Position numbers and translations under genes: made by a program
The notes under the pieces: generated by a model
Databases searched by the model: none
Told to the model about the DNA's origin: nothing
The model's input: only the letters and a program-made list of their open reading frames with translations
Shown here: positions 1 to 64,000 of the stretch, piece after piece
Position numbering within the stretch: the stretch's first letter is position 1
Layout of the letters: every line of letters starts with the position of its first letter
Assembly (NCBI GenBank): GCA_964454135.1
Contig: CAYVQL010000012.1
Span: forward strand, 11-64,010
Source of the DNA: an uncultured Enterobacterales bacterium
GTDB lineage: Bacteria; Myxococcota_A; UBA796; JAFGLY01
Direction: 5' to 3'
Length of the DNA: 64,000 nucleotides

Positions 1-183
1 GGCCTGCTCGACGGCGAGGAGGTCGACGAGCACGGCACCGATCCCCTGGCCGCTGACACGGACGAGGACGGCCTGCTCGACGGCGAGGAGGTCGACGAGC
101 ACGGCACCGATCCCCTGGCCGCTGACACGGACGAGGACGGCCTGCTCGACGGCGAGGAGGTCGACGAGCACGGCACCGATCCC
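1..183 (+). repeat. 69-bp coding tandem repeat, about 2.6 copies visible
   Basis: Identical units start at 1, 70 and 139 (ggcctgctcgacggcgaggaggtcgacgagcac...). Confidence 0.95.
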
Positions 184-459
184 ACGATCGCCGACACCGA
201 TGAAGGCGGCGTGCCAGATGGTGAGGAGATCGACCGCGGCAGCGACCCGCTGGATCCCACGGACGACTTCCCCGTGGAGGGCGACACCGGCGACGGCATT
301 GCCAAGGACGGCAGCTGCGGTTGCATCTCACCAGGATCGGTGTTCTGGCCGGGCGCTCTCCTGGGCTTGGTGCCGCTTGTTCTACGGCGAAGACGAGCAA
401 CGGTCCAAGTGAGGTCGACCTTGGGGATCAGGTCGATACTACTGCTGTTTCTTCTGTAG
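1..459 (+). CDS. 5'-truncated surface protein with acidic Ca-binding-type repeats and a MYXO-CTERM-like tail
   Basis: Frame 1 from base 1 reads GLLDGEEVDEHGTDPLAADTDED repeats (thrombospondin type 3-like DxDxDG), then GSCGC...ALLGLVPLVLRRRR; stop at 457-459. Confidence 0.75.
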   Translation, partial: GLLDGEEVDEHGTDPLAADTDEDGLLDGEEVDEHGTDPLAADTDEDGLLDGEEVDEHGTDPTIADTDEGGVPDGEEIDRGSDPLDPTDDFPVEGDTGDGIAKDGSCGCISPGSVFWPGALLGLVPLVLRRRRATVQVRSTLGIRSILLLFLL

Positions 460-571
460 TCACCGTTGAAGCCGGAGACCGGGATTGGCAGTGCGATGGA
501 GGCCTGGGAACGGTGCGCCCGGGCAGACACCGGCGCTGGACGCGCCTGCTGGCCCTCGTTACGGCCCGGCC

Positions 572-588
572 GGCAGCCTTCGGCTGCC
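572..588. terminator. Hairpin between convergent genes, possible terminator
   Basis: GGCAGCC-TTC-GGCTGCC just past the stop of the 618-aa gene; only a weak U-tract. Confidence 0.4.
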
Positions 589-605
589 TGTCTTCCCGAC
601 GACTG

Positions 606-2462
606 CTAGGCCAAGCTGCGGAGTACGGCCACTTTGAGCAGCTCCGATGGGGGAGGTGGCCGGCCCCCGGTGGGCCACTCCTGGCCGAGGAACCAGTTTG
701 CCACTTGCTCCCATGGTATCCAGTTGCGTTGGGAGAGCGCTCTCCAGTGTTCCTCGTAGGCGCCGTACCAGTCACCCGTCGGAGTGACGAAGCTGTGGAA
801 GCTCTCGTAGTGCGAGTGTTGGTTCCGGGTGAGTTGGGCGAACATCAGGAGCGCGCTGGCGGCGTGCCCCAGGCGAGCCGGCCCGTTGCCGCTGCCTGGG
901 TAGAGCGTCGCGGCGGCTCTGCTGATGATGCTGAGCGCCCGCTGGGCGGGTTCGGATCCTGTGCGCTGCTTCCACAGTTCATCGCCGAGCTTGTGGAGGT
1001 GTTGGGCGAGCTTGGGATTCCTGAAGAGCTGTGCTGTGGCGTACGGACCGTCGATCTTGAACGAGCGGTTCTTCCAGGCATACCACGCCCACAGGTGTTG
1101 TAGCGGAGCGTTGGAACGGCCCCACTTCCCATCCTTGAAGACCTTTCGGGCATCGAACCAGACCTCCAGCCTGTCACCGAGCAGGTGATACTGACTCGCA
1201 CGCTCCGGAGACCAGGAGTCATCACTCCAGAATTGGTTCTCAAAGAGCGCTTTGATCGGATCGGTTTTCTCGCGGCAGACCGGAAAGCTGTCCGTGGATG
1301 CGCTGCGCAGCCCGATGGCCAGAGCGATTCGCGCGATGTCTTGGCTGTTCGCCAGGGCCATCCCCAGAGCCTTGCCGAGCTCCTCTGCCTCAGCGAGTCG
1401 GCCTATGCGCCCGGGGATCTCCTTCGTGCGCGAGCCTCCCCGCTCCTGGATCCTGGCCGTGGCGAACTCCGCCAGCTCCGCCAGGGAGCCATCGCACCAC
1501 TTCTGCATGGCTTCGGGCTCGGACTTCTTGGTTCGGCTCTTCCTGACCGGGAAGAGGGCGCGTTTCTGCCGGTCCTGGAGTCTCTCTTCCCACGACAGCC
1601 AGCTGGTCTCGCCCCTGGCCGACGTGAAGGAGTACAGGACGCCTCTGCCGCTGGCCAGCTTGCCGAGCATATCTCTTGCGAACTCCTGGTTCCGCTCATG
1701 GCTGCCTTCAATCAGTCGATCCAGCAGCACGATGTCGTCGGGATTGGCTATCCGCAGCGCGGCATTGCGCTTCTTCTCAAGGCGGTTGATCTGGATGGCG
1801 AACACCGGATAGCGAGCGCTCCGGGGGCGGCCGAGGTGCTGTTCGAGGGCCTCGGCGATGTCCGTGACGTGGAGGTTCCAGGTGCGGACGGGCTTTGCCT
1901 CGTCGTCGAGCATCAGCATCTTCGGTGTGCGTGAGAGGCAGGACGCAAGGGCTTGCCCCCACTCACGGCGCGAGGCGTCCGGTGAGGGCAGGGTCTCCCA
2001 GATGACGCGCATCCGCTCGGGGGCGGATTCGCCACAGTCATCAGGGAGCACCACCAGGTCTCCCTCGAACATGCCGTGGCCACGGATGGCGTCCACGAGC
2101 TGGTCGGCGTGGGGGACCCACGCTCCGGATACCGCCAGGGCCCCGATGCGTGCCCCAGTCTCACCGTAGAAGGAATCGAGCCAGGCGACCAGCGCCGCGC
2201 ACACCCTCTGGTGGCGGCCTACGAGTCGTACGAGATCCTCGGCCCTCGGTCGCACCAACACCATATGGAGGAAAGGCCACAGCTGGTCCTGAGGACTCTG
2301 CGCTTCGCGCTGGTCGGCGCTGAGAAGGGAGGACTGCGCGATGGGCACCGCGGCCTGGATGCGAAGGTCGGCGTTCCAGTGAACGGGCAAGACGAACTCG
2401 GCGTAGGCCTGCTCGATCTCTTCGGGCATACGCTCGGCCTGGGCGAAGACAATCACGATCAT
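606..2462 (-). CDS. Hypothetical 618-aa protein, possibly with degenerate receiver-like segments
   Basis: Long ORF with protein-like composition; start overlaps the stop of the upstream 1185-aa ORF (ATGA); KMLMLDDE resembles a receiver beta1-acidic motif. Confidence 0.75.
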   Translation of the reverse strand: MIVIVFAQAERMPEEIEQAYAEFVLPVHWNADLRIQAAVPIAQSSLLSADQREAQSPQDQLWPFLHMVLVRPRAEDLVRLVGRHQRVCAALVAWLDSFYGETGARIGALAVSGAWVPHADQLVDAIRGHGMFEGDLVVLPDDCGESAPERMRVIWETLPSPDASRREWGQALASCLSRTPKMLMLDDEAKPVRTWNLHVTDIAEALEQHLGRPRSARYPVFAIQINRLEKKRNAALRIANPDDIVLLDRLIEGSHERNQEFARDMLGKLASGRGVLYSFTSARGETSWLSWEERLQDRQKRALFPVRKSRTKKSEPEAMQKWCDGSLAELAEFATARIQERGGSRTKEIPGRIGRLAEAEELGKALGMALANSQDIARIALAIGLRSASTDSFPVCREKTDPIKALFENQFWSDDSWSPERASQYHLLGDRLEVWFDARKVFKDGKWGRSNAPLQHLWAWYAWKNRSFKIDGPYATAQLFRNPKLAQHLHKLGDELWKQRTGSEPAQRALSIISRAAATLYPGSGNGPARLGHAASALLMFAQLTRNQHSHYESFHSFVTPTGDWYGAYEEHWRALSQRNWIPWEQVANWFLGQEWPTGGRPPPPSELLKVAVLRSLA

Positions 2463-5400
2463 GTTGATGAGTCCTTTTTATCGAGCGGAGCGCGTAGCGG
2501 AATTCTCCAACGGACGCACTTGGGTTGGGGCGACACCACGATGTCGTAGCCGCCGGTTGCATCGGGACAGCCCGAGGCTCGTAGCACGTCGCGAACCAGG
2601 CCGAGACCGCGTCCGCCGACACCGCCTGTGAGGCGGCCCGTGAGGGATTCCTCGATGCGCGCGAACCGTTGCGGGTCGACGTCGGGCTCATCGACGGTCA
2701 GGGCCCACACTTCGCCGAACCTGTTCCTCAAGACGCCCAGCTCGAGGACCAGGGGGGCCTCGCCTCGCGCATACCGGGCGGCGTTGTGGGTGAGCTCGGC
2801 GAGGACGAAGATCAGCGGATGAAGCTGAACCACTGGGTGGCGGACGACCGAGGCTTCGACCACTGGCGGCAACCGCAGCTCCACGGGACGGTTCGGGGGC
2901 GCGGGCACCTTCGCCGCGGCGACCGAGATCGAGTACGCGGCGTCGGTGCGCTGGAAGGCCAACAGATAGGCGATGTCCTCCAGGCTCGTGGACACCCTCC
3001 TCAATACCTCCCTGAACTCCCCGACCTCCTCCTCCCCCCACTTGCTCTCCTCGAGGAGGTGATCGAGGGACTGGATGCAGGCCAGCACGGTGGCGCCGTG
3101 GGGGCCGGCGACGCGATCCGTGAACTCGTGATCGTTCATCAAATCGGTGAGGAGTTTCCGCGCAGGAGCGGATAGCTCGGCGACATCGGACACCTGGGAA
3201 TCTGTGGTCAACTCCCGCAGGGCCTTGGCGGTGCCTCGTAGACGCTCGATTGGATTCGACCGTCGCAGAGAAGCGACCCTCGCCAGATACGTCAGCCAGG
3301 GGTCATCTCCAGTCGCGTCGAACCCGGCATGAGGCAGCCACGGCGCGACCCCCTCCTCCCATCTTTCTGGCCCGGGAAAGCCCACAGGCTGTCGCTCGGC
3401 GGCCAGCTCTGGGAAGGTCCTCCAGATCTCGCCCAGTGGTTCGAGCAGCTTGTCTCTCCAGCTCGACAGGGTCGCCATTCCACCGATCTCGAGGACGGTG
3501 AAACCCACCGCTCGGGAGAGGTGGAGCAATGCGGCCGCTCCCCTCTGGACGACCTGGAGCCCCCTGCCCATGCCGTATAGCACCACCTGCTGCGCACCGA
3601 CCTTGAGGAGCTTCTGCGTCACGGTCAGCAGCGGCACCAGTTTCTGCCGAGAGCCAGCGTCGTACGGCAGCGCGAGCCAGTGACCGGCGAGCGCCTTGAC
3701 GGAATGCTCTATCTCTTGAGGTGACGTCCCGTGAGCGATATGACTCGCCCAGCGCTCAAGCAGAGCGAGGTTTGGGGCAGGCTCATCGGCTGTGGACCGC
3801 AGGATCAAAAGGACCCTGATCTCGGAAGGGAACCGATCCCATGCCAGCGCTTCGTGGTCGAGTCGCTCTGGCCACTTCGCCTGCAGCGCTCTCCAAGCGG
3901 CATCGCGCTCACGTCCGGGAGCGTCGGGATCCCTCAGCAGGCTGACCAGCGCGTCTTCGGTTCGACGCTCGCGCCACGCAGATCTGAGGGCTTGGCCGCT
4001 CAGGCGAGGAGTGGAGTGCTGCTGAAACGCCTTGCCTTCGGCGCACAGGACATCGAGCAGGTCTGCAGGCCGATGGCCATCGAAGCCCTGACCTTGGTCC
4101 GGTTGCCGGCCTGGACTGTCTCGCCAGCTCTTGAACACCTGCCACGGATTCACGGCGCCGTCGATCTCAAGAAGCTGCGCGACATCCTGGAGCGCCTCTG
4201 GGAATCCCGTCGCGCAGAGTGCGAGATCACGTAGAAACACCCGCTGAGGAGGTGTTCGCGCTCGGCTCGCGGATGCGAGCTCGAGCGATAGGCGTTCCAG
4301 GATCCAATGGCGACATACCTGGCACCCGCTCGCGCTGTGGCCTGCTGCCATCCGCATGACTGGAGACAGGAGGCGGCCATAGGGATCCCAGCGGCGGATT
4401 TGAGGCCGTCGCGCTCCTTCGAAGTACGAGAACCACCAGTCGTGATCCACTTCTACGTGCCGTCCCTCGACGATCGAGCGCGTCGCGCCCGCCAGGTACT
4501 GGGCGATGAGCCGTCTTTGACGGGGATAGCCCAAAGGGAGTTTCCGTGGATTGCTCCGAAAGACAAGCTCCCAAGCCCTGGATTGCGGTTCGCCAGCGCA
4601 AGGTGCCATGCGCCCAAGCGCGTACGCGGCGACGGGGACGAGGGGCGCTGCGCTCGTATGCAGGGCATCAGCCGGTCTGCGCCATAGGGACAATGCCGTG
4701 GTCGAGGCTTGCTTCCAGGCTGCGCTGCTGGCAGCGGGGAGATCGGGCCGAAGACCGGCCGCGGTCCAGCTCGCGGCCAGGTTCGTCAACGACATGGGCC
4801 AGCTGACGCCACGTCGGTACAGGAAACTCAGCTCCCGCAGGCGGTGACGCAGGCGGTCCTGGTACTGGTCGAAGACGTGATGGCCTGCGTGCTCGGTGTG
4901 CAGTCCGGTCTCATTTGCGATGGCACTGATGCCTCGCAAGTCCTTGAAGAGGGCCTTCACCGACTCCGGACGGATGCCCTGCGCCCGCTTGCCGGTCTTC
5001 ACCGCGATGGTGGCAGCGCCGGGGAGCGAGAAGCAGTCTGCCAGCTGCTGGTCGGTCGGCTGGTCCAGGCTGGCCGCTTCCTCCACTCCGCCGCTGGAGC
5101 AGATCTTGCAGAACTCGGCAAAGGCCCAGTGGCGGACCCGCTCGGCGGGATGACGCGCGAGATGACGGAGGACTCCCCACCCTCGGGGCAAGGTCCACCA
5201 GAGACCAGCGTCGAAGAGAGCCAGCCTCTCGAGAACGTTGGGGCGGTTCGATTCGCGTCTCCACCAGCCGCTCCAGGTGCCCCGCATGTTCTTGATGAGC
5301 GTGGAGTCGTAGCCACCGTCGCTGTACTCGTGGACCACGGAGTCGGCTCCGTAGCGCGCCGCCCCGGCCAGCATCTTCTCGAACAGCTGGTGGTCTTCGG

Positions 5401-6016
5401 CAATGCAGCACGCCACGAGGCGCGGGCAGACTTCGTCGTGACCGATGTCGAAGCCCTGGATGCGGAATTCCAGGCCCGATGTGCCGACGACCTCCATGAG
5501 CGTCCGCACCTCGACGAGTCGCCATTGGCGACGTCCGCGATGCTGTTCCCCGCCCCAACAGGTTTCTGACAGCAGCCGGCTCAACAAGTACCAGATTCCC
5601 CGTGGCTGCCCTCGGCTCGGCCGGGTTGCTCGCACGAGCACATCGGGTCCGCCGGGAGCTACGAAAATTGGGATTCCCGGCCTTGAAGGTGGTGGAAAGT
5701 CCGATAGGCAATAGCAAAGCCGGACGGTGCGCTGGGCGTCCTCCGTTGCCACGAGCCACAGCCCGGCTGATATCTCTCCCACGAACCAGGCCTCTTCCGC
5801 CGGGGGACCTGCCGGGTGGCGCGCTGCGGGCTGCGGGGGCTCCGCCAGTTTTTGCCTTAGGAAGAATCCCCAGATGGAGCAGCGTTGTCGGGGGGCGAGG
5901 TCGCGGAAGAAATGCCTCGCCCGGTCGCGGTCCATTCTCTGCGTGCTCAGGGATGCGGGATCCGGGAGCGTGCTCATCGTGGGTGTCAGCGGCAGGTGGA
6001 CTGGCGTACGGGGCAA
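2459..6016 (-). CDS. 1185-aa protein with C-terminal histidine-kinase-like (HATPase_c) domain
   Basis: N-box ELTHNAARY, G2-like GGRGLGLV, possible H-box DHEFTDRV; GAGGAG RBS before TTG at 6016; no obvious TM segment. Confidence 0.75.
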   Translation of the reverse strand: MPRTPVHLPLTPTMSTLPDPASLSTQRMDRDRARHFFRDLAPRQRCSIWGFFLRQKLAEPPQPAARHPAGPPAEEAWFVGEISAGLWLVATEDAQRTVRLCYCLSDFPPPSRPGIPIFVAPGGPDVLVRATRPSRGQPRGIWYLLSRLLSETCWGGEQHRGRRQWRLVEVRTLMEVVGTSGLEFRIQGFDIGHDEVCPRLVACCIAEDHQLFEKMLAGAARYGADSVVHEYSDGGYDSTLIKNMRGTWSGWWRRESNRPNVLERLALFDAGLWWTLPRGWGVLRHLARHPAERVRHWAFAEFCKICSSGGVEEAASLDQPTDQQLADCFSLPGAATIAVKTGKRAQGIRPESVKALFKDLRGISAIANETGLHTEHAGHHVFDQYQDRLRHRLRELSFLYRRGVSWPMSLTNLAASWTAAGLRPDLPAASSAAWKQASTTALSLWRRPADALHTSAAPLVPVAAYALGRMAPCAGEPQSRAWELVFRSNPRKLPLGYPRQRRLIAQYLAGATRSIVEGRHVEVDHDWWFSYFEGARRPQIRRWDPYGRLLSPVMRMAAGHSASGCQVCRHWILERLSLELASASRARTPPQRVFLRDLALCATGFPEALQDVAQLLEIDGAVNPWQVFKSWRDSPGRQPDQGQGFDGHRPADLLDVLCAEGKAFQQHSTPRLSGQALRSAWRERRTEDALVSLLRDPDAPGRERDAAWRALQAKWPERLDHEALAWDRFPSEIRVLLILRSTADEPAPNLALLERWASHIAHGTSPQEIEHSVKALAGHWLALPYDAGSRQKLVPLLTVTQKLLKVGAQQVVLYGMGRGLQVVQRGAAALLHLSRAVGFTVLEIGGMATLSSWRDKLLEPLGEIWRTFPELAAERQPVGFPGPERWEEGVAPWLPHAGFDATGDDPWLTYLARVASLRRSNPIERLRGTAKALRELTTDSQVSDVAELSAPARKLLTDLMNDHEFTDRVAGPHGATVLACIQSLDHLLEESKWGEEEVGEFREVLRRVSTSLEDIAYLLAFQRTDAAYSISVAAAKVPAPPNRPVELRLPPVVEASVVRHPVVQLHPLIFVLAELTHNAARYARGEAPLVLELGVLRNRFGEVWALTVDEPDVDPQRFARIEESLTGRLTGGVGGRGLGLVRDVLRASGCPDATGGYDIVVSPQPKCVRWRIPLRAPLDKKDSST

Positions 6017-6040
6017 TCGCCGCTCCTCGATGAATTAAAG

Positions 6041-6069
6041 TTGACGGCCTGTCTCGCCGATAGTAGATT
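6041..6069 (+). promoter_or_regulatory. Sigma70-type promoter
   Basis: TTGACG (6041-6046), 17-nt spacer, TAGATT (6064-6069); AT-rich tgaattaaag just upstream. Confidence 0.6.
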
Positions 6070-6073
6070 CAGA

Positions 6074-6138
6074 GTCAGCAATCGGGTCAGCTCGTTGCTG
6101 GCCTACACCAGAAGCCCCCGCATGGGGGCTTTTCTTTG
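6074..6138 (+). ncRNA. Candidate ~65-nt small RNA (5' stem-loop plus intrinsic terminator)
   Basis: GTCAGCAA...TTGCTGGC stem at 6074-6102 directly after the -10 box, 8-nt linker, then terminator; no ORF. Confidence 0.45.
6110..6138 (+). terminator. Rho-independent terminator
   Basis: AGAAGCCCCC-GCAT-GGGGGCTTTT followed by CTTTG. Confidence 0.75.
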
Positions 6139-6581
6139 TTCTGTGCTGCCATAGCATCTGCGCCACGCCTGGTCCAAGCGCATACCGGATTGAGGCCATG
6201 TGCTCGGGTCGCATCGCCAGGGCTCAGCCGGGGGCCAGGCCCTGCTCCTCCGGATCGCCCAGGGCCGCGAAGACGCGCTTTGACAGCTCGTGCTTGCCGG
6301 GCAGTACCATGGCGGCCTCCTCCTGGTGCTCCCAGGCGGCAGCGCCCTCACCATCCTCCACCAGCGCCAGTCCCAGCTCGGTACGGATCCGGCCGCTCTC
6401 GGTGAGCACCCGGGCCTTGCGCTGGAGGTTGGCGAGGGCCGCAGGGAGTGGGGGAAACCGCTCCAGAGTGGGCTCTCCCTGGAAGCTCCGATTGGCCTGC
6501 GCCTCCAGCTCCCCTGCGCGCCACGGATGCGCACGGCCAGCAACCCATCAGGGATTCACGCTCACCCCGCCGGAGGCGCCC

Positions 6582-7799
6582 CTACCGGTCGCTCAGGGTG
6601 GCCAGGAAGGTCACGATGGCGGCCTCTTCCTCGGGAGTGAGGCCCAGGTCGCCCAGCTCGTCGCGGTTGACCGTGGTGGGCACCTCGGGCGGGTGCCAGC
6701 AGTCCTGGTTCTCTTCTTCGTCCTTGCAGGCGGGCTTGGTGTCGCGCGTGTTGTAGAAGTGCACGATGGCCGCCAGGGAGTGGAAGGTGCCGTTGTGCCC
6801 GAAGGCCTTGGCGAAATCAGCGTCGGGGCGCCGGTCCACATTGCGCAGGGTGGGCACCTTGACCTTGCCCAGCTCCGCCTGCCAGACCTCTTCGGGGTGG
6901 TCCGCCTCGCGCAGGGCGCCGCCCAGGCCCTCATCGATCCAGGCCTGGCCCTGGGGATTGAACTCCGCGGACATGGCGTAGAAGGGATTCTCCGGGTTCT
7001 TCGGCAGGCCCAGGTTGTCGTAGGTGAAGTCCGTGAAGAGGGGGGGGTCGCCCTGCTCGTCGGGGCGCGAGGGGTGGCAGTCGGCGCACAGCGCCTTGCC
7101 CTCGAAGAGCGCCAACCCTGCCAACTCTTGCTCGCTGAGCTGCTCGGTGCCCGCCAACCAGGCGTCGTAGCGAGAGGAGAAGGGATTCACCTCGGCGGAG
7201 CGCTCGAAGGCGGCGATGTCTCTGCCGATGTGGGCGTAGGCCTCTTCCGCGTTGGTGGCGCAGTCCAGGCTCTGGGCGCCGTGCAGCAGGCGGAAGCGCT
7301 CCGCGTAGGGCGCGGACGACAGCTTGGCGCAGAGGGCCGCGGCGTCCGGCAGGTTGTGCTCGAGGGGGTTGAGGAAGGGGCCCTGGGCCTGCTCGGCCAG
7401 GGGGTCGCCCAGCACTTCGCCGGTGGCGCGCCCGTCCCAGAACATGCCCCCGATCCATACCCCCTCTTCTTCGTCGAAGTGGAGCTTCGGGCTGGAGCCG
7501 GCGTAGGCGGCCGCCGGGGGCTTGCGGTTGCCGAAGCGCCCCGGCTGGGCGCCCTCGTAGACGGAGCCGGGGACGTTGAGGAGGGGATCGGGGCCCGTGA
7601 AGCCCACTTCGGGCCCGTGGCAGGCGGCGCAGGCCTGGCCCTCGGGTTCCGAGAGGCTGCTGTCGAAGAAGAGGAGCTTGCCGAGCTCCTCGGCGGTGGG
7701 CGGGCTTGGCTGCGGGACGGTTTCTTCAGCGCTGGCTGCGGGCGCCTGCTCCTTGGGGCAGCCCTGCAGCAGGGCCAGCAGGGCGATGGTTCGGGTCAT
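6582..7799 (-). CDS. Di-heme cytochrome c peroxidase (CCP/MauG family), probable lipoprotein
   Basis: LGKLLFFDSSLS, CAACH, FWDGRA, QAQGPFLNPLE, CADCH, KVPTLRNV, HNG; N-terminal LLQGC. Confidence 0.9.
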   Translation of the reverse strand: MTRTIALLALLQGCPKEQAPAASAEETVPQPSPPTAEELGKLLFFDSSLSEPEGQACAACHGPEVGFTGPDPLLNVPGSVYEGAQPGRFGNRKPPAAAYAGSSPKLHFDEEEGVWIGGMFWDGRATGEVLGDPLAEQAQGPFLNPLEHNLPDAAALCAKLSSAPYAERFRLLHGAQSLDCATNAEEAYAHIGRDIAAFERSAEVNPFSSRYDAWLAGTEQLSEQELAGLALFEGKALCADCHPSRPDEQGDPPLFTDFTYDNLGLPKNPENPFYAMSAEFNPQGQAWIDEGLGGALREADHPEEVWQAELGKVKVPTLRNVDRRPDADFAKAFGHNGTFHSLAAIVHFYNTRDTKPACKDEEENQDCWHPPEVPTTVNRDELGDLGLTPEEEAAIVTFLATLSDR

Positions 7800-7935
7800 G
7801 ATGGACTCCTGCTCCGGGGAGAGAGACGTCTACCTCCCGCCGGCTCCGAAGACACCCGTGATGACTGTCGCGGGGGGGTGATCGAATGCAGAGAGGGGAT
7901 GGGTAGCATTGGCGTATCCCCGCCAAGTACGACAA

Positions 7936-9432
7936 TCATCGCGGCCCACCCGACGCGCACGAGATCCCCAGGTCTGGGACGCACGAGGAGCAACGATGAA
8001 CCACACGACGTACTGATCCCGCGTGGCCATCTGGGAGCGAGCGGGATGCCTTGCGCAGCGTGCCCCGTTCGCCGGACGAGGCGTCCACGACGACGAGCTC
8101 GCCATCTCGGACGGATGCGATCGCGCCTGGCGCGGCGATGAGGCAGGGGATGCCCATCTCACGGCTCACCGCCGCGGCGTGGCAGGTCACGCCGCCCTCC
8201 TCGGTGACGATGGCCCCTGCGCGCTGGTAGGCCTGGACGTAGTCCGGGGTCAAGCAGCGCGTCACGACCACGTCGCCCGGCTCGACCTGGAGGCAGTCTT
8301 CGGGGCTCCTCAGGATCCGAGCCCGTCCCTGGTGGACGCCGCCGCTCGCCACCTGCCCCTCCACCGGCCCGGCCTGGCGCCTGGCCGGCATGCCTCCTGC
8401 CCTGGTGGCCGCGACCCGGTGCGGGCGCACCTCCGTTGCGCCGCCCTTCAACTCCACGGCGAAGCCGCCCTGGCGCTGAGCGATCTTCTCGCGCAGAGCG
8501 TCGCCACGCGCCTCGTTCTCCAGGAACGCTTCGATCTCGTCGGCGGCCAGGTGGAGCAGACCGTCGTAGTCGGTCCCGGTCCTTTCCGCGATGCACGAGA
8601 GAACGGGGCGCATGAAATGGGCGGAGCGTTCCAACGCGTTCTTGCGGTGCTCTCTGAGCAGGACGAGCGGATCGATGGGGACGCGAGGTCGCCTGCGTGA
8701 CGGGCGGGGCCTGGAGAGGTCTGCGGCCAGGCGGAGGAGCAACTGGTCGCGGGACCAAGGAGAGCCGGCGAAGTAGGACAATCCCAGCCAGTCGTAGGCC
8801 TCCAGGTGCGTGTCGATGGAGCGCTGGAGCCGGGATGGGAGCGGCCCGCGCGCTCCGTTCCGCACCTGGGCCGACAACAGGCCGTCGCGCGCCACGCATC
8901 GTAGGATCCGCTCGTAGGCCTCCGCCTCCTCGGCAGCCAGGCTCCGCGAGGCGCGCAGGTCCGGATCCAGTCCGGGATCGTCCAGCTGGAGGACCCCTTG
9001 GAAGGAGCCGAGCTGGTGCAGCACATCGTCGAGGGCGGCCGGGAAGACGACGAGGAAAGGCATCACGGCCGTCACCGCCTCCGTCCAGGAGCTCCAACTC
9101 CGGCGGAGATCGTCGTCGCACGTGGAATCCGGGTCGCCGGTGCGGAGCGAGCCCAGCCGCTGCGACCGGCGGATGAGCTCGTTGCTGCGCCTCCAGCACC
9201 GGTTGCAGAACGACACCAGGTACGTCTGCTCCGTGGTCAAGCGGCTGGAGAGGTGCGTGCGCAGCCGAGCCAGGTCCTCCGCGCGATAGGACACGTTTCC
9301 ATCTTCGAGCCTGCGCGCGCCGAGCTGGAAGGGGATGTCCAGCGCTGTGGCCAAGGGGGCCCCGAGGCCCCGCAGCACGAGGGTCTCGAAGAGAACCGGG
9401 ATCGGTCTGTTCAGCTTGTCCTGCCAGGTCAT
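7936..9432 (-). CDS. PEP-utilizing enzyme subunit: helical substrate-binding region plus phospho-His swivel domain
   Basis: C-terminal GAIVTEEGGVTCHAAAVSREMGIPC and GELVVVDA; no ATP-grasp motifs. Confidence 0.85.
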   Translation of the reverse strand: MTWQDKLNRPIPVLFETLVLRGLGAPLATALDIPFQLGARRLEDGNVSYRAEDLARLRTHLSSRLTTEQTYLVSFCNRCWRRSNELIRRSQRLGSLRTGDPDSTCDDDLRRSWSSWTEAVTAVMPFLVVFPAALDDVLHQLGSFQGVLQLDDPGLDPDLRASRSLAAEEAEAYERILRCVARDGLLSAQVRNGARGPLPSRLQRSIDTHLEAYDWLGLSYFAGSPWSRDQLLLRLAADLSRPRPSRRRPRVPIDPLVLLREHRKNALERSAHFMRPVLSCIAERTGTDYDGLLHLAADEIEAFLENEARGDALREKIAQRQGGFAVELKGGATEVRPHRVAATRAGGMPARRQAGPVEGQVASGGVHQGRARILRSPEDCLQVEPGDVVVTRCLTPDYVQAYQRAGAIVTEEGGVTCHAAAVSREMGIPCLIAAPGAIASVRDGELVVVDASSGERGTLRKASRSLPDGHAGSVRRVVHRCSSCVPDLGISCASGGPR

Positions 9433-9454
9433 CGTCGCCTCCTTCCATCGCTGG

Positions 9455-10291
9455 TCACCGGTTCAGAGGTCGGGCTTGCACCACGTGGAGATCGCTCGCG
9501 ATGGCGAACTCGATGTCCTGCGGCGTGCCGAAGAAGCGCTCCACAGCGACGCCAGCGGCCAGCAGCGCGTTGAGCTCGGCCGAGGTCAGCGCGCATTGTC
9601 GGCTCACTGGCCGGCGGCGCAGGGCGCCAGCCTCGACGACCATCGCCTCGCGCTGCGCTCCGGGCGAGAAGGAGCGCTCCTGGGGCCAGGCGCGGTCCAG
9701 CTGGTACTGGGTGGGAGTGAAGGCCCCCGCGACCTGCCCGTCGGCCAATCCCTCGCAGACCTCGATGATCGTTCGGCCGCTCGGAGGGAAGCGGGTGTAC
9801 ATCACCCCCGCTTTGCTGGCCGGTACGAGCTCCTGCACCAGCACGGCCATGGCCTCTCCGCCGAGGTCCAGGCCGAGCCGCTCGGCGTAGAGCCGCGCCG
9901 CATCGCCCGTCAGCGAATGCCAGACCGCCTCGACGGCCTCGACGAAGCCGGCGGCATCCCGGATCCCGAGCAGGGAGACGAATACGCCGGCGAAAGAGGC
10001 TTTGGCCGAGTCTTCGCAAGTGGCGCTGGAGCGCACGGCGAGCGGCGGCCGCAGCTTGTCCAGGGCCTGGAACCAGAGCTCAGTCATGCTCTCCGGAGGG
10101 CGCCCGCGGTGGGGGCTCCCAGCGGCGCCCGCCGGATGGCGCAGCATCCGCTCGTGTTGGACGGGGATGGCGAAGCCTGGCGGGATCTTGGCCACACCCG
10201 CTTGGTGGAGCTGCGCCAGCCTGGCGGCCTTGGCGCCCGCCAGCGCCTGCTCGCGGCAGGTGGGATCGGACAGCTGCAGGATCGGTTGCAT
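9455..10291 (-). CDS. Stand-alone PEP/pyruvate-binding (PPDK_N, ATP-grasp) subunit
   Basis: Likely start ATG 10291 (MQPILQL, TGATG overlap); GAKAARL, PPGF, AVRSSATCEDSAKASFAG, MAVLVQELV, QDIEFA, VQARP. Confidence 0.88.
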   Translation of the reverse strand: MQPILQLSDPTCREQALAGAKAARLAQLHQAGVAKIPPGFAIPVQHERMLRHPAGAAGSPHRGRPPESMTELWFQALDKLRPPLAVRSSATCEDSAKASFAGVFVSLLGIRDAAGFVEAVEAVWHSLTGDAARLYAERLGLDLGGEAMAVLVQELVPASKAGVMYTRFPPSGRTIIEVCEGLADGQVAGAFTPTQYQLDRAWPQERSFSPGAQREAMVVEAGALRRRPVSRQCALTSAELNALLAAGVAVERFFGTPQDIEFAIASDLHVVQARPLNR

Positions 10292-11811
10292 CACGTCGCA
10301 CCTCCCGCGCTCGCGACATCCAGCCTGTTCACCCTTCCGAGCGTGGCGTCCACCTCGACGAGCTCCCCGTCCTCGAGGGCGTCCATCAGTCCCTCGATGC
10401 CGACGATGCAGGGGAGACCGAAGTCGGCGGCCACCTGAGTGGCGTGCTGCGTCAGCCCGTGCTCGCTGGTCAGGATGGCCCTGGCCTTGGCGATGATGGG
10501 CATATAGGCCTCGGTCGTGCGATAGGCTGCGAGGACGAAGCCTTCGCCGGCTCGCGCGATGGCGGCCGAAAGGTCGGAGGCCTTCAGGACCGGACCCATG
10601 ACCTTCCCAGGAGAGGCGACCGTACCCCGCAGCACAGCCAGGTCGCGCATCGATCGCGACTCGCCGAGCTCCTGCTGGATGATCCGCCGCGCCTCGGCGC
10701 CGACCGCGAAGCGCTCCCGACCGCCGGCCAACCAAAGGAACAGCTCCTGGCGCCCCCGCAGCTCGTCTTCCGGGCAGCTTCGGGTCGCGAGCAGATCGCG
10801 GAAGTCCTGGAACAGCATCTGCTCGGTCAAGGCGGGTTCGAAGTCGAAGCGCCGGGCCACTCGCTGGCGGAAGTGGCCGTAGCTCCAGCTCGAACGGGAG
10901 ACCAGCCCGGACTCGTACTCCTTCAGGGCGATCAAGCGGGACAGGAGGTGGCAGTGGGCGCCCAGCTCGTCGTCTGCGGTCAGCTTCGAGCAGAGGTTCC
11001 GCACCTCTTCTCTGAGTTCCTCGTGCACGACGGTGTGCGGGCGTTCCTTCTCCCGCAGCTCTCGCCGCAGCTCGGAGAGCAGGGCCTCCAGGGTCAGCTC
11101 GGGCCCGATCCACTTGTAGGGCAGCCACTTCCAGCTACGCCTGTAGCCCTCGATCCGGCCCATCAGCAGGGGAAAGGATGGCAGCTCTTCCAGGATGGTC
11201 TCGTCGTCTGGCTGCTGGAAGAGCGCGAGGGCGGCCGGATCGGCCTGGATCGCCGTCAGGATCGGGCGCCGTTCCTCACGGGCGCGTTGGGCCCACGAGG
11301 GCTGTCGCGGCAGGGTGAGCCGAGATCGGCACGCAGCGCCCAGTTCGAGCGGCGCGTTCCAGGTGCCCAGGAGCTCTTCGATGCGAGCGTCTATCCGCAG
11401 CTCCAGGCCTGGAGCCAGCAGGATCAGCGGCACGGAGGAGAGGCTCAACGCGTGGTAGGACCGCGCGAAGCGGTCCAGCGAGTTGGTCCAGTCGCCCTCG
11501 GCGGCCTGCCCCAGCCGAGAGGCGGCGCCGTCCAACTGGCGCGCGCGGCGACGGCCGATGCGGTCGAACTCCTCCAGGCGGGTCGGTTCCACCAGCATCG
11601 GCAGGGCCGAGGTGGAGAACGCAGCTACCTCCCCCTCGACGAAGTACTTGCGGGACGTGCCTCGTTCCCAGTAGTGCAGCGCCCCCACCTGGACGCCCCA
11701 TTCCTCCTGGAAATCGACCGAGAGCAGAGGCCTGAACTTCTCGCAGGTCAGGCCTGGCGCGGAGCGCCCGGAGGCGCCTCGATTCTGGAGCCAGAGATAC
11801 CATGATTTCAT
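10291..11811 (-). CDS. Second PEP-utilizing enzyme subunit with phospho-His swivel domain
   Basis: LRGTVASPGKVMG, AILTSEHGLTQHATQVAADFGLPCIVG, GELVEVDATLG. Confidence 0.85.
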   Translation of the reverse strand: MKSWYLWLQNRGASGRSAPGLTCEKFRPLLSVDFQEEWGVQVGALHYWERGTSRKYFVEGEVAAFSTSALPMLVEPTRLEEFDRIGRRRARQLDGAASRLGQAAEGDWTNSLDRFARSYHALSLSSVPLILLAPGLELRIDARIEELLGTWNAPLELGAACRSRLTLPRQPSWAQRAREERRPILTAIQADPAALALFQQPDDETILEELPSFPLLMGRIEGYRRSWKWLPYKWIGPELTLEALLSELRRELREKERPHTVVHEELREEVRNLCSKLTADDELGAHCHLLSRLIALKEYESGLVSRSSWSYGHFRQRVARRFDFEPALTEQMLFQDFRDLLATRSCPEDELRGRQELFLWLAGGRERFAVGAEARRIIQQELGESRSMRDLAVLRGTVASPGKVMGPVLKASDLSAAIARAGEGFVLAAYRTTEAYMPIIAKARAILTSEHGLTQHATQVAADFGLPCIVGIEGLMDALEDGELVEVDATLGRVNRLDVASAGGAT

Positions 11812-12106
11812 GTCGAATTCCTTGTCGGGTCTTGAATCGAGAGAGGACTGTCAGCTGGCCTTCGGAGGCTTGGAGGGGACTGCGTTGGGTCTTCTTCTTC
11901 CAGATACAAGTTGTGTTCAGCGCGTTTTTTCGGTGGCCCCGGTCGGGCGCGGCTGCCTGGGCGTCGCTCTCGGCCCTGTTCAGGGGGCGTCCAGCTGCTC
12001 GAGGAGGAGGGCCCGGGCGAGGGGAGCGATCCGGGAGACCACCTGGGTGCGCTAGGGCAGGTCGTCGTCGCGTAGGCGGTCGCGCTCCGGGAGGCTACGC
12101 TAGCGC

Positions 12107-12892
12107 ATGTCCCTCACCCCGATCACCGCCGTGGCGCTGGCAGTCCTTGTGACGCCCGCAGCCCTTGCGGGCGGCCCGGCGGATGTGGGCGGTTGGATCC
12201 GCTCTGCGGGCGTGCGCCCGGAGGCGCGCGCCCGCATGCAGGCCTGGGCGGACGACGACCAGCGCGTGACCGAGGCCTTTGCCGAGAGCTTTCCCGCCTG
12301 GGTGCAGGGTCGCATCGCCGCGGCGGTGGATCGCCGCCTCCCGGGCGCCGACACAGCCTGCGAGCCCAACATCCAGGTGGGCTTCGTAGAGCCCGACTCC
12401 GTGGCTGAGACCAAGGCGGACCGAGCCTTCGAGCGCAGCACCTTCCAGGTCGAGACCCTGCACTGCCTGGACCACGGCGACGCCGCGCGGGCCATGGCCA
12501 TCTACAACTCCCAGGCCTTCCGGGAGGCTGTGATGCCGGGCCTGGAGCGCTACTGGCGCGAGGACGAGAACGTCTGCCTGGCCACGAGCGCGGTGGTTGG
12601 CATCGTCGGGCGGACCGAGATCTGCCTCGCGTCCCGTGAGTATGGGGGGGAGGGGGTGCGCGCCTTCCACACCCGGCTCGTCGAGAGCGCTGACGCCCCG
12701 GGCGCCCAGGGGGTCTTCTTGCGGGAGAGCGTCGTCGCCTTCGTCGACCGCGCCGAGGGCGGGGTCGCGGTCTTCCGGATCGTCTACACACGCGGAAAGG
12801 ACATGGGCGCGCTGCAGCGCAGCGTCCTCGGTCGCGTGGCGGGCGGCTCCCAGGAAGACATTGCAGAGGCCCTGGAGGAGCAGCTCCGCTGA
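12107..12892 (+). CDS. Hypothetical secreted protein
   Basis: Signal-peptide-like N-terminus (AVALAVLVTPAALA); high-GC3 codon pattern. Confidence 0.75.
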   Translation: MSLTPITAVALAVLVTPAALAGGPADVGGWIRSAGVRPEARARMQAWADDDQRVTEAFAESFPAWVQGRIAAAVDRRLPGADTACEPNIQVGFVEPDSVAETKADRAFERSTFQVETLHCLDHGDAARAMAIYNSQAFREAVMPGLERYWREDENVCLATSAVVGIVGRTEICLASREYGGEGVRAFHTRLVESADAPGAQGVFLRESVVAFVDRAEGGVAVFRIVYTRGKDMGALQRSVLGRVAGGSQEDIAEALEEQLR

Positions 12893-12971
12893 GTCGGGTC
12901 GGAGGTCGATTGCGACGATTGAGGCGACACGCCAGCGGGCGCCCTGCGCGGTCGCTCGTCGCTGTGGCCTG

Positions 12972-13808
12972 CTATCGGTTGTCCGTCAGCCAGTCTTCGG
13001 TCTCTTCGAACATGCTGTCCATCCCCCACAGGGACAGCGCCATGACGTTTTCGGGGTCATCGACGGAGCCCGTGGTCTCGTTCCACAGGCCCAGGTAGCG
13101 GTAGGCCTGCCAGTTGCCATGGGCGCCGGGGAGGAAGACGTCGATGCTGTAGCTCTGCTCGATGGTGTTGTTGCCGTCCTCGCCGACCCCGCGCTCCTCC
13201 AGCCAGGTGCGCGCCAGGATGCCCCAGACCCCGGTGCCGGCCAAGCCGTCCTCGGAGAGCTCCACCCAGCGGTAGTCCTTGATCATCTCGTAGGGGATCT
13301 CCATCAGGAGGTTCTTCTTGACGATGTCGTTGTTGGTGCGCAGGACGAGGCAGTCGCGGGTGGGAAAGCAGGAGGGATCGGTGGGTTCGAGGAAGATGCG
13401 GTCGTACTGGTCAGGGGCGAAGGGCTCGACGGGGGTCTGGTCGTCCAGGACGATGGCCTGGCTGTTCTGCTCGGGGGTGAAGGCCGAGCCAGCCACCAAG
13501 CCGACCCCGTAGCAGTCGCCGGGGTTCGCGCCGTCGGGGGGGGTGACACCCACGAGGTCGTCGGTCGAGAGGTTCTCGATCTGGTAGGAGCGGTCTTTGT
13601 AGTCCACATCGAGTTCCAAGCTGGCGAAGAAGGCCTGCAGGTTGAACATGCCAACCTCGAGCGCCCCCGTTTCCTCGGCCTCCCAGTTGCGGAACAGGTA
13701 GACGGTCAGCTCGTTGAGCTCGGTGGGGGCGTCGGGCGGGGCCTTGCAGCCCGCCACGAACAGACCCAGGCCGGTGAGGAACAGGGGATGCGACTTCGTG
13801 GTGGCCAT
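12972..13808 (-). CDS. Hypothetical lipoprotein
   Basis: Start MATTKSH followed by lipobox FVAGC; acidic globular body. Confidence 0.75.
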   Translation of the reverse strand: MATTKSHPLFLTGLGLFVAGCKAPPDAPTELNELTVYLFRNWEAEETGALEVGMFNLQAFFASLELDVDYKDRSYQIENLSTDDLVGVTPPDGANPGDCYGVGLVAGSAFTPEQNSQAIVLDDQTPVEPFAPDQYDRIFLEPTDPSCFPTRDCLVLRTNNDIVKKNLLMEIPYEMIKDYRWVELSEDGLAGTGVWGILARTWLEERGVGEDGNNTIEQSYSIDVFLPGAHGNWQAYRYLGLWNETTGSVDDPENVMALSLWGMDSMFEETEDWLTDNR

Positions 13809-13938
13809 GACGCCCGGCTTCGGAATGAGGTTTTCGCACCGGATAAGTAGCTGCTGAGGCGTGCGAGCGCGACCGGTGTGGACGAACTGACGGCCAGTCG
13901 CGTCGCTCGCCGGGGCAGCCCGTACGCAGCGCCGGTCC

Positions 13939-15822
13939 TCAGGGCAGAGGAGCGCGCTCCTCGCTGGCGCCATCGTCCACGCCCAGCAGCTCGAACACCC
14001 CCATGGGCTCGGGCAGCCCCTTCAGCGCCACTGTGCGCTGCGGCCCCACCTGCACGCAGTAGGCCACCTTTGAGCAGAGCGCGGCCGAGAGCAGAACCTG
14101 GCTGCCCTCGGTCAGGGCCTCGATGCGCGCTGTGGCGTTGACCACCGTGCCCACCACGCCGTACTTGGCGTGCTCCTGGCTGCCGATGTTTCCGGCCACC
14201 ACCGCACCCGTGTGCAGGCCGATGCCCATGCCCAGCTCGGGCAGGCCGCGCTGGGCGTTCTCTCGGTTGAAGTCTTCCAGCGCCCGCTGCATGGCGAGGG
14301 CGCAGCGCACGGCCCGCTCCGGATCGTCCGGGCGGGTGAAGGGAGCCCCGAAGAGCGCCAGGATGGCGTCGCCGATGAACTCGTTGATGGTGCCGCCGTG
14401 GGCCTGGATGACCGCGGCCATGCGCGCCAGGTAGTCGTTCAGCAGGCTGATCATGCCCTCTGGTCCGAGCCGCTCCGTGAGCGCGGTGAAGCCCCGCAGA
14501 TCGCTCATCAGCACGGTGACGGTCTGCAGGCGACCGCCCAGCTCCAGGGCCTCGGGATCGGCCAGGCAGCGCTCGGCCAGCTCGGGCGTGGTGTAGCGCC
14601 CCAGCACGCCCTGGATGAACTGGCGATCGCGCAGAGCCTGCACCATGTCGGCCAGCGCCAGTGTCAGGGTGCCGATCTCGTCGCTGGAGGCGGCCTCGAA
14701 CTCCACCTCCAGGTCCCCGCGGCGCACGCGGCGCGCCTTGCGGGTCAGCTCCACCAGGGGCCGTGCGATCCAGCGCCCGGTCAGGGCGCCGGCCGCCAGG
14801 GAGACCATCAGCGCCAGGATGCCCAGGACGAGGGCCTGGCGCTGCTGGGCGCGGATGCCCGCCATGAAGTCGGACTCGGGCACCACCACCGCCACCAACC
14901 AGCTGGCGTCTCCGGCCGGGAAAGGGGTGAAGTGCGCCAGGTAGGCCACGCCGCCCTGCTCGAAGCGCGGCTGCGGATCCTCCTCCTGCTGGTAGCGGGC
15001 CAGCGCCCGCTGCAGCACCGCGGGCAGGGGGGCGTCCAGGCTGACCTCGCCCGGGTCCGAGCCCGCCACGAGCAGCCCGGCTTCGCTCAGCACGTAGACT
15101 TCACCGCGCTCGGTGACCTCCAGGCCGCTCAGAAACTCGGACAGACCCTCCAGGAAGAAGTCGATGGTGAAGACTCCCTGCGCCTGGCCGGCGGCGTCCA
15201 TCAGCGGCATGGCGCAGGTGAGCCCGGTCCCTCCGCTGAAGAGAAACTCGTAGGGCTCGGTCCAGGTGGTGCGCCCGGCCGTGGCAGCCTGCTGATACCA
15301 GGGTCGGATCGTGGGGTGGTAGCCGTAGTCATCCGAGCTGCGCACCAGCTCGGAGGAGCCATCGTCCAGCAGGCGGCGCTCACGCATGCGGATGACGCCC
15401 TCTTCGGGCCAGCTGTGGTTGAGCAGGATGTGGCCCCCAGGATCGCGCCAGGCACCCACGAAGTGATTGTCAGCCGACCCGAAGCTGGCCCAAGCCAGCT
15501 GGGGATGGGCGCGTACCACGCTCAGGAAGTAGCGGCCCAGCTGCTCGTCGTCGCCCGGATCGAGCACGCCTTGCTCCACCAACGCGGGGCCCATGGCTGC
15601 CAGCTGTTCGGCTTGCGCGAGAAAGCCGCGCGTGTGGCCCAGGGTCAGCTCGGAGAGCTCCACCATGGCGCGCTCCACCAGGGAGAGCGTGCTGCGACGG
15701 GCGTGCAGGATGGAGAGCCCGCCGATGGCTGCGCTGGCGACGACCAGCAGGCCCGCCAGCACGGTGACCAGGGCCACGGTGAAGGGCGGGCGCCGTCGAA
15801 GGCCGGGCTGGGGCTCAGGCAT
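13939..15822 (-). CDS. Class III adenylate/guanylate cyclase with Cache sensor and HAMP domains
   Basis: TM, RPWY Cache motif, TM, HAMP DEIGTL, VLMSDLRGFT, FIGDAILA, GIGLHTG, VNATARIE. Confidence 0.93.
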   Translation of the reverse strand: MPEPQPGLRRRPPFTVALVTVLAGLLVVASAAIGGLSILHARRSTLSLVERAMVELSELTLGHTRGFLAQAEQLAAMGPALVEQGVLDPGDDEQLGRYFLSVVRAHPQLAWASFGSADNHFVGAWRDPGGHILLNHSWPEEGVIRMRERRLLDDGSSELVRSSDDYGYHPTIRPWYQQAATAGRTTWTEPYEFLFSGGTGLTCAMPLMDAAGQAQGVFTIDFFLEGLSEFLSGLEVTERGEVYVLSEAGLLVAGSDPGEVSLDAPLPAVLQRALARYQQEEDPQPRFEQGGVAYLAHFTPFPAGDASWLVAVVVPESDFMAGIRAQQRQALVLGILALMVSLAAGALTGRWIARPLVELTRKARRVRRGDLEVEFEAASSDEIGTLTLALADMVQALRDRQFIQGVLGRYTTPELAERCLADPEALELGGRLQTVTVLMSDLRGFTALTERLGPEGMISLLNDYLARMAAVIQAHGGTINEFIGDAILALFGAPFTRPDDPERAVRCALAMQRALEDFNRENAQRGLPELGMGIGLHTGAVVAGNIGSQEHAKYGVVGTVVNATARIEALTEGSQVLLSAALCSKVAYCVQVGPQRTVALKGLPEPMGVFELLGVDDGASEERAPLP

Positions 15823-15851
15823 GTTGGAGGCCTTATCAAGCTCGGCTCCAC

Positions 15852-16185
15852 CTACTCCGCCCGCGCCACGAACTGGCCGCCCACGGGCATGGTGCGAGCG
15901 CTGTAGGTCCCGTCCGCGAGCACGTCGTAGAAGTCCTGGGGCATGGACTCCACCTCGGAGTCGTAGCTGACCTGGTCCTGCAGGTGGATGTGCAGGTGGG
16001 GCTCACTGGTGGTAGTCCTGCTGCACGTCGGCGTAGCTGGCGGGCTGGCCGGCCTGCGTGCAGATGTCCGCGGGAGGGGCCGAGTCTGGGACGGCCGAGT
16101 CCTCAGCTTCGCTCGTGCAGGCGGCGAGGACCAGAAGGAGAAGAGACAGCTGGCAGATCGGCTTCGACATCTTCGACCTCGTCAT
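15852..16185 (-). pseudogene. Disrupted lipoprotein, probable M23 peptidase remnant
   Basis: Lipoprotein N-terminus (LLVLAAC) stops at 16003; a shifted frame continues TSEPHLHIHLQD...VARAE* to 15852. Confidence 0.55.
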
Positions 16186-17456
16186 GGCAGGGCGGACCAG
16201 AGGGCTTCGAGGTCCACCACGGCCGGCGCGGTGGTGGGAGCCGGGATCCCGGTCTCCGGAGCCACGAAGACCCTCAGCTCCATGCTGGAACCGTCCATGA
16301 CCACCGAGTGGGCCGTGGCGTCCCACGAGACCTGCTCGATCAGGGCCCGGGCAGCCTCGGCGTCGAGCCCCCCCGAGGCCGCCGCTTCGTCCAGGCCCGC
16401 CTGCAGCGTGGCGATGCGCTGGGTGGAGTCGTTCTCTTTGGGGGGATCGGAGCGCTGCAGGTAGTGGTTGGTGCAGGTGATGGCGTCCCCGGTCACGAGA
16501 TCCGGATCGAAGCCCGGCTGGCGCACGGTGACCTGGCCGTCGGCGTGGTCCGTGGCTCCGTCGAACTCGAAGACCACCGCGGCCGTGCCGTCGTCGTGGC
16601 TCAGGGGGAAGCTGAGGTGCAGGTTGTTGCCCGCCTGCTGGGGGGCGGCCTCCAGCTCGGCCTCGGCCGCAGCCACGACGTCGTCGGCACCCCAGGTGGC
16701 GGTCAGGGCGCTGCGGGCAGCCATCATGCGCGGGTGGATGCCCGTGGACTGGGTGGCAGAGAGCGCCTCCCAGATGTTGTGCATGGTGAGGCCCACACCC
16801 TCCTCGGTGAAGCAGGTGACGCAGCCGACGAGCCCGGGGGTGGTGAGGGAGGCGAAGCGCGCGCCACCTTCCTCGCTCGAGCTGTAGACCTTGAGGATGT
16901 GCATCTCCAGGAAGCGGCCGCCCGGATCGATGGCCCAGTCGAAGTTGCGGCCATGGATCGGTTCCCCCGAGGCGGTGGCCTCCCCCCAGGCCGTGAAGGA
17001 GGAGCAGCCGTAGTCGGCCAGCACGTTGGCAGCCACCAGGTCCTCGAAGATCACCTCCCGCGCACCCTCGGCGTCGGGCTCCAGGTACTCGCTCTCCACC
17101 CAGAGCTGCTCGGGCGTGCAGTGCTCGAGCGCCGCGTCCCACATGGCCCTCAGCTCGCGCTCGTCGCCCTCGGGCAGCTCGATGGCGTTCTCCACCAGCG
17201 CCAGCACCAGGGAGTAGGGCACACCGTAGTCCGCCACCAGGTACTCCAGCACGTAGTCCTTGAGCAGGGCCGGCATCTGGTCGCAGAACAGGGCGCCCTC
17301 GGCGTAGCCCATCTCCTCGCGGGTACCCCAGAGCTCCAGCACGGGCAGCCCGTCCGCCTCGCTCAGGCGGCCGTGCAATCCAGCGTCCGACGGAGCCGTG
17401 TCCTGGTCGTCGCGGGTGGAGCAGCCGAGGATCAAGAGCAGGTAGGCAAGGCGCAT
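16182..17456 (-). CDS. Ntn-hydrolase, peptidase C45 family, lipoprotein
   Basis: GCSSF autoprocessing site, IHGRNFDW, TNHY; lipobox ILGC. Confidence 0.85.
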   Translation of the reverse strand: MRLAYLLLILGCSTRDDQDTAPSDAGLHGRLSEADGLPVLELWGTREEMGYAEGALFCDQMPALLKDYVLEYLVADYGVPYSLVLALVENAIELPEGDERELRAMWDAALEHCTPEQLWVESEYLEPDAEGAREVIFEDLVAANVLADYGCSSFTAWGEATASGEPIHGRNFDWAIDPGGRFLEMHILKVYSSSEEGGARFASLTTPGLVGCVTCFTEEGVGLTMHNIWEALSATQSTGIHPRMMAARSALTATWGADDVVAAAEAELEAAPQQAGNNLHLSFPLSHDDGTAAVVFEFDGATDHADGQVTVRQPGFDPDLVTGDAITCTNHYLQRSDPPKENDSTQRIATLQAGLDEAAASGGLDAEAARALIEQVSWDATAHSVVMDGSSMELRVFVAPETGIPAPTTAPAVVDLEALWSALP

Positions 17457-17532
17457 CGGAATCTCCCCTTTGCGTTCACTCTCAGTCTATCCCGTGCGCA
17501 CGGACGAGATCGGCTGGCGAGACCCGCGCCGG

Positions 17533-17946
17533 TCAGCCAGGCTCGTTGTCCTTCGACTGTTCGGAGCGTTGGCGGTTCAGCAGCAGCGCGACCGCTGGCA
17601 GGACGAGCCAGGGGATGGCGTAGTAGATGGACAGGTACCAGAATCGAGCCAGGAACTGCGCCCCGTGTCCGAGGAAGACTCCGCAGTACAGCCAATCGAA
17701 GAACGCCAGCGGCACGGTGAAATAGAAGGCGTACCAGCCAGCCAGCCTGAGACGTGCCTGCCGTCTCACTCGCCGCAGGACCAGGTGGGCGATGGCGGGA
17801 ATGGGCACCAACACCACGAGGACGAAGACCACCATGAACCTTACGGAGTACTGCTGGTAGTAGGATGGCAATCCACCCAACCAGAAAGCCACCCAGGCCA
17901 GTGTGGCGACGAGAAGCACGCGAAGATGTCCCCGGCTCGTCAGCAC
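17533..17946 (-). CDS. Small membrane protein, about 4 TM helices
   Basis: Hydrophobic 3' part of the 17533..18210 ORF; start estimated at GTG 17946. Confidence 0.65.
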   Translation of the reverse strand: MLTSRGHLRVLLVATLAWVAFWLGGLPSYYQQYSVRFMVVFVLVVLVPIPAIAHLVLRRVRRQARLRLAGWYAFYFTVPLAFFDWLYCGVFLGHGAQFLARFWYLSIYYAIPWLVLPAVALLLNRQRSEQSKDNEPG

Positions 17947-18097
17947 AGCGGCCTCCGGGCTGTCCGCCCGACGGCCCTGACGCCCGAGGTCCCCACAGCT
18001 CGCCCCAGGCGGATCCGCAGGACGGTGTCTCCCGGCTTCACCACCTGGACGACCACGATGAAGCGGCCGAGGATTGCGCCAGGGTGAGACCGTTCTC

Positions 18098-19336
18098 CTA
18101 TGAACACCGCGATCCCCGACGCCGCGCGACGAGGCACAGAGCTGCGAGCCCAGCCAGCAGCAGGCCGCGCGCGCTCCGGCTCGATCCCGTGCAACCGCAG
18201 CCTTCCGCATCGGCCGGCGATCCTGTGTCCACGGGCGCTGGCGTGGTGTCGAAGGAGAAGCTGAACGGCTCGAGCCCGACCCCGTCCCAGGTCGCCAGGC
18301 CCGGGCCCACCGTCACGGTGTGCGCGCTGTCCGGGGTCCAGCCCTCGGTGGGTTTCAGCCCGATCACGTGGGACCCGTAGCAGTAGTGGATGTCGAACGA
18401 CGGCGCCTGCCCATCGGCGTCCTGCACTGCCACGTTGTCGAGCCCCAGGCTGCTGGTGTCCAGGCCGCGGGCCACCACGAAGGAGACCATGGCGTCGATG
18501 CTGTCGACACCGGCAGGCCAGCCGGTCGCACCCGCCGCGGGAAACTGGGCCAGCAGTGGCTCGGCCAGGGAATCTTCGCCCTGCAAGCGCGCCCAGAGCA
18601 CCTCCCAGTAGGCTGCCACTGCCGGCGCCGTGTTGGGCGGGTTGCCGGGTTGCAAGGGGTCCATCTGGTGCTCGCCGGCCCAGGGGTACGCCGCCACATG
18701 CTCCGCCAGCGCGTCATCGTCCTCGCCGGCGCCGCAGATCAGGTGCATGGAGAGCAGCACAAGGGTGTTGGCATCGCTGATGGTGTCGGGGTTCACCTCG
18801 TGACCGGCATGAGAGAGCATCAGCTCGGCCATCAGCTCATCGGGCACCCACGAGTCCGGCGGGTCGGCGCAGCCCGCGGCCCCCACCAGGGCCACGTCGG
18901 TGGAGCCGTCGCGGCCAATGCTCGAGCCCGGCGATCCTTCGTCGTAAACGTCGCTGCGAGCCAGGTAGGCGCAGTCGTAGGTCTGGTCGCAGAGGCCGTG
19001 GGAGGCCATGCCCATCAGGAAGGCGATGTGCTCCCCGGCCTCGTCGGACCACGGGGGGGCGTAGTTCTCCCTGATCCAGTCCAGGTAGGCGCTCTGGAAG
19101 GGCTCCCAGTGTGCGATCTCGCCGTAGCCGTCGTCGATGGCGTAGCCGCCGTCGGGGAAGTTGGCGCCGTTCTGCAGGGGCAGGTCGTGCTGCTCCAGCA
19201 AGCTCTTCAGCTCGCCCTCTGGCAGCGCGTCGCGGGCCCACAGGGTGACCCAGAGGTGGGACTCGTTGCCGTTGGCCGCGGCGGAGGCCGGAGCCAGCAG
19301 GGCGAGGGCGAGGCCGAGGGCGCGAGGAAGCTGCAC
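18098..19336 (-). CDS. Zn-dependent phospholipase C-like secreted protein with Ig-like domain and MYXO-CTERM-like tail
   Basis: N-terminal SH, GANFPD, AHW, GMASHGLCD metal-ligand pattern; C-terminal GCGC...LLLAGLAALCLVARRR. Confidence 0.7.
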   Translation of the reverse strand: MQLPRALGLALALLAPASAAANGNESHLWVTLWARDALPEGELKSLLEQHDLPLQNGANFPDGGYAIDDGYGEIAHWEPFQSAYLDWIRENYAPPWSDEAGEHIAFLMGMASHGLCDQTYDCAYLARSDVYDEGSPGSSIGRDGSTDVALVGAAGCADPPDSWVPDELMAELMLSHAGHEVNPDTISDANTLVLLSMHLICGAGEDDDALAEHVAAYPWAGEHQMDPLQPGNPPNTAPAVAAYWEVLWARLQGEDSLAEPLLAQFPAAGATGWPAGVDSIDAMVSFVVARGLDTSSLGLDNVAVQDADGQAPSFDIHYCYGSHVIGLKPTEGWTPDSAHTVTVGPGLATWDGVGLEPFSFSFDTTPAPVDTGSPADAEGCGCTGSSRSARGLLLAGLAALCLVARRRGSRCS

Positions 19337-19524
19337 GTCGGATTCCTAGCCTGCAGCGGTCCGGCGGTCCGCCTGCCACGCTCTTGGCCACGCAGCGAGC
19401 CCCTGGCCGCTTCTCCCCATCCAGCCGCCCCTGGCGCCGCGCGCGAAGCGGCGCATCCCTCCCGGGAGCGGGACGATATGGTGGAGAAACAGCGAACGCA
19501 CCCGCTCCTTGCTGGAGGAAAGCC

Positions 19525-20430
19525 ATGCCAGCCCCGGATCTCCGACGCCTGCGCCCCCCACCTCGCGCGGTCCCGCTGCCCCTGCTCCTGTCCCTGTTCA
19601 CCGGTGGAGCGCTGGCCCAGATCCTGTGGCTGCTGGCCGCCTTCTCCCTGGCCGCGCCGGCCCTGGTGCTGGAATCGACCGATCTGCGCGCCACCTGGGC
19701 GTTGCGGGACTCCCTCTCCCAGGCCACGGGCACCGTGGAGTCCACGGAGCGCGTCTCGCGCAGCACCGAGGACGGCAAGACCACCTCCATCTTCGAGCAC
19801 CGCTTCAGCTTCGTGGACGCGCAGGGTCGCAACCAGCAGGGCATCTCCTACGCCACCAACCGGCGCGAGCAGGACGGGACCGAGGTGCCGGTGGAGTATC
19901 GCGCGGATGAGCCCAGGTACTCCCGCATCGCGGGCATGCGGCCCAACCAGAGGCGCGGGGACTGGTTGATCCTGCTCCTGTCTGCGGGCGGCGTGGTCGT
20001 CCTGGGCGTCTGCCTGAAGCAGCGCGGGCGCCTGCTGCCCCTGCTCGCCAGGGGGCGCCTGGCCGAGGCCGAGCTGAGCTCGGTGGAGGAGGCCAAGCGC
20101 GACGAAGGCCCACCTTCGGTCCTGGCCCGCTACCGCTTCGAGGACGCCTTCGGCCACCAGCGGGAGCACTTGTGCAAGGTCCCCGCAAAGCTGCAGCCGC
20201 TGCCGGAGCGCGCGGCGCTGCTCTACGACAAGAAGAACCCCAAGCGAGCCATGCACATCGGGGAGCTGCCGTCCTTCTTGTTTGGGTCGTTGATCGCCGA
20301 GAACGGCCAGCTGCGGGGACCTGCCTGGAGCTCGCTGCCCAGGCGGCTGCTGATCCCCGTGCTCGCCCTCCTTGGCAACGGCTTCTGGCTGGCGTGGGCC
20401 CTGTGGCGGGAGCTGGGCGCGGTGGGCTGA
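19525..20430 (+). CDS. Membrane protein, DUF3592-like
   Basis: TM, ATGTV...FSFVDAQG...VPVEYRADEP beta domain, TM, second similar domain. Confidence 0.6.
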   Translation: MPAPDLRRLRPPPRAVPLPLLLSLFTGGALAQILWLLAAFSLAAPALVLESTDLRATWALRDSLSQATGTVESTERVSRSTEDGKTTSIFEHRFSFVDAQGRNQQGISYATNRREQDGTEVPVEYRADEPRYSRIAGMRPNQRRGDWLILLLSAGGVVVLGVCLKQRGRLLPLLARGRLAEAELSSVEEAKRDEGPPSVLARYRFEDAFGHQREHLCKVPAKLQPLPERAALLYDKKNPKRAMHIGELPSFLFGSLIAENGQLRGPAWSSLPRRLLIPVLALLGNGFWLAWALWRELGAVG

Positions 20431-20515
20431 GGGCCTACCGGTCGCACATGCTGACATCCCGGCCTCACCCCTGCTAACCTCATGGGACCGTGAACCCGCA
20501 CCTAGGGAGCGGAAA

Positions 20516-22357
20516 ATGGCGCATCCATGGAACAGCTCGCTGATCGCGCTGCAGCTTGTCGCAGCCGGCTGCGCGCTCCTGGCATCCTGTCAGCGGGACG
20601 ACAGCGCGGCAGGCGCCGGCGACAGCGGCAATGCCTCGGTGCCAGGCGCCCCGGTGGCCGAGATCTCGGCCTTCCCCACCCGTGGATACGTGCCCCTGAC
20701 CGTCCGCTTCGACGGCTCGGCCTCGCACGACGACGATGGCGCCGTGGTGGGGCATTCCTGGGACCTGGACGGCGATGGGAGCGCGGATCTGGAGGGAGAA
20801 GACGGCGGCTTCGAGTACGCCGATTCTGGGACATGGACGGCCTCCCTGGAGGTCACCGACAACGAGGGCAAGACGGACGTGGCCGAGGTCGAGATCACCG
20901 TCCTGCCGGACGAGGAGGTCGTGCTGCTCGACGAGCAGTTCGACAGCGATCCCTTCTCGGACGGCCGCTGGGCCGTCTACCTGGAGGACTGCGCCGAGAC
21001 GCGGGACGGCACCGTGGAGTACCGCAGCGAGGAAGACGGTTGCGGCGGGGCCGGGGGCTATATCACCCGCGAGAGCAGCTACCGCTGCGTCGTGTATGGC
21101 GGCTCTTCCTTCTCCACCGAGGGCTACCACGACGTGGAGCTGGACTTCTGGGGCCGCTACGACGACGGCGTCGTCAGGGTCGACGCCATCGCCAACGACG
21201 CATGGGTGACGGTCTCGGACGTCGAGACCAGCGCCGACTGGACGCAGCGCAGCGTGACGCCGGAGGGCGACATCACCGGCCTGCGCGTGTTGCTGCGCGA
21301 CGGCGCGGTGGACTGCATCAGCTTGATAGCCCTGCCCATCTGCCGCCCGGACGAGGCCCGGGCCTGCGCGGGCGGCGCGACCACCTTCAGCGTCAGCGCC
21401 TTTGGCGGAGAGGCCTTCCAGTGGCAGAGAGACGGCGCGGACCTGGCCGATGGTGGGCACCTCTGGGGCGTCACCGAGCCCATGCTGGTGATCGATGATG
21501 CCAGCGCAGAAGACGAGGGCTCGTACCGCTGCGCCATCACCACCTCCGGCGGCACGGTGCTGTCCAATCCCGGCACGCTCTCGGTGGAGGACGCGCCCAC
21601 CATCAGCCAACAGCCCAGCTCCTCCGAGGTCAGCTCCGGTGAGAGCTTGAGCTTGTCGGTGGAGGTGCTGGGCGTCGAGCCCATCACCTACCGCTGGCAG
21701 AAGGACGGCGAGGATCTGGCCGAGGGATCGCGCATCGCGGGCACGGCCACGGCCGAGCTGACCATCAGCGCCGCGGAGCCCGGCGATCAGGGGTCCTACC
21801 GCGTGCTGGTCGCTGACGACTGTGGCGAGCAGACGAGCTCGGCCGACGCGCAGGTGTACGTGCGCAGCTGGGATGCCGAGGCCCCGTTGGTCACCGGCAG
21901 CTCCGTCGATATCGACCTGCACTACGAGAGCGACTGGATCATCGAGGCCGACTTCCTGGGCTGCGACACCGACGGCGGCTTCGATCGCTACCTGCAGGAG
22001 GAGGACCGGCTCGACCTGTTCAACCGCGGCAGCGACATGCTGGCGCTACGCCTGGCCAACCGCCAGATCTGGTTCGAGTCGGCCAACCTGGGATCCGTCA
22101 GCACGGCGATTGGCGAGACGGACCACTTCGGCGAGACCCTGGCGGCGAACATAGAGCAGGGCGATCACAGCATCCGCATCGAGTACATGGGAACCGGCGC
22201 CCAGGCCCGCCTGTACTGGGACGGCGCCCTGATCGGCGACTGGAACCTGTGGATCGAGTCCGTCCCCGGTGCCATGGGCGACGTGGCGGTCACCAACATG
22301 GAAGGTGGCACCATCCGTTGGTATCAGGGCTCCTTCGTCTCGCTCGCGGACCTGTAG
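20516..22357 (+). CDS. Lipoprotein with PKD and immunoglobulin I-set-like domains
   Basis: LLASC lipobox; PLTVRFDGSASHDDDG...WDLDGDG PKD; two FQWQRDG/YRWQKDG...DxGSYR Ig domains. Confidence 0.85.
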   Translation: MAHPWNSSLIALQLVAAGCALLASCQRDDSAAGAGDSGNASVPGAPVAEISAFPTRGYVPLTVRFDGSASHDDDGAVVGHSWDLDGDGSADLEGEDGGFEYADSGTWTASLEVTDNEGKTDVAEVEITVLPDEEVVLLDEQFDSDPFSDGRWAVYLEDCAETRDGTVEYRSEEDGCGGAGGYITRESSYRCVVYGGSSFSTEGYHDVELDFWGRYDDGVVRVDAIANDAWVTVSDVETSADWTQRSVTPEGDITGLRVLLRDGAVDCISLIALPICRPDEARACAGGATTFSVSAFGGEAFQWQRDGADLADGGHLWGVTEPMLVIDDASAEDEGSYRCAITTSGGTVLSNPGTLSVEDAPTISQQPSSSEVSSGESLSLSVEVLGVEPITYRWQKDGEDLAEGSRIAGTATAELTISAAEPGDQGSYRVLVADDCGEQTSSADAQVYVRSWDAEAPLVTGSSVDIDLHYESDWIIEADFLGCDTDGGFDRYLQEEDRLDLFNRGSDMLALRLANRQIWFESANLGSVSTAIGETDHFGETLAANIEQGDHSIRIEYMGTGAQARLYWDGALIGDWNLWIESVPGAMGDVAVTNMEGGTIRWYQGSFVSLADL

Positions 22358-22419
22358 CTTCACTCCGCTCGTGGCGCCCGCCTCTTGCTGCCCCGTTCAT
22401 CCCGCCCCGGAGCCCCATC

Positions 22420-23004
22420 ATGGACCGTCACGCCTATGTCCTGCTCACCCCGGGCTACGCCGACTGGGAGCCTGCCCTGGCCTGCAGCGAGATCCACCAG
22501 CAGAAAAGTCTCCGTGTGGTGACCGTGGGCCTGAGCGCCCAGCCCCTCTGCTCGCTGGGCGGCTTCCGGGTCGCACCGGAGCGGACCATCGACCAGGTGG
22601 ATCTCGGGCGCGCATGCTTGGTCTTGCTGCCCGGCGGCCCGGCCTGGCAGGAGCCCACGCCGCCCGCGGCGGCCCGACTGCTGCGCAGCGCGCGACAGCG
22701 CGGCGTTCCCTTGGCCGCCATCTGCGGCGCCACCCTGGCCCTGGCCCGCGCCGGGATCCTCGACCAGCTGCGCCACACCAGCAACAGCGTCGACTACCTG
22801 CTTGAGCAGGTTTCCGACTACGCCGCGGCCGCACTGTACCAGGACGAGCCGGCCGTGACGGACGACGGCGTGATCACCGCGGGCGGTGCGCACTACGTGG
22901 AGTTCACCGTGGAGATCCTGAGGCTGCTGGGCATCTACGAGGGCGAGCGGCTGCAGGCCTGGTACGCGCTGTTCAAGCACGGGGTGCTACCCACAGCTGG
23001 CTAG
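22420..23004 (+). CDS. DJ-1/PfpI family protein
   Basis: YADWE, LLPGG, AAICGATLALARAG, HTSN, VITAGG. Confidence 0.9.
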   Translation: MDRHAYVLLTPGYADWEPALACSEIHQQKSLRVVTVGLSAQPLCSLGGFRVAPERTIDQVDLGRACLVLLPGGPAWQEPTPPAAARLLRSARQRGVPLAAICGATLALARAGILDQLRHTSNSVDYLLEQVSDYAAAALYQDEPAVTDDGVITAGGAHYVEFTVEILRLLGIYEGERLQAWYALFKHGVLPTAG

Positions 23005-23073
23005 TCGCCGGGCATCCTGACCAGCTCGGAGACCGGCCGCTGCAGCGCGCAGAACGAGCGTTCCGACCGAGCC

Positions 23074-24360
23074 TCAACGCTGCGTGGGAGCAGCGCCGGG
23101 ATCACCGAAGCTGCGCTCCCAGAGCACGGATCCCCCGGGCCGGTAGGCCACGACGCAGGCGCGTCGCCCCTCCTCGGTCAAGACCCTCCCCACGGCGACG
23201 ACGGTGCCGTCCTCGAGCAGGACCAGGTCGCTGAACTCGTCGGAGCCTTTCCCTCCGCCATATCGCGCTTCCCAGCGCAGGCCGCCCTGGCCATCCAGCT
23301 CGACGATCCAGGCGCTGCGGCGGGAGCTCGATCCCGTGCTTCCCGCCAGCACCCAGCCATCCCCCTTGGCTTCGGCTGCGCTGAAGTCCGCGCGCTTGTC
23401 TCCGTAGTACTCGCCCCACTTGATCTGGCCGTCCGGGGTCCAAGAGGTGGCCTTGGCCCGCTGCCCCTTGCGACCCGCCAGCAGGAACTCCGAACCGTTG
23501 TAGGCCAATGCCGCGGGCTCGCCTTCACCCCACGGCTCCCCGTCGTACTGGACCTGGCCCTGGGCGTCCAGGTAGCTGACAACGGCGTAGCGGTCGTAGG
23601 TTCGACCCCGCCTGACGCTGTACTCGCTCGCCACCAGCCAGCCTTCCCCCTTGGAGACCAGGGCCGTGGCCCGCCCGCGCTCGAGCTGGGTGAGCCAGCG
23701 CGTGCCCGTGGCGCCCACCTGCGCGATGAAAGGACGCCTGCCCGCGCCGCCGGCCAGCACGAAGCTCTCCTCCGGCCCAACCTGCAAGGCGTAGGCCCTG
23801 CTGCTGCCATTCGTCGCCACCGAGGCTCTGGCCTTGGCGTTGCCCTGGGCGTCGAAGAGCACGATGCCCGCCTGCTCGATGCCCTTGGCCCTGCTGATCA
23901 CGGCGAAGCCCTCGCCGTGGGCGGTGACCGCCCCCCCGATGTCGTAGCGATCCCCGAATACGTACTCCCAGGCGGTGTCTCCCCGGGGTTCCAGGCGAGC
24001 GAGCCATAGCTCCGACTCGCCGTGCATTCCCTCTCCGGCTGGCCGGTAGTGCCCGGAGACCACCAGGCTCCCGTCGGAGAGCTCCGCCACGCCCTTGGCC
24101 TCGGCGGCCGTTTGGCTGCGCAGGCGCCTGCTGTCCAGCAGGATGCCGCCCCCGAATGCCAGCAACACGGCCAGGAACAGGAGCATCAAGATCAGGAGCG
24201 CCGTGCCGCAGGAGATGCGGGGGCGCCGCGGGGCATCGGAGCTCGATATCGTCACTGGAACCACCTCCAGGGCCTGCTGCGTACCATAATCTGATGGCCA
24301 GGTTCCAGGTTGGCCCAATAGTCCGAGGAGCAAGCGCCTGTCGTCATCGGACAGGGTCAT
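23074..24360 (-). CDS. Membrane-anchored beta-propeller-like protein
   Basis: One TM, then repeated DGxxxWxxxYG / VLAG blades. Confidence 0.75.
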   Translation of the reverse strand: MTLSDDDRRLLLGLLGQPGTWPSDYGTQQALEVVPVTISSSDAPRRPRISCGTALLILMLLFLAVLLAFGGGILLDSRRLRSQTAAEAKGVAELSDGSLVVSGHYRPAGEGMHGESELWLARLEPRGDTAWEYVFGDRYDIGGAVTAHGEGFAVISRAKGIEQAGIVLFDAQGNAKARASVATNGSSRAYALQVGPEESFVLAGGAGRRPFIAQVGATGTRWLTQLERGRATALVSKGEGWLVASEYSVRRGRTYDRYAVVSYLDAQGQVQYDGEPWGEGEPAALAYNGSEFLLAGRKGQRAKATSWTPDGQIKWGEYYGDKRADFSAAEAKGDGWVLAGSTGSSSRRSAWIVELDGQGGLRWEARYGGGKGSDEFSDLVLLEDGTVVAVGRVLTEEGRRACVVAYRPGGSVLWERSFGDPGAAPTQR

Positions 24361-24462
24361 GGTCCTTTGCTCGCTGGGTCGAGGCCACGGTATGCGCCTG
24401 GGCTGGCAGCATGGCGGAACCCCGCAGTCCAGCCGAGGGGCTTTCCTCGCACCGTCAGGGGC

Positions 24463-27280
24463 TCAAGGCTGCACCTGGGCCTCTCGCGCCCGCGGGGCTT
24501 CGCTCCGGAGAGCCTGCCGCATGCCGAAGGGGGGCACCGAAAGCACCTGGACCGGCGGAAATCCTGGACTCGGCAGCGTGTCCGGGCCGCAGAACAGGCG
24601 CGGGCTGGAGGGACCAGGGGCCCGCGGGCGGGTGAGCGCCGTGCCATGGCCGGATTTTGGCTCCTCCAGCTCGAGGAAGAGCATGTACTCGTCTCCGCAG
24701 GTGGCGTAGTCGTAGCTCGGGCAGAGCTCTGCAGAAGCGATGGCCTCGTCCTCGAAGCCCTGGGGAGCCGTGGCGCAGTCCGCCCCCTGCGTGACGAGGT
24801 CCACGGCGTTGTCCGCGTAGCTGTTGTCCGCGAGGCTGGCCGATGCGTCGTCCAGGAACAGGCCGGCACCCAGGCCGTCCCGCAGCTGGTTGCCCTCCAA
24901 TCGCAGCCCCAGCTTCCCGTCCCAGGCCGCCACCCCGTTCCGGGCGTAGACCGCGTCGCCGCACATGTCCAGGTGTCCGCGACTCCAGCCTTCTCCGCCG
25001 CGGATGGTGTTGCCGGAGAGGGAGTAGCTGCCCTCTCCCGAGAGCCAGACGCCGGCGACCGGGTTGTCCTGTATGGTGCTGGCGGAGACGGTGAGCGTGG
25101 GAGGGCCGCCCGCCCAGGGCTCCGCGTAGAGCCCGACGCCGCCACCGAGGTTCTCCTGGACGAGGTTGCCTTCGATGGCGGAGCTGTCGAGCGCGAGCGA
25201 GGCCCCGATGGCCACGGTCGCACCAGCGAACTGGTTGGCCCGCAGCACGCAGCCCGTGCAGTCGATGTGGCTGCCTTCGTGGACCAGGTAGATCCCGGGT
25301 CCTTCGTTCGAGGCCGCTTCGAGCGCCGAGGCCTCGACCTCGGCGCCTTCGACGACCGTGACACCCAGGCCGACGGTCTGGAGCTCCCCGCACTTGGTGG
25401 AGAGGACCGCGGAGCCGGCGAGCGTCACCACGGTCTGGGAGTGGGCGACGAGAATGCCGACCGCCGTGCTGCCGGTCACCTCGCAGCCTTCCGCCCCCAG
25501 GCTCGCGCCATCGGAGACCTGGATGCCGTATCCGCCAAACCCGTCCCCAGCGGGCAGGGTGTCCCGAATGGTCGTCTCTCTGAGCTCGACCGCGGTTCCG
25601 TCATCGGCGACGAAGACGCCGACGGCCGCGTTGTCCGAGATCGTGCAGGCCTCCGCGTCCAGCGTCGCGCCGCCGTAGACCACGACTCCGAACCCTCCCT
25701 GCCCCTCTGGATCGGGCCTGGTGTCCCGGACGGTCGTCTCCACGAGCGTGACCGTGGTATCGGAACCGGACGCCAAGACGCCGTCCTGCGAGTTCCCCGC
25801 GACCGTGCAGCCCTCTGCGCTCAGGCTCGCGCCGTCAAAGGCATCCAGGCCGATGCCCGCGAATCCCCACTCGTCGGGCTCGGTGTCCTGGACAATCGTC
25901 TGCCGCAGCGTGACCGCCGTGCCAGCATCGATAGCGAGAACGCCAAAGGTCGTGTTTTCCGTCAAGACGCAGGTCTGCGCGGTCAGGCTCGCGCCGCCGA
26001 GGACGTACAGGCCATAGCCGAGCTCTCCATTCTCGTCGGGCAGCGTGCCCTGCACCGTCGTGTCGCTCAAGCTGACCCTGGTGTCCGCATGGCTGGCGTA
26101 GACACCCGCGACCGCGTTCTTTGCCACCTCGCAGGACTGCGCGGCCAGGTAGCCGCCTTCGAGGGCCGCCAGCCCCAATCCGAGTCCGCCACTGCCACCG
26201 GACCAGGTGTCCCGCACGGTCGTCTCCCGCAGCTCCGCCGCGCTGCCGGCATCCACCGAGAGCACGCCCACCATCGCATTCCCAGAGACCTGGCAAGACT
26301 CGGCCACGAGGCTGGCGCCCTGGTAGACGCCGATGCCGTACCCGGCTCCTCCCCATTCATCGGGCAGGGTGTCCCCGACGAGCGTTTCACGCAGCGTGAT
26401 GGTCGTGCCGGAACCCATCGCCAGCACGCCCATGGTCCTGTTCCCCGAGATCTGGCAGGCTTCGGCGTCCATGCGAGCCCCGCCGTATGCCTCGATGCCG
26501 TACCCGTAGTACCCATGCTCCGTGAGCTTGTTGTCCCGGATGGTGGTGTCGCTGAGGGTGACCGTCGTGCCTGAACCGTTGGCGAGGACGCCTCCTTCGG
26601 CATTCTCCGAGACCTGGCAGGACTCCACCACGACCACGGTCTCGTAGAATCCCGTCCGCCGGGCCGCGATGCCTTCCGATCCGCTTCCGACCACCGCCGA
26701 ATTCCTGATCGTCACATTCCCCGAGCTGACGAGGGCTCCCGAAGCGAGCGCCCCGCTCACCGTCACCCCCGAGACCAGGACTTCCCCAGCATTGGCAGCG
26801 ATTTCGAGCCCCGGCGTCCTCGTCCCCAACGCTCGCGTCGATGGTGACCAGCTCGCGGCAGCGACCGGCCAAGTGCACACCCGCCTGCGAGCGATCCAGC
26901 TCCAACGTCTCCGAGTAGATCCCGGCCGCCACCGCCACCAGGCCGCCGTCCGCATCGCCCGCCGCGTCCAGGCCGGCCTGAAGGGAGGTGAAGGGCGCGC
27001 TCTCGCTGCCATCGCCGCCCTCGGCCGCTGCGAAATCCACGTAGACCGTGCCCTCATCGACCTCCAGGTTCCCCCAGACGCCCGTGCCGCAGGCGGCGGG
27101 CACGCAGTCACCGTCGTCGTCGAGATAGCCGGTATCGCAGCCAGGATCGTCGGTCGGTCCGCTATCCTCGACAGGGTCCGTGTCCTCGGGCGAGGGCTTC
27201 TTGCGCTGGCCCTTGTCGCAGGCGCCGAAGAGGAGCGTCGTGAGGATGGGTACGAGCTTGTCGCGCGCGGATGCGGGCAC
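24463..27280 (-). pseudogene. Right-handed beta-helix repeat lipoprotein, frameshifted near 26815
   Basis: N-terminus (LFGAC, GDGSESAPF..LQ, VAAGIYSE) is in the 26387..27424 frame; the GxGI...GN..GV repeats are in the 24463..27111 frame; start approximate. Confidence 0.75.
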
Positions 27281-27530
27281 GTCGATTCTCACAGGGCTTG
27301 CCGGACATGACGAGGGGGAGATTAGCACGTGGATGCGACCTGGCGCGCTGGCCGGCCTGGTGCATGCCTGGCGCCAAGAGCGCCCTCGACCAAGCGAAGA
27401 CGACGAGCCCCTGCGCTGGTCCACGGACCTGCAAGGCGCACAGATGGAGTCAGGTGGCGGTTCGCAGTGTCCGGAATCCGTCCCGTTCGCCGTCGCGTAC
27501 CATGCGCTTCAGGTGCACCTTTCGGTGGAG

Positions 27531-27665
27531 CCGGTCATAACTGCGCCAGTGGTTGTCCACTGCCCGAGTTGTGGCCGCCCTTGAGGCCCTTGGGGGCTCC
27601 AGTTGCGCGCAATTCCGGTCACAACTGCGCCAGTGGCGGTCCACTGCCCGAGTTGTGACCGCCCT
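27531..27665. repeat. Two 51-bp imperfect direct repeats, each a hairpin
   Basis: ccggtcaYaactgcgccagtggYKgtccactgcccgagttgtgRccgccct at 27531-27581 and 27615-27665. Confidence 0.9.
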
Positions 27666-28013
27666 GCGGCATTCGCGTTCGCCGCTGGCTCCACGGCGTA
27701 CCAGCCGTGTGCCCGGATCTGGGACAGGAGGAAAAATACCGGCAGGCCATTCAGGCGGCGCGCGAGCTGGTGCCCGGCGCCGAGCCCATCGGGCTGGCGC
27801 CTGCCGAGGAGGGGGCCGCTCCGGCCGTGGACGGGGATGCGACAGAGTCCGGAAGCACCCCGCGCCCTCGAGCTGGCCGCGGCCCCCCATGATCCCCGTG
27901 GCGGGCTGGACGCCTGGTCCTTTCCCCGGCTTGCCGCCAGAGCGGCTGGTCTTGTATCATTCCGGTGCTTGCCATTCCCAATTCCAGCATACCCAGCGGA
28001 AGTAGCCACCTCC

Positions 28014-29177
28014 ATGTTCCCCGCTCGCCATCTGATTTTGCTCCTCTTGGTCTTCGCCGCCCCCCCCACGCTCGCCATCGACGCAGAGGACGTCGGCTTC
28101 GTGCACAGGCTTCTCTACATCGAGGGGCTCTCATGCGTCGAGGCCAGGTTCATCGTGCAGCGGACCCTGGGCTACGCTTGTCCGAGGATGCCCCCGAACC
28201 TGCCGCCGAATGTCTGCGAGGCGGCCCTCGTTGCCGACTGCGAGGTCGATGCGGACGGCGACGGCTTTCCCGCCGGCCTCGACTGCGATGACGCCGATGC
28301 AGCCGTGTACCCCAATGCCACGGAGGTATGCGATGGCTTGGACAACGACTGCGACGGCAGCGTTGACAACGACGCGTCCTGCGTCGAGGACTGCACGGAC
28401 GGCAGCGACAACGACTCGGACGGCCTGGTGGACTGCGAGGACGGTGACTGCGCCACCGATGCGTCCTGCTACGAGGACTGCTCGGACGGAAGCGACAACG
28501 ACCTGGACGGTCTCACCGACTGCGAGGACGATGACTGCTGGAGCGTTGCGAGCTGCGCCCACCCCGGGGGCGTGCGGAGCCGGGTGCACGGGGGCGGGAT
28601 GGTCCAGGATCTCGTGAAGTCGACCTACTACTGGAACTGGAACCAGGTATCGAGTCACTTCCACATCACCTCGTTCTACGACTACGGCGCCACGCTGGAC
28701 TCGGTCTGGGGGACGGTGCGGGTGCTTCCGGAGGGCGCGTCGTCCTGGGGTACGACCTCTGCGCGTACGACCTGCCAGTGGTCCGTCGCCGGGGCCTATT
28801 TGCGCTTCGTCGGGGAATACCACTGGCAGCACAACACGGCCTACCTTCACTACGAGTTTCACGACGTCGTTCGCAGCGGCTTCTACGTGGAGCCGGGCTG
28901 CCGCCTGGAGAGCTCCTGGTTCCTTCCGGGGGTGGTCAGGCCAGTGGTCGGGGGGGGGCTCATCGGAAGCCACCTCACCATGAGGGCCTATTTCGTCGGC
29001 AGCGTTCCCTGGTACCAGGGCTCGCTCTCCTTCAGCTCCTATGACCACACGTCCTCACGTTGGGTGATCGAGAGCTCCTACTCCGGCTTCAACGATGTGT
29101 ACGAGACCCACCACTGGACCATCCATCGCGAGTCCCAGCTCAACAGCGCAGGTTCGAGCTACTTCGCCTCGCCTTGA
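28014..29177 (+). CDS. Secreted protein with MopE-like Cys/Asp metal-binding repeats and a unique aromatic C-terminal domain
   Basis: Signal peptide; DCDDADAAVYPNATEVCDGLDNDCDG and CxDGxDNDxDGLxDCED repeats. Confidence 0.8.
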   Translation: MFPARHLILLLLVFAAPPTLAIDAEDVGFVHRLLYIEGLSCVEARFIVQRTLGYACPRMPPNLPPNVCEAALVADCEVDADGDGFPAGLDCDDADAAVYPNATEVCDGLDNDCDGSVDNDASCVEDCTDGSDNDSDGLVDCEDGDCATDASCYEDCSDGSDNDLDGLTDCEDDDCWSVASCAHPGGVRSRVHGGGMVQDLVKSTYYWNWNQVSSHFHITSFYDYGATLDSVWGTVRVLPEGASSWGTTSARTTCQWSVAGAYLRFVGEYHWQHNTAYLHYEFHDVVRSGFYVEPGCRLESSWFLPGVVRPVVGGGLIGSHLTMRAYFVGSVPWYQGSLSFSSYDHTSSRWVIESSYSGFNDVYETHHWTIHRESQLNSAGSSYFASP

Positions 29178-29208
29178 GGAAGCATCGACGAGGACCTGTG
29201 AGCACTCC

Positions 29209-31035
29209 TCATCCCCCCAACAGCTCCCCCAACCCGCTGGAGCGCTCCACCCGCGCCCGCACCGCGGCCCGCAGCACCTCCTCGCTGCCGTAGATCTCCG
29301 CCCGCTGCCTGGCGCGAGTCACCCCGGTGTAGACCAGCTCGCGAGTCAGGATGCGGCTGGGGCTGGAGGGCAGCACCAGCATGACGTCGTCGAACTCCGA
29401 GCCCTGGGCCTTGTGCACGGTCATGGCGAAGACGGTCTCGCAGGGCGGCAGCCGGCCCAGGGGCACGCTGCGGATGCTGCGGTCGGCGCCCTGGAAGAAG
29501 GCTCGCAGCTGGCCGCCGCGGCTCTGGTCGGGCAGCACCAGGCCCACGTCGCCGTTGAAGAGCTGCACGCCGTAGTCGTTGCGGATCACCAGCAGGGGCT
29601 GGTGGGCGTAGTGGCCTTCACCGAGCTGCAAGCCGCGCTCCGCCAGCAGCAGCTCCACCAGGCGGTTGACGCTGCGCACGCCCAGCGCACCGCCGCGGTG
29701 GGCGCAGAGCACCCTGAAGCGCGTGAAGCGCTCGAAGGCCTGCGCCGGATCCGCGGCCTGCAGGTAGGGCGCCAGCAGGCCGCTCACCCGCGGCTCCAGC
29801 GCGCGCCTCAGGGCGGCCTGGGCGATGCGGCCGGACAGGGGCTGGCCGTGCTGGCCTTGGGGCGCCGTCAGCAGGCCTACCTCGGCGTGGCGCCCGGGGT
29901 GCAGGGCCTGCATGACGGCCTGCTCGTCCCCCTGGTTGATGGCGTGGGCCAAGGCGCCGATGCCCGCCCGGGCGGCGAAGCGGTAGCTGTAGCGCAGGCG
30001 CACCACGGCTGGCTGCAGGGCCTCGGCGCGGCAGAGCTCGCCCAGCACGGCGCCCGGCTCCACCGAGGCCAGCTGGTCGCGGTCGCCCAGCAGCACCAGG
30101 CGGGCGCTGGGCCGCACGGCCTGCATCAGCTTGGCCATCAGGGCCAGGGGCACCATGGAGGCCTCGTCCACCACCACGATGTCCGCCGGCAGGGGGTTTT
30201 CGCGGTCGTGGCGGAAGCGCGTGGGGCTGTGGGGCTGCCAGCCCAGGGCGCGGTGCAGGGTGGCGGCCTGGTGGGGGATGGCGGCCTTGACCTGAGCCGG
30301 GCAGCTCAGCTCGCTGCGGGCCAGCTCGATGGACTCGGCTAGGCGAGCGGCGGCCTTGCCCGTGGGGGCCAGCAGCGCGATGGAGGGCAGGGACGGGCCA
30401 GCCTGCTCCAGCAAGAGCGCCAGCAGGCGCACCACGGTGGTGGTCTTGCCCGTGCCCGGGCCCCCGGTGATCACGGCCAGGCGGCGCTCCAGGGCGGTGC
30501 GGGCGGCGACGGCCTGGAAATCCACGCCGCCGCTGGCCAGCAGGGCCGGCTGTCCGGGATCGAAGAGGCGGGCGATGATGCGCTGGGCCGCCTGGTCGTC
30601 CACGATCAGGCGCTCGGCGGCCCGCTGGGCCGCGTCGTGGGCCAGGGCTTGCTCGTAGCGCCAGTAGCGACAAAGGTAGAGCCGCCGGCCATGCAGCGCC
30701 AGGGGCGTGGCTGCGCTGCCGTCGCCTACCAGGGGGCTGGCCTGCAGGGCCTCCAGCCAGGGCCTCAGGGCGGGCCAGCGGGGAGGCTCGCCCTCGGCAG
30801 CCTCGGGCGCGGCTTCGTCCAGGGCGTCTTCGGGCGCCAGGATGCGGCGCTGGGCCAGGCTGGCCAGGTCGGCGCAGATGTGGCCCTCTTCCAGCTGCGC
30901 CGCGGCGGCGGCGGCCCCGGCCAGCACCAAGGGATCGGGCTGCTGGCCCGTCAGGCGCTGGTGCTGGCGCCCTGCCCAGCGGGCGAAGACCTGGGCAATG
31001 GGGGGCAGAGGAAGCAGCAGGGCCTGCAGGCTCAT
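29209..31035 (-). CDS. recD: Exodeoxyribonuclease V alpha subunit
   Basis: Start MSLQALL (ATGA overlap with recB); RLYLCRYW, GGPGTGKTT, APTGKAA, VVDEASMV, LGDRDQL, AMTVHKAQGSEF, YTGVTRAR. Confidence 0.95.
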   Translation of the reverse strand: MSLQALLLPLPPIAQVFARWAGRQHQRLTGQQPDPLVLAGAAAAAAQLEEGHICADLASLAQRRILAPEDALDEAAPEAAEGEPPRWPALRPWLEALQASPLVGDGSAATPLALHGRRLYLCRYWRYEQALAHDAAQRAAERLIVDDQAAQRIIARLFDPGQPALLASGGVDFQAVAARTALERRLAVITGGPGTGKTTTVVRLLALLLEQAGPSLPSIALLAPTGKAAARLAESIELARSELSCPAQVKAAIPHQAATLHRALGWQPHSPTRFRHDRENPLPADIVVVDEASMVPLALMAKLMQAVRPSARLVLLGDRDQLASVEPGAVLGELCRAEALQPAVVRLRYSYRFAARAGIGALAHAINQGDEQAVMQALHPGRHAEVGLLTAPQGQHGQPLSGRIAQAALRRALEPRVSGLLAPYLQAADPAQAFERFTRFRVLCAHRGGALGVRSVNRLVELLLAERGLQLGEGHYAHQPLLVIRNDYGVQLFNGDVGLVLPDQSRGGQLRAFFQGADRSIRSVPLGRLPPCETVFAMTVHKAQGSEFDDVMLVLPSSPSRILTRELVYTGVTRARQRAEIYGSEEVLRAAVRARVERSSGLGELLGG

Positions 31036-34000
31036 GGGGCGCCTCCCGCGCGGGGGTCGCTCAGCGCGGCGCAGATGGCCTCGATGCGCTGCCGGGGCGG
31101 CCGCGTGCGGAACACGCCGTACTCGGGCCCGCAGTCGGGCCGCATGCCGCGCAGGAAGAGGTAGTAGGCCCCGCCAAAGCCGCTGTCGTAGTCGTAGCCC
31201 GGCAGGCGGCGCTGCAGGTGCAGGTGCAACGCCGCGCAGTACAGGTGCAGCTGCAGCAGGTAGTCGGCCTGCTGCATCTCGTGGGCCATGGCGGAGCGGT
31301 CGTAGTGGCGGATCTCGGGCCCCAGCAGGTTGGACTTGTAGTCCGCCAGGTAGAACCTGCCCTGGTGCTCGAAGACCAGGTCGATGAAGCCGCACAGGTA
31401 GCCCTTGAGCGCGGCGAAGCCCAGCTCGCCCACGCGGGCGATGGCGGCGGGGGGCAGGTCGGCGTCGGGGGCCGTAGCCAGGGCGCGGGCCAGGATGCGG
31501 GCGCCCAGCGCCCCGCCGCCGGGGGCCACGGGCAGCAGGAACTCCAGCTCGTCGGCGCGCTGGGCGCGGGTCAGCTGGCCCAGGTGGAAGCCGGGCAGGC
31601 CGGGATCCAGGGGCGTGGCCAGCACGCTGCGCAGGGCCTGGGCCACGGGCTGCGACCAGCGCTCGCCGTCGTAGCCGAAGAAGCGCAGGCGCTCGGCGGC
31701 CACCTGCAGCATGTGGGGGCCGCCGACGCGGGGGAAATCGAGGCGCTCCAGCACCTCGTGCAGCATGGTGCCCGCGCGGCGCCCTCCGCGGAAATCCGCC
31801 AGCAAGCAAGCTTGGTGGGCCTGGGGCGGGTGGGCGGCTGGCACGGCGGGCGGGGCTGCGCCGGCCGCGGCCCTTGCGGGCGGGGCGTCGTCGTGCTCGG
31901 GCGCGAAGAGCTCCTCCGGGTCCAGGCCCTCCTCGGCCTTGCTCACCAGGCTCGAGAAGCTGGAGGTGCGCCAGAGAGGATCCAGGCGCCCAGTGAAGCG
32001 CCGCGCGCGCAGGGTCTCGGCAGCGGGCGACGGGCGCTGGCAGCGGTCCTGGGGCCGCTCCTCCAACAGTGACCAGCCGATGCTGCCCGCCGAGGACGCG
32101 GCCAGCTGGTCCAGGTCGCCGCGCATGGCCTGGTCGTCCAGGCCGCGCATATGGGCCTTCAGGCGCGCGCGGTCTGGAGGCTCGTCGCCCGGGGGCGGGT
32201 GCAGCAGGGCGCCCAGGCAGGCGTGCTGCCGGTCGTAGAAGGCTCCCCAGCAGATTACGCAGCGGTGGCGGGCGCGGGTCAGGGCCACGTAGAGCAGGCG
32301 CATGGCCTCGCGCCAGGAGCGCTGCTGCGCGGCTTCTTGCTGGGCCTGGCTGGGCTGCCCCAGGTGGCGGCACAGCCGCCCCTGCTCGTCGTAGAAGTAC
32401 TGGTCGTCGGTGATCTCGGCCCACAGGTAGGGGCAGAAGACCACCGGGTACTCCAGGCCCTTGGCGCCATGCACCGTGCTGAGCGCCACGGCCTGCTCGT
32501 CGCTCTCCAGGCGCAGCTGGGCCTCGTCCCCGGCGTTCAGCTGGCCCTGCCGCAGCTGGCTCAGGCGCGTCAGCAGGCCCTGGATGCCCAGCTGCTCGCC
32601 CTCGGCCATGGTCTGCAGCAGCTCGGCCAGGTGGCGCAGGTTGGTCAAGCGGCGCTCCCCCCCGGGCCTGGCCAGCAGCCTCGTCAGCAGGCCCTCGTGA
32701 TCGAGCACGGACTGGAAGAGCTGGATGAAGCCTTGGTCGCGCCAGATCTCGCGCCACTGCCGCAGGCGCAGCAGCCAGCTGTCCCAGTCGGTCTCCAGCT
32801 CTTCCTGGCCCTCGAGCAGGGCTGCCAGCTGACAGCCGTCCAGGCCCAGGATGTCGGTGCACAGCGCCGCCCGTACCCGCGCTTCGTCCTTGGGATCCGC
32901 GATGGCGGTCAGCAGCTGGGCCAGCTGATGGGCCTCCTCGGTGGTGAAGACGCTGGCGTCGTTGGCGCGCACGCTGACCACGCCCACGGCAGCCAGCGCC
33001 TGCTCCAGCTCCTCCAGCTGGCGGTGCGTGCGGGTGAGCACGGCCACGTCGCGGGGCTGCAGCGCGCGTTGCCCGCCCCTGTCGTCCGGGATGCTGGCCT
33101 GGCTCGACAGCAGGCGCGCCACCTCGCCGGCCACGGCCCGTGGCAGGCCTCTGCGGTGCCAGGAGCTGGCGATGGCGTTCCTCTTGCCCTTGCCGGTGCG
33201 CGGGATGAAGCGGATCTGGAAGGGCTCCTGGCCGTCCACGGGCCAGGTCCCGCACCGCTCTTCGTGCTGCGCGGCCACGGGCTCGAAGCCGATCCCCTCG
33301 TAGCCGAAGGGCTGGCCGACTCGCGCGAACAGGGTGTTGATGGCTCGCACCAGGCCCCCGTCGGAGCGCCAGTTCACATCCAGCTGGCCGCGCCGGGCGC
33401 CGGCGCTCTCCACGGCGTGCAGGTAGGCCTGGATGTCGGCGCCGCGAAAAGCGTAGATGGCCTGCTTGGGGTCGCCGATCAAGAAAAGACGGTCCTCGGG
33501 GCGGCTGTAGACGCGCCGGAAGACCTCGTACTGGGCGCGATCCGTGTCCTGGAACTCGTCTATGAGGGCCGCAGGGTGCTGGTGGCGCAGGGCCTGGGCC
33601 AGGGTCTCGCCCCCGGGCGAGGCCAGGGCGCTGGCCAGTTGGCGCACCAGGTCGTTGTAGGAGAGCACGCCCCTGCGCCGGCGCCGGGCCGGCAGCTCGC
33701 GGCGGGCGGTCTCGAAGAAGGCCCGCTGGAACTGGGTCTGCCATGCCTCCAGCTGGCGCTCCAGGGCCTGCCCGGAAAGCAGCAGGGCGTCGCAGCGCGC
33801 GAAGAAGCGATGGCGGGGGGGCGTCCAGCCCTTCTTGGTGCAGGAGGCGAGGCCGGCCGGGGTGAGCAGGCGGAAGTGCGCCGGCAGCGAGGCCCAGCTG
33901 GGCTGCTCGGGCCAGAAGAAGGCGCCCAGGTCCTCCAACAGGGGCTCCAGGCGCCTGGGCCCCAGCTGCCGCTGGTTGATGACGCGCTTGTCCCGCAGCA

Positions 34001-34697
34001 CCTTGGCGACCACGTGCGCGTAGCGCTTCCACTGCTCGCGGGCCGGCGCGAAGGCGTTGGCGTAGCGCCGCAGGGCGTGGTCCAGGTCCGTCTTCGCCGG
34101 CCCGGGCAGCAGCTTCAGGTCGGGCCAGCGATCGGCGACCCGGGCCAGCTCGGCCAGGCTCTCCGGGCTGATCCCCGCCTCCTGCAGGGCGGTGATGGGC
34201 AGGCGGTGGGCGTCTATGAGCCGCTCGGTCCAGAAATCCCGGGCCAGCTCCAGGTAGAGGGGATCCTGGTCGGACTCGAAGCTGGTGTCGAACAGCGCCT
34301 GGCTCTCGAAGGCCCAGCGCTGCAGGGCTCGCTGGCAAAAGCTGTGGATGGTGTGGATCGGCGCCAGGTCGAAGTCGCGCAGGGCCCGCTCCAGCAGCGC
34401 CAGGTGCTGCGGCTGTTCCAGGCTGGGTTGCAGCAGGCGTGCCAGGTCTCGCTCCGGCGGCAGCCGCTTTCTGCGCAGGCCGCCGCAGGCCAGGTGCAGC
34501 CGGCTGCGCAGGCGGTCGCGCAGCTCCTTGGTGGCGGCCCTGGTGAAGGTGACCACCAGGACCTGGTCCACGCGCAGGCCGTCCAGCAGCAGGCGCAGCC
34601 AGTAGTGCCCGATGTTGTGGGTCTTGCCCGTGCCGGCGCTGGCCTCCACCAGCTGCAGCCCGTGCAGCGGGGCGCTGACCGGGTCCAGGCTAGTCAA
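31032..34697 (-). CDS. recB: Exodeoxyribonuclease V beta subunit
   Basis: EASAGTGKT, IDEFQDTD, IGDPKQAIYAFRGAD, KGLEYP, nuclease GFIDLVF...ADYKSN; TTG start about 34697. Confidence 0.95.
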   Translation of the reverse strand: MTSLDPVSAPLHGLQLVEASAGTGKTHNIGHYWLRLLLDGLRVDQVLVVTFTRAATKELRDRLRSRLHLACGGLRRKRLPPERDLARLLQPSLEQPQHLALLERALRDFDLAPIHTIHSFCQRALQRWAFESQALFDTSFESDQDPLYLELARDFWTERLIDAHRLPITALQEAGISPESLAELARVADRWPDLKLLPGPAKTDLDHALRRYANAFAPAREQWKRYAHVVAKVLRDKRVINQRQLGPRRLEPLLEDLGAFFWPEQPSWASLPAHFRLLTPAGLASCTKKGWTPPRHRFFARCDALLLSGQALERQLEAWQTQFQRAFFETARRELPARRRRRGVLSYNDLVRQLASALASPGGETLAQALRHQHPAALIDEFQDTDRAQYEVFRRVYSRPEDRLFLIGDPKQAIYAFRGADIQAYLHAVESAGARRGQLDVNWRSDGGLVRAINTLFARVGQPFGYEGIGFEPVAAQHEERCGTWPVDGQEPFQIRFIPRTGKGKRNAIASSWHRRGLPRAVAGEVARLLSSQASIPDDRGGQRALQPRDVAVLTRTHRQLEELEQALAAVGVVSVRANDASVFTTEEAHQLAQLLTAIADPKDEARVRAALCTDILGLDGCQLAALLEGQEELETDWDSWLLRLRQWREIWRDQGFIQLFQSVLDHEGLLTRLLARPGGERRLTNLRHLAELLQTMAEGEQLGIQGLLTRLSQLRQGQLNAGDEAQLRLESDEQAVALSTVHGAKGLEYPVVFCPYLWAEITDDQYFYDEQGRLCRHLGQPSQAQQEAAQQRSWREAMRLLYVALTRARHRCVICWGAFYDRQHACLGALLHPPPGDEPPDRARLKAHMRGLDDQAMRGDLDQLAASSAGSIGWSLLEERPQDRCQRPSPAAETLRARRFTGRLDPLWRTSSFSSLVSKAEEGLDPEELFAPEHDDAPPARAAAGAAPPAVPAAHPPQAHQACLLADFRGGRRAGTMLHEVLERLDFPRVGGPHMLQVAAERLRFFGYDGERWSQPVAQALRSVLATPLDPGLPGFHLGQLTRAQRADELEFLLPVAPGGGALGARILARALATAPDADLPPAAIARVGELGFAALKGYLCGFIDLVFEHQGRFYLADYKSNLLGPEIRHYDRSAMAHEMQQADYLLQLHLYCAALHLHLQRRLPGYDYDSGFGGAYYLFLRGMRPDCGPEYGVFRTRPPRQRIEAICAALSDPRAGGAP

Positions 34698-37600
34698 GGC
34701 AGGCCTCGAGCAGGGGCAGGAAGACGCGCTGCGCCAGATCCGCCAAGAGCCAGCCGCGCTCTCCGGTCCTCCAGGGGGCGGCTTCGTGGCCAAAGGCGCG
34801 CTGGATGTAGGGATCCTGGTGTTCGCCGATCTGCTGGCGGGCGTGGGGGTTCCAGTACGACCAGGTGCGCTCGGCGGCTGCGTAGGCGCGGGCCAGGTCG
34901 CCCGGGCGCTCTTGCCAGCTCCGGGCCCAGGCCAGGGCGCTGCGTGGGAAGAGGCGCAGCGGACGCAGCTGGCCCTGCTGGTAGAGCTCCAGCAGGTCCC
35001 CCAGGCGCGCCGCGGCGTCTGGGACCGGCCCGAAGCGCTGGCGCTGGGGGCCGCCCGCCCCCAGGCCCAGCAGGGTGGTGCTCCTGGCCGGCCCGCGGGG
35101 GGGCGAGGCGCAGAGCGCCAGGTGGACCACCCAGGCCGAGAGCAGGTCCTGGGCTTTGATGCTGGCGGGCCGGAAGCGCAGCAGACCCGCGGGCCACAGG
35201 CCCGTCAGGCTGCCGCCGAGTTGCCAGCCGTCCACCTCCAGGCGCAGGGGCAGCGAGCCTGGCTCGGCGCTGTTGGTGAAGGCCTGCACCTGCGCGGCCA
35301 GGGCGCTGGCGTCGGCCGCGTTGCGCTCGTAGGCCATCTCGCCCGGCGTCCCCAGGGGCAGGGCGCCCAGCGCCCGGTAACGCGGCCAGGCGCTGGCCAG
35401 GTCTTCCCCTTGCAGGGCATCTTCGGCCATGCGCCTCTTGAGCAGGTAGGACTGCAGCGCATCCAGGGAAAAGGGCTCCCGGTCCTCGAGGATGTCCTGT
35501 TCGTCATCCGCGAACAGGCCCAGGCGCCGCTGCAGCAGGGTTCTGGCCGGGTGGGTCAAGAAGCGCGCCAGCTCGGCGATGTCCAGGCTCGGCTGGGTGC
35601 GGCTCTCGTCCGCTGGGGGTGGTGCGAGGGGCCTGGGCAGGAAGGGCGTGGCCCCGCCCGGCTCCCTCCCCACGGCGCCCGCCGCCCGGCACCAGCGGGC
35701 GGCGTAGCTGAAGAGCCGGGGTTCTGCGGAGTCCTTCTCGGGCTGGAAGAGACGTGGGCTGAAGGGCTGCAGGGGGTGGCGCAGCTCCAGGCGTCGGCGC
35801 AGTTGGGCGCGCTGCTCCTGGTCCAGGCTGGGGCCCAGGCCGTCTAACAGCTCCTCCACCACCACCGAGGGCGGATAGCGGGCCGGGCCGCGCAGGCTCT
35901 GCCCCACGTAGCTGATGTGCAGGCGCTCGCGGGCCGCCAGCAGGGCTTCGCAGAAGGCGCTGCGATCGCGGTCCCGCGGGCTGGGTTCCCCGGGCAGCGG
36001 TTGGGCGGCCATCAGGTCGAAGGCCGGCGCCGTGGCCTCGCGCGGAAAGGCCCCGTCGTCCATGCCCAGCAAGCAGACCACCTCGAACGGGATGCAGCGG
36101 CCTGGCTCCAGCGATGCGAAGCTGACGCCGCGCTGCAGGAAGCCCCGCTGGCGGCGCGCCTCGCCGAGGCGTGCCTGCAGGTGATCGCGCAGCACGGCGA
36201 AGGGGAGGTCCTCTTCCAGGCCAGCCGCGGCGCTGCCCACAGTCAGCTCCCCCAGCATTTCCGCCAGGAAGCGCCGCTGCGCGGGCAGCTCTTCGCCTCC
36301 CAGGGCCTCGGCCAGCTGGCCCAGCGCCGGTCCCCAGCGGCTGGCGGGGCGGGCCTCTTCCAGCGCGCAGAGCGGCTCCAGCAGCGCCTCGCAGAACTGC
36401 GCGAAGCGGCCCAGCAGGTTGGCGTCCCGGCCCTCGATGGGGTCGTGGGGCGCGATGCCGGCGAAGAGCGCCTGGTCGTCGTCGGGCAGGGCGTAGCCCA
36501 GGATCAGCCGGTCCAGGCCGAAGCGCCACGTGTTCTCCTCGCGAGCGGGCTGGCCGCAGTTACCGCGATGGGAGGCGTCGCGACCCCAGCGGATGCCCGT
36601 GTCGGCCACCCAGGTGCGCAGATTGTCCAGCTCGTCGGAACCTATGCCGTAGCGGGCGTGGACCGGGGGGCAGGCCAGCAGATCCAGCAGCGCCGTGGCG
36701 GGCAGGCGCGAGCCCGCCAGGTCCAGGGCGCGGCTGAAGGCTTCCAGCAGCGCGGAGCGGCTGCGCCGGGCGTGGTCGCAGAGGCTGAAGGGGATGCGCT
36801 GGGCTCGGCCGTCCCCGGCGCCCTCGTCCCCGCCGAAGACCGCCTCCACCAGGGGGGCGTAGCGCTCGATGTCCGGCGCCATCACCAGCACTTGCTGCGG
36901 GCTGGGGGCCGCGGGCTGATCGAAGATGGCCAGCAGCTGGTCGCGCAGCGCCTCCACCTCGCGCAGCGGGCCGTGGCAGCTGTGCAGGGCCAGGGAGTCG
37001 TCCGGTTCCCCCGGGGTGGCGGGGCTGCGCACCAGGGCCTGCTGCAGCAGGGCCAGCTGGCTCTTGACCGGCGACCTGCTGTGCAGCGAGCGCCATGCGG
37101 CGCCGGGGCAGCACTTCTCCAGGCGCGCCCGCAGCTGGCGCTGGCTGCGGGCCAGGGAGCGAGCCAGGGGGCTGGGCTTGCCGCTGGGCGGCTGGCGTTG
37201 GGCGAATGGCAGCAGCACCTGGCTCTCGGGCAGGGGCTTGGCGCTCTTGCGGCGCCGGCTGCGCGGCTCGGGCGGTCCCAGCCCGCGGGGAGGGGCGGGC
37301 TCCGCCAGGAAGATGTGGATCGGGCAGTGGTCCGAGAGCGCCTGCAGCAGGCGGGCCTGTCCCGGCGTCAGGGTGGCCGGGGCGAAGACGCTGAGGCGCT
37401 GCGGCAGCCGACCGGGCGCCTCGGCGCCCTTCTGCAGCGCCTGCAGGGCCTGGCGCAGCAGCGCCGCGGGGTGCATGGGACCCAGCTGCTCGCAGAGCGC
37501 CCGCCAGAGCCGGGGTTGCCAGTGCTGGGGCGGGTCAGGGGTGCCGCGGCCCTCTTCCCAGGCCGCCAGCATGCCGGGCCGCCAGCCCAGGTAGCGGGAG

Positions 37601-38016
37601 AAGATCCCTGCCAGGCGCGCCGAGAGTTGGTGGCGCTTGCGGGCCAGGTGCTCGGCGCCGTCGTCACTGGCCAGGTAGCCGCGCACCGGCTCGAAGCCGG
37701 GTTCGTCCAGCAGATCGGGCAACAGGCGGTAGATGGCCCAGCCCAGGGCTGCTGGCTCCCAGGCCTGCTGCGCCTGCTCGGGCAACAGGGCCGCCAGCAG
37801 CTCGGCCACGAGGCGGTCGGGACTCAGGTAGCGGGCGTGGGCCCAGATGCCAAAGCGATCCGCCAGGCGCAAGGCGAGCCAGCGCCCCATGGCGTGGTCC
37901 TGCACGCAGATCAGCTCCTGGTCCAGGGGGCTGGCCAGCGGATGCACCAGGACCCCCGCCAGGACCTCCAGCAGGGCCTCGCTGCGATCGCTGGCGTGGA
38001 TGCGGAGCTGGGGCAT
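34690..38016 (-). CDS. recC: Exodeoxyribonuclease V gamma subunit
   Basis: CHGPLREVE, VMAPDIERYAP, GIRWG, NTWRFGLDRLILG, HPLQPFS; adjacent to recB and recD. Confidence 0.95.
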   Translation of the reverse strand: MPQLRIHASDRSEALLEVLAGVLVHPLASPLDQELICVQDHAMGRWLALRLADRFGIWAHARYLSPDRLVAELLAALLPEQAQQAWEPAALGWAIYRLLPDLLDEPGFEPVRGYLASDDGAEHLARKRHQLSARLAGIFSRYLGWRPGMLAAWEEGRGTPDPPQHWQPRLWRALCEQLGPMHPAALLRQALQALQKGAEAPGRLPQRLSVFAPATLTPGQARLLQALSDHCPIHIFLAEPAPPRGLGPPEPRSRRRKSAKPLPESQVLLPFAQRQPPSGKPSPLARSLARSQRQLRARLEKCCPGAAWRSLHSRSPVKSQLALLQQALVRSPATPGEPDDSLALHSCHGPLREVEALRDQLLAIFDQPAAPSPQQVLVMAPDIERYAPLVEAVFGGDEGAGDGRAQRIPFSLCDHARRSRSALLEAFSRALDLAGSRLPATALLDLLACPPVHARYGIGSDELDNLRTWVADTGIRWGRDASHRGNCGQPAREENTWRFGLDRLILGYALPDDDQALFAGIAPHDPIEGRDANLLGRFAQFCEALLEPLCALEEARPASRWGPALGQLAEALGGEELPAQRRFLAEMLGELTVGSAAAGLEEDLPFAVLRDHLQARLGEARRQRGFLQRGVSFASLEPGRCIPFEVVCLLGMDDGAFPREATAPAFDLMAAQPLPGEPSPRDRDRSAFCEALLAARERLHISYVGQSLRGPARYPPSVVVEELLDGLGPSLDQEQRAQLRRRLELRHPLQPFSPRLFQPEKDSAEPRLFSYAARWCRAAGAVGREPGGATPFLPRPLAPPPADESRTQPSLDIAELARFLTHPARTLLQRRLGLFADDEQDILEDREPFSLDALQSYLLKRRMAEDALQGEDLASAWPRYRALGALPLGTPGEMAYERNAADASALAAQVQAFTNSAEPGSLPLRLEVDGWQLGGSLTGLWPAGLLRFRPASIKAQDLLSAWVVHLALCASPPRGPARSTTLLGLGAGGPQRQRFGPVPDAAARLGDLLELYQQGQLRPLRLFPRSALAWARSWQERPGDLARAYAAAERTWSYWNPHARQQIGEHQDPYIQRAFGHEAAPWRTGERGWLLADLAQRVFLPLLEACLD

Positions 38017-38140
38017 GGGACCAGAATACAGGGGGAAAGGGGGAGTGTACCAGCTTGGGGGCAGGGCCCGGCGTTCAGCCGCTCCCCCACCCCGGGCCCC
38101 GTCGCGTTAGCGAGCCCTGCCCCCCGCACCGCGGCTCATC

Positions 38141-40549
38141 GTGCCCCTGCTCCCCCTCGCCCTGCTGCTGTCGGCCGCCCAGGCCCACTACCCCCACGAC
38201 GTGGCGGCCTGGGTGGCGGTCTCGCCCGGGACCGAGCCGCGCTGGGTGATCACCACCCTGGTGCGCGAGGAGGCGCTCTACCTGCTGCGCAGCGAGAACC
38301 AGCGCGACTTCGCCGTGCGCTACGTGATGGACGGCGAAGACGGCGTGCGCAGCTGCGGCCGGCTGCTGGACGAGCAGCTGCTGGTGCTGGGCACCGACGG
38401 CCGCGGCCTCTGGGTCAGCGAGGACGCCGGCGACAGCTTCCAGCGCCAGGGCGACATCCCGCACGATGCCAGCGTGCTGGACATCGAGGTCTCTCCCGAG
38501 GTGCTGGAGGACGGCCTGGCCCTGGCCGCGGGATCGCAGCTCTGGCTGACGGAAGACGGCGGCCTGCGCTGGGAGCCGTTGCTGGAAGAGGGCGCGCCGG
38601 ATCTGCTGGACGTGGACCTCTCCCCCGACTGGAGCCAGGACGGCCGGGCCGCGGTCCTGGACGAAGAGGGCTGGGTGCTGACCAGCGAGGGCTTCGGCCA
38701 TAGCTGGCAAATAGGCGCCCAGCTCCCGGGCAGCCCCGCTGGCGTAGCCGTGGGGCCCGGCCAGCGCATCTGGGGCGCCAGCTTCGACCAGGGCCTGTGG
38801 CTGAGCGAGGACGGCGGCGACAGCTGGCAGGCCAGCACGCTCGGGGTCCGGGAAGTGGCCCTGGTGGCCGACCTGGGGGGCGGCCTGGTGCTGGCCGCGG
38901 CCAAGGATGAGGCGGTGTGGCGCTCGGAGGACGACGGTGCCAGCTGGGCGCTGCACAGCCGGGGCGTGGAAGAGACCGAGCCGGACCAGCCCTCGGACAA
39001 CTTGCACTACTTCGAGCTGCTCGAGGACGGCGACGGCGCCATCTGGATGGCCTCTTGGGAGGGGCTGCAGCGCTCGGCGGACCTGGGCCGCAGCTGGCGC
39101 GCCCTGCAGACCGAGGGCCCCTGGAACATCCGCTCGGTGGATCTCTCCTACGCTGCGGACGGCTCGCTGTTGGCCGTGCTGGGCACCTACGGCAGCGGCA
39201 TCACGGTCAATGCCCTGGATCTCTCTCGCGTCGAGACCTTCAGCCAGAGCCTGCTCAAGCTCTACGTACGCCGCGCCGCCGCCCCGCGGGACTGGGACGC
39301 CGCTGGCAGCGCCTTCTTGACCTCCAGTGGCGGATTGTTCGCCACGACGGACGGCGGGCTGACCTGGGATGACCTGGAGCGCGCTGGGCTGGAGCAGGCC
39401 GAGCGCCTGCGGCTGGCGCCCGATTTTCTGCAGGACCCGACCGTGCTGGTCTCGGGCGCCCAGGGCGGGCTGGCCAGCTTCGCGGTCTCCGAAGACGCAG
39501 GGGCCAGCTGGCGCTTGGGCAGCACGGACCAGGACTGCGAGGCCACGGGGACCGCCCTGGCGCTGTCGCCCACCTGGAGCCAGGACGGCACGGCCTGGGG
39601 CTCGTGCTATGCGCCGGGCGTGGTCTTCCGCAGCACGGATCGGGGGCGGACCTGGTCGGCACGGGGCGAGGTGGATGCCGGAGTCTTCGGCTTGGCCGTG
39701 GCGTCCGGGGGCGAGCTGGCGCTGGCGGCTGCCGCCAATGGGCTGCACATCCTGGAAGGGGAGAGCTCGCCCCGCTTGCTGGCCTTCGGGGAACAGGCCG
39801 TCTTCGATGTGGCGCTATCGCCCGGCTGGCCCGAGGACGCCGCCATCTACGCCCTGGTGGCCGGCGAGGGCTGGCAGCGCAGCGAGGACGGTGGCGAAAG
39901 CTGGACGGAGCTGCCGGCGCCCAGCCAGGACGCCCCCCGCGCCATCGCGCTCTCCCCCGATTTCTCCGACGACGGCACCCTGGTCGTGGCCGGCTACGGC
40001 GGCGCCTGGGCCAGCCAGGACCGGGGCGACAGCTGGTTTTCGGTGCACGCCGTGGAGTGGTACGACCAGGACGACCCCGCCTGGCGCGACGACGGCCGCT
40101 GGGAGCGCAAGCACGAGGGCAGCCAGGGCTGGCTGAAGGCCGACGGCGCGGGCGCCGAGCTGGCCTTCGGCTTCCGCGGGATCGGGGTGGAGCTGCTGGC
40201 CTACACCAGCCGCGGCGGCGGCCAGTTGCTGGCACAGCTGGACGGGGGCCAGGAGCGGCTGGTCTCCCTGGTGGGCGAGGCCGGGGACGCGCAGGAGGTG
40301 CTGGCCTACCGGGACCTGGAGGACGATTGGCACGAGCTGCGCCTCGCCGTGCTCTCGGGCGAGGCCAAGCTGGACGGGGCGCGCGTGTGGCGGTTGGAGC
40401 TGCAGCAGGAAGAGGAGATCGAGGGCTGCGGCTGCGCGCAAGCGGGAAGGCGGGGGGCGGCCGGAGTCCTGCTGCTGGGGTGCCTGCTGTGGTTGCGCGG
40501 CCGGCGCTGGGGGGCCTACGCGTGGCCTCAGGGGATGACCAGCAGGTAG
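38141..40549 (+). CDS. BNR/Asp-box beta-propeller surface protein with MYXO-CTERM-like tail
   Basis: Many SxDGGxSW Asp boxes; signal peptide; C-terminal GCGC...LLLGCLLWLRGRR. Confidence 0.85.
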   Translation: MPLLPLALLLSAAQAHYPHDVAAWVAVSPGTEPRWVITTLVREEALYLLRSENQRDFAVRYVMDGEDGVRSCGRLLDEQLLVLGTDGRGLWVSEDAGDSFQRQGDIPHDASVLDIEVSPEVLEDGLALAAGSQLWLTEDGGLRWEPLLEEGAPDLLDVDLSPDWSQDGRAAVLDEEGWVLTSEGFGHSWQIGAQLPGSPAGVAVGPGQRIWGASFDQGLWLSEDGGDSWQASTLGVREVALVADLGGGLVLAAAKDEAVWRSEDDGASWALHSRGVEETEPDQPSDNLHYFELLEDGDGAIWMASWEGLQRSADLGRSWRALQTEGPWNIRSVDLSYAADGSLLAVLGTYGSGITVNALDLSRVETFSQSLLKLYVRRAAAPRDWDAAGSAFLTSSGGLFATTDGGLTWDDLERAGLEQAERLRLAPDFLQDPTVLVSGAQGGLASFAVSEDAGASWRLGSTDQDCEATGTALALSPTWSQDGTAWGSCYAPGVVFRSTDRGRTWSARGEVDAGVFGLAVASGGELALAAAANGLHILEGESSPRLLAFGEQAVFDVALSPGWPEDAAIYALVAGEGWQRSEDGGESWTELPAPSQDAPRAIALSPDFSDDGTLVVAGYGGAWASQDRGDSWFSVHAVEWYDQDDPAWRDDGRWERKHEGSQGWLKADGAGAELAFGFRGIGVELLAYTSRGGGQLLAQLDGGQERLVSLVGEAGDAQEVLAYRDLEDDWHELRLAVLSGEAKLDGARVWRLELQQEEEIEGCGCAQAGRRGAAGVLLLGCLLWLRGRRWGAYAWPQGMTSR

Positions 40550-40884
40550 TCGTACGCCTGCACTTCTTCTCCCGAAGCGGCTTGGCAGGTGTGGATGCTC
40601 CCCCATTGGTTCTCGCAGTCGTCGAGGCAGTCCCCGTCCCCCTCGAACAGCGCGTCGCTCGTGGTCAGCGCAGTTGGCAGGTCCGCGTAGTTTTCGCAGA
40701 TGGGCCTGGTGTCGGGCAGCAGCGTGCCGCATTGGCTGCCGCAGATCACGACGACGCATCGCTCGTCGCGCTCCGTGCAGATCCCCTCTCCCTGCTCCTG
40801 AAGCTCCGTGCAGATCTCGCCCGGCGTGGGGCCTCCGCAGCCGCAGCCCAGAGCCAGGCACGTGATGAACAGCCGCATCGTCAT
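40528..40884 (-). CDS. Small Cys-rich lipoprotein
   Basis: AGGAGG RBS, MTMRLFITCLALGC, multiple Cys. Confidence 0.7.
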   Translation of the reverse strand: MTMRLFITCLALGCGCGGPTPGEICTELQEQGEGICTERDERCVVVICGSQCGTLLPDTRPICENYADLPTALTTSDALFEGDGDCLDDCENQWGSIHTCQAASGEEVQAYDYLLVIP

Positions 40885-40895
40885 CGCCTCCTTTT

Positions 40896-41462
40896 TCAGA
40901 ACATCGTCCTGCAGGTCACGCTTCTGCCCAGCACCGCGCCCAGCACCACCAGGCGCTCCCCCACGTCGCGGGTCAGCGGCGCGTACTCCAGGCGCAGCAC
41001 CGTGTGGGGCACGGTGTCCAGGCGCCCGAAGACCGCCAGCGGGCGCTTTCCGTCCGCCCTGGCCAGGGGAATCCAGCCCGGCGACTGCCCCCATTCCAGG
41101 CCGAAGCGCCGCCCCTTGGCGTCCAGCAGCCAGCGCTTGGGAGGCCTGAAGCTGAGCCAGCGGGGTCGCAGGCGGCCGGCGTATGCGCCATCGGCGCGGA
41201 TGACGAAGCGGCTCGGCCAGCCCTCGATCACCATCAGCGCCCGCTTGTCGTCGTCTTCGACCACGTGGTCCGCCCTGGCGTGCCCCGCCGGATCGTAGCC
41301 CTGGCGGCTGCGGAAGCGCAGGCTGACTTCCGGCCACTGGGGGCTGTCGATCCAGGCCCGATCCGGCTCCTCGAAGCCCCAGGCGGCGGCTCCCCAGCGG
41401 AAGTGCACGTCCACTGTGGACGCACGTTCCACGAAGGCCGCCATGGTGTGCCATGTCTCCAT
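40896..41462 (-). CDS. Hypothetical protein
   Basis: 188-aa ORF in a high-GC3 frame, co-oriented with the downstream lipoprotein. Confidence 0.6.
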   Translation of the reverse strand: METWHTMAAFVERASTVDVHFRWGAAAWGFEEPDRAWIDSPQWPEVSLRFRSRQGYDPAGHARADHVVEDDDKRALMVIEGWPSRFVIRADGAYAGRLRPRWLSFRPPKRWLLDAKGRRFGLEWGQSPGWIPLARADGKRPLAVFGRLDTVPHTVLRLEYAPLTRDVGERLVVLGAVLGRSVTCRTMF

Positions 41463-41561
41463 GCTTCGAATCCTATCCGCTCACTCGCAGCCGGCGTCAC
41501 CTCAGAATCAACCTCCGACGGCGACCAGCCAGGCTATATTCCGGCCCCCGGAGGTGCTCGC

Positions 41562-43905
<2,344 letters not shown>

Positions 43906-43922
<17 letters not shown>

Positions 43923-44286
43923 CGGGCGAGGCTTCGGCCGGCGTCGCCCCTCGTTCCAGCGAGCGCTGGGCGACACGGCCCGGCTGCAGCGCGCGCTCCA
44001 GCTCCTGGGCGATGCGCCGGCCCACCTCGGGCTCACCGCAGGTGAAGATGTCGAGGGCTGCGTAGCCGCGCTCGGGCCAGGTGTGCAGGGCCAGGTGGCT
44101 CTCGGCCAGCACCAGGAAGCCGCTGACCCCATGCGGTTCGAAGCGGTGGAAGCGCGCCTCCACCACCTGGGCGCCCCCCCTGGTGGCCGCTGCCACCAGC
44201 GCCTGCCGCAGTTCGACCGGATCGTCCAGTCTCTGCGCGGGCAGATCCCAGAAATCCAACAGCAGCTGATGCCCGAGCGGCAGCAT
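43906..44286 (-). CDS. speD: S-adenosylmethionine decarboxylase proenzyme
   Basis: HRFEPHGVSG..VLAESHLALHTWPE.GYAALDIFTCG (E-S cleavage site); alternative start 44331. Confidence 0.92.
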
Positions 44287-44423
44287 GGAAAGCGCCTCCT
44301 CGGCGTCAATCGAGCGGGATTTCGATATCATGGCCCGCAGGGACCAGCCATGGCGGCGCCATTTGCGCTACACTGCCCGGCGACAGACCCGACGCTCATC
44401 CCTGCTCGCTATGGAGGCCAAGG

Positions 44424-44945
44424 ATGACCTCGCTTCGTGGATTCGCCCCCATCCTCGCCCTCGCCCTCGCCACGCTCGCGTCCGCTTGCGTGCAGACCCC
44501 GGGCCAAGGTCAGCCCCAGGCTGGCCAGGGCGGCCCCCGGGACCTGGCCCAGGTCGAGGCGCAGCGCAGCCAGCAAGAGGTGGCGGCTGGTGAGCACATC
44601 GCCATCTCGGGAACCATCACGGGGAAGGACTGCACGCGTGAGGTGCGCCTGGACATGATCGGCGCTCGCGACCCGAACGCCAAGCCCCAGGGCGAGCCCG
44701 AAGGGCCGCTGACCGCGCTGAAGATCGATGGCCCGGGGGAGTTCTCGGGCGTGGCGCCCAAGGTCTCCAGCCTGACGCTGGTGGCGCTCTGCGACAAGGA
44801 CGGCGATGGCAGGATCGTGGCCGGCGAGGACCTGCTGGGCGCGCAGCACGACCTGGACGCCAGTCAGGGAGACCTGTCGGGCATTGAGCTGGTCCTGGAG
44901 GCCTACGTGGCCCGTGGCCCCGGGGGACCGGGCCAGGCCCAGTAG
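44424..44945 (+). CDS. Hypothetical lipoprotein
   Basis: GGAGG RBS, lipobox LASAC, DKDGDG motif. Confidence 0.75.
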   Translation: MTSLRGFAPILALALATLASACVQTPGQGQPQAGQGGPRDLAQVEAQRSQQEVAAGEHIAISGTITGKDCTREVRLDMIGARDPNAKPQGEPEGPLTALKIDGPGEFSGVAPKVSSLTLVALCDKDGDGRIVAGEDLLGAQHDLDASQGDLSGIELVLEAYVARGPGGPGQAQ

Positions 44946-44948
44946 GAC

Positions 44949-45551
44949 TCAGCGCTCCCCGCCCCGCAAGCTGCGCGAAAAGGCCAGCACCGCCGCCTCC
45001 TGCTCCGGCGTCTCGATGGATCCGGGCCGCAGTCGCCGGATCTCCTGGATGGCCTCCACTCCCTCCATGCCCTGCCAGACGAACCAGGACGCCAGCATGG
45101 TGCCTGTGCGCCCCATCCCTGCCGTGCAGTGCACCCCCACGGGTCGGCCCTGGGCCAACGAGGCCTCGTTGCGCCTGGCGAACTGGTTCATCTGCCCCAG
45201 TCCGGGGGGCGTGAAGTCGGCCACCGGCAGGTGCAGCAGCTCCATGCCATGGGCCTTCAGCTCCTTCTCCGAGGTGGGCTCTTCGGTCAGCGAGACCAAC
45301 AGGCGCAGGCCCTGCCCTTGCAGGAAGGCCAGATCCTCGTCCAGGCTGCGCGCCAGCCCCGGCTGCGCCATGCCCGCCAGCTGCTCGGCCTGCACCCAGG
45401 AGAAGTTGAGCACGTCGGCCTCCTCTTCGGGGTCGGGGCTCTGCGGCGCGGTGCCTGGCTTGGTCTCTTGCTGCTCCGGCTCGTACCGCACGTCGCCCTG
45501 GCAGCCCGCCATCAAGCCCAGCAGCAGGAACAGCAGGGAAGGGGCAGCCAT
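44949..45551 (-). CDS. Dual-specificity protein phosphatase with lipoprotein signal
   Basis: NFSWV, DFTPP, VHCTAGMGRTG (CX5R), RPGSIET..QE; N-terminal LMAGC. Confidence 0.9.
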   Translation of the reverse strand: MAAPSLLFLLLGLMAGCQGDVRYEPEQQETKPGTAPQSPDPEEEADVLNFSWVQAEQLAGMAQPGLARSLDEDLAFLQGQGLRLLVSLTEEPTSEKELKAHGMELLHLPVADFTPPGLGQMNQFARRNEASLAQGRPVGVHCTAGMGRTGTMLASWFVWQGMEGVEAIQEIRRLRPGSIETPEQEAAVLAFSRSLRGGER

Positions 45552-46285
45552 CAGCGGCGCTGCAGGCGCATCAGCAGGGTCAGGATGTTCCAGAACAGGA
45601 TCAGCACGCCCATGGTGATCATATAGGCGCCCTCGACGTGCATGTCCGTGCGCAGGCGGTGCAGCACCTGGTTGACCTGGTAGAGCAGGCCGGCCGCCGA
45701 GACGATCACGAAGAGGCCCGAGACGGCGATGCCGATGGGGCCGCCGATGGGGTAGACGAAGCTGATGCCCATCAGGATGAGCATGGGCAGGAAGAGCATG
45801 GAGAGCCCGGCCTTCACGAAGGAGAGCTCTCGCGGGTTGGCCCACAGGTAGATCACCATGCCGAAGGCCGTCAGGCCGGTCAGGGCCAGGGCCTCCATCA
45901 CCAGCAGGAAGGGATTGCCGAAGAGCGATGCGCCCATCAGCATGGCGGCCAGCAGCAGGTAGCCCATGGCGATGCCCTGGAAGACCGCCCCCATGGCGAA
46001 GCCCAGCCAGCGGGCGGCCCCGCCGCTGAAGACCACCTTGCCAGCGACGTAGTTGGCGATGCCGTAGGAGCCCAGGATCACCACCAGGGAGATGATCCGG
46101 CCTTGCAGGAAGGGCAGCAGGTAGACGGCGCCGGCCGAGATCATGCCCGTGGCCATGGACAGGAAGAGGCCGGCGGCCGTCAGAAGCGCCACGCGCTTGA
46201 GATACTCGATGCGTTCGCTGGGAACGGCCTGGGCGAGGGGACGGGCGGCTGCAGCTGGAAAGGCCATCGGTTCCTCCTTTTCCAC
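45551..46285 (-). CDS. Bax inhibitor-1/YccA family membrane protein
   Basis: About 7 TM helices, RIEYLKRV, LLYQVNQV, LFWNILTLL C-terminus. Confidence 0.8.
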   Translation of the reverse strand: MEKEEPMAFPAAAARPLAQAVPSERIEYLKRVALLTAAGLFLSMATGMISAGAVYLLPFLQGRIISLVVILGSYGIANYVAGKVVFSGGAARWLGFAMGAVFQGIAMGYLLLAAMLMGASLFGNPFLLVMEALALTGLTAFGMVIYLWANPRELSFVKAGLSMLFLPMLILMGISFVYPIGGPIGIAVSGLFVIVSAAGLLYQVNQVLHRLRTDMHVEGAYMITMGVLILFWNILTLLMRLQRR

Positions 46286-46337
46286 CGGGTGGGAGTGCCC
46301 CTATCCCGGCACCGGAGCGAGAGGTAGCCGGGCGAGC

Positions 46338-48722
46338 CTACAACAACCCCAGCAACACCCGACCCTCGGCGCTGCCATCCGCCAGGGCTCGCAGCTCCGC
46401 GCTGGGGGTGAGCGCTTCACCTCGCTCGGCCGCCTCCAGGGCTGCCAGGACCAGGGCCGCCGCGGGCTGGGCCCGGCGGCCCTGCAGCCAGCGGGCCGCC
46501 TTGAGCACGGCGCGGCGGCGCAGGCCCTTGCGGCGCGTGTGGCCCAGCAGCAGCAGGGCCAGCAGGGCGGCGGCCGTGCGGCGCAGATCGCCGCCGAAGC
46601 TGCCATCGGCGCCCTGGCTGCGGGCCAGCCGGCCGGCGGGATCCGCGGAGGCTCCTCCACCCCAGGCGTCCTCGTCGGCGGGGCAGGCGGCGGCTTCGGC
46701 GGGCGGCGGCGGTGCGGGAGAGGCCTCCTCGGCGCACGCCCTGGGGGCATCCATCATGGCATCCATCACCGCGCCCAGCGCCTTGCGCGGGCTGCGGCCC
46801 AGGCGCTGGCGCCTGACCCTGCGGCGGATCTGCTGGCCGCTGGCCGGAGCGGCGGCGCAGGCCAGCGTGGTGGCTGCCCTGGGGGCTGGAGCGGCCGGCT
46901 GGCGGAAGCGCTCGTCCCAGTCGGCGGGCAGCTCCGCCGGCTGGACCAGCTCCACGCGCTCTCCCTCGTGGCTGCGGCTCGTCTCCACGGCCACGAAGGC
47001 CGTGAAGCGCGAGGCGATGCCGTGCTCGAGCGCGATGCGCAGGATCTCGGGGCGCAGGGCCTCCTCTTCGAAGGGCTTCAGGGTCAAGCGCTCCTCCAGG
47101 GCCGCGATGCGCTCGCGGGCCCAGAGGGCGCCCAGGGGCTGTTCCACGCGCTGCGGCTCCACCTGCCACGCGATGGGACCGCTGGGGCCGCGCCCCTTGA
47201 TCTTCAGCTGCTCGGGCGCGCCCTCCAGCAGCAGGGAGGCGGGGCGCCCGGCGAAGAGCGTGGCCGGCCGCAGCCGCGCCGCGCTGTGCCCCTCGATGAC
47301 GATCTCCTCCACCAGGGGGCTGCCGAAGCGGGCCTCCAGGCGGGCCACCACGGCCTCGATGTCGTCGCGCGGGGTGGTCAGCTCGCAGGTGCCGCCCCCT
47401 ACGTCCGCCAGCTTGCGCAGCAGCGAGGCGTTGACCGCCGTGTCGATGCCCAGGGTGTGGAAGCGGGCGGTCTGGCGGCGGTTGGCCACCGCGGCCACCA
47501 GCTCGGCCTCGTTCCAGGCCTGGCCATCCGTGATGAAGAGCACGCTGCGCGTGCGTCGCTCCGGAGTCTCGCCGTCCAGGGCCGCGCGGATGGCGGGCAG
47601 CATCTCGGTGCCGCCGCGGGCCCGCAGGGCGTCCACCCAGCGATCGGCGCGCGCCAGGGCTCGCTCGTCGTAGCCGGTGAAGTCGGGGGCGAAGCGCTCG
47701 ATGCGGTTGTCGAAGGCTACCAGCTGGAAGCGGTCTTTGGGCATCAGGCCGTGCAGGGCCGAGCGCAGGGCCAGCTTGGCGGCCTCCATCTTGCCGCCGT
47801 GCATGGAGCCGGAGATGTCCACCACGAAGACCGCGTCACGCGGCAGCGACTCGGGCAGCTCCACGGACGGCGGCTCCACGATGACCAGGGTGTGGCTGCC
47901 GTCGCTGAAGGCGCGGGCGCCCGCGCGATCAGCTTCGGCGGTGGTGAAGGAGAGCGCGAAATCCCGGTCCAGGCTGGCGCGCCCGGATGGGGCCACGCGT
48001 ACGCCACCTTCGTCCAGGTCCATGCGTACCGCGTGCAGCGACGAGGCCAGGCTGCGACAGGGGCCCGCCACGCTCACCTCCAGATCCAGCGTGGTCCCGC
48101 CCTCCAGGCGCAGGGGCGGCTGCAGGCGCGATGCGTCCGGGACACGGTCCGAGTCCGGCAGCACGCCTGGCCCCTTGTGGCCCATCGGCTCCCCCGGCAG
48201 GTAGCGCGGGGCGATGGTGGTGGGGAAGCGCCAGCGCAGCTGGCCGTCCGTCGCCTCGAGGCGCTCCACCACCACGATGCGCACGGTCACCTCTTCTCCA
48301 GGCGGCAGGTTGGTGACGCGCAGCGTGTGCACGTCGTCGCGCTCGGCCTCCAGCAGGGCGGCCCGCTGTCCGGCCTGGCGGGCTTCTTCGAAGCGCTGCT
48401 GCGCTTCCTTCCGCTCGCGGCAGTCGGCCTGCACCGTCAGCTCGCCGCAGCGCAGCTGCAGCTCCGTCACCGCGCCGCGCTCGGGCAGAGGAAAGATGTG
48501 CACCGCCTCCATGGCCGTCCGGAGCTTGTTCTCGAAGCGCTGCTCCACCACGGTGCGGGCGCAGTCGCCTGCCAGCGAGGCGCGCACCTTGACTTCAGCC
48601 AGGGGCAGGGCCTGTTCCTGGCCCTGGGCGCGGGCCAGCAGCCCTCCCAGGCCCCTGGGATCGCGGGGACTGTCCTGCAGGATGGCGGGCTGGGGATCAA
48701 TCGTCCGTGCGGTTGCGCTCAT
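46338..48722 (-). CDS. VIT and vWA domain protein (copy 1)
   Basis: VEQRFEN...EAVHIFPLP VIT; DISGSM MIDAS, GGTEM, ITDG. Confidence 0.92.
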   Translation of the reverse strand: MSATARTIDPQPAILQDSPRDPRGLGGLLARAQGQEQALPLAEVKVRASLAGDCARTVVEQRFENKLRTAMEAVHIFPLPERGAVTELQLRCGELTVQADCRERKEAQQRFEEARQAGQRAALLEAERDDVHTLRVTNLPPGEEVTVRIVVVERLEATDGQLRWRFPTTIAPRYLPGEPMGHKGPGVLPDSDRVPDASRLQPPLRLEGGTTLDLEVSVAGPCRSLASSLHAVRMDLDEGGVRVAPSGRASLDRDFALSFTTAEADRAGARAFSDGSHTLVIVEPPSVELPESLPRDAVFVVDISGSMHGGKMEAAKLALRSALHGLMPKDRFQLVAFDNRIERFAPDFTGYDERALARADRWVDALRARGGTEMLPAIRAALDGETPERRTRSVLFITDGQAWNEAELVAAVANRRQTARFHTLGIDTAVNASLLRKLADVGGGTCELTTPRDDIEAVVARLEARFGSPLVEEIVIEGHSAARLRPATLFAGRPASLLLEGAPEQLKIKGRGPSGPIAWQVEPQRVEQPLGALWARERIAALEERLTLKPFEEEALRPEILRIALEHGIASRFTAFVAVETSRSHEGERVELVQPAELPADWDERFRQPAAPAPRAATTLACAAAPASGQQIRRRVRRQRLGRSPRKALGAVMDAMMDAPRACAEEASPAPPPPAEAAACPADEDAWGGGASADPAGRLARSQGADGSFGGDLRRTAAALLALLLLGHTRRKGLRRRAVLKAARWLQGRRAQPAAALVLAALEAAERGEALTPSAELRALADGSAEGRVLLGLL

Positions 48723-49236
48723 GGTCGTCCTCCGGGTTGGTGGGCTGCAGCAGGGCTGCGAGGCGGCGGATCAGGGCTTCGGGATCGGGGATGCGCTGGG
48801 GGTCAACGCTGAGAACCACGCCAGGAGCCAGCTCGGCGGCCAGCCAGCGAGCGGGTTCCACCGGCGCGGGCCGTGCGGGCGGCGGCGCGGCCTCGTGGGC
48901 GAGCGCTTCGCCCACTGCGACTTCCAGCTGTGCGGTGGGGGCGCCTGCCAGGGCCTGCTGACACTGGGCCAGCGAATGACCCTGGCCCTGCAGCAGCTTG
49001 ACGCAGACCGCCTGCAGCAAGCTGCGGTAGCCGTAGATGGCGCGGCGCCCGTCGTAGCGCACAGGGCGGTCCATCAGGCCCAGGGTCTGGTAGTAGCGCA
49101 GGGTGCGGACGTCCGGGAGCTGCGCCACGCGCTCGTCCTCGATGCCGGTGGCGTCGGCGAGCAGCGCGCCGGCCTCGTCGACCAGCGCTTGGAGCGCGAA
49201 CTCCCGGTCTCTCAGCGCTTGCAGGGGGTGGGTCAT
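48697..49236 (-). CDS. MerR-family HTH regulator (copy 1)
   Basis: PDVRTLRYYQTLGLMDRP...YG..LLQ..K.LQ.QG.SL. Confidence 0.88.
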   Translation of the reverse strand: MTHPLQALRDREFALQALVDEAGALLADATGIEDERVAQLPDVRTLRYYQTLGLMDRPVRYDGRRAIYGYRSLLQAVCVKLLQGQGHSLAQCQQALAGAPTAQLEVAVGEALAHEAAPPPARPAPVEPARWLAAELAPGVVLSVDPQRIPDPEALIRRLAALLQPTNPEDDHERNRTDD

Positions 49237-49242
49237 GGGCAC

Positions 49243-49271
49243 ACTGTAAAAGTAACAGTAATTACTGTCAA
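49243..49271 (-). promoter_or_regulatory. Sigma70 promoter with palindromic operator (copy 1)
   Basis: Minus strand TTGACA-N17-TACAGT; perfect palindrome ACAGTAATTACTGT at 49255-49268. Confidence 0.75.
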
Positions 49272-49424
49272 CGAAAAACTGAGCCTTCCGGCCCATATGA
49301 CTGGCTGGACCCGGCAGGAACGGGGTAGGGGTTCTGGATGGCGTGTCGCGCCATTCGGCAATGGCTCCGCCGGTCTTTCCGTTCCACGCGCCGGCGAGGC
49401 GCTTTCAATCGAGGGAGTGACGAC

Positions 49425-50000
49425 ATGAAGTACTTGGCTGCTGGTACGGCGATTCTGCTGGCATTGGGGCTCGGCTGCGCGGGCATGGGTGGAGGCGAGT
49501 TCACCTGCGAGGCGGACAGCAAGGCGTCCTCGCTGACGACCCCCTACAACGACATGTGCCTGCAGATCGGGGATGGCGAGGTCGAGCAGGACGGCACGGT
49601 GCTGCTGGCGGCCTGGGAGGACGGCGACGTCTCGGACGTCACCGAGGAATGGAACGAGAGCATCGAGGGCATGGGCTGGACCTGCACCGAGACCCTGGTG
49701 GAGGGCGCTGAGGGCTCCGATGCCGAGATCCACACGGTCAAGATCTACCAGAAGGATGGCACCGACGTGGGCTTCCTGACGGGCCAGGTCGAGGACGACG
49801 GCACCACCTACGCCTTCGTCTACATGGAGAACATCTCCGACAACTCCGAGGACTTCAAGGAGGACCGCGGCAAGTCCCGGCGCGAGAACGTGCGCAATCG
49901 CCGCCCGGGCAGGAAATCCGGCAAGAAGTCCTCTGGCAAGAAGTCCGGCTCGAAGAGCCGTACGGGCAAGGGCAAGGGCAAGGGCAAGGGCAGGCGCTAG
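49425..50000 (+). CDS. Acidic lipoprotein with basic Lys/Gly-rich tail (copy 1)
   Basis: GGAG RBS, MKYL...LGLGC lipobox, ends GKGKGKGKGRR. Confidence 0.8.
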   Translation: MKYLAAGTAILLALGLGCAGMGGGEFTCEADSKASSLTTPYNDMCLQIGDGEVEQDGTVLLAAWEDGDVSDVTEEWNESIEGMGWTCTETLVEGAEGSDAEIHTVKIYQKDGTDVGFLTGQVEDDGTTYAFVYMENISDNSEDFKEDRGKSRRENVRNRRPGRKSGKKSSGKKSGSKSRTGKGKGKGKGRR

Positions 50001-50006
50001 CCCCCA

Positions 50007-50030
50007 CGAGGCCCCGGCAGCGGGGCTTCG
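50007..50030 (+). terminator. Probable terminator hairpin (copy 1)
   Basis: CGAGGCCCCG-GCAG-CGGGGCTTCG just after the stop. Confidence 0.5.
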
Positions 50031-50140
50031 CCTTCGATTTCGTCTCCCCGCCGAGCGTCTGAGGCGCTGGCGGGGTGGACTGTCGTTCGCGCTGCGACTG
50101 GCGTATGATCCTGTTCGTCTTCCCTGCGCGAGGGCCCAGC

Positions 50141-50626
50141 ATGTCGTCTCGATCTTCTCTGGCAGGCCTCGGCGCCACGCGGCGCCGCTTCCTGCAGCAC
50201 GGGCTGAGCGCCGGCGCCTTGCTGCTGCTGCACGACAGCCTGGGCTGCGCCTTCCGATACGTCCCCGGCGACGATGGCCTGCCGCGGCGCTACGCCGCCG
50301 TGGTGGCTGATATGAGCCTGTGCACGGGCTGCCGCACCTGCGAGGCGGCCTGCGCGGGGGAGCAGCATGCCGTGCAGCTGGATGGAAAGCGCCTGCCGGG
50401 CCTGGCCAATCCCCACACGGCCAATATGCGGGTGCGCTCCTTCAACCCGGACGTGGACGTCCCAGCCACCTGCGCCCTCTGTCCCGACTCCCCCTGCATC
50501 GCCAGCTGTCCGGTGGCGCCCGACGAGGCCACGGGCCGCCGGGCGCTCTACCGCCACCCCGACACCGGCGCCGTCACCAACGACAGCGAACGCTGCTACG
50601 GCTGCGGTCGCTTGCCAGCGACGTAG
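50141..50626 (+). pseudogene. 4Fe-4S ferredoxin subunit truncated at the duplication junction
   Basis: Identical to the 54715 gene up to CYGCGR, then LPAT*. Confidence 0.9.
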
Positions 50627-50859
50627 TTGGCGATGCCGTAGGAGCCCAGGATCACCACCAGGGAGATGATCCGGCCTTGCAGGAAGGGCAGCAGGTAGAC
50701 GGCGCCGGCCGAGATCATGCCCGTGGCCATGGACAGGAAGAGGCCGGCGGCCGTCAGAAGCGCCACGCGCTTGAGATACTCGATGCGTTCGCTGGGAACG
50801 GCCTGGGCGAGGGGACGGGCGGCTGCAGCTGGAAAGGCCATCGGTTCCTCCTTTTCCAC
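50596..50859 (-). pseudogene. Truncated second copy of the BI-1/YccA gene
   Basis: N-terminus identical to 45551..46285 up to NYVAGK, then RPQP*. Confidence 0.9.
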
Positions 50860-50911
50860 CGGGTGGGAGTGCCCCTATCCCGGCACCGGAGCGAGAGGTA
50901 GCCGGGCGAGC

Positions 50912-53296
50912 CTACAACAACCCCAGCAACACCCGACCCTCGGCGCTGCCATCCGCCAGGGCTCGCAGCTCCGCGCTGGGGGTGAGCGCTTCACCTCGCT
51001 CGGCCGCCTCCAGGGCTGCCAGGACCAGGGCCGCCGCGGGCTGGGCCCGGCGGCCCTGCAGCCAGCGGGCCGCCTTGAGCACGGCGCGGCGGCGCAGGCC
51101 CTTGCGGCGCGTGTGGCCCAGCAGCAGCAGGGCCAGCAGGGCGGCGGCCGTGCGGCGCAGATCGCCGCCGAAGCTGCCATCGGCGCCCTGGCTGCGGGCC
51201 AGCCGGCCGGCGGGATCCGCGGAGGCTCCTCCACCCCAGGCGTCCTCGTCGGCGGGGCAGGCGGCGGCTTCGGCGGGCGGCGGCGGTGCGGGAGAGGCCT
51301 CCTCGGCGCACGCCCTGGGGGCATCCATCATGGCATCCATCACCGCGCCCAGCGCCTTGCGCGGGCTGCGGCCCAGGCGCTGGCGCCTGACCCTGCGGCG
51401 GATCTGCTGGCCGCTGGCCGGAGCGGCGGCGCAGGCCAGCGTGGTGGCTGCCCTGGGGGCTGGAGCGGCCGGCTGGCGGAAGCGCTCGTCCCAGTCGGCG
51501 GGCAGCTCCGCCGGCTGGACCAGCTCCACGCGCTCTCCCTCGTGGCTGCGGCTCGTCTCCACGGCCACGAAGGCCGTGAAGCGCGAGGCGATGCCGTGCT
51601 CGAGCGCGATGCGCAGGATCTCGGGGCGCAGGGCCTCCTCTTCGAAGGGCTTCAGGGTCAAGCGCTCCTCCAGGGCCGCGATGCGCTCGCGGGCCCAGAG
51701 GGCGCCCAGGGGCTGTTCCACGCGCTGCGGCTCCACCTGCCACGCGATGGGACCGCTGGGGCCGCGCCCCTTGATCTTCAGCTGCTCGGGCGCGCCCTCC
51801 AGCAGCAGGGAGGCGGGGCGCCCGGCGAAGAGCGTGGCCGGCCGCAGCCGCGCCGCGCTGTGCCCCTCGATGACGATCTCCTCCACCAGGGGGCTGCCGA
51901 AGCGGGCCTCCAGGCGGGCCACCACGGCCTCGATGTCGTCGCGCGGGGTGGTCAGCTCGCAGGTGCCGCCCCCTACGTCCGCCAGCTTGCGCAGCAGCGA
52001 GGCGTTGACCGCCGTGTCGATGCCCAGGGTGTGGAAGCGGGCGGTCTGGCGGCGGTTGGCCACCGCGGCCACCAGCTCGGCCTCGTTCCAGGCCTGGCCA
52101 TCCGTGATGAAGAGCACGCTGCGCGTGCGTCGCTCCGGAGTCTCGCCGTCCAGGGCCGCGCGGATGGCGGGCAGCATCTCGGTGCCGCCGCGGGCCCGCA
52201 GGGCGTCCACCCAGCGATCGGCGCGCGCCAGGGCTCGCTCGTCGTAGCCGGTGAAGTCGGGGGCGAAGCGCTCGATGCGGTTGTCGAAGGCTACCAGCTG
52301 GAAGCGGTCTTTGGGCATCAGGCCGTGCAGGGCCGAGCGCAGGGCCAGCTTGGCGGCCTCCATCTTGCCGCCGTGCATGGAGCCGGAGATGTCCACCACG
52401 AAGACCGCGTCACGCGGCAGCGACTCGGGCAGCTCCACGGACGGCGGCTCCACGATGACCAGGGTGTGGCTGCCGTCGCTGAAGGCGCGGGCGCCCGCGC
52501 GATCAGCTTCGGCGGTGGTGAAGGAGAGCGCGAAATCCCGGTCCAGGCTGGCGCGCCCGGATGGGGCCACGCGTACGCCACCTTCGTCCAGGTCCATGCG
52601 TACCGCGTGCAGCGACGAGGCCAGGCTGCGACAGGGGCCCGCCACGCTCACCTCCAGATCCAGCGTGGTCCCGCCCTCCAGGCGCAGGGGCGGCTGCAGG
52701 CGCGATGCGTCCGGGACACGGTCCGAGTCCGGCAGCACGCCTGGCCCCTTGTGGCCCATCGGCTCCCCCGGCAGGTAGCGCGGGGCGATGGTGGTGGGGA
52801 AGCGCCAGCGCAGCTGGCCGTCCGTCGCCTCGAGGCGCTCCACCACCACGATGCGCACGGTCACCTCTTCTCCAGGCGGCAGGTTGGTGACGCGCAGCGT
52901 GTGCACGTCGTCGCGCTCGGCCTCCAGCAGGGCGGCCCGCTGTCCGGCCTGGCGGGCTTCTTCGAAGCGCTGCTGCGCTTCCTTCCGCTCGCGGCAGTCG
53001 GCCTGCACCGTCAGCTCGCCGCAGCGCAGCTGCAGCTCCGTCACCGCGCCGCGCTCGGGCAGAGGAAAGATGTGCACCGCCTCCATGGCCGTCCGGAGCT
53101 TGTTCTCGAAGCGCTGCTCCACCACGGTGCGGGCGCAGTCGCCTGCCAGCGAGGCGCGCACCTTGACTTCAGCCAGGGGCAGGGCCTGTTCCTGGCCCTG
53201 GGCGCGGGCCAGCAGCCCTCCCAGGCCCCTGGGATCGCGGGGACTGTCCTGCAGGATGGCGGGCTGGGGATCAATCGTCCGTGCGGTTGCGCTCAT
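50912..53296 (-). CDS. VIT and vWA domain protein (copy 2)
   Basis: Translation identical to 46338..48722. Confidence 0.9.
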   Translation of the reverse strand: MSATARTIDPQPAILQDSPRDPRGLGGLLARAQGQEQALPLAEVKVRASLAGDCARTVVEQRFENKLRTAMEAVHIFPLPERGAVTELQLRCGELTVQADCRERKEAQQRFEEARQAGQRAALLEAERDDVHTLRVTNLPPGEEVTVRIVVVERLEATDGQLRWRFPTTIAPRYLPGEPMGHKGPGVLPDSDRVPDASRLQPPLRLEGGTTLDLEVSVAGPCRSLASSLHAVRMDLDEGGVRVAPSGRASLDRDFALSFTTAEADRAGARAFSDGSHTLVIVEPPSVELPESLPRDAVFVVDISGSMHGGKMEAAKLALRSALHGLMPKDRFQLVAFDNRIERFAPDFTGYDERALARADRWVDALRARGGTEMLPAIRAALDGETPERRTRSVLFITDGQAWNEAELVAAVANRRQTARFHTLGIDTAVNASLLRKLADVGGGTCELTTPRDDIEAVVARLEARFGSPLVEEIVIEGHSAARLRPATLFAGRPASLLLEGAPEQLKIKGRGPSGPIAWQVEPQRVEQPLGALWARERIAALEERLTLKPFEEEALRPEILRIALEHGIASRFTAFVAVETSRSHEGERVELVQPAELPADWDERFRQPAAPAPRAATTLACAAAPASGQQIRRRVRRQRLGRSPRKALGAVMDAMMDAPRACAEEASPAPPPPAEAAACPADEDAWGGGASADPAGRLARSQGADGSFGGDLRRTAAALLALLLLGHTRRKGLRRRAVLKAARWLQGRRAQPAAALVLAALEAAERGEALTPSAELRALADGSAEGRVLLGLL

Positions 53297-53810
53297 GGTC
53301 GTCCTCCGGGTTGGTGGGCTGCAGCAGGGCTGCGAGGCGGCGGATCAGGGCTTCGGGATCGGGGATGCGCTGGGGGTCAACGCTGAGAACCACGCCAGGA
53401 GCCAGCTCGGCGGCCAGCCAGCGAGCGGGTTCCACCGGCGCGGGCCGTGCGGGCGGCGGCGCGGCCTCGTGGGCGAGCGCTTCGCCCACTGCGACTTCCA
53501 GCTGTGCGGTGGGGGCGCCTGCCAGGGCCTGCTGACACTGGGCCAGCGAATGACCCTGGCCCTGCAGCAGCTTGACGCAGACCGCCTGCAGCAAGCTGCG
53601 GTAGCCGTAGATGGCGCGGCGCCCGTCGTAGCGCACAGGGCGGTCCATCAGGCCCAGGGTCTGGTAGTAGCGCAGGGTGCGGACGTCCGGGAGCTGCGCC
53701 ACGCGCTCGTCCTCGATGCCGGTGGCGTCGGCGAGCAGCGCGCCGGCCTCGTCGACCAGCGCTTGGAGCGCGAACTCCCGGTCTCTCAGCGCTTGCAGGG
53801 GGTGGGTCAT
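53271..53810 (-). CDS. MerR-family HTH regulator (copy 2)
   Basis: Identical to copy 1. Confidence 0.88.
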   Translation of the reverse strand: MTHPLQALRDREFALQALVDEAGALLADATGIEDERVAQLPDVRTLRYYQTLGLMDRPVRYDGRRAIYGYRSLLQAVCVKLLQGQGHSLAQCQQALAGAPTAQLEVAVGEALAHEAAPPPARPAPVEPARWLAAELAPGVVLSVDPQRIPDPEALIRRLAALLQPTNPEDDHERNRTDD

Positions 53811-53816
53811 GGGCAC

Positions 53817-53845
53817 ACTGTAAAAGTAACAGTAATTACTGTCAA
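53817..53845 (-). promoter_or_regulatory. Promoter and operator (copy 2)
   Basis: Same TTGACA-N17-TACAGT and palindrome as 49243..49271. Confidence 0.75.
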
Positions 53846-53998
53846 CGAAAAACTGAGCCTTCCGGCCCATATGACTGGCTGGACCCGGCAGGAACGGGGT
53901 AGGGGTTCTGGATGGCGTGTCGCGCCATTCGGCAATGGCTCCGCCGGTCTTTCCGTTCCACGCGCCGGCGAGGCGCTTTCAATCGAGGGAGTGACGAC

Positions 53999-54574
53999 AT
54001 GAAGTACTTGGCTGCTGGTACGGCGATTCTGCTGGCATTGGGGCTCGGCTGCGCGGGCATGGGTGGAGGCGAGTTCACCTGCGAGGCGGACAGCAAGGCG
54101 TCCTCGCTGACGACCCCCTACAACGACATGTGCCTGCAGATCGGGGATGGCGAGGTCGAGCAGGACGGCACGGTGCTGCTGGCGGCCTGGGAGGACGGCG
54201 ACGTCTCGGACGTCACCGAGGAATGGAACGAGAGCATCGAGGGCATGGGCTGGACCTGCACCGAGACCCTGGTGGAGGGCGCTGAGGGCTCCGATGCCGA
54301 GATCCACACGGTCAAGATCTACCAGAAGGATGGCACCGACGTGGGCTTCCTGACGGGCCAGGTCGAGGACGACGGCACCACCTACGCCTTCGTCTACATG
54401 GAGAACATCTCCGACAACTCCGAGGACTTCAAGGAGGACCGCGGCAAGTCCCGGCGCGAGAACGTGCGCAATCGCCGCCCGGGCAGGAAATCCGGCAAGA
54501 AGTCCTCTGGCAAGAAGTCCGGCTCGAAGAGCCGTACGGGCAAGGGCAAGGGCAAGGGCAAGGGCAGGCGCTAG
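53999..54574 (+). CDS. Acidic lipoprotein with basic tail (copy 2)
   Basis: Identical to copy 1. Confidence 0.8.
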   Translation: MKYLAAGTAILLALGLGCAGMGGGEFTCEADSKASSLTTPYNDMCLQIGDGEVEQDGTVLLAAWEDGDVSDVTEEWNESIEGMGWTCTETLVEGAEGSDAEIHTVKIYQKDGTDVGFLTGQVEDDGTTYAFVYMENISDNSEDFKEDRGKSRRENVRNRRPGRKSGKKSSGKKSGSKSRTGKGKGKGKGRR

Positions 54575-54580
54575 CCCCCA

Positions 54581-54604
54581 CGAGGCCCCGGCAGCGGGGC
54601 TTCG
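54581..54604 (+). terminator. Probable terminator hairpin (copy 2)
   Basis: Same hairpin as 50007..50030. Confidence 0.5.
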
Positions 54605-54714
54605 CCTTCGATTTCGTCTCCCCGCCGAGCGTCTGAGGCGCTGGCGGGGTGGACTGTCGTTCGCGCTGCGACTGGCGTATGATCCTGTTCGTCTTCCCTG
54701 CGCGAGGGCCCAGC

Positions 54715-55425
54715 ATGTCGTCTCGATCTTCTCTGGCAGGCCTCGGCGCCACGCGGCGCCGCTTCCTGCAGCACGGGCTGAGCGCCGGCGCCTTGCTGCT
54801 GCTGCACGACAGCCTGGGCTGCGCCTTCCGATACGTCCCCGGCGACGATGGCCTGCCGCGGCGCTACGCCGCCGTGGTGGCTGATATGAGCCTGTGCACG
54901 GGCTGCCGCACCTGCGAGGCGGCCTGCGCGGGGGAGCAGCATGCCGTGCAGCTGGATGGAAAGCGCCTGCCGGGCCTGGCCAATCCCCACACGGCCAATA
55001 TGCGGGTGCGCTCCTTCAACCCGGACGTGGACGTCCCAGCCACCTGCGCCCTCTGTCCCGACTCCCCCTGCATCGCCAGCTGTCCGGTGGCGCCCGACGA
55101 GGCCACGGGCCGCCGGGCGCTCTACCGCCACCCCGACACCGGCGCCGTCACCAACGACAGCGAACGCTGCTACGGCTGCGGTCGCTGCGCCGCCACCTGC
55201 GCCGAGCAGCGTATGGGCGCCATCGTGTTCGATCCCCGCTCCCGGCGTCCCCAGCGCATGTGCACCCTCTGCGGGGGAGAGCCCCAGTGCGTGCGCGCCT
55301 GCCCCTACCAGGCCCTCAGCTTCCAGCGCGGCCCCATCGAGGCCGAGTTCCACGGCCAACCGCCGGAACAGGTGGCGCAGGTGCTCTTCCAACGCTGGTA
55401 CGGGGTGACGGGAGGCCAGCCATGA
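54715..55425 (+). CDS. Multi-[4Fe-4S] electron-transfer subunit (DmsB/HydN-like) with twin-arginine signal
   Basis: TRRRFL; CTGCRTCEAAC, CALC..SPCIASCP, CYGCGRCAATC, CTLC....CVRACP. Confidence 0.9.
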   Translation: MSSRSSLAGLGATRRRFLQHGLSAGALLLLHDSLGCAFRYVPGDDGLPRRYAAVVADMSLCTGCRTCEAACAGEQHAVQLDGKRLPGLANPHTANMRVRSFNPDVDVPATCALCPDSPCIASCPVAPDEATGRRALYRHPDTGAVTNDSERCYGCGRCAATCAEQRMGAIVFDPRSRRPQRMCTLCGGEPQCVRACPYQALSFQRGPIEAEFHGQPPEQVAQVLFQRWYGVTGGQP

Positions 55426-57245
55426 GCGCCACCGGTCACTGCGGCGTCCTGCTGGACGTGGATCTCTCCAGCGGCCAGGTCTCGCGGCGCGAGGTGCCGG
55501 CTGCCGACTACGAGCAGTTCCTGGGCGGTCGCGGTCTGGGCGCCAAGCTGCTCTGGGACCTGCTGCCCGAGCCGGGCGTGGACGCCCTGGGGCCGGACAA
55601 CCCGCTGCTCTTCATGCCCGGCCCCTTCTCGGGCTTCCCCATCCCCTCGGCCTCGCGCACCTGCGTGGTCACCAAGTCGCCCTGCACCTCGCCGCTGCAG
55701 TCGCCCCACGCGGGCGCCTCCACGGTCAGCTACTCCAATATCGGTGGCTTTCTGGGCCCGGAGATCCGCCTGGCCGGCTACGACGGCCTGCTGATCCGCG
55801 GCCAGGCCGCCGTCCCGGTCTACCTGCGCATCGAGGACGACCAGGTGGAGATCTGCGAGGCCGGTGAGCTCTGGGGCATGGGCACCGACGCCTTCGACCG
55901 CGAGCTCGAGGAGCGGCTGGGCGCCGGCCGCTTCCGCACGGCCTACGTGGGCCCGGCCGGCGAGCGCCGAGCCAGCCGCGCCTGCATCGTACACACCGCA
56001 GCCCGCGCGGCCGGGCGCGGCGTGGGCGCGGTGATGGGCTCCAAGAACCTGAAGGCCATCGCCCTGCGGGGCACGGGCATGCCCAGCGTGGCCGACCACA
56101 GGGCCATGATCGCGGCCATGGACAAGGCCCGCCAGCGCTTCAAGAGCCTGGGCGGGCGCCTGTTGACCCGCGTGATGCGAGGCGCGGGCACCGCCTCGGT
56201 CATCGAGCTCTTCAGCGCCCGCGGCGTGATGTCGGTGCGCAACTTCCGCGAGGGCACCTTCCGCGAAGCAGCTCGAATCGGCGCCGCCGCGGCCCGTGAG
56301 CAGGCCTGGGTGCGCGACCTGGCCTGCTACTGCTGCCGCCTGTCCTGCAAGAAATCGGGCGCCGTGCTCGAGGGGCCCCACGCCACCCTGGTGCACGACG
56401 GTCCCGAGTACGAGACCGGCGTCATGTTCGGCGCCAACCTGATGATCTCCGACTTCAACGGCCTGATGAAGGCCATCTTCGACGGCGACGACCAGGGCCT
56501 GGACATCATCTCCACGGGGGGCGCCATCGGCTTCTTGATGGAGGCGCGCGAGAAGGGCCACATCGACGCCTCCTTCCTGGACGGCGTGGACCTGCGCTGG
56601 GGCGAGGTCGACGGCGTGCTGGAGATGATCGGCAAGATCGCCCGGCGCGAGGGTGTGGGGGACCTGGCCTCGCAGGGCGTCAAGGCCCTTTCCCAGGCCA
56701 TCGGTCCCCACACGGCGTCCTACGCCATCCACGTCAAGGGCCTGGAGCTGGCAGCCCACAACGTGCAGGCCAACCCGCCGCGGGCCCTGTGCTACGCCAC
56801 CGCCAACCGCGGGGCCTGCCACCTCAACGGCGACGACAAGCGCCACCAGGACTTCGTGGCCGCCGCCGACTGCCTGGGCCTGTGCCTGTTCGCCAGCAAC
56901 AACGGCATGCCCGCATTCCCAGGCCTCGACGTGGACGACATGGCCGCCCTGCTGCGCGCCATCACCGGAAGCGACTGGGACGGCGAGCGCCTGCTGCAGC
57001 TGGGCGAGCGGGTCTTCAACCTGGAGCGGCGCTTCAACCTGCGCGAGGGCTTCGCGCGGGCCGACGACGCGCTTCCGGATCGCTTCTTCGACGAGCCCTT
57101 CACCATCGGGCGCAAGAAGGGCGCCGTGCTGGACCGCGATGAGTTCGCCCAGCTGCTGGAGGACTACTACGAGGAGCGGGGCTGGGACCGGAAAACCGGG
57201 GAGCCACGGCCGGAGACGCTGAAGAGCTTGGGGCTCGAGGCTTGA
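55422..57245 (+). CDS. Aldehyde:ferredoxin oxidoreductase family (W/Mo-pterin) enzyme
   Basis: FLGGRGLG, TKSP, AGYDGLLIRG, GPAGE, GAVMGSKNLKAI, PEYET, GLDIIS, RGACH, ERRFNLREG, YYEERGWD; ATGA-coupled to the ferredoxin gene. Confidence 0.93.
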   Translation: MSATGHCGVLLDVDLSSGQVSRREVPAADYEQFLGGRGLGAKLLWDLLPEPGVDALGPDNPLLFMPGPFSGFPIPSASRTCVVTKSPCTSPLQSPHAGASTVSYSNIGGFLGPEIRLAGYDGLLIRGQAAVPVYLRIEDDQVEICEAGELWGMGTDAFDRELEERLGAGRFRTAYVGPAGERRASRACIVHTAARAAGRGVGAVMGSKNLKAIALRGTGMPSVADHRAMIAAMDKARQRFKSLGGRLLTRVMRGAGTASVIELFSARGVMSVRNFREGTFREAARIGAAAAREQAWVRDLACYCCRLSCKKSGAVLEGPHATLVHDGPEYETGVMFGANLMISDFNGLMKAIFDGDDQGLDIISTGGAIGFLMEAREKGHIDASFLDGVDLRWGEVDGVLEMIGKIARREGVGDLASQGVKALSQAIGPHTASYAIHVKGLELAAHNVQANPPRALCYATANRGACHLNGDDKRHQDFVAAADCLGLCLFASNNGMPAFPGLDVDDMAALLRAITGSDWDGERLLQLGERVFNLERRFNLREGFARADDALPDRFFDEPFTIGRKKGAVLDRDEFAQLLEDYYEERGWDRKTGEPRPETLKSLGLEA

Positions 57246-58687
57246 GCTTGACCTCGTGCACCCCACTGCTGCCCCTGCTGCCCCTGCTGGCCTGCAGCCC
57301 CCGGGATCCGGACTCGGACGAGGTCCCCGAGCGGGCCGACTCCGCGTCGCAGGCCGATGACACGGCCATTCCCAGCGAGGGCCAGGTGCTGGATCTGCCC
57401 CCCGCCCCTGTCACCACCGGGCCCATCGTGGGTGCGGTCACCCACGAAGCGGCCACCATCATGGTGCGCATGAAGACGGCCACCTCCGTCCGGTTCCAGC
57501 TGAGCGCGACCGCCAGCTTCGACGACGATCCGATCACCACCCAGCCCAGCACGGCGCTGGAGCACAACGACTACACCGTCCGCATCCGTGTGGAGGGCCT
57601 GCAACCCGACACACGCTATCACTACCGCGTATTGGCCGGTGAGCATGAACAGTCGCTGGACCGGGCGGCGCTGTTTCGCACCGCCCCCGATCCGGCCGCG
57701 CCGGCCAGCTTCTCTTTCGGCCTGCTGGCGGACGCCTCCACCAACAACGAACGGCTCGCCCCGGCCTACGATTCTCTGGCCGCCCACGATCCGGCCTTCG
57801 TGGTGCAGATCGGGGACCTGGATCACCGCGATCCCGGTGCCATGGAGAAGGTGGAGATCGAGAACTGGCGCCAGATGCACCGCGACCAGCTCAAGAACTA
57901 CCAGGCTGGCCAGATCCTGGACGCCCACCTCCTCTGCTGCCATCCCTTCTTCCACACCTGGGACGACCACGACTACGGCGTCAACAACGCCGGCATGGCC
58001 ATGCCCGGCAAGGATATGGCCAAGCAGGCCTTCTTCGAGTACTTCCCGCTGCCGCCCGATCTCCCCAACCCCGAGGCGGGCATCTGGTACGCCTTCCGCT
58101 GGGCCCAGGCCGAGGTCTTCATGCTGGACGTGCGCTCCCAGCGCGACACCGGCCCGATGGATCCTGAAGAGAGATCCATGCTGGCGGCCGCCACCATCGA
58201 GAACGATCAGAAGACCTGGCTCAAGACCCGGCTGCTCGAGAGCGAGGCCGCCTGGAAGTTCATCGTCTCGCCGTCGTGCTGGAACCCCGACAGCAAGCGC
58301 ACCGACAGCTGGAACGTCTACCCGGCGGAGCGCGAAGAGCTGCTGGCCTTCATGCGCGACAATCATATCACCGGGGTCGTCGTACTCACCGGCGACATCC
58401 ACTCCGGCGGCGCCATCGACGATGGCAGCCACTCCGGCATCCCCGAGCTGTCCGTTCCCACAAGCAATATCCACGCCGAGACCTGCACCGGTGGGCTCTG
58501 TGGGGACTGGAGCGAGGGCATCTGGGACGGCAATGGCCCCGAGGGCTACGCCATGGTGCACCTGCGCTGGGAGCAAGAGCGGCACAGCGTGGAGCTGGCC
58601 ACCTACGACGAGCGTGGCGGGCTGCGCAGCTCCCTGGTGCTCGAGCCGGACCAGGCCTCTATCAGCGGTCCGCCTGGCAGGAGGTGA
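57242..58687 (+). CDS. phoD: Alkaline phosphatase D (PhoD-like) lipoprotein
   Basis: GLQPDTRYHY, IGD, WDDHDY, MLDVR, DSW, TGDIH; lipobox LLAC. Confidence 0.85.
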   Translation: MSLTSCTPLLPLLPLLACSPRDPDSDEVPERADSASQADDTAIPSEGQVLDLPPAPVTTGPIVGAVTHEAATIMVRMKTATSVRFQLSATASFDDDPITTQPSTALEHNDYTVRIRVEGLQPDTRYHYRVLAGEHEQSLDRAALFRTAPDPAAPASFSFGLLADASTNNERLAPAYDSLAAHDPAFVVQIGDLDHRDPGAMEKVEIENWRQMHRDQLKNYQAGQILDAHLLCCHPFFHTWDDHDYGVNNAGMAMPGKDMAKQAFFEYFPLPPDLPNPEAGIWYAFRWAQAEVFMLDVRSQRDTGPMDPEERSMLAAATIENDQKTWLKTRLLESEAAWKFIVSPSCWNPDSKRTDSWNVYPAEREELLAFMRDNHITGVVVLTGDIHSGGAIDDGSHSGIPELSVPTSNIHAETCTGGLCGDWSEGIWDGNGPEGYAMVHLRWEQERHSVELATYDERGGLRSSLVLEPDQASISGPPGRR

Positions 58688-60062
58688 TCAGCTCGTTGTT
58701 GGCCGTCTGGTCGTGGGCGACCCAGTCGCGTGCCAGGACCCAGTCGCAGACTTCGTCGCGCAGCTGCTGCCGCAGATCCTCTTCTTCCTTGGCCAGATTG
58801 ACCAGCTCCCCGGGATCGTTCGCCAGGTCGTAGAGCTCCTCGGGATCGCCGGGGTAGGCCGTGCCAGCGCCGGAGTAGGGCTCGCAGAAGTCGTTGCCCC
58901 CGTCGGGGCTGAGCATGTACTTGTCGTCCCCCAAGATGACGCCGGCGTCCTCGGTGCCGCGCTCGAAGTAGACGGGCACGGACTCTTCTTCGCCCGAGAG
59001 CATGGTCTTGGCCAGCGAGCGCCCGGGCATGGTGCCGGCCCACTTGAAGCCCGCCAGCTCGACGATGGTGGGCGCCACGTCTACGGTGCTGGTCCAGCCC
59101 TCGAAGACCTGACCCGCGGGCAGGTTCGGCGCCCGAAAGGCGAAGGGCACGCGCAGCACCGAGTTGAACCAGGAGCAGCCGTGGTAGAGGTAGTTGTTGT
59201 GCTCGGCCAGCTCCTCGCCGTGGTCGATGCCGAAGAAGATCAGCGCGTCGTCGTAGCGCCCAATGGCGCGCAGGCTGTCCAGCAGCACGGCGATGCGCTC
59301 GTCGGCCGCCCGCAGCTGGCTGGCGTAGACGGCCTGGGTGTGCAGCAGATCCTCCTCGGTGAAGGGCGCCTCGCCCAGCGCCACGTCGTAGGTCGCGCTG
59401 ACGTTGCCGGGATCGAATCCCCCTTCGTAGGGTTCGGGGTGGAACTCCTGATACCACTCATCGACCAGCTGAAAGGGCTTGTGGGGCTGGTTGAGATGGA
59501 TCCACAGGAGGATGCGCTCCTCGGGAGCGAGCCCGCCCAGCCGGACCGTGGCCTGGCGCAGCAGGATCTCGTCGCGAAAAGCCAGGTCCTCGCCCAGGTC
59601 GGGCGTCTCGACCCCCCAGGTGCAGTAGCGCTCGTCGAAGCCGTAGTCGAACACCCAGCAGATGTTGGCCGAGTAGCCCAGCGTGCGGTAGCCGGCGTCC
59701 TGGAAGCGCTCGGGCAAGGTGGTGTGCGCCGGCTTGAACTCGTCGTCGTTGGAGCGGATGTTGTGGTCGCGTGGGTAGGTGCCCGTGGAGAGGGAGGTCA
59801 GGGCCACGGCGGTCTGGCTGCGGGGAGCGATGGCGTTGGGAAAGAGCGCTCCCTCGTCGAAGAAGGCCCACAGCTCAGGGGCCGTCCGCCATTGGTCGAA
59901 GTTGCCCTCGAGCATATTGGCGTTCGTCGCGTCCAGCGTGATGAGGACCACGGTGTCCAGGAGCCCATCGTCCTGCGGTGCGCAGGCTGCGGCACCCAGG
60001 GCGCCGGCGGACAGCAGGACGACAGCCCAGCACGCCTTCGGTCCTGGTCCGGCGGGGTTCAT
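58662..60062 (-). CDS. Sulfatase-like hydrolase (alkaline phosphatase superfamily)
   Basis: LITLD, TGTYP, PHKPF, DHGE, LRVP, DVAPT, ELYDL.NDPGE..NL; start uncertain (60062 or 60095). Confidence 0.85.
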   Translation of the reverse strand: MNPAGPGPKACWAVVLLSAGALGAAACAPQDDGLLDTVVLITLDATNANMLEGNFDQWRTAPELWAFFDEGALFPNAIAPRSQTAVALTSLSTGTYPRDHNIRSNDDEFKPAHTTLPERFQDAGYRTLGYSANICWVFDYGFDERYCTWGVETPDLGEDLAFRDEILLRQATVRLGGLAPEERILLWIHLNQPHKPFQLVDEWYQEFHPEPYEGGFDPGNVSATYDVALGEAPFTEEDLLHTQAVYASQLRAADERIAVLLDSLRAIGRYDDALIFFGIDHGEELAEHNNYLYHGCSWFNSVLRVPFAFRAPNLPAGQVFEGWTSTVDVAPTIVELAGFKWAGTMPGRSLAKTMLSGEEESVPVYFERGTEDAGVILGDDKYMLSPDGGNDFCEPYSGAGTAYPGDPEELYDLANDPGELVNLAKEEEDLRQQLRDEVCDWVLARDWVAHDQTANNELITSCQADR

Positions 60063-60253
60063 GGGCGGACGGTCCTCGCGCTCGGGGGCGGTCACCCCTA
60101 ACGCCCCTGCGCCCCGAACGCTCCAGAGCCATCGTGGGCTGCCCCCTTAGGTTTGTCGGCCAAATCTGGGGCCGCGGCTGACGGGCGTCTGAGTATGGCG
60201 GGCAATGCCACGTTCTGTTTCTGGGGGACCGGGCCGCGGTGGAAGAGGATACA

Positions 60254-62119
60254 ATGCCGCTGTTGGAGAGAGCGATGAGCGACCGGCCCCATCCCCCCGA
60301 TGATCCTCCGCGGACAGCCACGCCGCGGCCCGGGTCCGAGGGGGGGGGGGAGCCGCCCGGCTCCGAGGAGACGACCGATCCCGAGGCCATCGCCGCGAGC
60401 GTCGATGAGCGCCGCAGCGGCGTCCGCACCAGGATCTCGGAGCGTTCCAGCTACGTGGCGCGCGTCGGCGAAGCGGAGATCGTCTTCCGCGGCGTCGTCA
60501 CCAACTGGTCCGGGGGCGGGGTGTTCATCCGCACCGACGAGCCCTTGCTGGAGCTGGGTGCGGAGCTGCGCCTGGCGCTGATCGAGGATGGCCGCCGGGT
60601 CTATCGCCGGGGCGTGGTGCGCTGGGTTCACCAACCCCAGAGCATCGAAGAGCCCGCAGCTGGCATGGGAGTGGCGCTCCTCGAAGAGATCCCGCGGGAC
60701 GCCCCCTGGGGTGGCGAGAAGGCCACGGGAAACGGCGGCGCGCAGTACCACACGCCGCGCTTCCGGCCCCTGGCGGATTCCACGCACTTCGAGATGGAGA
60801 TCGAAGACGAGGAAGATTCTCTGCGGCGGAAGGGCCGCGAGCGCAAGCTGCGCCGCAAGTTCCGCTGGCTGACCTCCAAGCCGCAGCTGAGCGACGAAGG
60901 GCTGGCGGTCGACGCACCTCGGCCCCACAAGCTGGGGCTGCCTTCCGTGGCGGAGCTGCCTGCCGCGCGGGTGCCCGCGGGTCCAGGCCTCGACAGCTTC
61001 ACCGAGGCCTTCCTCCGCAAGAGCCTGGGGGACCACCTGGAGTGGATCTCTGCGGCGCTGCACTCGGGGTTGGTGGCTGCCGTGGACCGCGAGCTGGAGT
61101 GCTACCTGGCCGAACCCGCGCTGACCGAGCGCGGCCTCGGGCTGCCGGCCGAGCTGGGCGCCCTGAAGGTCGCCCTGGACCACCTGCAGCAGTGGTATCA
61201 ACCCCGGCTCGAGAAGTGGGACGAGGTCCGCTGGCGCAAGCTGATGAGCAGCGGTGAGAACGAGTCCTTCGACCGCATGGCGGGCATCATCCGCGAGGCC
61301 CTCTGGGAGCTGAGCCGGCTGCGGCTGGCCGATCTGGTGGAGCGCAGTGAGCGTGCGCACCAGCAGGCCATGAAGGACAAGCCTGCGCTGCGGGCCGAGA
61401 TCAGCAAGACGCGCGACGAGCTCGAGGGCCTGCGACGGGCCTATCGTCGCGAGCCCTACGGCAACCCGCAGGATGTCTCCTTCGCTTGTCGCGTGGAAGA
61501 GACCAATACGGCCCCCGTCGACCCGCAGCTGCGGCGCGTCTCGCGCTTCGTCGGCGGTGAGATGAATGAGCTGTCGGATGTGCTGGAGTTCGTGGCCGAG
61601 CCGGTGGGCTCCCTGGTGCGTCCGGTACAGAAGGCCCTCCTCGACCGGATCGCCGAGCAGGCCCACGACGCCGAGGCCCTGCTGCCCGCCCAGCTGTTGC
61701 GTCTGGCTCAGACGCACGGCGTCTACCAGCAGCGGTCCACCGAGCTGGAGCAGCTCGAGAAGGCGCTGCGGGATGGTCACAGGGCCATGTTGAGCCAGCT
61801 GGTGCAGCTGCGCAACTCTCTTGAGACCCTGGAGATCACGGTAGAGAGACTGGAGCGCTTCGCAGAGCGCTTCGAGGTGGGAGACCGCGCGCGAGAGGCG
61901 GCCGCCGAGCTGGCGGAGACTTACCACGGCCTGGTGCGTCGCATGGACGAGCTGATACCGGAGGTGGGTCTGGAAGAGGTCGCGCCCGCCCCCGAAGCCG
62001 ACAACGCCCCCGCGCCTCCGCAGGGCACCAAAGAGGTGGCCCGCGGCCCCCACGGTCTGCTGCAGAACGTGGTGCGCAAGAGCTATCGCTTCGAGTCCAC
62101 TGGGGAGCCGATCGCCTAG
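60254..62119 (+). CDS. PilZ-like domain protein with coiled-coil C-terminus
   Basis: ERRSGVR, NWSGGGVFI, GVVRWV, GMGVAL PilZ signatures; helical C-terminal half. Confidence 0.75.
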   Translation: MPLLERAMSDRPHPPDDPPRTATPRPGSEGGGEPPGSEETTDPEAIAASVDERRSGVRTRISERSSYVARVGEAEIVFRGVVTNWSGGGVFIRTDEPLLELGAELRLALIEDGRRVYRRGVVRWVHQPQSIEEPAAGMGVALLEEIPRDAPWGGEKATGNGGAQYHTPRFRPLADSTHFEMEIEDEEDSLRRKGRERKLRRKFRWLTSKPQLSDEGLAVDAPRPHKLGLPSVAELPAARVPAGPGLDSFTEAFLRKSLGDHLEWISAALHSGLVAAVDRELECYLAEPALTERGLGLPAELGALKVALDHLQQWYQPRLEKWDEVRWRKLMSSGENESFDRMAGIIREALWELSRLRLADLVERSERAHQQAMKDKPALRAEISKTRDELEGLRRAYRREPYGNPQDVSFACRVEETNTAPVDPQLRRVSRFVGGEMNELSDVLEFVAEPVGSLVRPVQKALLDRIAEQAHDAEALLPAQLLRLAQTHGVYQQRSTELEQLEKALRDGHRAMLSQLVQLRNSLETLEITVERLERFAERFEVGDRAREAAAELAETYHGLVRRMDELIPEVGLEEVAPAPEADNAPAPPQGTKEVARGPHGLLQNVVRKSYRFESTGEPIA

Positions 62120-62208
62120 GTTCTGTGCAGGTCCAGCAGCACCTTCCCCCCCCGCCTTGTTACTTGGGGCCCCTCGCGCAGCAGCGCCGATTGATCGAGG
62201 TACGCCCC

Positions 62209-64000
62209 ATGTATCGTCCCGTAGAGAAGATCCCCGATTTCCCTGCCATCGAACAGAAGCAGCTGGCCTTCTGGGAGCGCATCGGCGCCTTCGAGCAGCT
62301 GCGCGCCAAGAACGTCGACGGCCCTCGCTGGAGCTTCCTGGACGGGCCCATCACGGCCAACAACCCCATGGGCGTTCACCACGCCTGGGGCCGCTCCCTG
62401 AAGGACATGTACCAGCGCTACCACGCCATGCTGGGGCAGAAGCTGCGCTACCAGAACGGCTTCGACTGCCAGGGCCTGTGGGTCGAGGTCGAGGTGGAGA
62501 AGGAGCGCGGCTTCAAGTCCAAGAAAGACATCGAGGACTACGGCATGGCGCGCTTCATCGGCGACTGCAAGGCGCGCGTGGAGCGCTACGCGGCCGTACA
62601 GGCCGAGCAGTCCATCCGCCTGGGCTACTGGATGGACTGGAGCGACTCCTACTTCACCATGTCCGAGGACAACAACTACACCATCTGGAGCTTCCTCAAG
62701 AAGTGCCACGAGCGCGGCAAGATCCACCGTGGCTCCGACTCCATGCCCTGGTGCCCGCGCTGCGGCGTGGGCCTGTCCCAGATGGAGATGCACGAGGGCT
62801 ACAAGTGGGTCGAGCACCGCTCGGTCTTCGTGCGCTTCCCCATCCGCGGGCGCGAGAAAGAAGCCCTGCTGGTCTGGACCACCACGCCCTGGACCCTGAC
62901 GTCGAATGTGGGCGCCGCGGTGCATCCCGAGATGGCCTACCTGCAGGTTCGTCAGGGGGAATGGACGTATTACCTGGGCGCCGAGAACTGGGAGAACAAG
63001 CGCCGCATCGAGGTGGACGAGGGCGCCGGCAAGAAGCGGCGCGTCATCCAGCTCGAGACCCTGCCCCGCGCGCTGAAGCGCCACGGCCCCTGCGAGGTGG
63101 TGGGCGAGCTGAAGGGCGCCGAGCTGGTGGGCCTGGAGTACGACGGCCCCTTCGACGCCCTCGAGGCCCAGCAGGTGCCCGGCGGCTACCCCTTGACCGA
63201 CGACAGCCTGCTGGACCGCGCCGGCGTCAGCTGCCACCGGGTGATCGCCTGGGACGAGGTCACCGGCTCCGAGGGCACTGGCATCGTGCACATCGCTCCG
63301 GGCTGCGGAAAAGAGGACTACCTGCTGGGCAAGGAGCTGGGCCTGGTGGCGCTGTCCCCATTGGACGAGGCGGGTTGCTTCCTGCCCAGGTACGGCTGGC
63401 TGGCCGGTCGCTCGGCCCACGACGTGGCCGACGACATCGTGGCCGACCTGAAGGCGCGCGGCGTTCTCATCAGCGCCGAGAACTACCCCCACCGCTACGC
63501 CCACTGCTGGCGCTGCGGCACGCCCATCCTCTACCGCCTGGTGGACGAGTGGTTCATCCGCATGGACTGGCGCGATGAGATCATGAAGACCGTGCCCCAG
63601 GTCCGCTGGATCCCTGACTACGGCGAGCAGCTGGAGATGAACTGGCTCGAGAACATGGGCGACTGGATGATCTCCAAGAAGCGCTACTGGGGCCTGGCGC
63701 TGCCCATCTGGGAGTGTCCCGACTGCGAGAGCTTCACGGTGGTGGGCAGCCGCGAGGAGCTGCAGGAAAAAGCCGTGGCCGGTTGGGAAGAGTTCGACGG
63801 CCACAGCCCGCACCGCCCCTTCGTGGATGCGGTCAAGATCCGCTGCGAGCGCTGTGGCGGCACGGCCCAGCGCATCCCCGACGTGGGCAATCCCTGGCTG
63901 GACGCCGGCATCGTGCCCTACTCCACCATCGGCTTCAACCGCGATCGGGCCTACTGGGAGCGCTGGTTTCCGGCCGACCTGGTGCTGGAGTGCTTCCCGG
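62209..64000 (+). CDS. ileS: Isoleucine--tRNA ligase, type 2 (runs off window end)
   Basis: DGPITAN.PMGVHHAWGR, GFDCQGL, WTTTPWTL, GTGIVHIAPG, HCWRC, DWMISKKRYWG; absent from the ORF track because no stop lies in the window. Confidence 0.95.
   Translation, partial: MYRPVEKIPDFPAIEQKQLAFWERIGAFEQLRAKNVDGPRWSFLDGPITANNPMGVHHAWGRSLKDMYQRYHAMLGQKLRYQNGFDCQGLWVEVEVEKERGFKSKKDIEDYGMARFIGDCKARVERYAAVQAEQSIRLGYWMDWSDSYFTMSEDNNYTIWSFLKKCHERGKIHRGSDSMPWCPRCGVGLSQMEMHEGYKWVEHRSVFVRFPIRGREKEALLVWTTTPWTLTSNVGAAVHPEMAYLQVRQGEWTYYLGAENWENKRRIEVDEGAGKKRRVIQLETLPRALKRHGPCEVVGELKGAELVGLEYDGPFDALEAQQVPGGYPLTDDSLLDRAGVSCHRVIAWDEVTGSEGTGIVHIAPGCGKEDYLLGKELGLVALSPLDEAGCFLPRYGWLAGRSAHDVADDIVADLKARGVLISAENYPHRYAHCWRCGTPILYRLVDEWFIRMDWRDEIMKTVPQVRWIPDYGEQLEMNWLENMGDWMISKKRYWGLALPIWECPDCESFTVVGSREELQEKAVAGWEEFDGHSPHRPFVDAVKIRCERCGGTAQRIPDVGNPWLDAGIVPYSTIGFNRDRAYWERWFPADLVLECFP

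What the first reader, a model, noticed from the sequence alone, without database searches (positions are those of the whole stretch)
606..6016. Orphan giant histidine-kinase-like protein coupled to an unrecognised 618-aa partner: candidate new signalling or conflict module
Seen: two ORFs overlapping by ATGA. The 1185-aa protein has no evident TM segment and a long helical, Trp/Arg-rich N-terminal region with no family I recognise. It ends in a kinase-like module with H-box-like DHEFTDRV, N-box ELTHNAARY and GRGLGL, but the G1 DxGxG box is replaced by DEPD. The partner has receiver-like hydrophobic-acidic strands (MIVIVFAQAE, KMLMLDDE) but no HTH output. By eye the region has more A/T at third codon positions than recBCD. 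Known: HATPase_c domains use N/G1/G2 boxes, and divergent kinase/receiver pairs occur in biological conflict loci. Inference: a laterally acquired cytoplasmic sensor-effector pair, possibly for defence.
Basis: partly seen in the sequence, partly recalled or inferred. Interest (0 to 1): 0.72.

Follow-up and report, generated by a model that had tools for sequence, protein, structure and literature searches.

The report
Rare kinase-like sensor with receiver-effector partner
Two overlapping genes, found together in only one other of the genomes searched, encode a giant protein ending in a degenerate histidine-kinase-like module and a partner with a likely receiver (phosphate-switch) domain plus an unknown tail; together they likely form an undescribed alarm-and-response system, possibly against phages.

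Summary
ORF A (1185 aa, 2459-6016, minus) and ORF B (618 aa, 606-2462, minus) overlap by ATGA, have no TM segment, have lowish GC3 and pass no Pfam, NCBIfam, PADLOC or PDB cut-off. The pair is conserved: one other genome (same order, other family) has both genes full length, about 32% identical, with the same 4-nt overlap and different neighbours. It occurs in 2 of 182 class and 2 of 401 phylum genomes searched.

A ends in a DHp-HATPase-like module: N and G2 boxes kept, G1 loop lost. B's best-conserved part is most likely a receiver (D186/D187, D248, T280; region-specific AUC 0.83); TIR is a weaker rival. B's helical tail keeps an RxxxxH (HEPN-like) motif.

The layout resembles the anti-phage system Detocs, but it is not a member: no DtcA homology outside the kinase domain, no RHG histidine, no separate DtcB, no PNP. 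A's first 900 aa and B's tail are unassigned. Defence is inferred, not shown.

The parts
2459..6016 (-). ORF A, 1185 aa, soluble giant protein ending in a histidine-kinase-like module
   Evidence: full-length orthologue P0004, 32% identity, E 1.3e-120
3302..6016 (-). A residues 1-905: unassigned Trp-rich region, putative sensor; 20-38% identity to the orthologue in every 60-aa block
   Evidence: No significant Pfam hit; no usable ESM Atlas hit for orthologue residues 1-880; identity profile
2942..3154 (-). A residues about 955-1025: DHp-like helical hairpin; His963 (3128-3130) not conserved, His986 (3059-3061) conserved
   Evidence: BLAST to a canonical kinase, E 2e-5 for a single comparison; alignments
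2483..2839 (-). A residues about 1060-1178: HATPase_c-like domain; N1078, G2 glycines 1135/1137/1139 and G1155 in register; G1 DxGxG replaced by DEPD
   Evidence: hhalign E 2.7e-4 against a kinase profile; Pfam HATPase_c E 0.25, below cut-off; the top two non-self hits in the own genome are kinases
606..2462 (-). ORF B, 618 aa, start overlaps the stop of A (ATGA)
   Evidence: orthologue L001:4622-6451, 32% identity, E 3e-73, GTGA overlap
1983..2462 (-). B residues 1-160: unassigned domain, alpha/beta by eye, without receiver acids (pseudo-receiver or inactive TIR; undecided)
1473..1931 (-). B residues 178-330: probable receiver domain; D186, D187, D248 (1719-1721), T280 and K312 invariant in the pair; W288 and E292 also invariant (TIR-like reading)
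   Evidence: residues 241-300 are 63% identical, the best block of either protein
606..1430 (-). B residues 345-618: unassigned, probably helical, putative effector; invariant R530-L-G-H533 and R546-x4-H551 (810-827)
   Evidence: no Pfam, PADLOC or PHROG match over cut-off
6023..6028 (-). Shine-Dalgarno-like GAGGAG, 6 nt before the TTG start of A
534..609 (.). About one third of a 200-nt CTAG-ended repeat (MITE-like) whose end overlaps the stop codon of B; fuller copies on C298, C199 and C74

Best explanation
The two overlapping genes are a conserved pair that likely works as a two-component-derived alarm system, in which giant protein A would sense a cytoplasmic trigger and control the predicted receiver domain of B, which would release B's likely toxic tail, probably as anti-phage defence in the manner of Detocs. 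Shown: gene pair, 4-nt overlap, conservation in a second genome, no TM segment, N and G2 boxes, loss of the G1 loop, non-conserved His963, and invariant D186/D187/D248/T280 and RxxxxH. Inferred from profiles: GHKL ancestry of A's C-terminus (fairly firm) and receiver identity of B 178-330 (moderate). Inferred only: sensing by A 1-905; phosphorylation of D248, either through a relocated histidine (His986 or His779 are the invariant candidates nearest the ATP domain) or with A acting as a His-less controller; effector activity of B's tail (HEPN-like RNase is the leading guess); the defence role.
For: Pair conserved full length with the same overlap and different neighbours. Patchy: 2 of 182 class genomes, 0 of 9 others in the window's family, 1 of 4 in the orthologue's genus; 2 of 401 phylum genomes. 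A's C-terminus matches a kinase profile at E 2.7e-4, other A regions at E 0.35-0.39. B 178-330 ranks 115 receiver domains above 2000 background windows with AUC 0.83, against 0.37-0.53 for B's flanking regions and 0.47 for B12-binding domains. Unsupervised glocal alignment puts DD, D and T (and K in the orthologue) on the receiver's conserved columns. The AF2 model of this region shows alternating strands and helices (mean pLDDT 45). The ESM Atlas's best look-alikes for the orthologue of A are Y4jQ clusters (0.96, 206 shared features) and HisKin-conflict (0.91). The likely y4jQ locus is a big protein + REC + REC-PNP operon, which is the Detocs layout in 10.1101/2023.01.24.525353 (section 7 read). 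DtcA-type proteins also lack a DxGxG box and carry a displaced His, and the paper reports that the conserved His of DtcA is needed for defence, so a lost G1 box need not mean a dead kinase. Toxin-antitoxin-type genes (PIN_10 and DUF433) lie about 0.55-1.7 kb after the orthologous pair, and a PDC-S01 match 5.5 kb after it.
Against: Only two independent loci are known. His963 is Glu in the orthologue and no DtcA-type RH[GQH] motif is among A's invariant histidines. The Atlas likeness disappears when the kinase part is left out. hhalign finds no A-DtcA match (E 0.03-0.83) and no match of B to DtcB or the DtcC receiver (E 0.19-0.5). Receiver support is weak per sequence: hmmsearch E 0.35-0.4, hhalign E 0.1, and in the glocal test 545 of 2000 controls beat B and 21 of 2000 beat its orthologue. 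The fold searches gave nothing significant. No PADLOC hit in 12 of 12 window neighbours scanned. The RxxxxH motif has no profile or fold support, and the orthologue has Met at its second position.
Confidence: 0.45

Rival explanations
1. A non-defence signalling pair: A is a DivL-like pseudokinase scaffold that binds B's phosphorylated receiver and relays a developmental or stress signal, and B's tail is a protein-binding output rather than a toxin.
For: His963 is not conserved and the G1 loop is lost. A's ATP domain scores better against canonical kinases (E 2.7e-4) than against DtcA (E 0.033). No defence genes among the window neighbours scanned. Repurposed kinases that sense a response regulator are known (PMC4211667 and 10.1101/812529, search listing and start of abstract only).
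Against: Regulatory networks are usually kept by close kin, yet the pair is missing from 9 of 9 other genomes of the family searched (completeness 78-98%) and sits in unrelated neighbourhoods with reduced GC3. No PAS or other usual sensor domain was detected.
Confidence: 0.25
2. B's central domain is a TIR (NAD-cleaving or signal-making) enzyme with catalytic Glu292, perhaps behind an inactive TIR at its N-terminus, and A is a kinase-fold ATPase sensor that activates it without phosphotransfer.
For: The best non-self hit of the B-centre profile in 182 genomes is a ThsB-type TIR (E 0.0014 per genome). B 216-335 aligns to a TIR profile with few gaps, with W288/E292 on the W-x-x-x-E helix and FPV on the next strand. 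hhalign gives TIR E 0.02-0.035 against REC E 0.1. Foldseek rank 6 is a TIR (E 0.09) and rank 7 a response regulator (E 0.10). B 1-175 scores above 1997-2000 of 2000 controls on the TIR profile.
Against: One hit at E 0.0014 among 182 genomes is expected by chance about 0.25 times. TIR windows score above background against every region of B (AUC 0.60-0.74), so that signal is not region-specific, whereas the receiver signal is. On the TIR profile 243 and 1056 of 2000 controls beat the two central regions, and 369-481 beat the orthologue's N-terminal domain. The invariant DD strand and the upstream kinase module fit a receiver better.
Confidence: 0.17
3. A decaying or idiosyncratic two-component operon with no special function.
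For: Degenerate catalytic motifs, only two loci, and a repeat remnant at the 3' end.
Against: Both frames are open and full length in two genomes at about 32% identity, with conservation peaking at the ATP domain (45%) and the receiver core (63%). This pattern points to long purifying selection.
Confidence: 0.05

Closest known systems
Detocs (DtcA sensor kinase, DtcB stand-alone receiver, DtcC receiver-effector; 10.1101/2023.01.24.525353). The NGR234 locus NGR_RS31475/31470/31465 (probably y4jQRS; PADLOC PDC-M60A/B/C) has this layout.
   Same: Giant (1040-1170 aa) protein with a C-terminal kinase module and a degenerate G1 box, directly followed by receiver gene(s) whose output is not an HTH; patchy occurrence; ESM features of the whole protein alike (0.96).
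   Different: Two genes, not three. No detectable homology to DtcA outside the ATP domain; no RH[GQH] histidine about 250 aa before the N box; no separate DtcB; the receiver is internal in B behind another domain; no PNP, REase, TOPRIM or hydrolase effector detected. A typical Detocs-type operon exists in another genome of the same order (G106) and is not homologous to this pair. Equating y4jQ with NGR_RS31475 and PDC-M60 with Detocs is my inference from position, size and layout; no call labels them so.
Canonical HisKA-HATPase_c sensor kinase plus response regulator (NtrB/NtrC type)
   Same: DHp-like hairpin, N box, G2 glycines, kinase gene overlapping a downstream receiver gene.
   Different: No TM or known sensor domain, His not conserved, G1 DxGxG lost, no HTH or AAA output, all below Pfam cut-offs.
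DivL-type pseudokinases (PMC4211667; listing and abstract start only)
   Same: Kinase fold without a conserved phospho-His that could act by binding a receiver.
   Different: DivL is a membrane-anchored PAS protein in a conserved cell-cycle network (recalled); this pair is soluble, rare and self-contained.
HisKin-conflict (Pfam PF22561)
   Same: Atlas look-alike at 0.91 (163 shared features); divergent kinase in conflict contexts.
   Different: The Pfam model finds no match in this genome at E up to 1.

Membership tests
HisKA/HATPase_c histidine kinase | N box Asn and G2 GxGxG in register | tested here: met
   N1078, G1135/1137/1139 and G1155 fall in the conserved columns in both orthologues; hhalign E 2.7e-4
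HisKA/HATPase_c histidine kinase | G1 box DxGxG | tested here: not met
   E1110 sits in the Asp column and both glycines are missing, in both orthologues
HisKA/HATPase_c histidine kinase | Conserved H-box histidine | tested here: not met
   His963 in the window (with a 9-residue insertion after it), Glu927 in the orthologue
HisKA/HATPase_c histidine kinase | Pfam HATPase_c score over cut-off | tested here: not met
   12.2 bits against 26.4 (window); HATPase_c_2 14.2 against 27.4 (orthologue)
HisKA/HATPase_c histidine kinase | GHKL (Bergerat) fold | not tested
HisKA/HATPase_c histidine kinase | ATP-dependent autophosphorylation | not testable with these tools
   needs an assay
Receiver (REC) domain | Acid pair after strand 1, phospho-Asp after strand 3, Thr/Ser after strand 4 (motif set recalled; checked against a profile of the genome's own receivers) | tested here: met
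   D186/D187, D248 and T280 are invariant and are placed on those columns by unsupervised alignment in both orthologues
Receiver (REC) domain | Lys after strand 5 | tested here: inconclusive
   K312 is invariant in the pair alignment but is placed on the Lys column only in the orthologue, after a 10-residue insertion
Receiver (REC) domain | Significant profile match and (beta-alpha)5 fold | tested here: inconclusive
   No Pfam hit; hhalign E 0.1; AUC 0.83 enrichment; model pLDDT 45 with only generic alpha/beta matches
Detocs | DtcA homology | tested here: not met
   No PDC-M60A hit for A or its orthologue while the NGR234 and G106 proteins hit at E 1.9e-67 and 7.7e-50; hhalign against a 10-sequence DtcA-type alignment E 0.03-0.83
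Detocs | Conserved phospho-His (RH[GQH]) 245-257 aa before the N box | tested here: not met
   Present in 10 of 10 DtcA-type proteins; A's invariant histidines nearest the N box lie 1, 92 and 299 aa before it and lack that context
Detocs | Separate stand-alone receiver gene (DtcB) | tested here: not met
   A overlaps B directly in both loci; B 1-160 against the DtcB profile E 0.5
Detocs | Receiver fused to a known killing effector (PNP, REase, TOPRIM, TM hydrolase) | tested here: inconclusive
   No Pfam or PADLOC hit on B's tail and no match to DtcC (E 0.35), so PNP is unlikely; the tail's fold is unresolved
Detocs | Anti-phage activity that depends on phosphotransfer | not testable with these tools
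   needs phage challenge
TIR domain (ThsB/TIR_2) | W-x-x-x-E helix with catalytic Glu, and profile match | tested here: inconclusive
   W288 and E292 invariant and in register, but scores are not significant and not region-specific
HEPN RNase | R-x4-6-H motif in a helical domain (motif recalled) | tested here: inconclusive
   R546-x4-H551 invariant in 2 of 2; no HEPN-family Pfam hit; model too poor to test the fold

The most novel reading that the evidence does not exclude
A second, independently built family of defensive two-component systems: a 900-aa sensor of no known family drives a kinase module that has lost its canonical His and G1 box, and switches a three-domain partner in which an atypical receiver gates a new HEPN-like nuclease, with the buffer function of DtcB replaced by a fused N-terminal domain.
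Probability: 0.3. Interest if true: 0.78.

Novelty: new variant of a known kind. Interest (0 to 1): 0.52.

Why it matters
Detocs is the one tested defence system I found in print that is built on kinase-receiver phosphotransfer. A compact two-gene system with the same logic but unrelated sensor and effector would show that this logic arose more than once. It would also supply about 900 aa of new sensor and 270 aa of new effector, and pose a clean biochemical question: how a kinase module with no conserved H-box His and no G1 box controls a receiver. Two natural orthologues at 32% identity make point mutants easy to choose. Its weight is limited by rarity (two loci) and by the absence of any functional or confident structural evidence.

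Tried and rejected
Family and structure libraries. Pfam, NCBIfam, PADLOC, PHROGs and PDB sequence scans of A, B, their orthologues and sub-regions gave nothing over a cut-off.

Homologue searches. The word-indexed search with B alone or the B pair returned only B and missed even the known orthologue, so it is insensitive here. The A C-terminal profile among longer proteins returned only the two known proteins. No match in plasmids or viral contigs. Of the five weak B-centre hits (E 0.001-0.04), four are short and look like chance and one is a TIR. No paralogues in the own genome.

Structure. Single-sequence AF2 of B had pLDDT 36 and its fold search was uninformative (best Z 5.2). The two-sequence model of B's centre had best Foldseek E 0.011 and best Z 6.4, all generic alpha/beta folds. 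A was not folded. The complex predictor was not available, so A-B binding is untested.

Rejected readings. His963 as a family-wide phospho-site (Glu in the orthologue). Membership of Detocs. Y4jQ likeness as whole-protein homology (lost without the kinase part). An attC-like cassette reading of the repeat at 534-609 (its copies are 200-nt CTAG-ended elements). Misassembly.

Other. No RNA holder listed. Rfam gave no match at gathering level in 300-6700. The y4jQ literature search gave one irrelevant paper. Burroughs and Aravind 2020 (J Bacteriol), which may describe related kinase-receiver conflict systems, was not held, so overlap with its systems and supplements is unchecked. The supplement tables of the Detocs preprint (effector list, Table S5) were not seen.
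Full report
Observation. ORF A (2459-6016, minus, 1185 aa, TTG start with GAGGAG 6 nt upstream) and ORF B (606-2462, minus, 618 aa) are real and overlap by ATGA. Neither has a TM segment. Both are Trp-rich, and Arg is ordinary for this genome. GC3 is 0.76 and 0.81; 5.4% and 16% of 2539 long coding-like ORFs lie at or below these values. A 12-kb contig from a public run matches 562-12616 without a difference, though that run may be the assembly's source. The host is an 11.8-Mb, 69% GC genome held by marine metagenome runs of one study. A myxobacterial identity is likely from the MYXO-CTERM-like neighbour (sub-cut-off hit), but no call names it.

Conservation. phmmer over 1.84 billion representatives returns A itself and one relative, P0004 (1151 aa, 32%, full length). 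Its locus in genome G011 (same order, other family; L001, identical to metagenome locus L005) carries an orthologue of B directly downstream, 32% identical over the whole length, with a GTGA overlap. The flanking genes differ. Here they are a TSP3-repeat protein and a cytochrome c peroxidase. There they are a radical SAM gene and a small secreted-type ORF upstream, and DUF4476 and a PIN/DUF433 pair downstream. The pair profile finds 2 of 182 class genomes (plus one weak hit to an ordinary kinase at E 1.4e-4) and 2 of 401 phylum genomes; it is not found in 9 other genomes of the window's family. So the pair is an old, selected, very rare unit in non-syntenic positions.

Protein A. The last 230 aa derive from a DHp-HATPase_c module. 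hhalign to a profile of the genome's own kinases gives E 2.7e-4, while other parts of A give 0.35-0.39. The two best non-self hits of this region among 78,353 own-genome ORFs are kinases. Pfam HATPase_c is below cut-off. N1078 and the G2 glycines are in register. The G1 Asp column holds Glu1110 and both G1 glycines are missing, in both orthologues. Invariant histidines near the module are H986, H1077 and H779. Residues 1-905 match nothing but keep 20-38% identity throughout.

Protein B. The pair alignment shows three parts. Residues 241-300 are the best-conserved block of either protein (63%). D186/D187, D248, T280 and K312 are invariant. An unsupervised glocal alignment places DD, D and T on the receiver's conserved columns in both proteins, and K only in the orthologue. 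Single-sequence scores are weak (545 and 21 of 2000 controls score as high). A pooled test is clearer: the 178-330 profile ranks 115 receiver domains over 2000 background windows with AUC 0.83, while B's N- and C-terminal regions give 0.37-0.53, and B12-binding, hydrolase and AAA domains give 0.47-0.55 (family members are not independent, so I do not rely on the p-values). A TIR reading, one strand-helix unit further along, fits W288/E292 and the FPV strand and gave the best outside hit. But TIR windows score above background against every part of B (AUC 0.60-0.74), so I rank it second. AF2 with two sequences gave alternating strands and helices at pLDDT 45, and the fold searches were inconclusive. 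The N-terminal 160 aa have no receiver signal; B, but not its orthologue, scores high on the TIR profile. The C-terminal 270 aa look helical in a poor model and keep RLGH and R-x4-H. The latter is the HEPN signature as I recall it, and it has no profile support.

Comparison with known systems. The ESM Atlas's nearest clusters to the orthologue of A are Y4jQ (0.96) and HisKin-conflict (0.91). On pNGR234a, the ORF that fits y4jQ by position and size is followed by a lone receiver and a receiver-PNP gene, and the three match PADLOC PDC-M60A/B/C. This is the layout of Detocs in 10.1101/2023.01.24.525353 (abstract and sections 7, 27, 28 read). There, defence needs the DtcA His, the DtcC Asp and the effector, and a minority of operons carry other effectors. 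Ten DtcA-type proteins all lack DxGxG and carry an RH[GQH] His 245-257 aa before the N box. Our pair fails membership: no PDC-M60 hit, hhalign E 0.03-0.83 for A and 0.19-0.5 for B, no such His, no separate DtcB. The Atlas likeness vanishes without the kinase part. A typical Detocs-type operon occurs in G106 of the same order, so the two kinds coexist in this lineage. Passages of PMC8195603, PMC9503650 and PMC7824862 describe receivers in conflict systems that work without kinases. A figure legend of PMC13092281 lists HATPase and REC among domains of predicted, unvalidated defence systems. None of the passages seen describes this pair. A search for kinase + receiver + HEPN + anti-phage terms found no paper.

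Mechanism. Most likely (0.45): A senses a cytoplasmic cue with its large N-terminal region and, through the kinase-derived module, changes the phosphorylation or binding state of B's receiver, which frees a toxic C-terminal domain. Whether A still transfers phosphate through a relocated His, as DtcA appears to, or acts as a His-less controller is open. The defence role rests on architecture, patchiness, GC3 and the toxin-antitoxin neighbours of the second copy; 12 of 12 window neighbours scanned had no PADLOC hit. Rivals are a regulatory pseudokinase pair (0.25), a TIR effector (0.17) and decay (0.05). Binding of A to B could not be modelled because the complex predictor was not available.

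Verdict. A real, conserved, undescribed and very rare module that probably works like a defensive two-component system without being Detocs. New variant of a known kind; interest 0.52.

Noticed in passing
window 6041-6140 (+): A sigma-70-like promoter (TTGACG-17-TAGATT) points away from gene A and is followed within 45 nt by two hairpins, the second a strong U-tailed terminator (fold z -4.4). This could be a transcript of about 65 nt. No Rfam match at gathering level and nothing alike seen by eye upstream of the orthologue.
   Followed up: partly
window 534-609; G000 C298:3895-4097, C199:12020-12225, C74:7444-7620: Family of about 200-nt repeats ending in CTAG (MITE-like). The window holds only the first 76 nt, overlapping B's stop codon.
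   Followed up: partly
window 1-459 (+): TSP3-repeat protein with a MYXO-CTERM-like end that runs 20 residues past the usual poly-Arg tail, which may mark an insertion junction to the left of the module.
   Followed up: no
window 46037-50612 and 50611-55186: Perfect (100%) 4576-bp tandem duplication covering several genes; either a recent amplification or an assembly artefact.
   Followed up: no
window 7936-11811 (-): Three adjacent genes that together resemble a split PEP-synthase/dikinase: two with the PEP-utilising mobile domain and one with PPDK_N, all with long unassigned N-termini.
   Followed up: partly
L022:4082-8972 (G106): Typical Detocs-type operon (PDC-M60A match, lone receiver, receiver followed by a PNP-like domain) beside PD-(D/E)XK-like and mobile-element-like genes in a genome of the same order.
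   Followed up: partly
L026 (G087:C562:10069-13278): Cluster of at least three small TIR proteins next to a gene ending in a Wadjet JetD-like domain (by eye).
   Followed up: no
G000 contigs C80 and C380: Several large TIR_2 proteins clustered on one contig (five matches on C80, two on C380).
   Followed up: no
L001 (record CAZFLE010000207.1): The record title says Enterobacterales, but the genome search places the same contig (G011) in the window's order, so the title is probably wrong.
   Followed up: no
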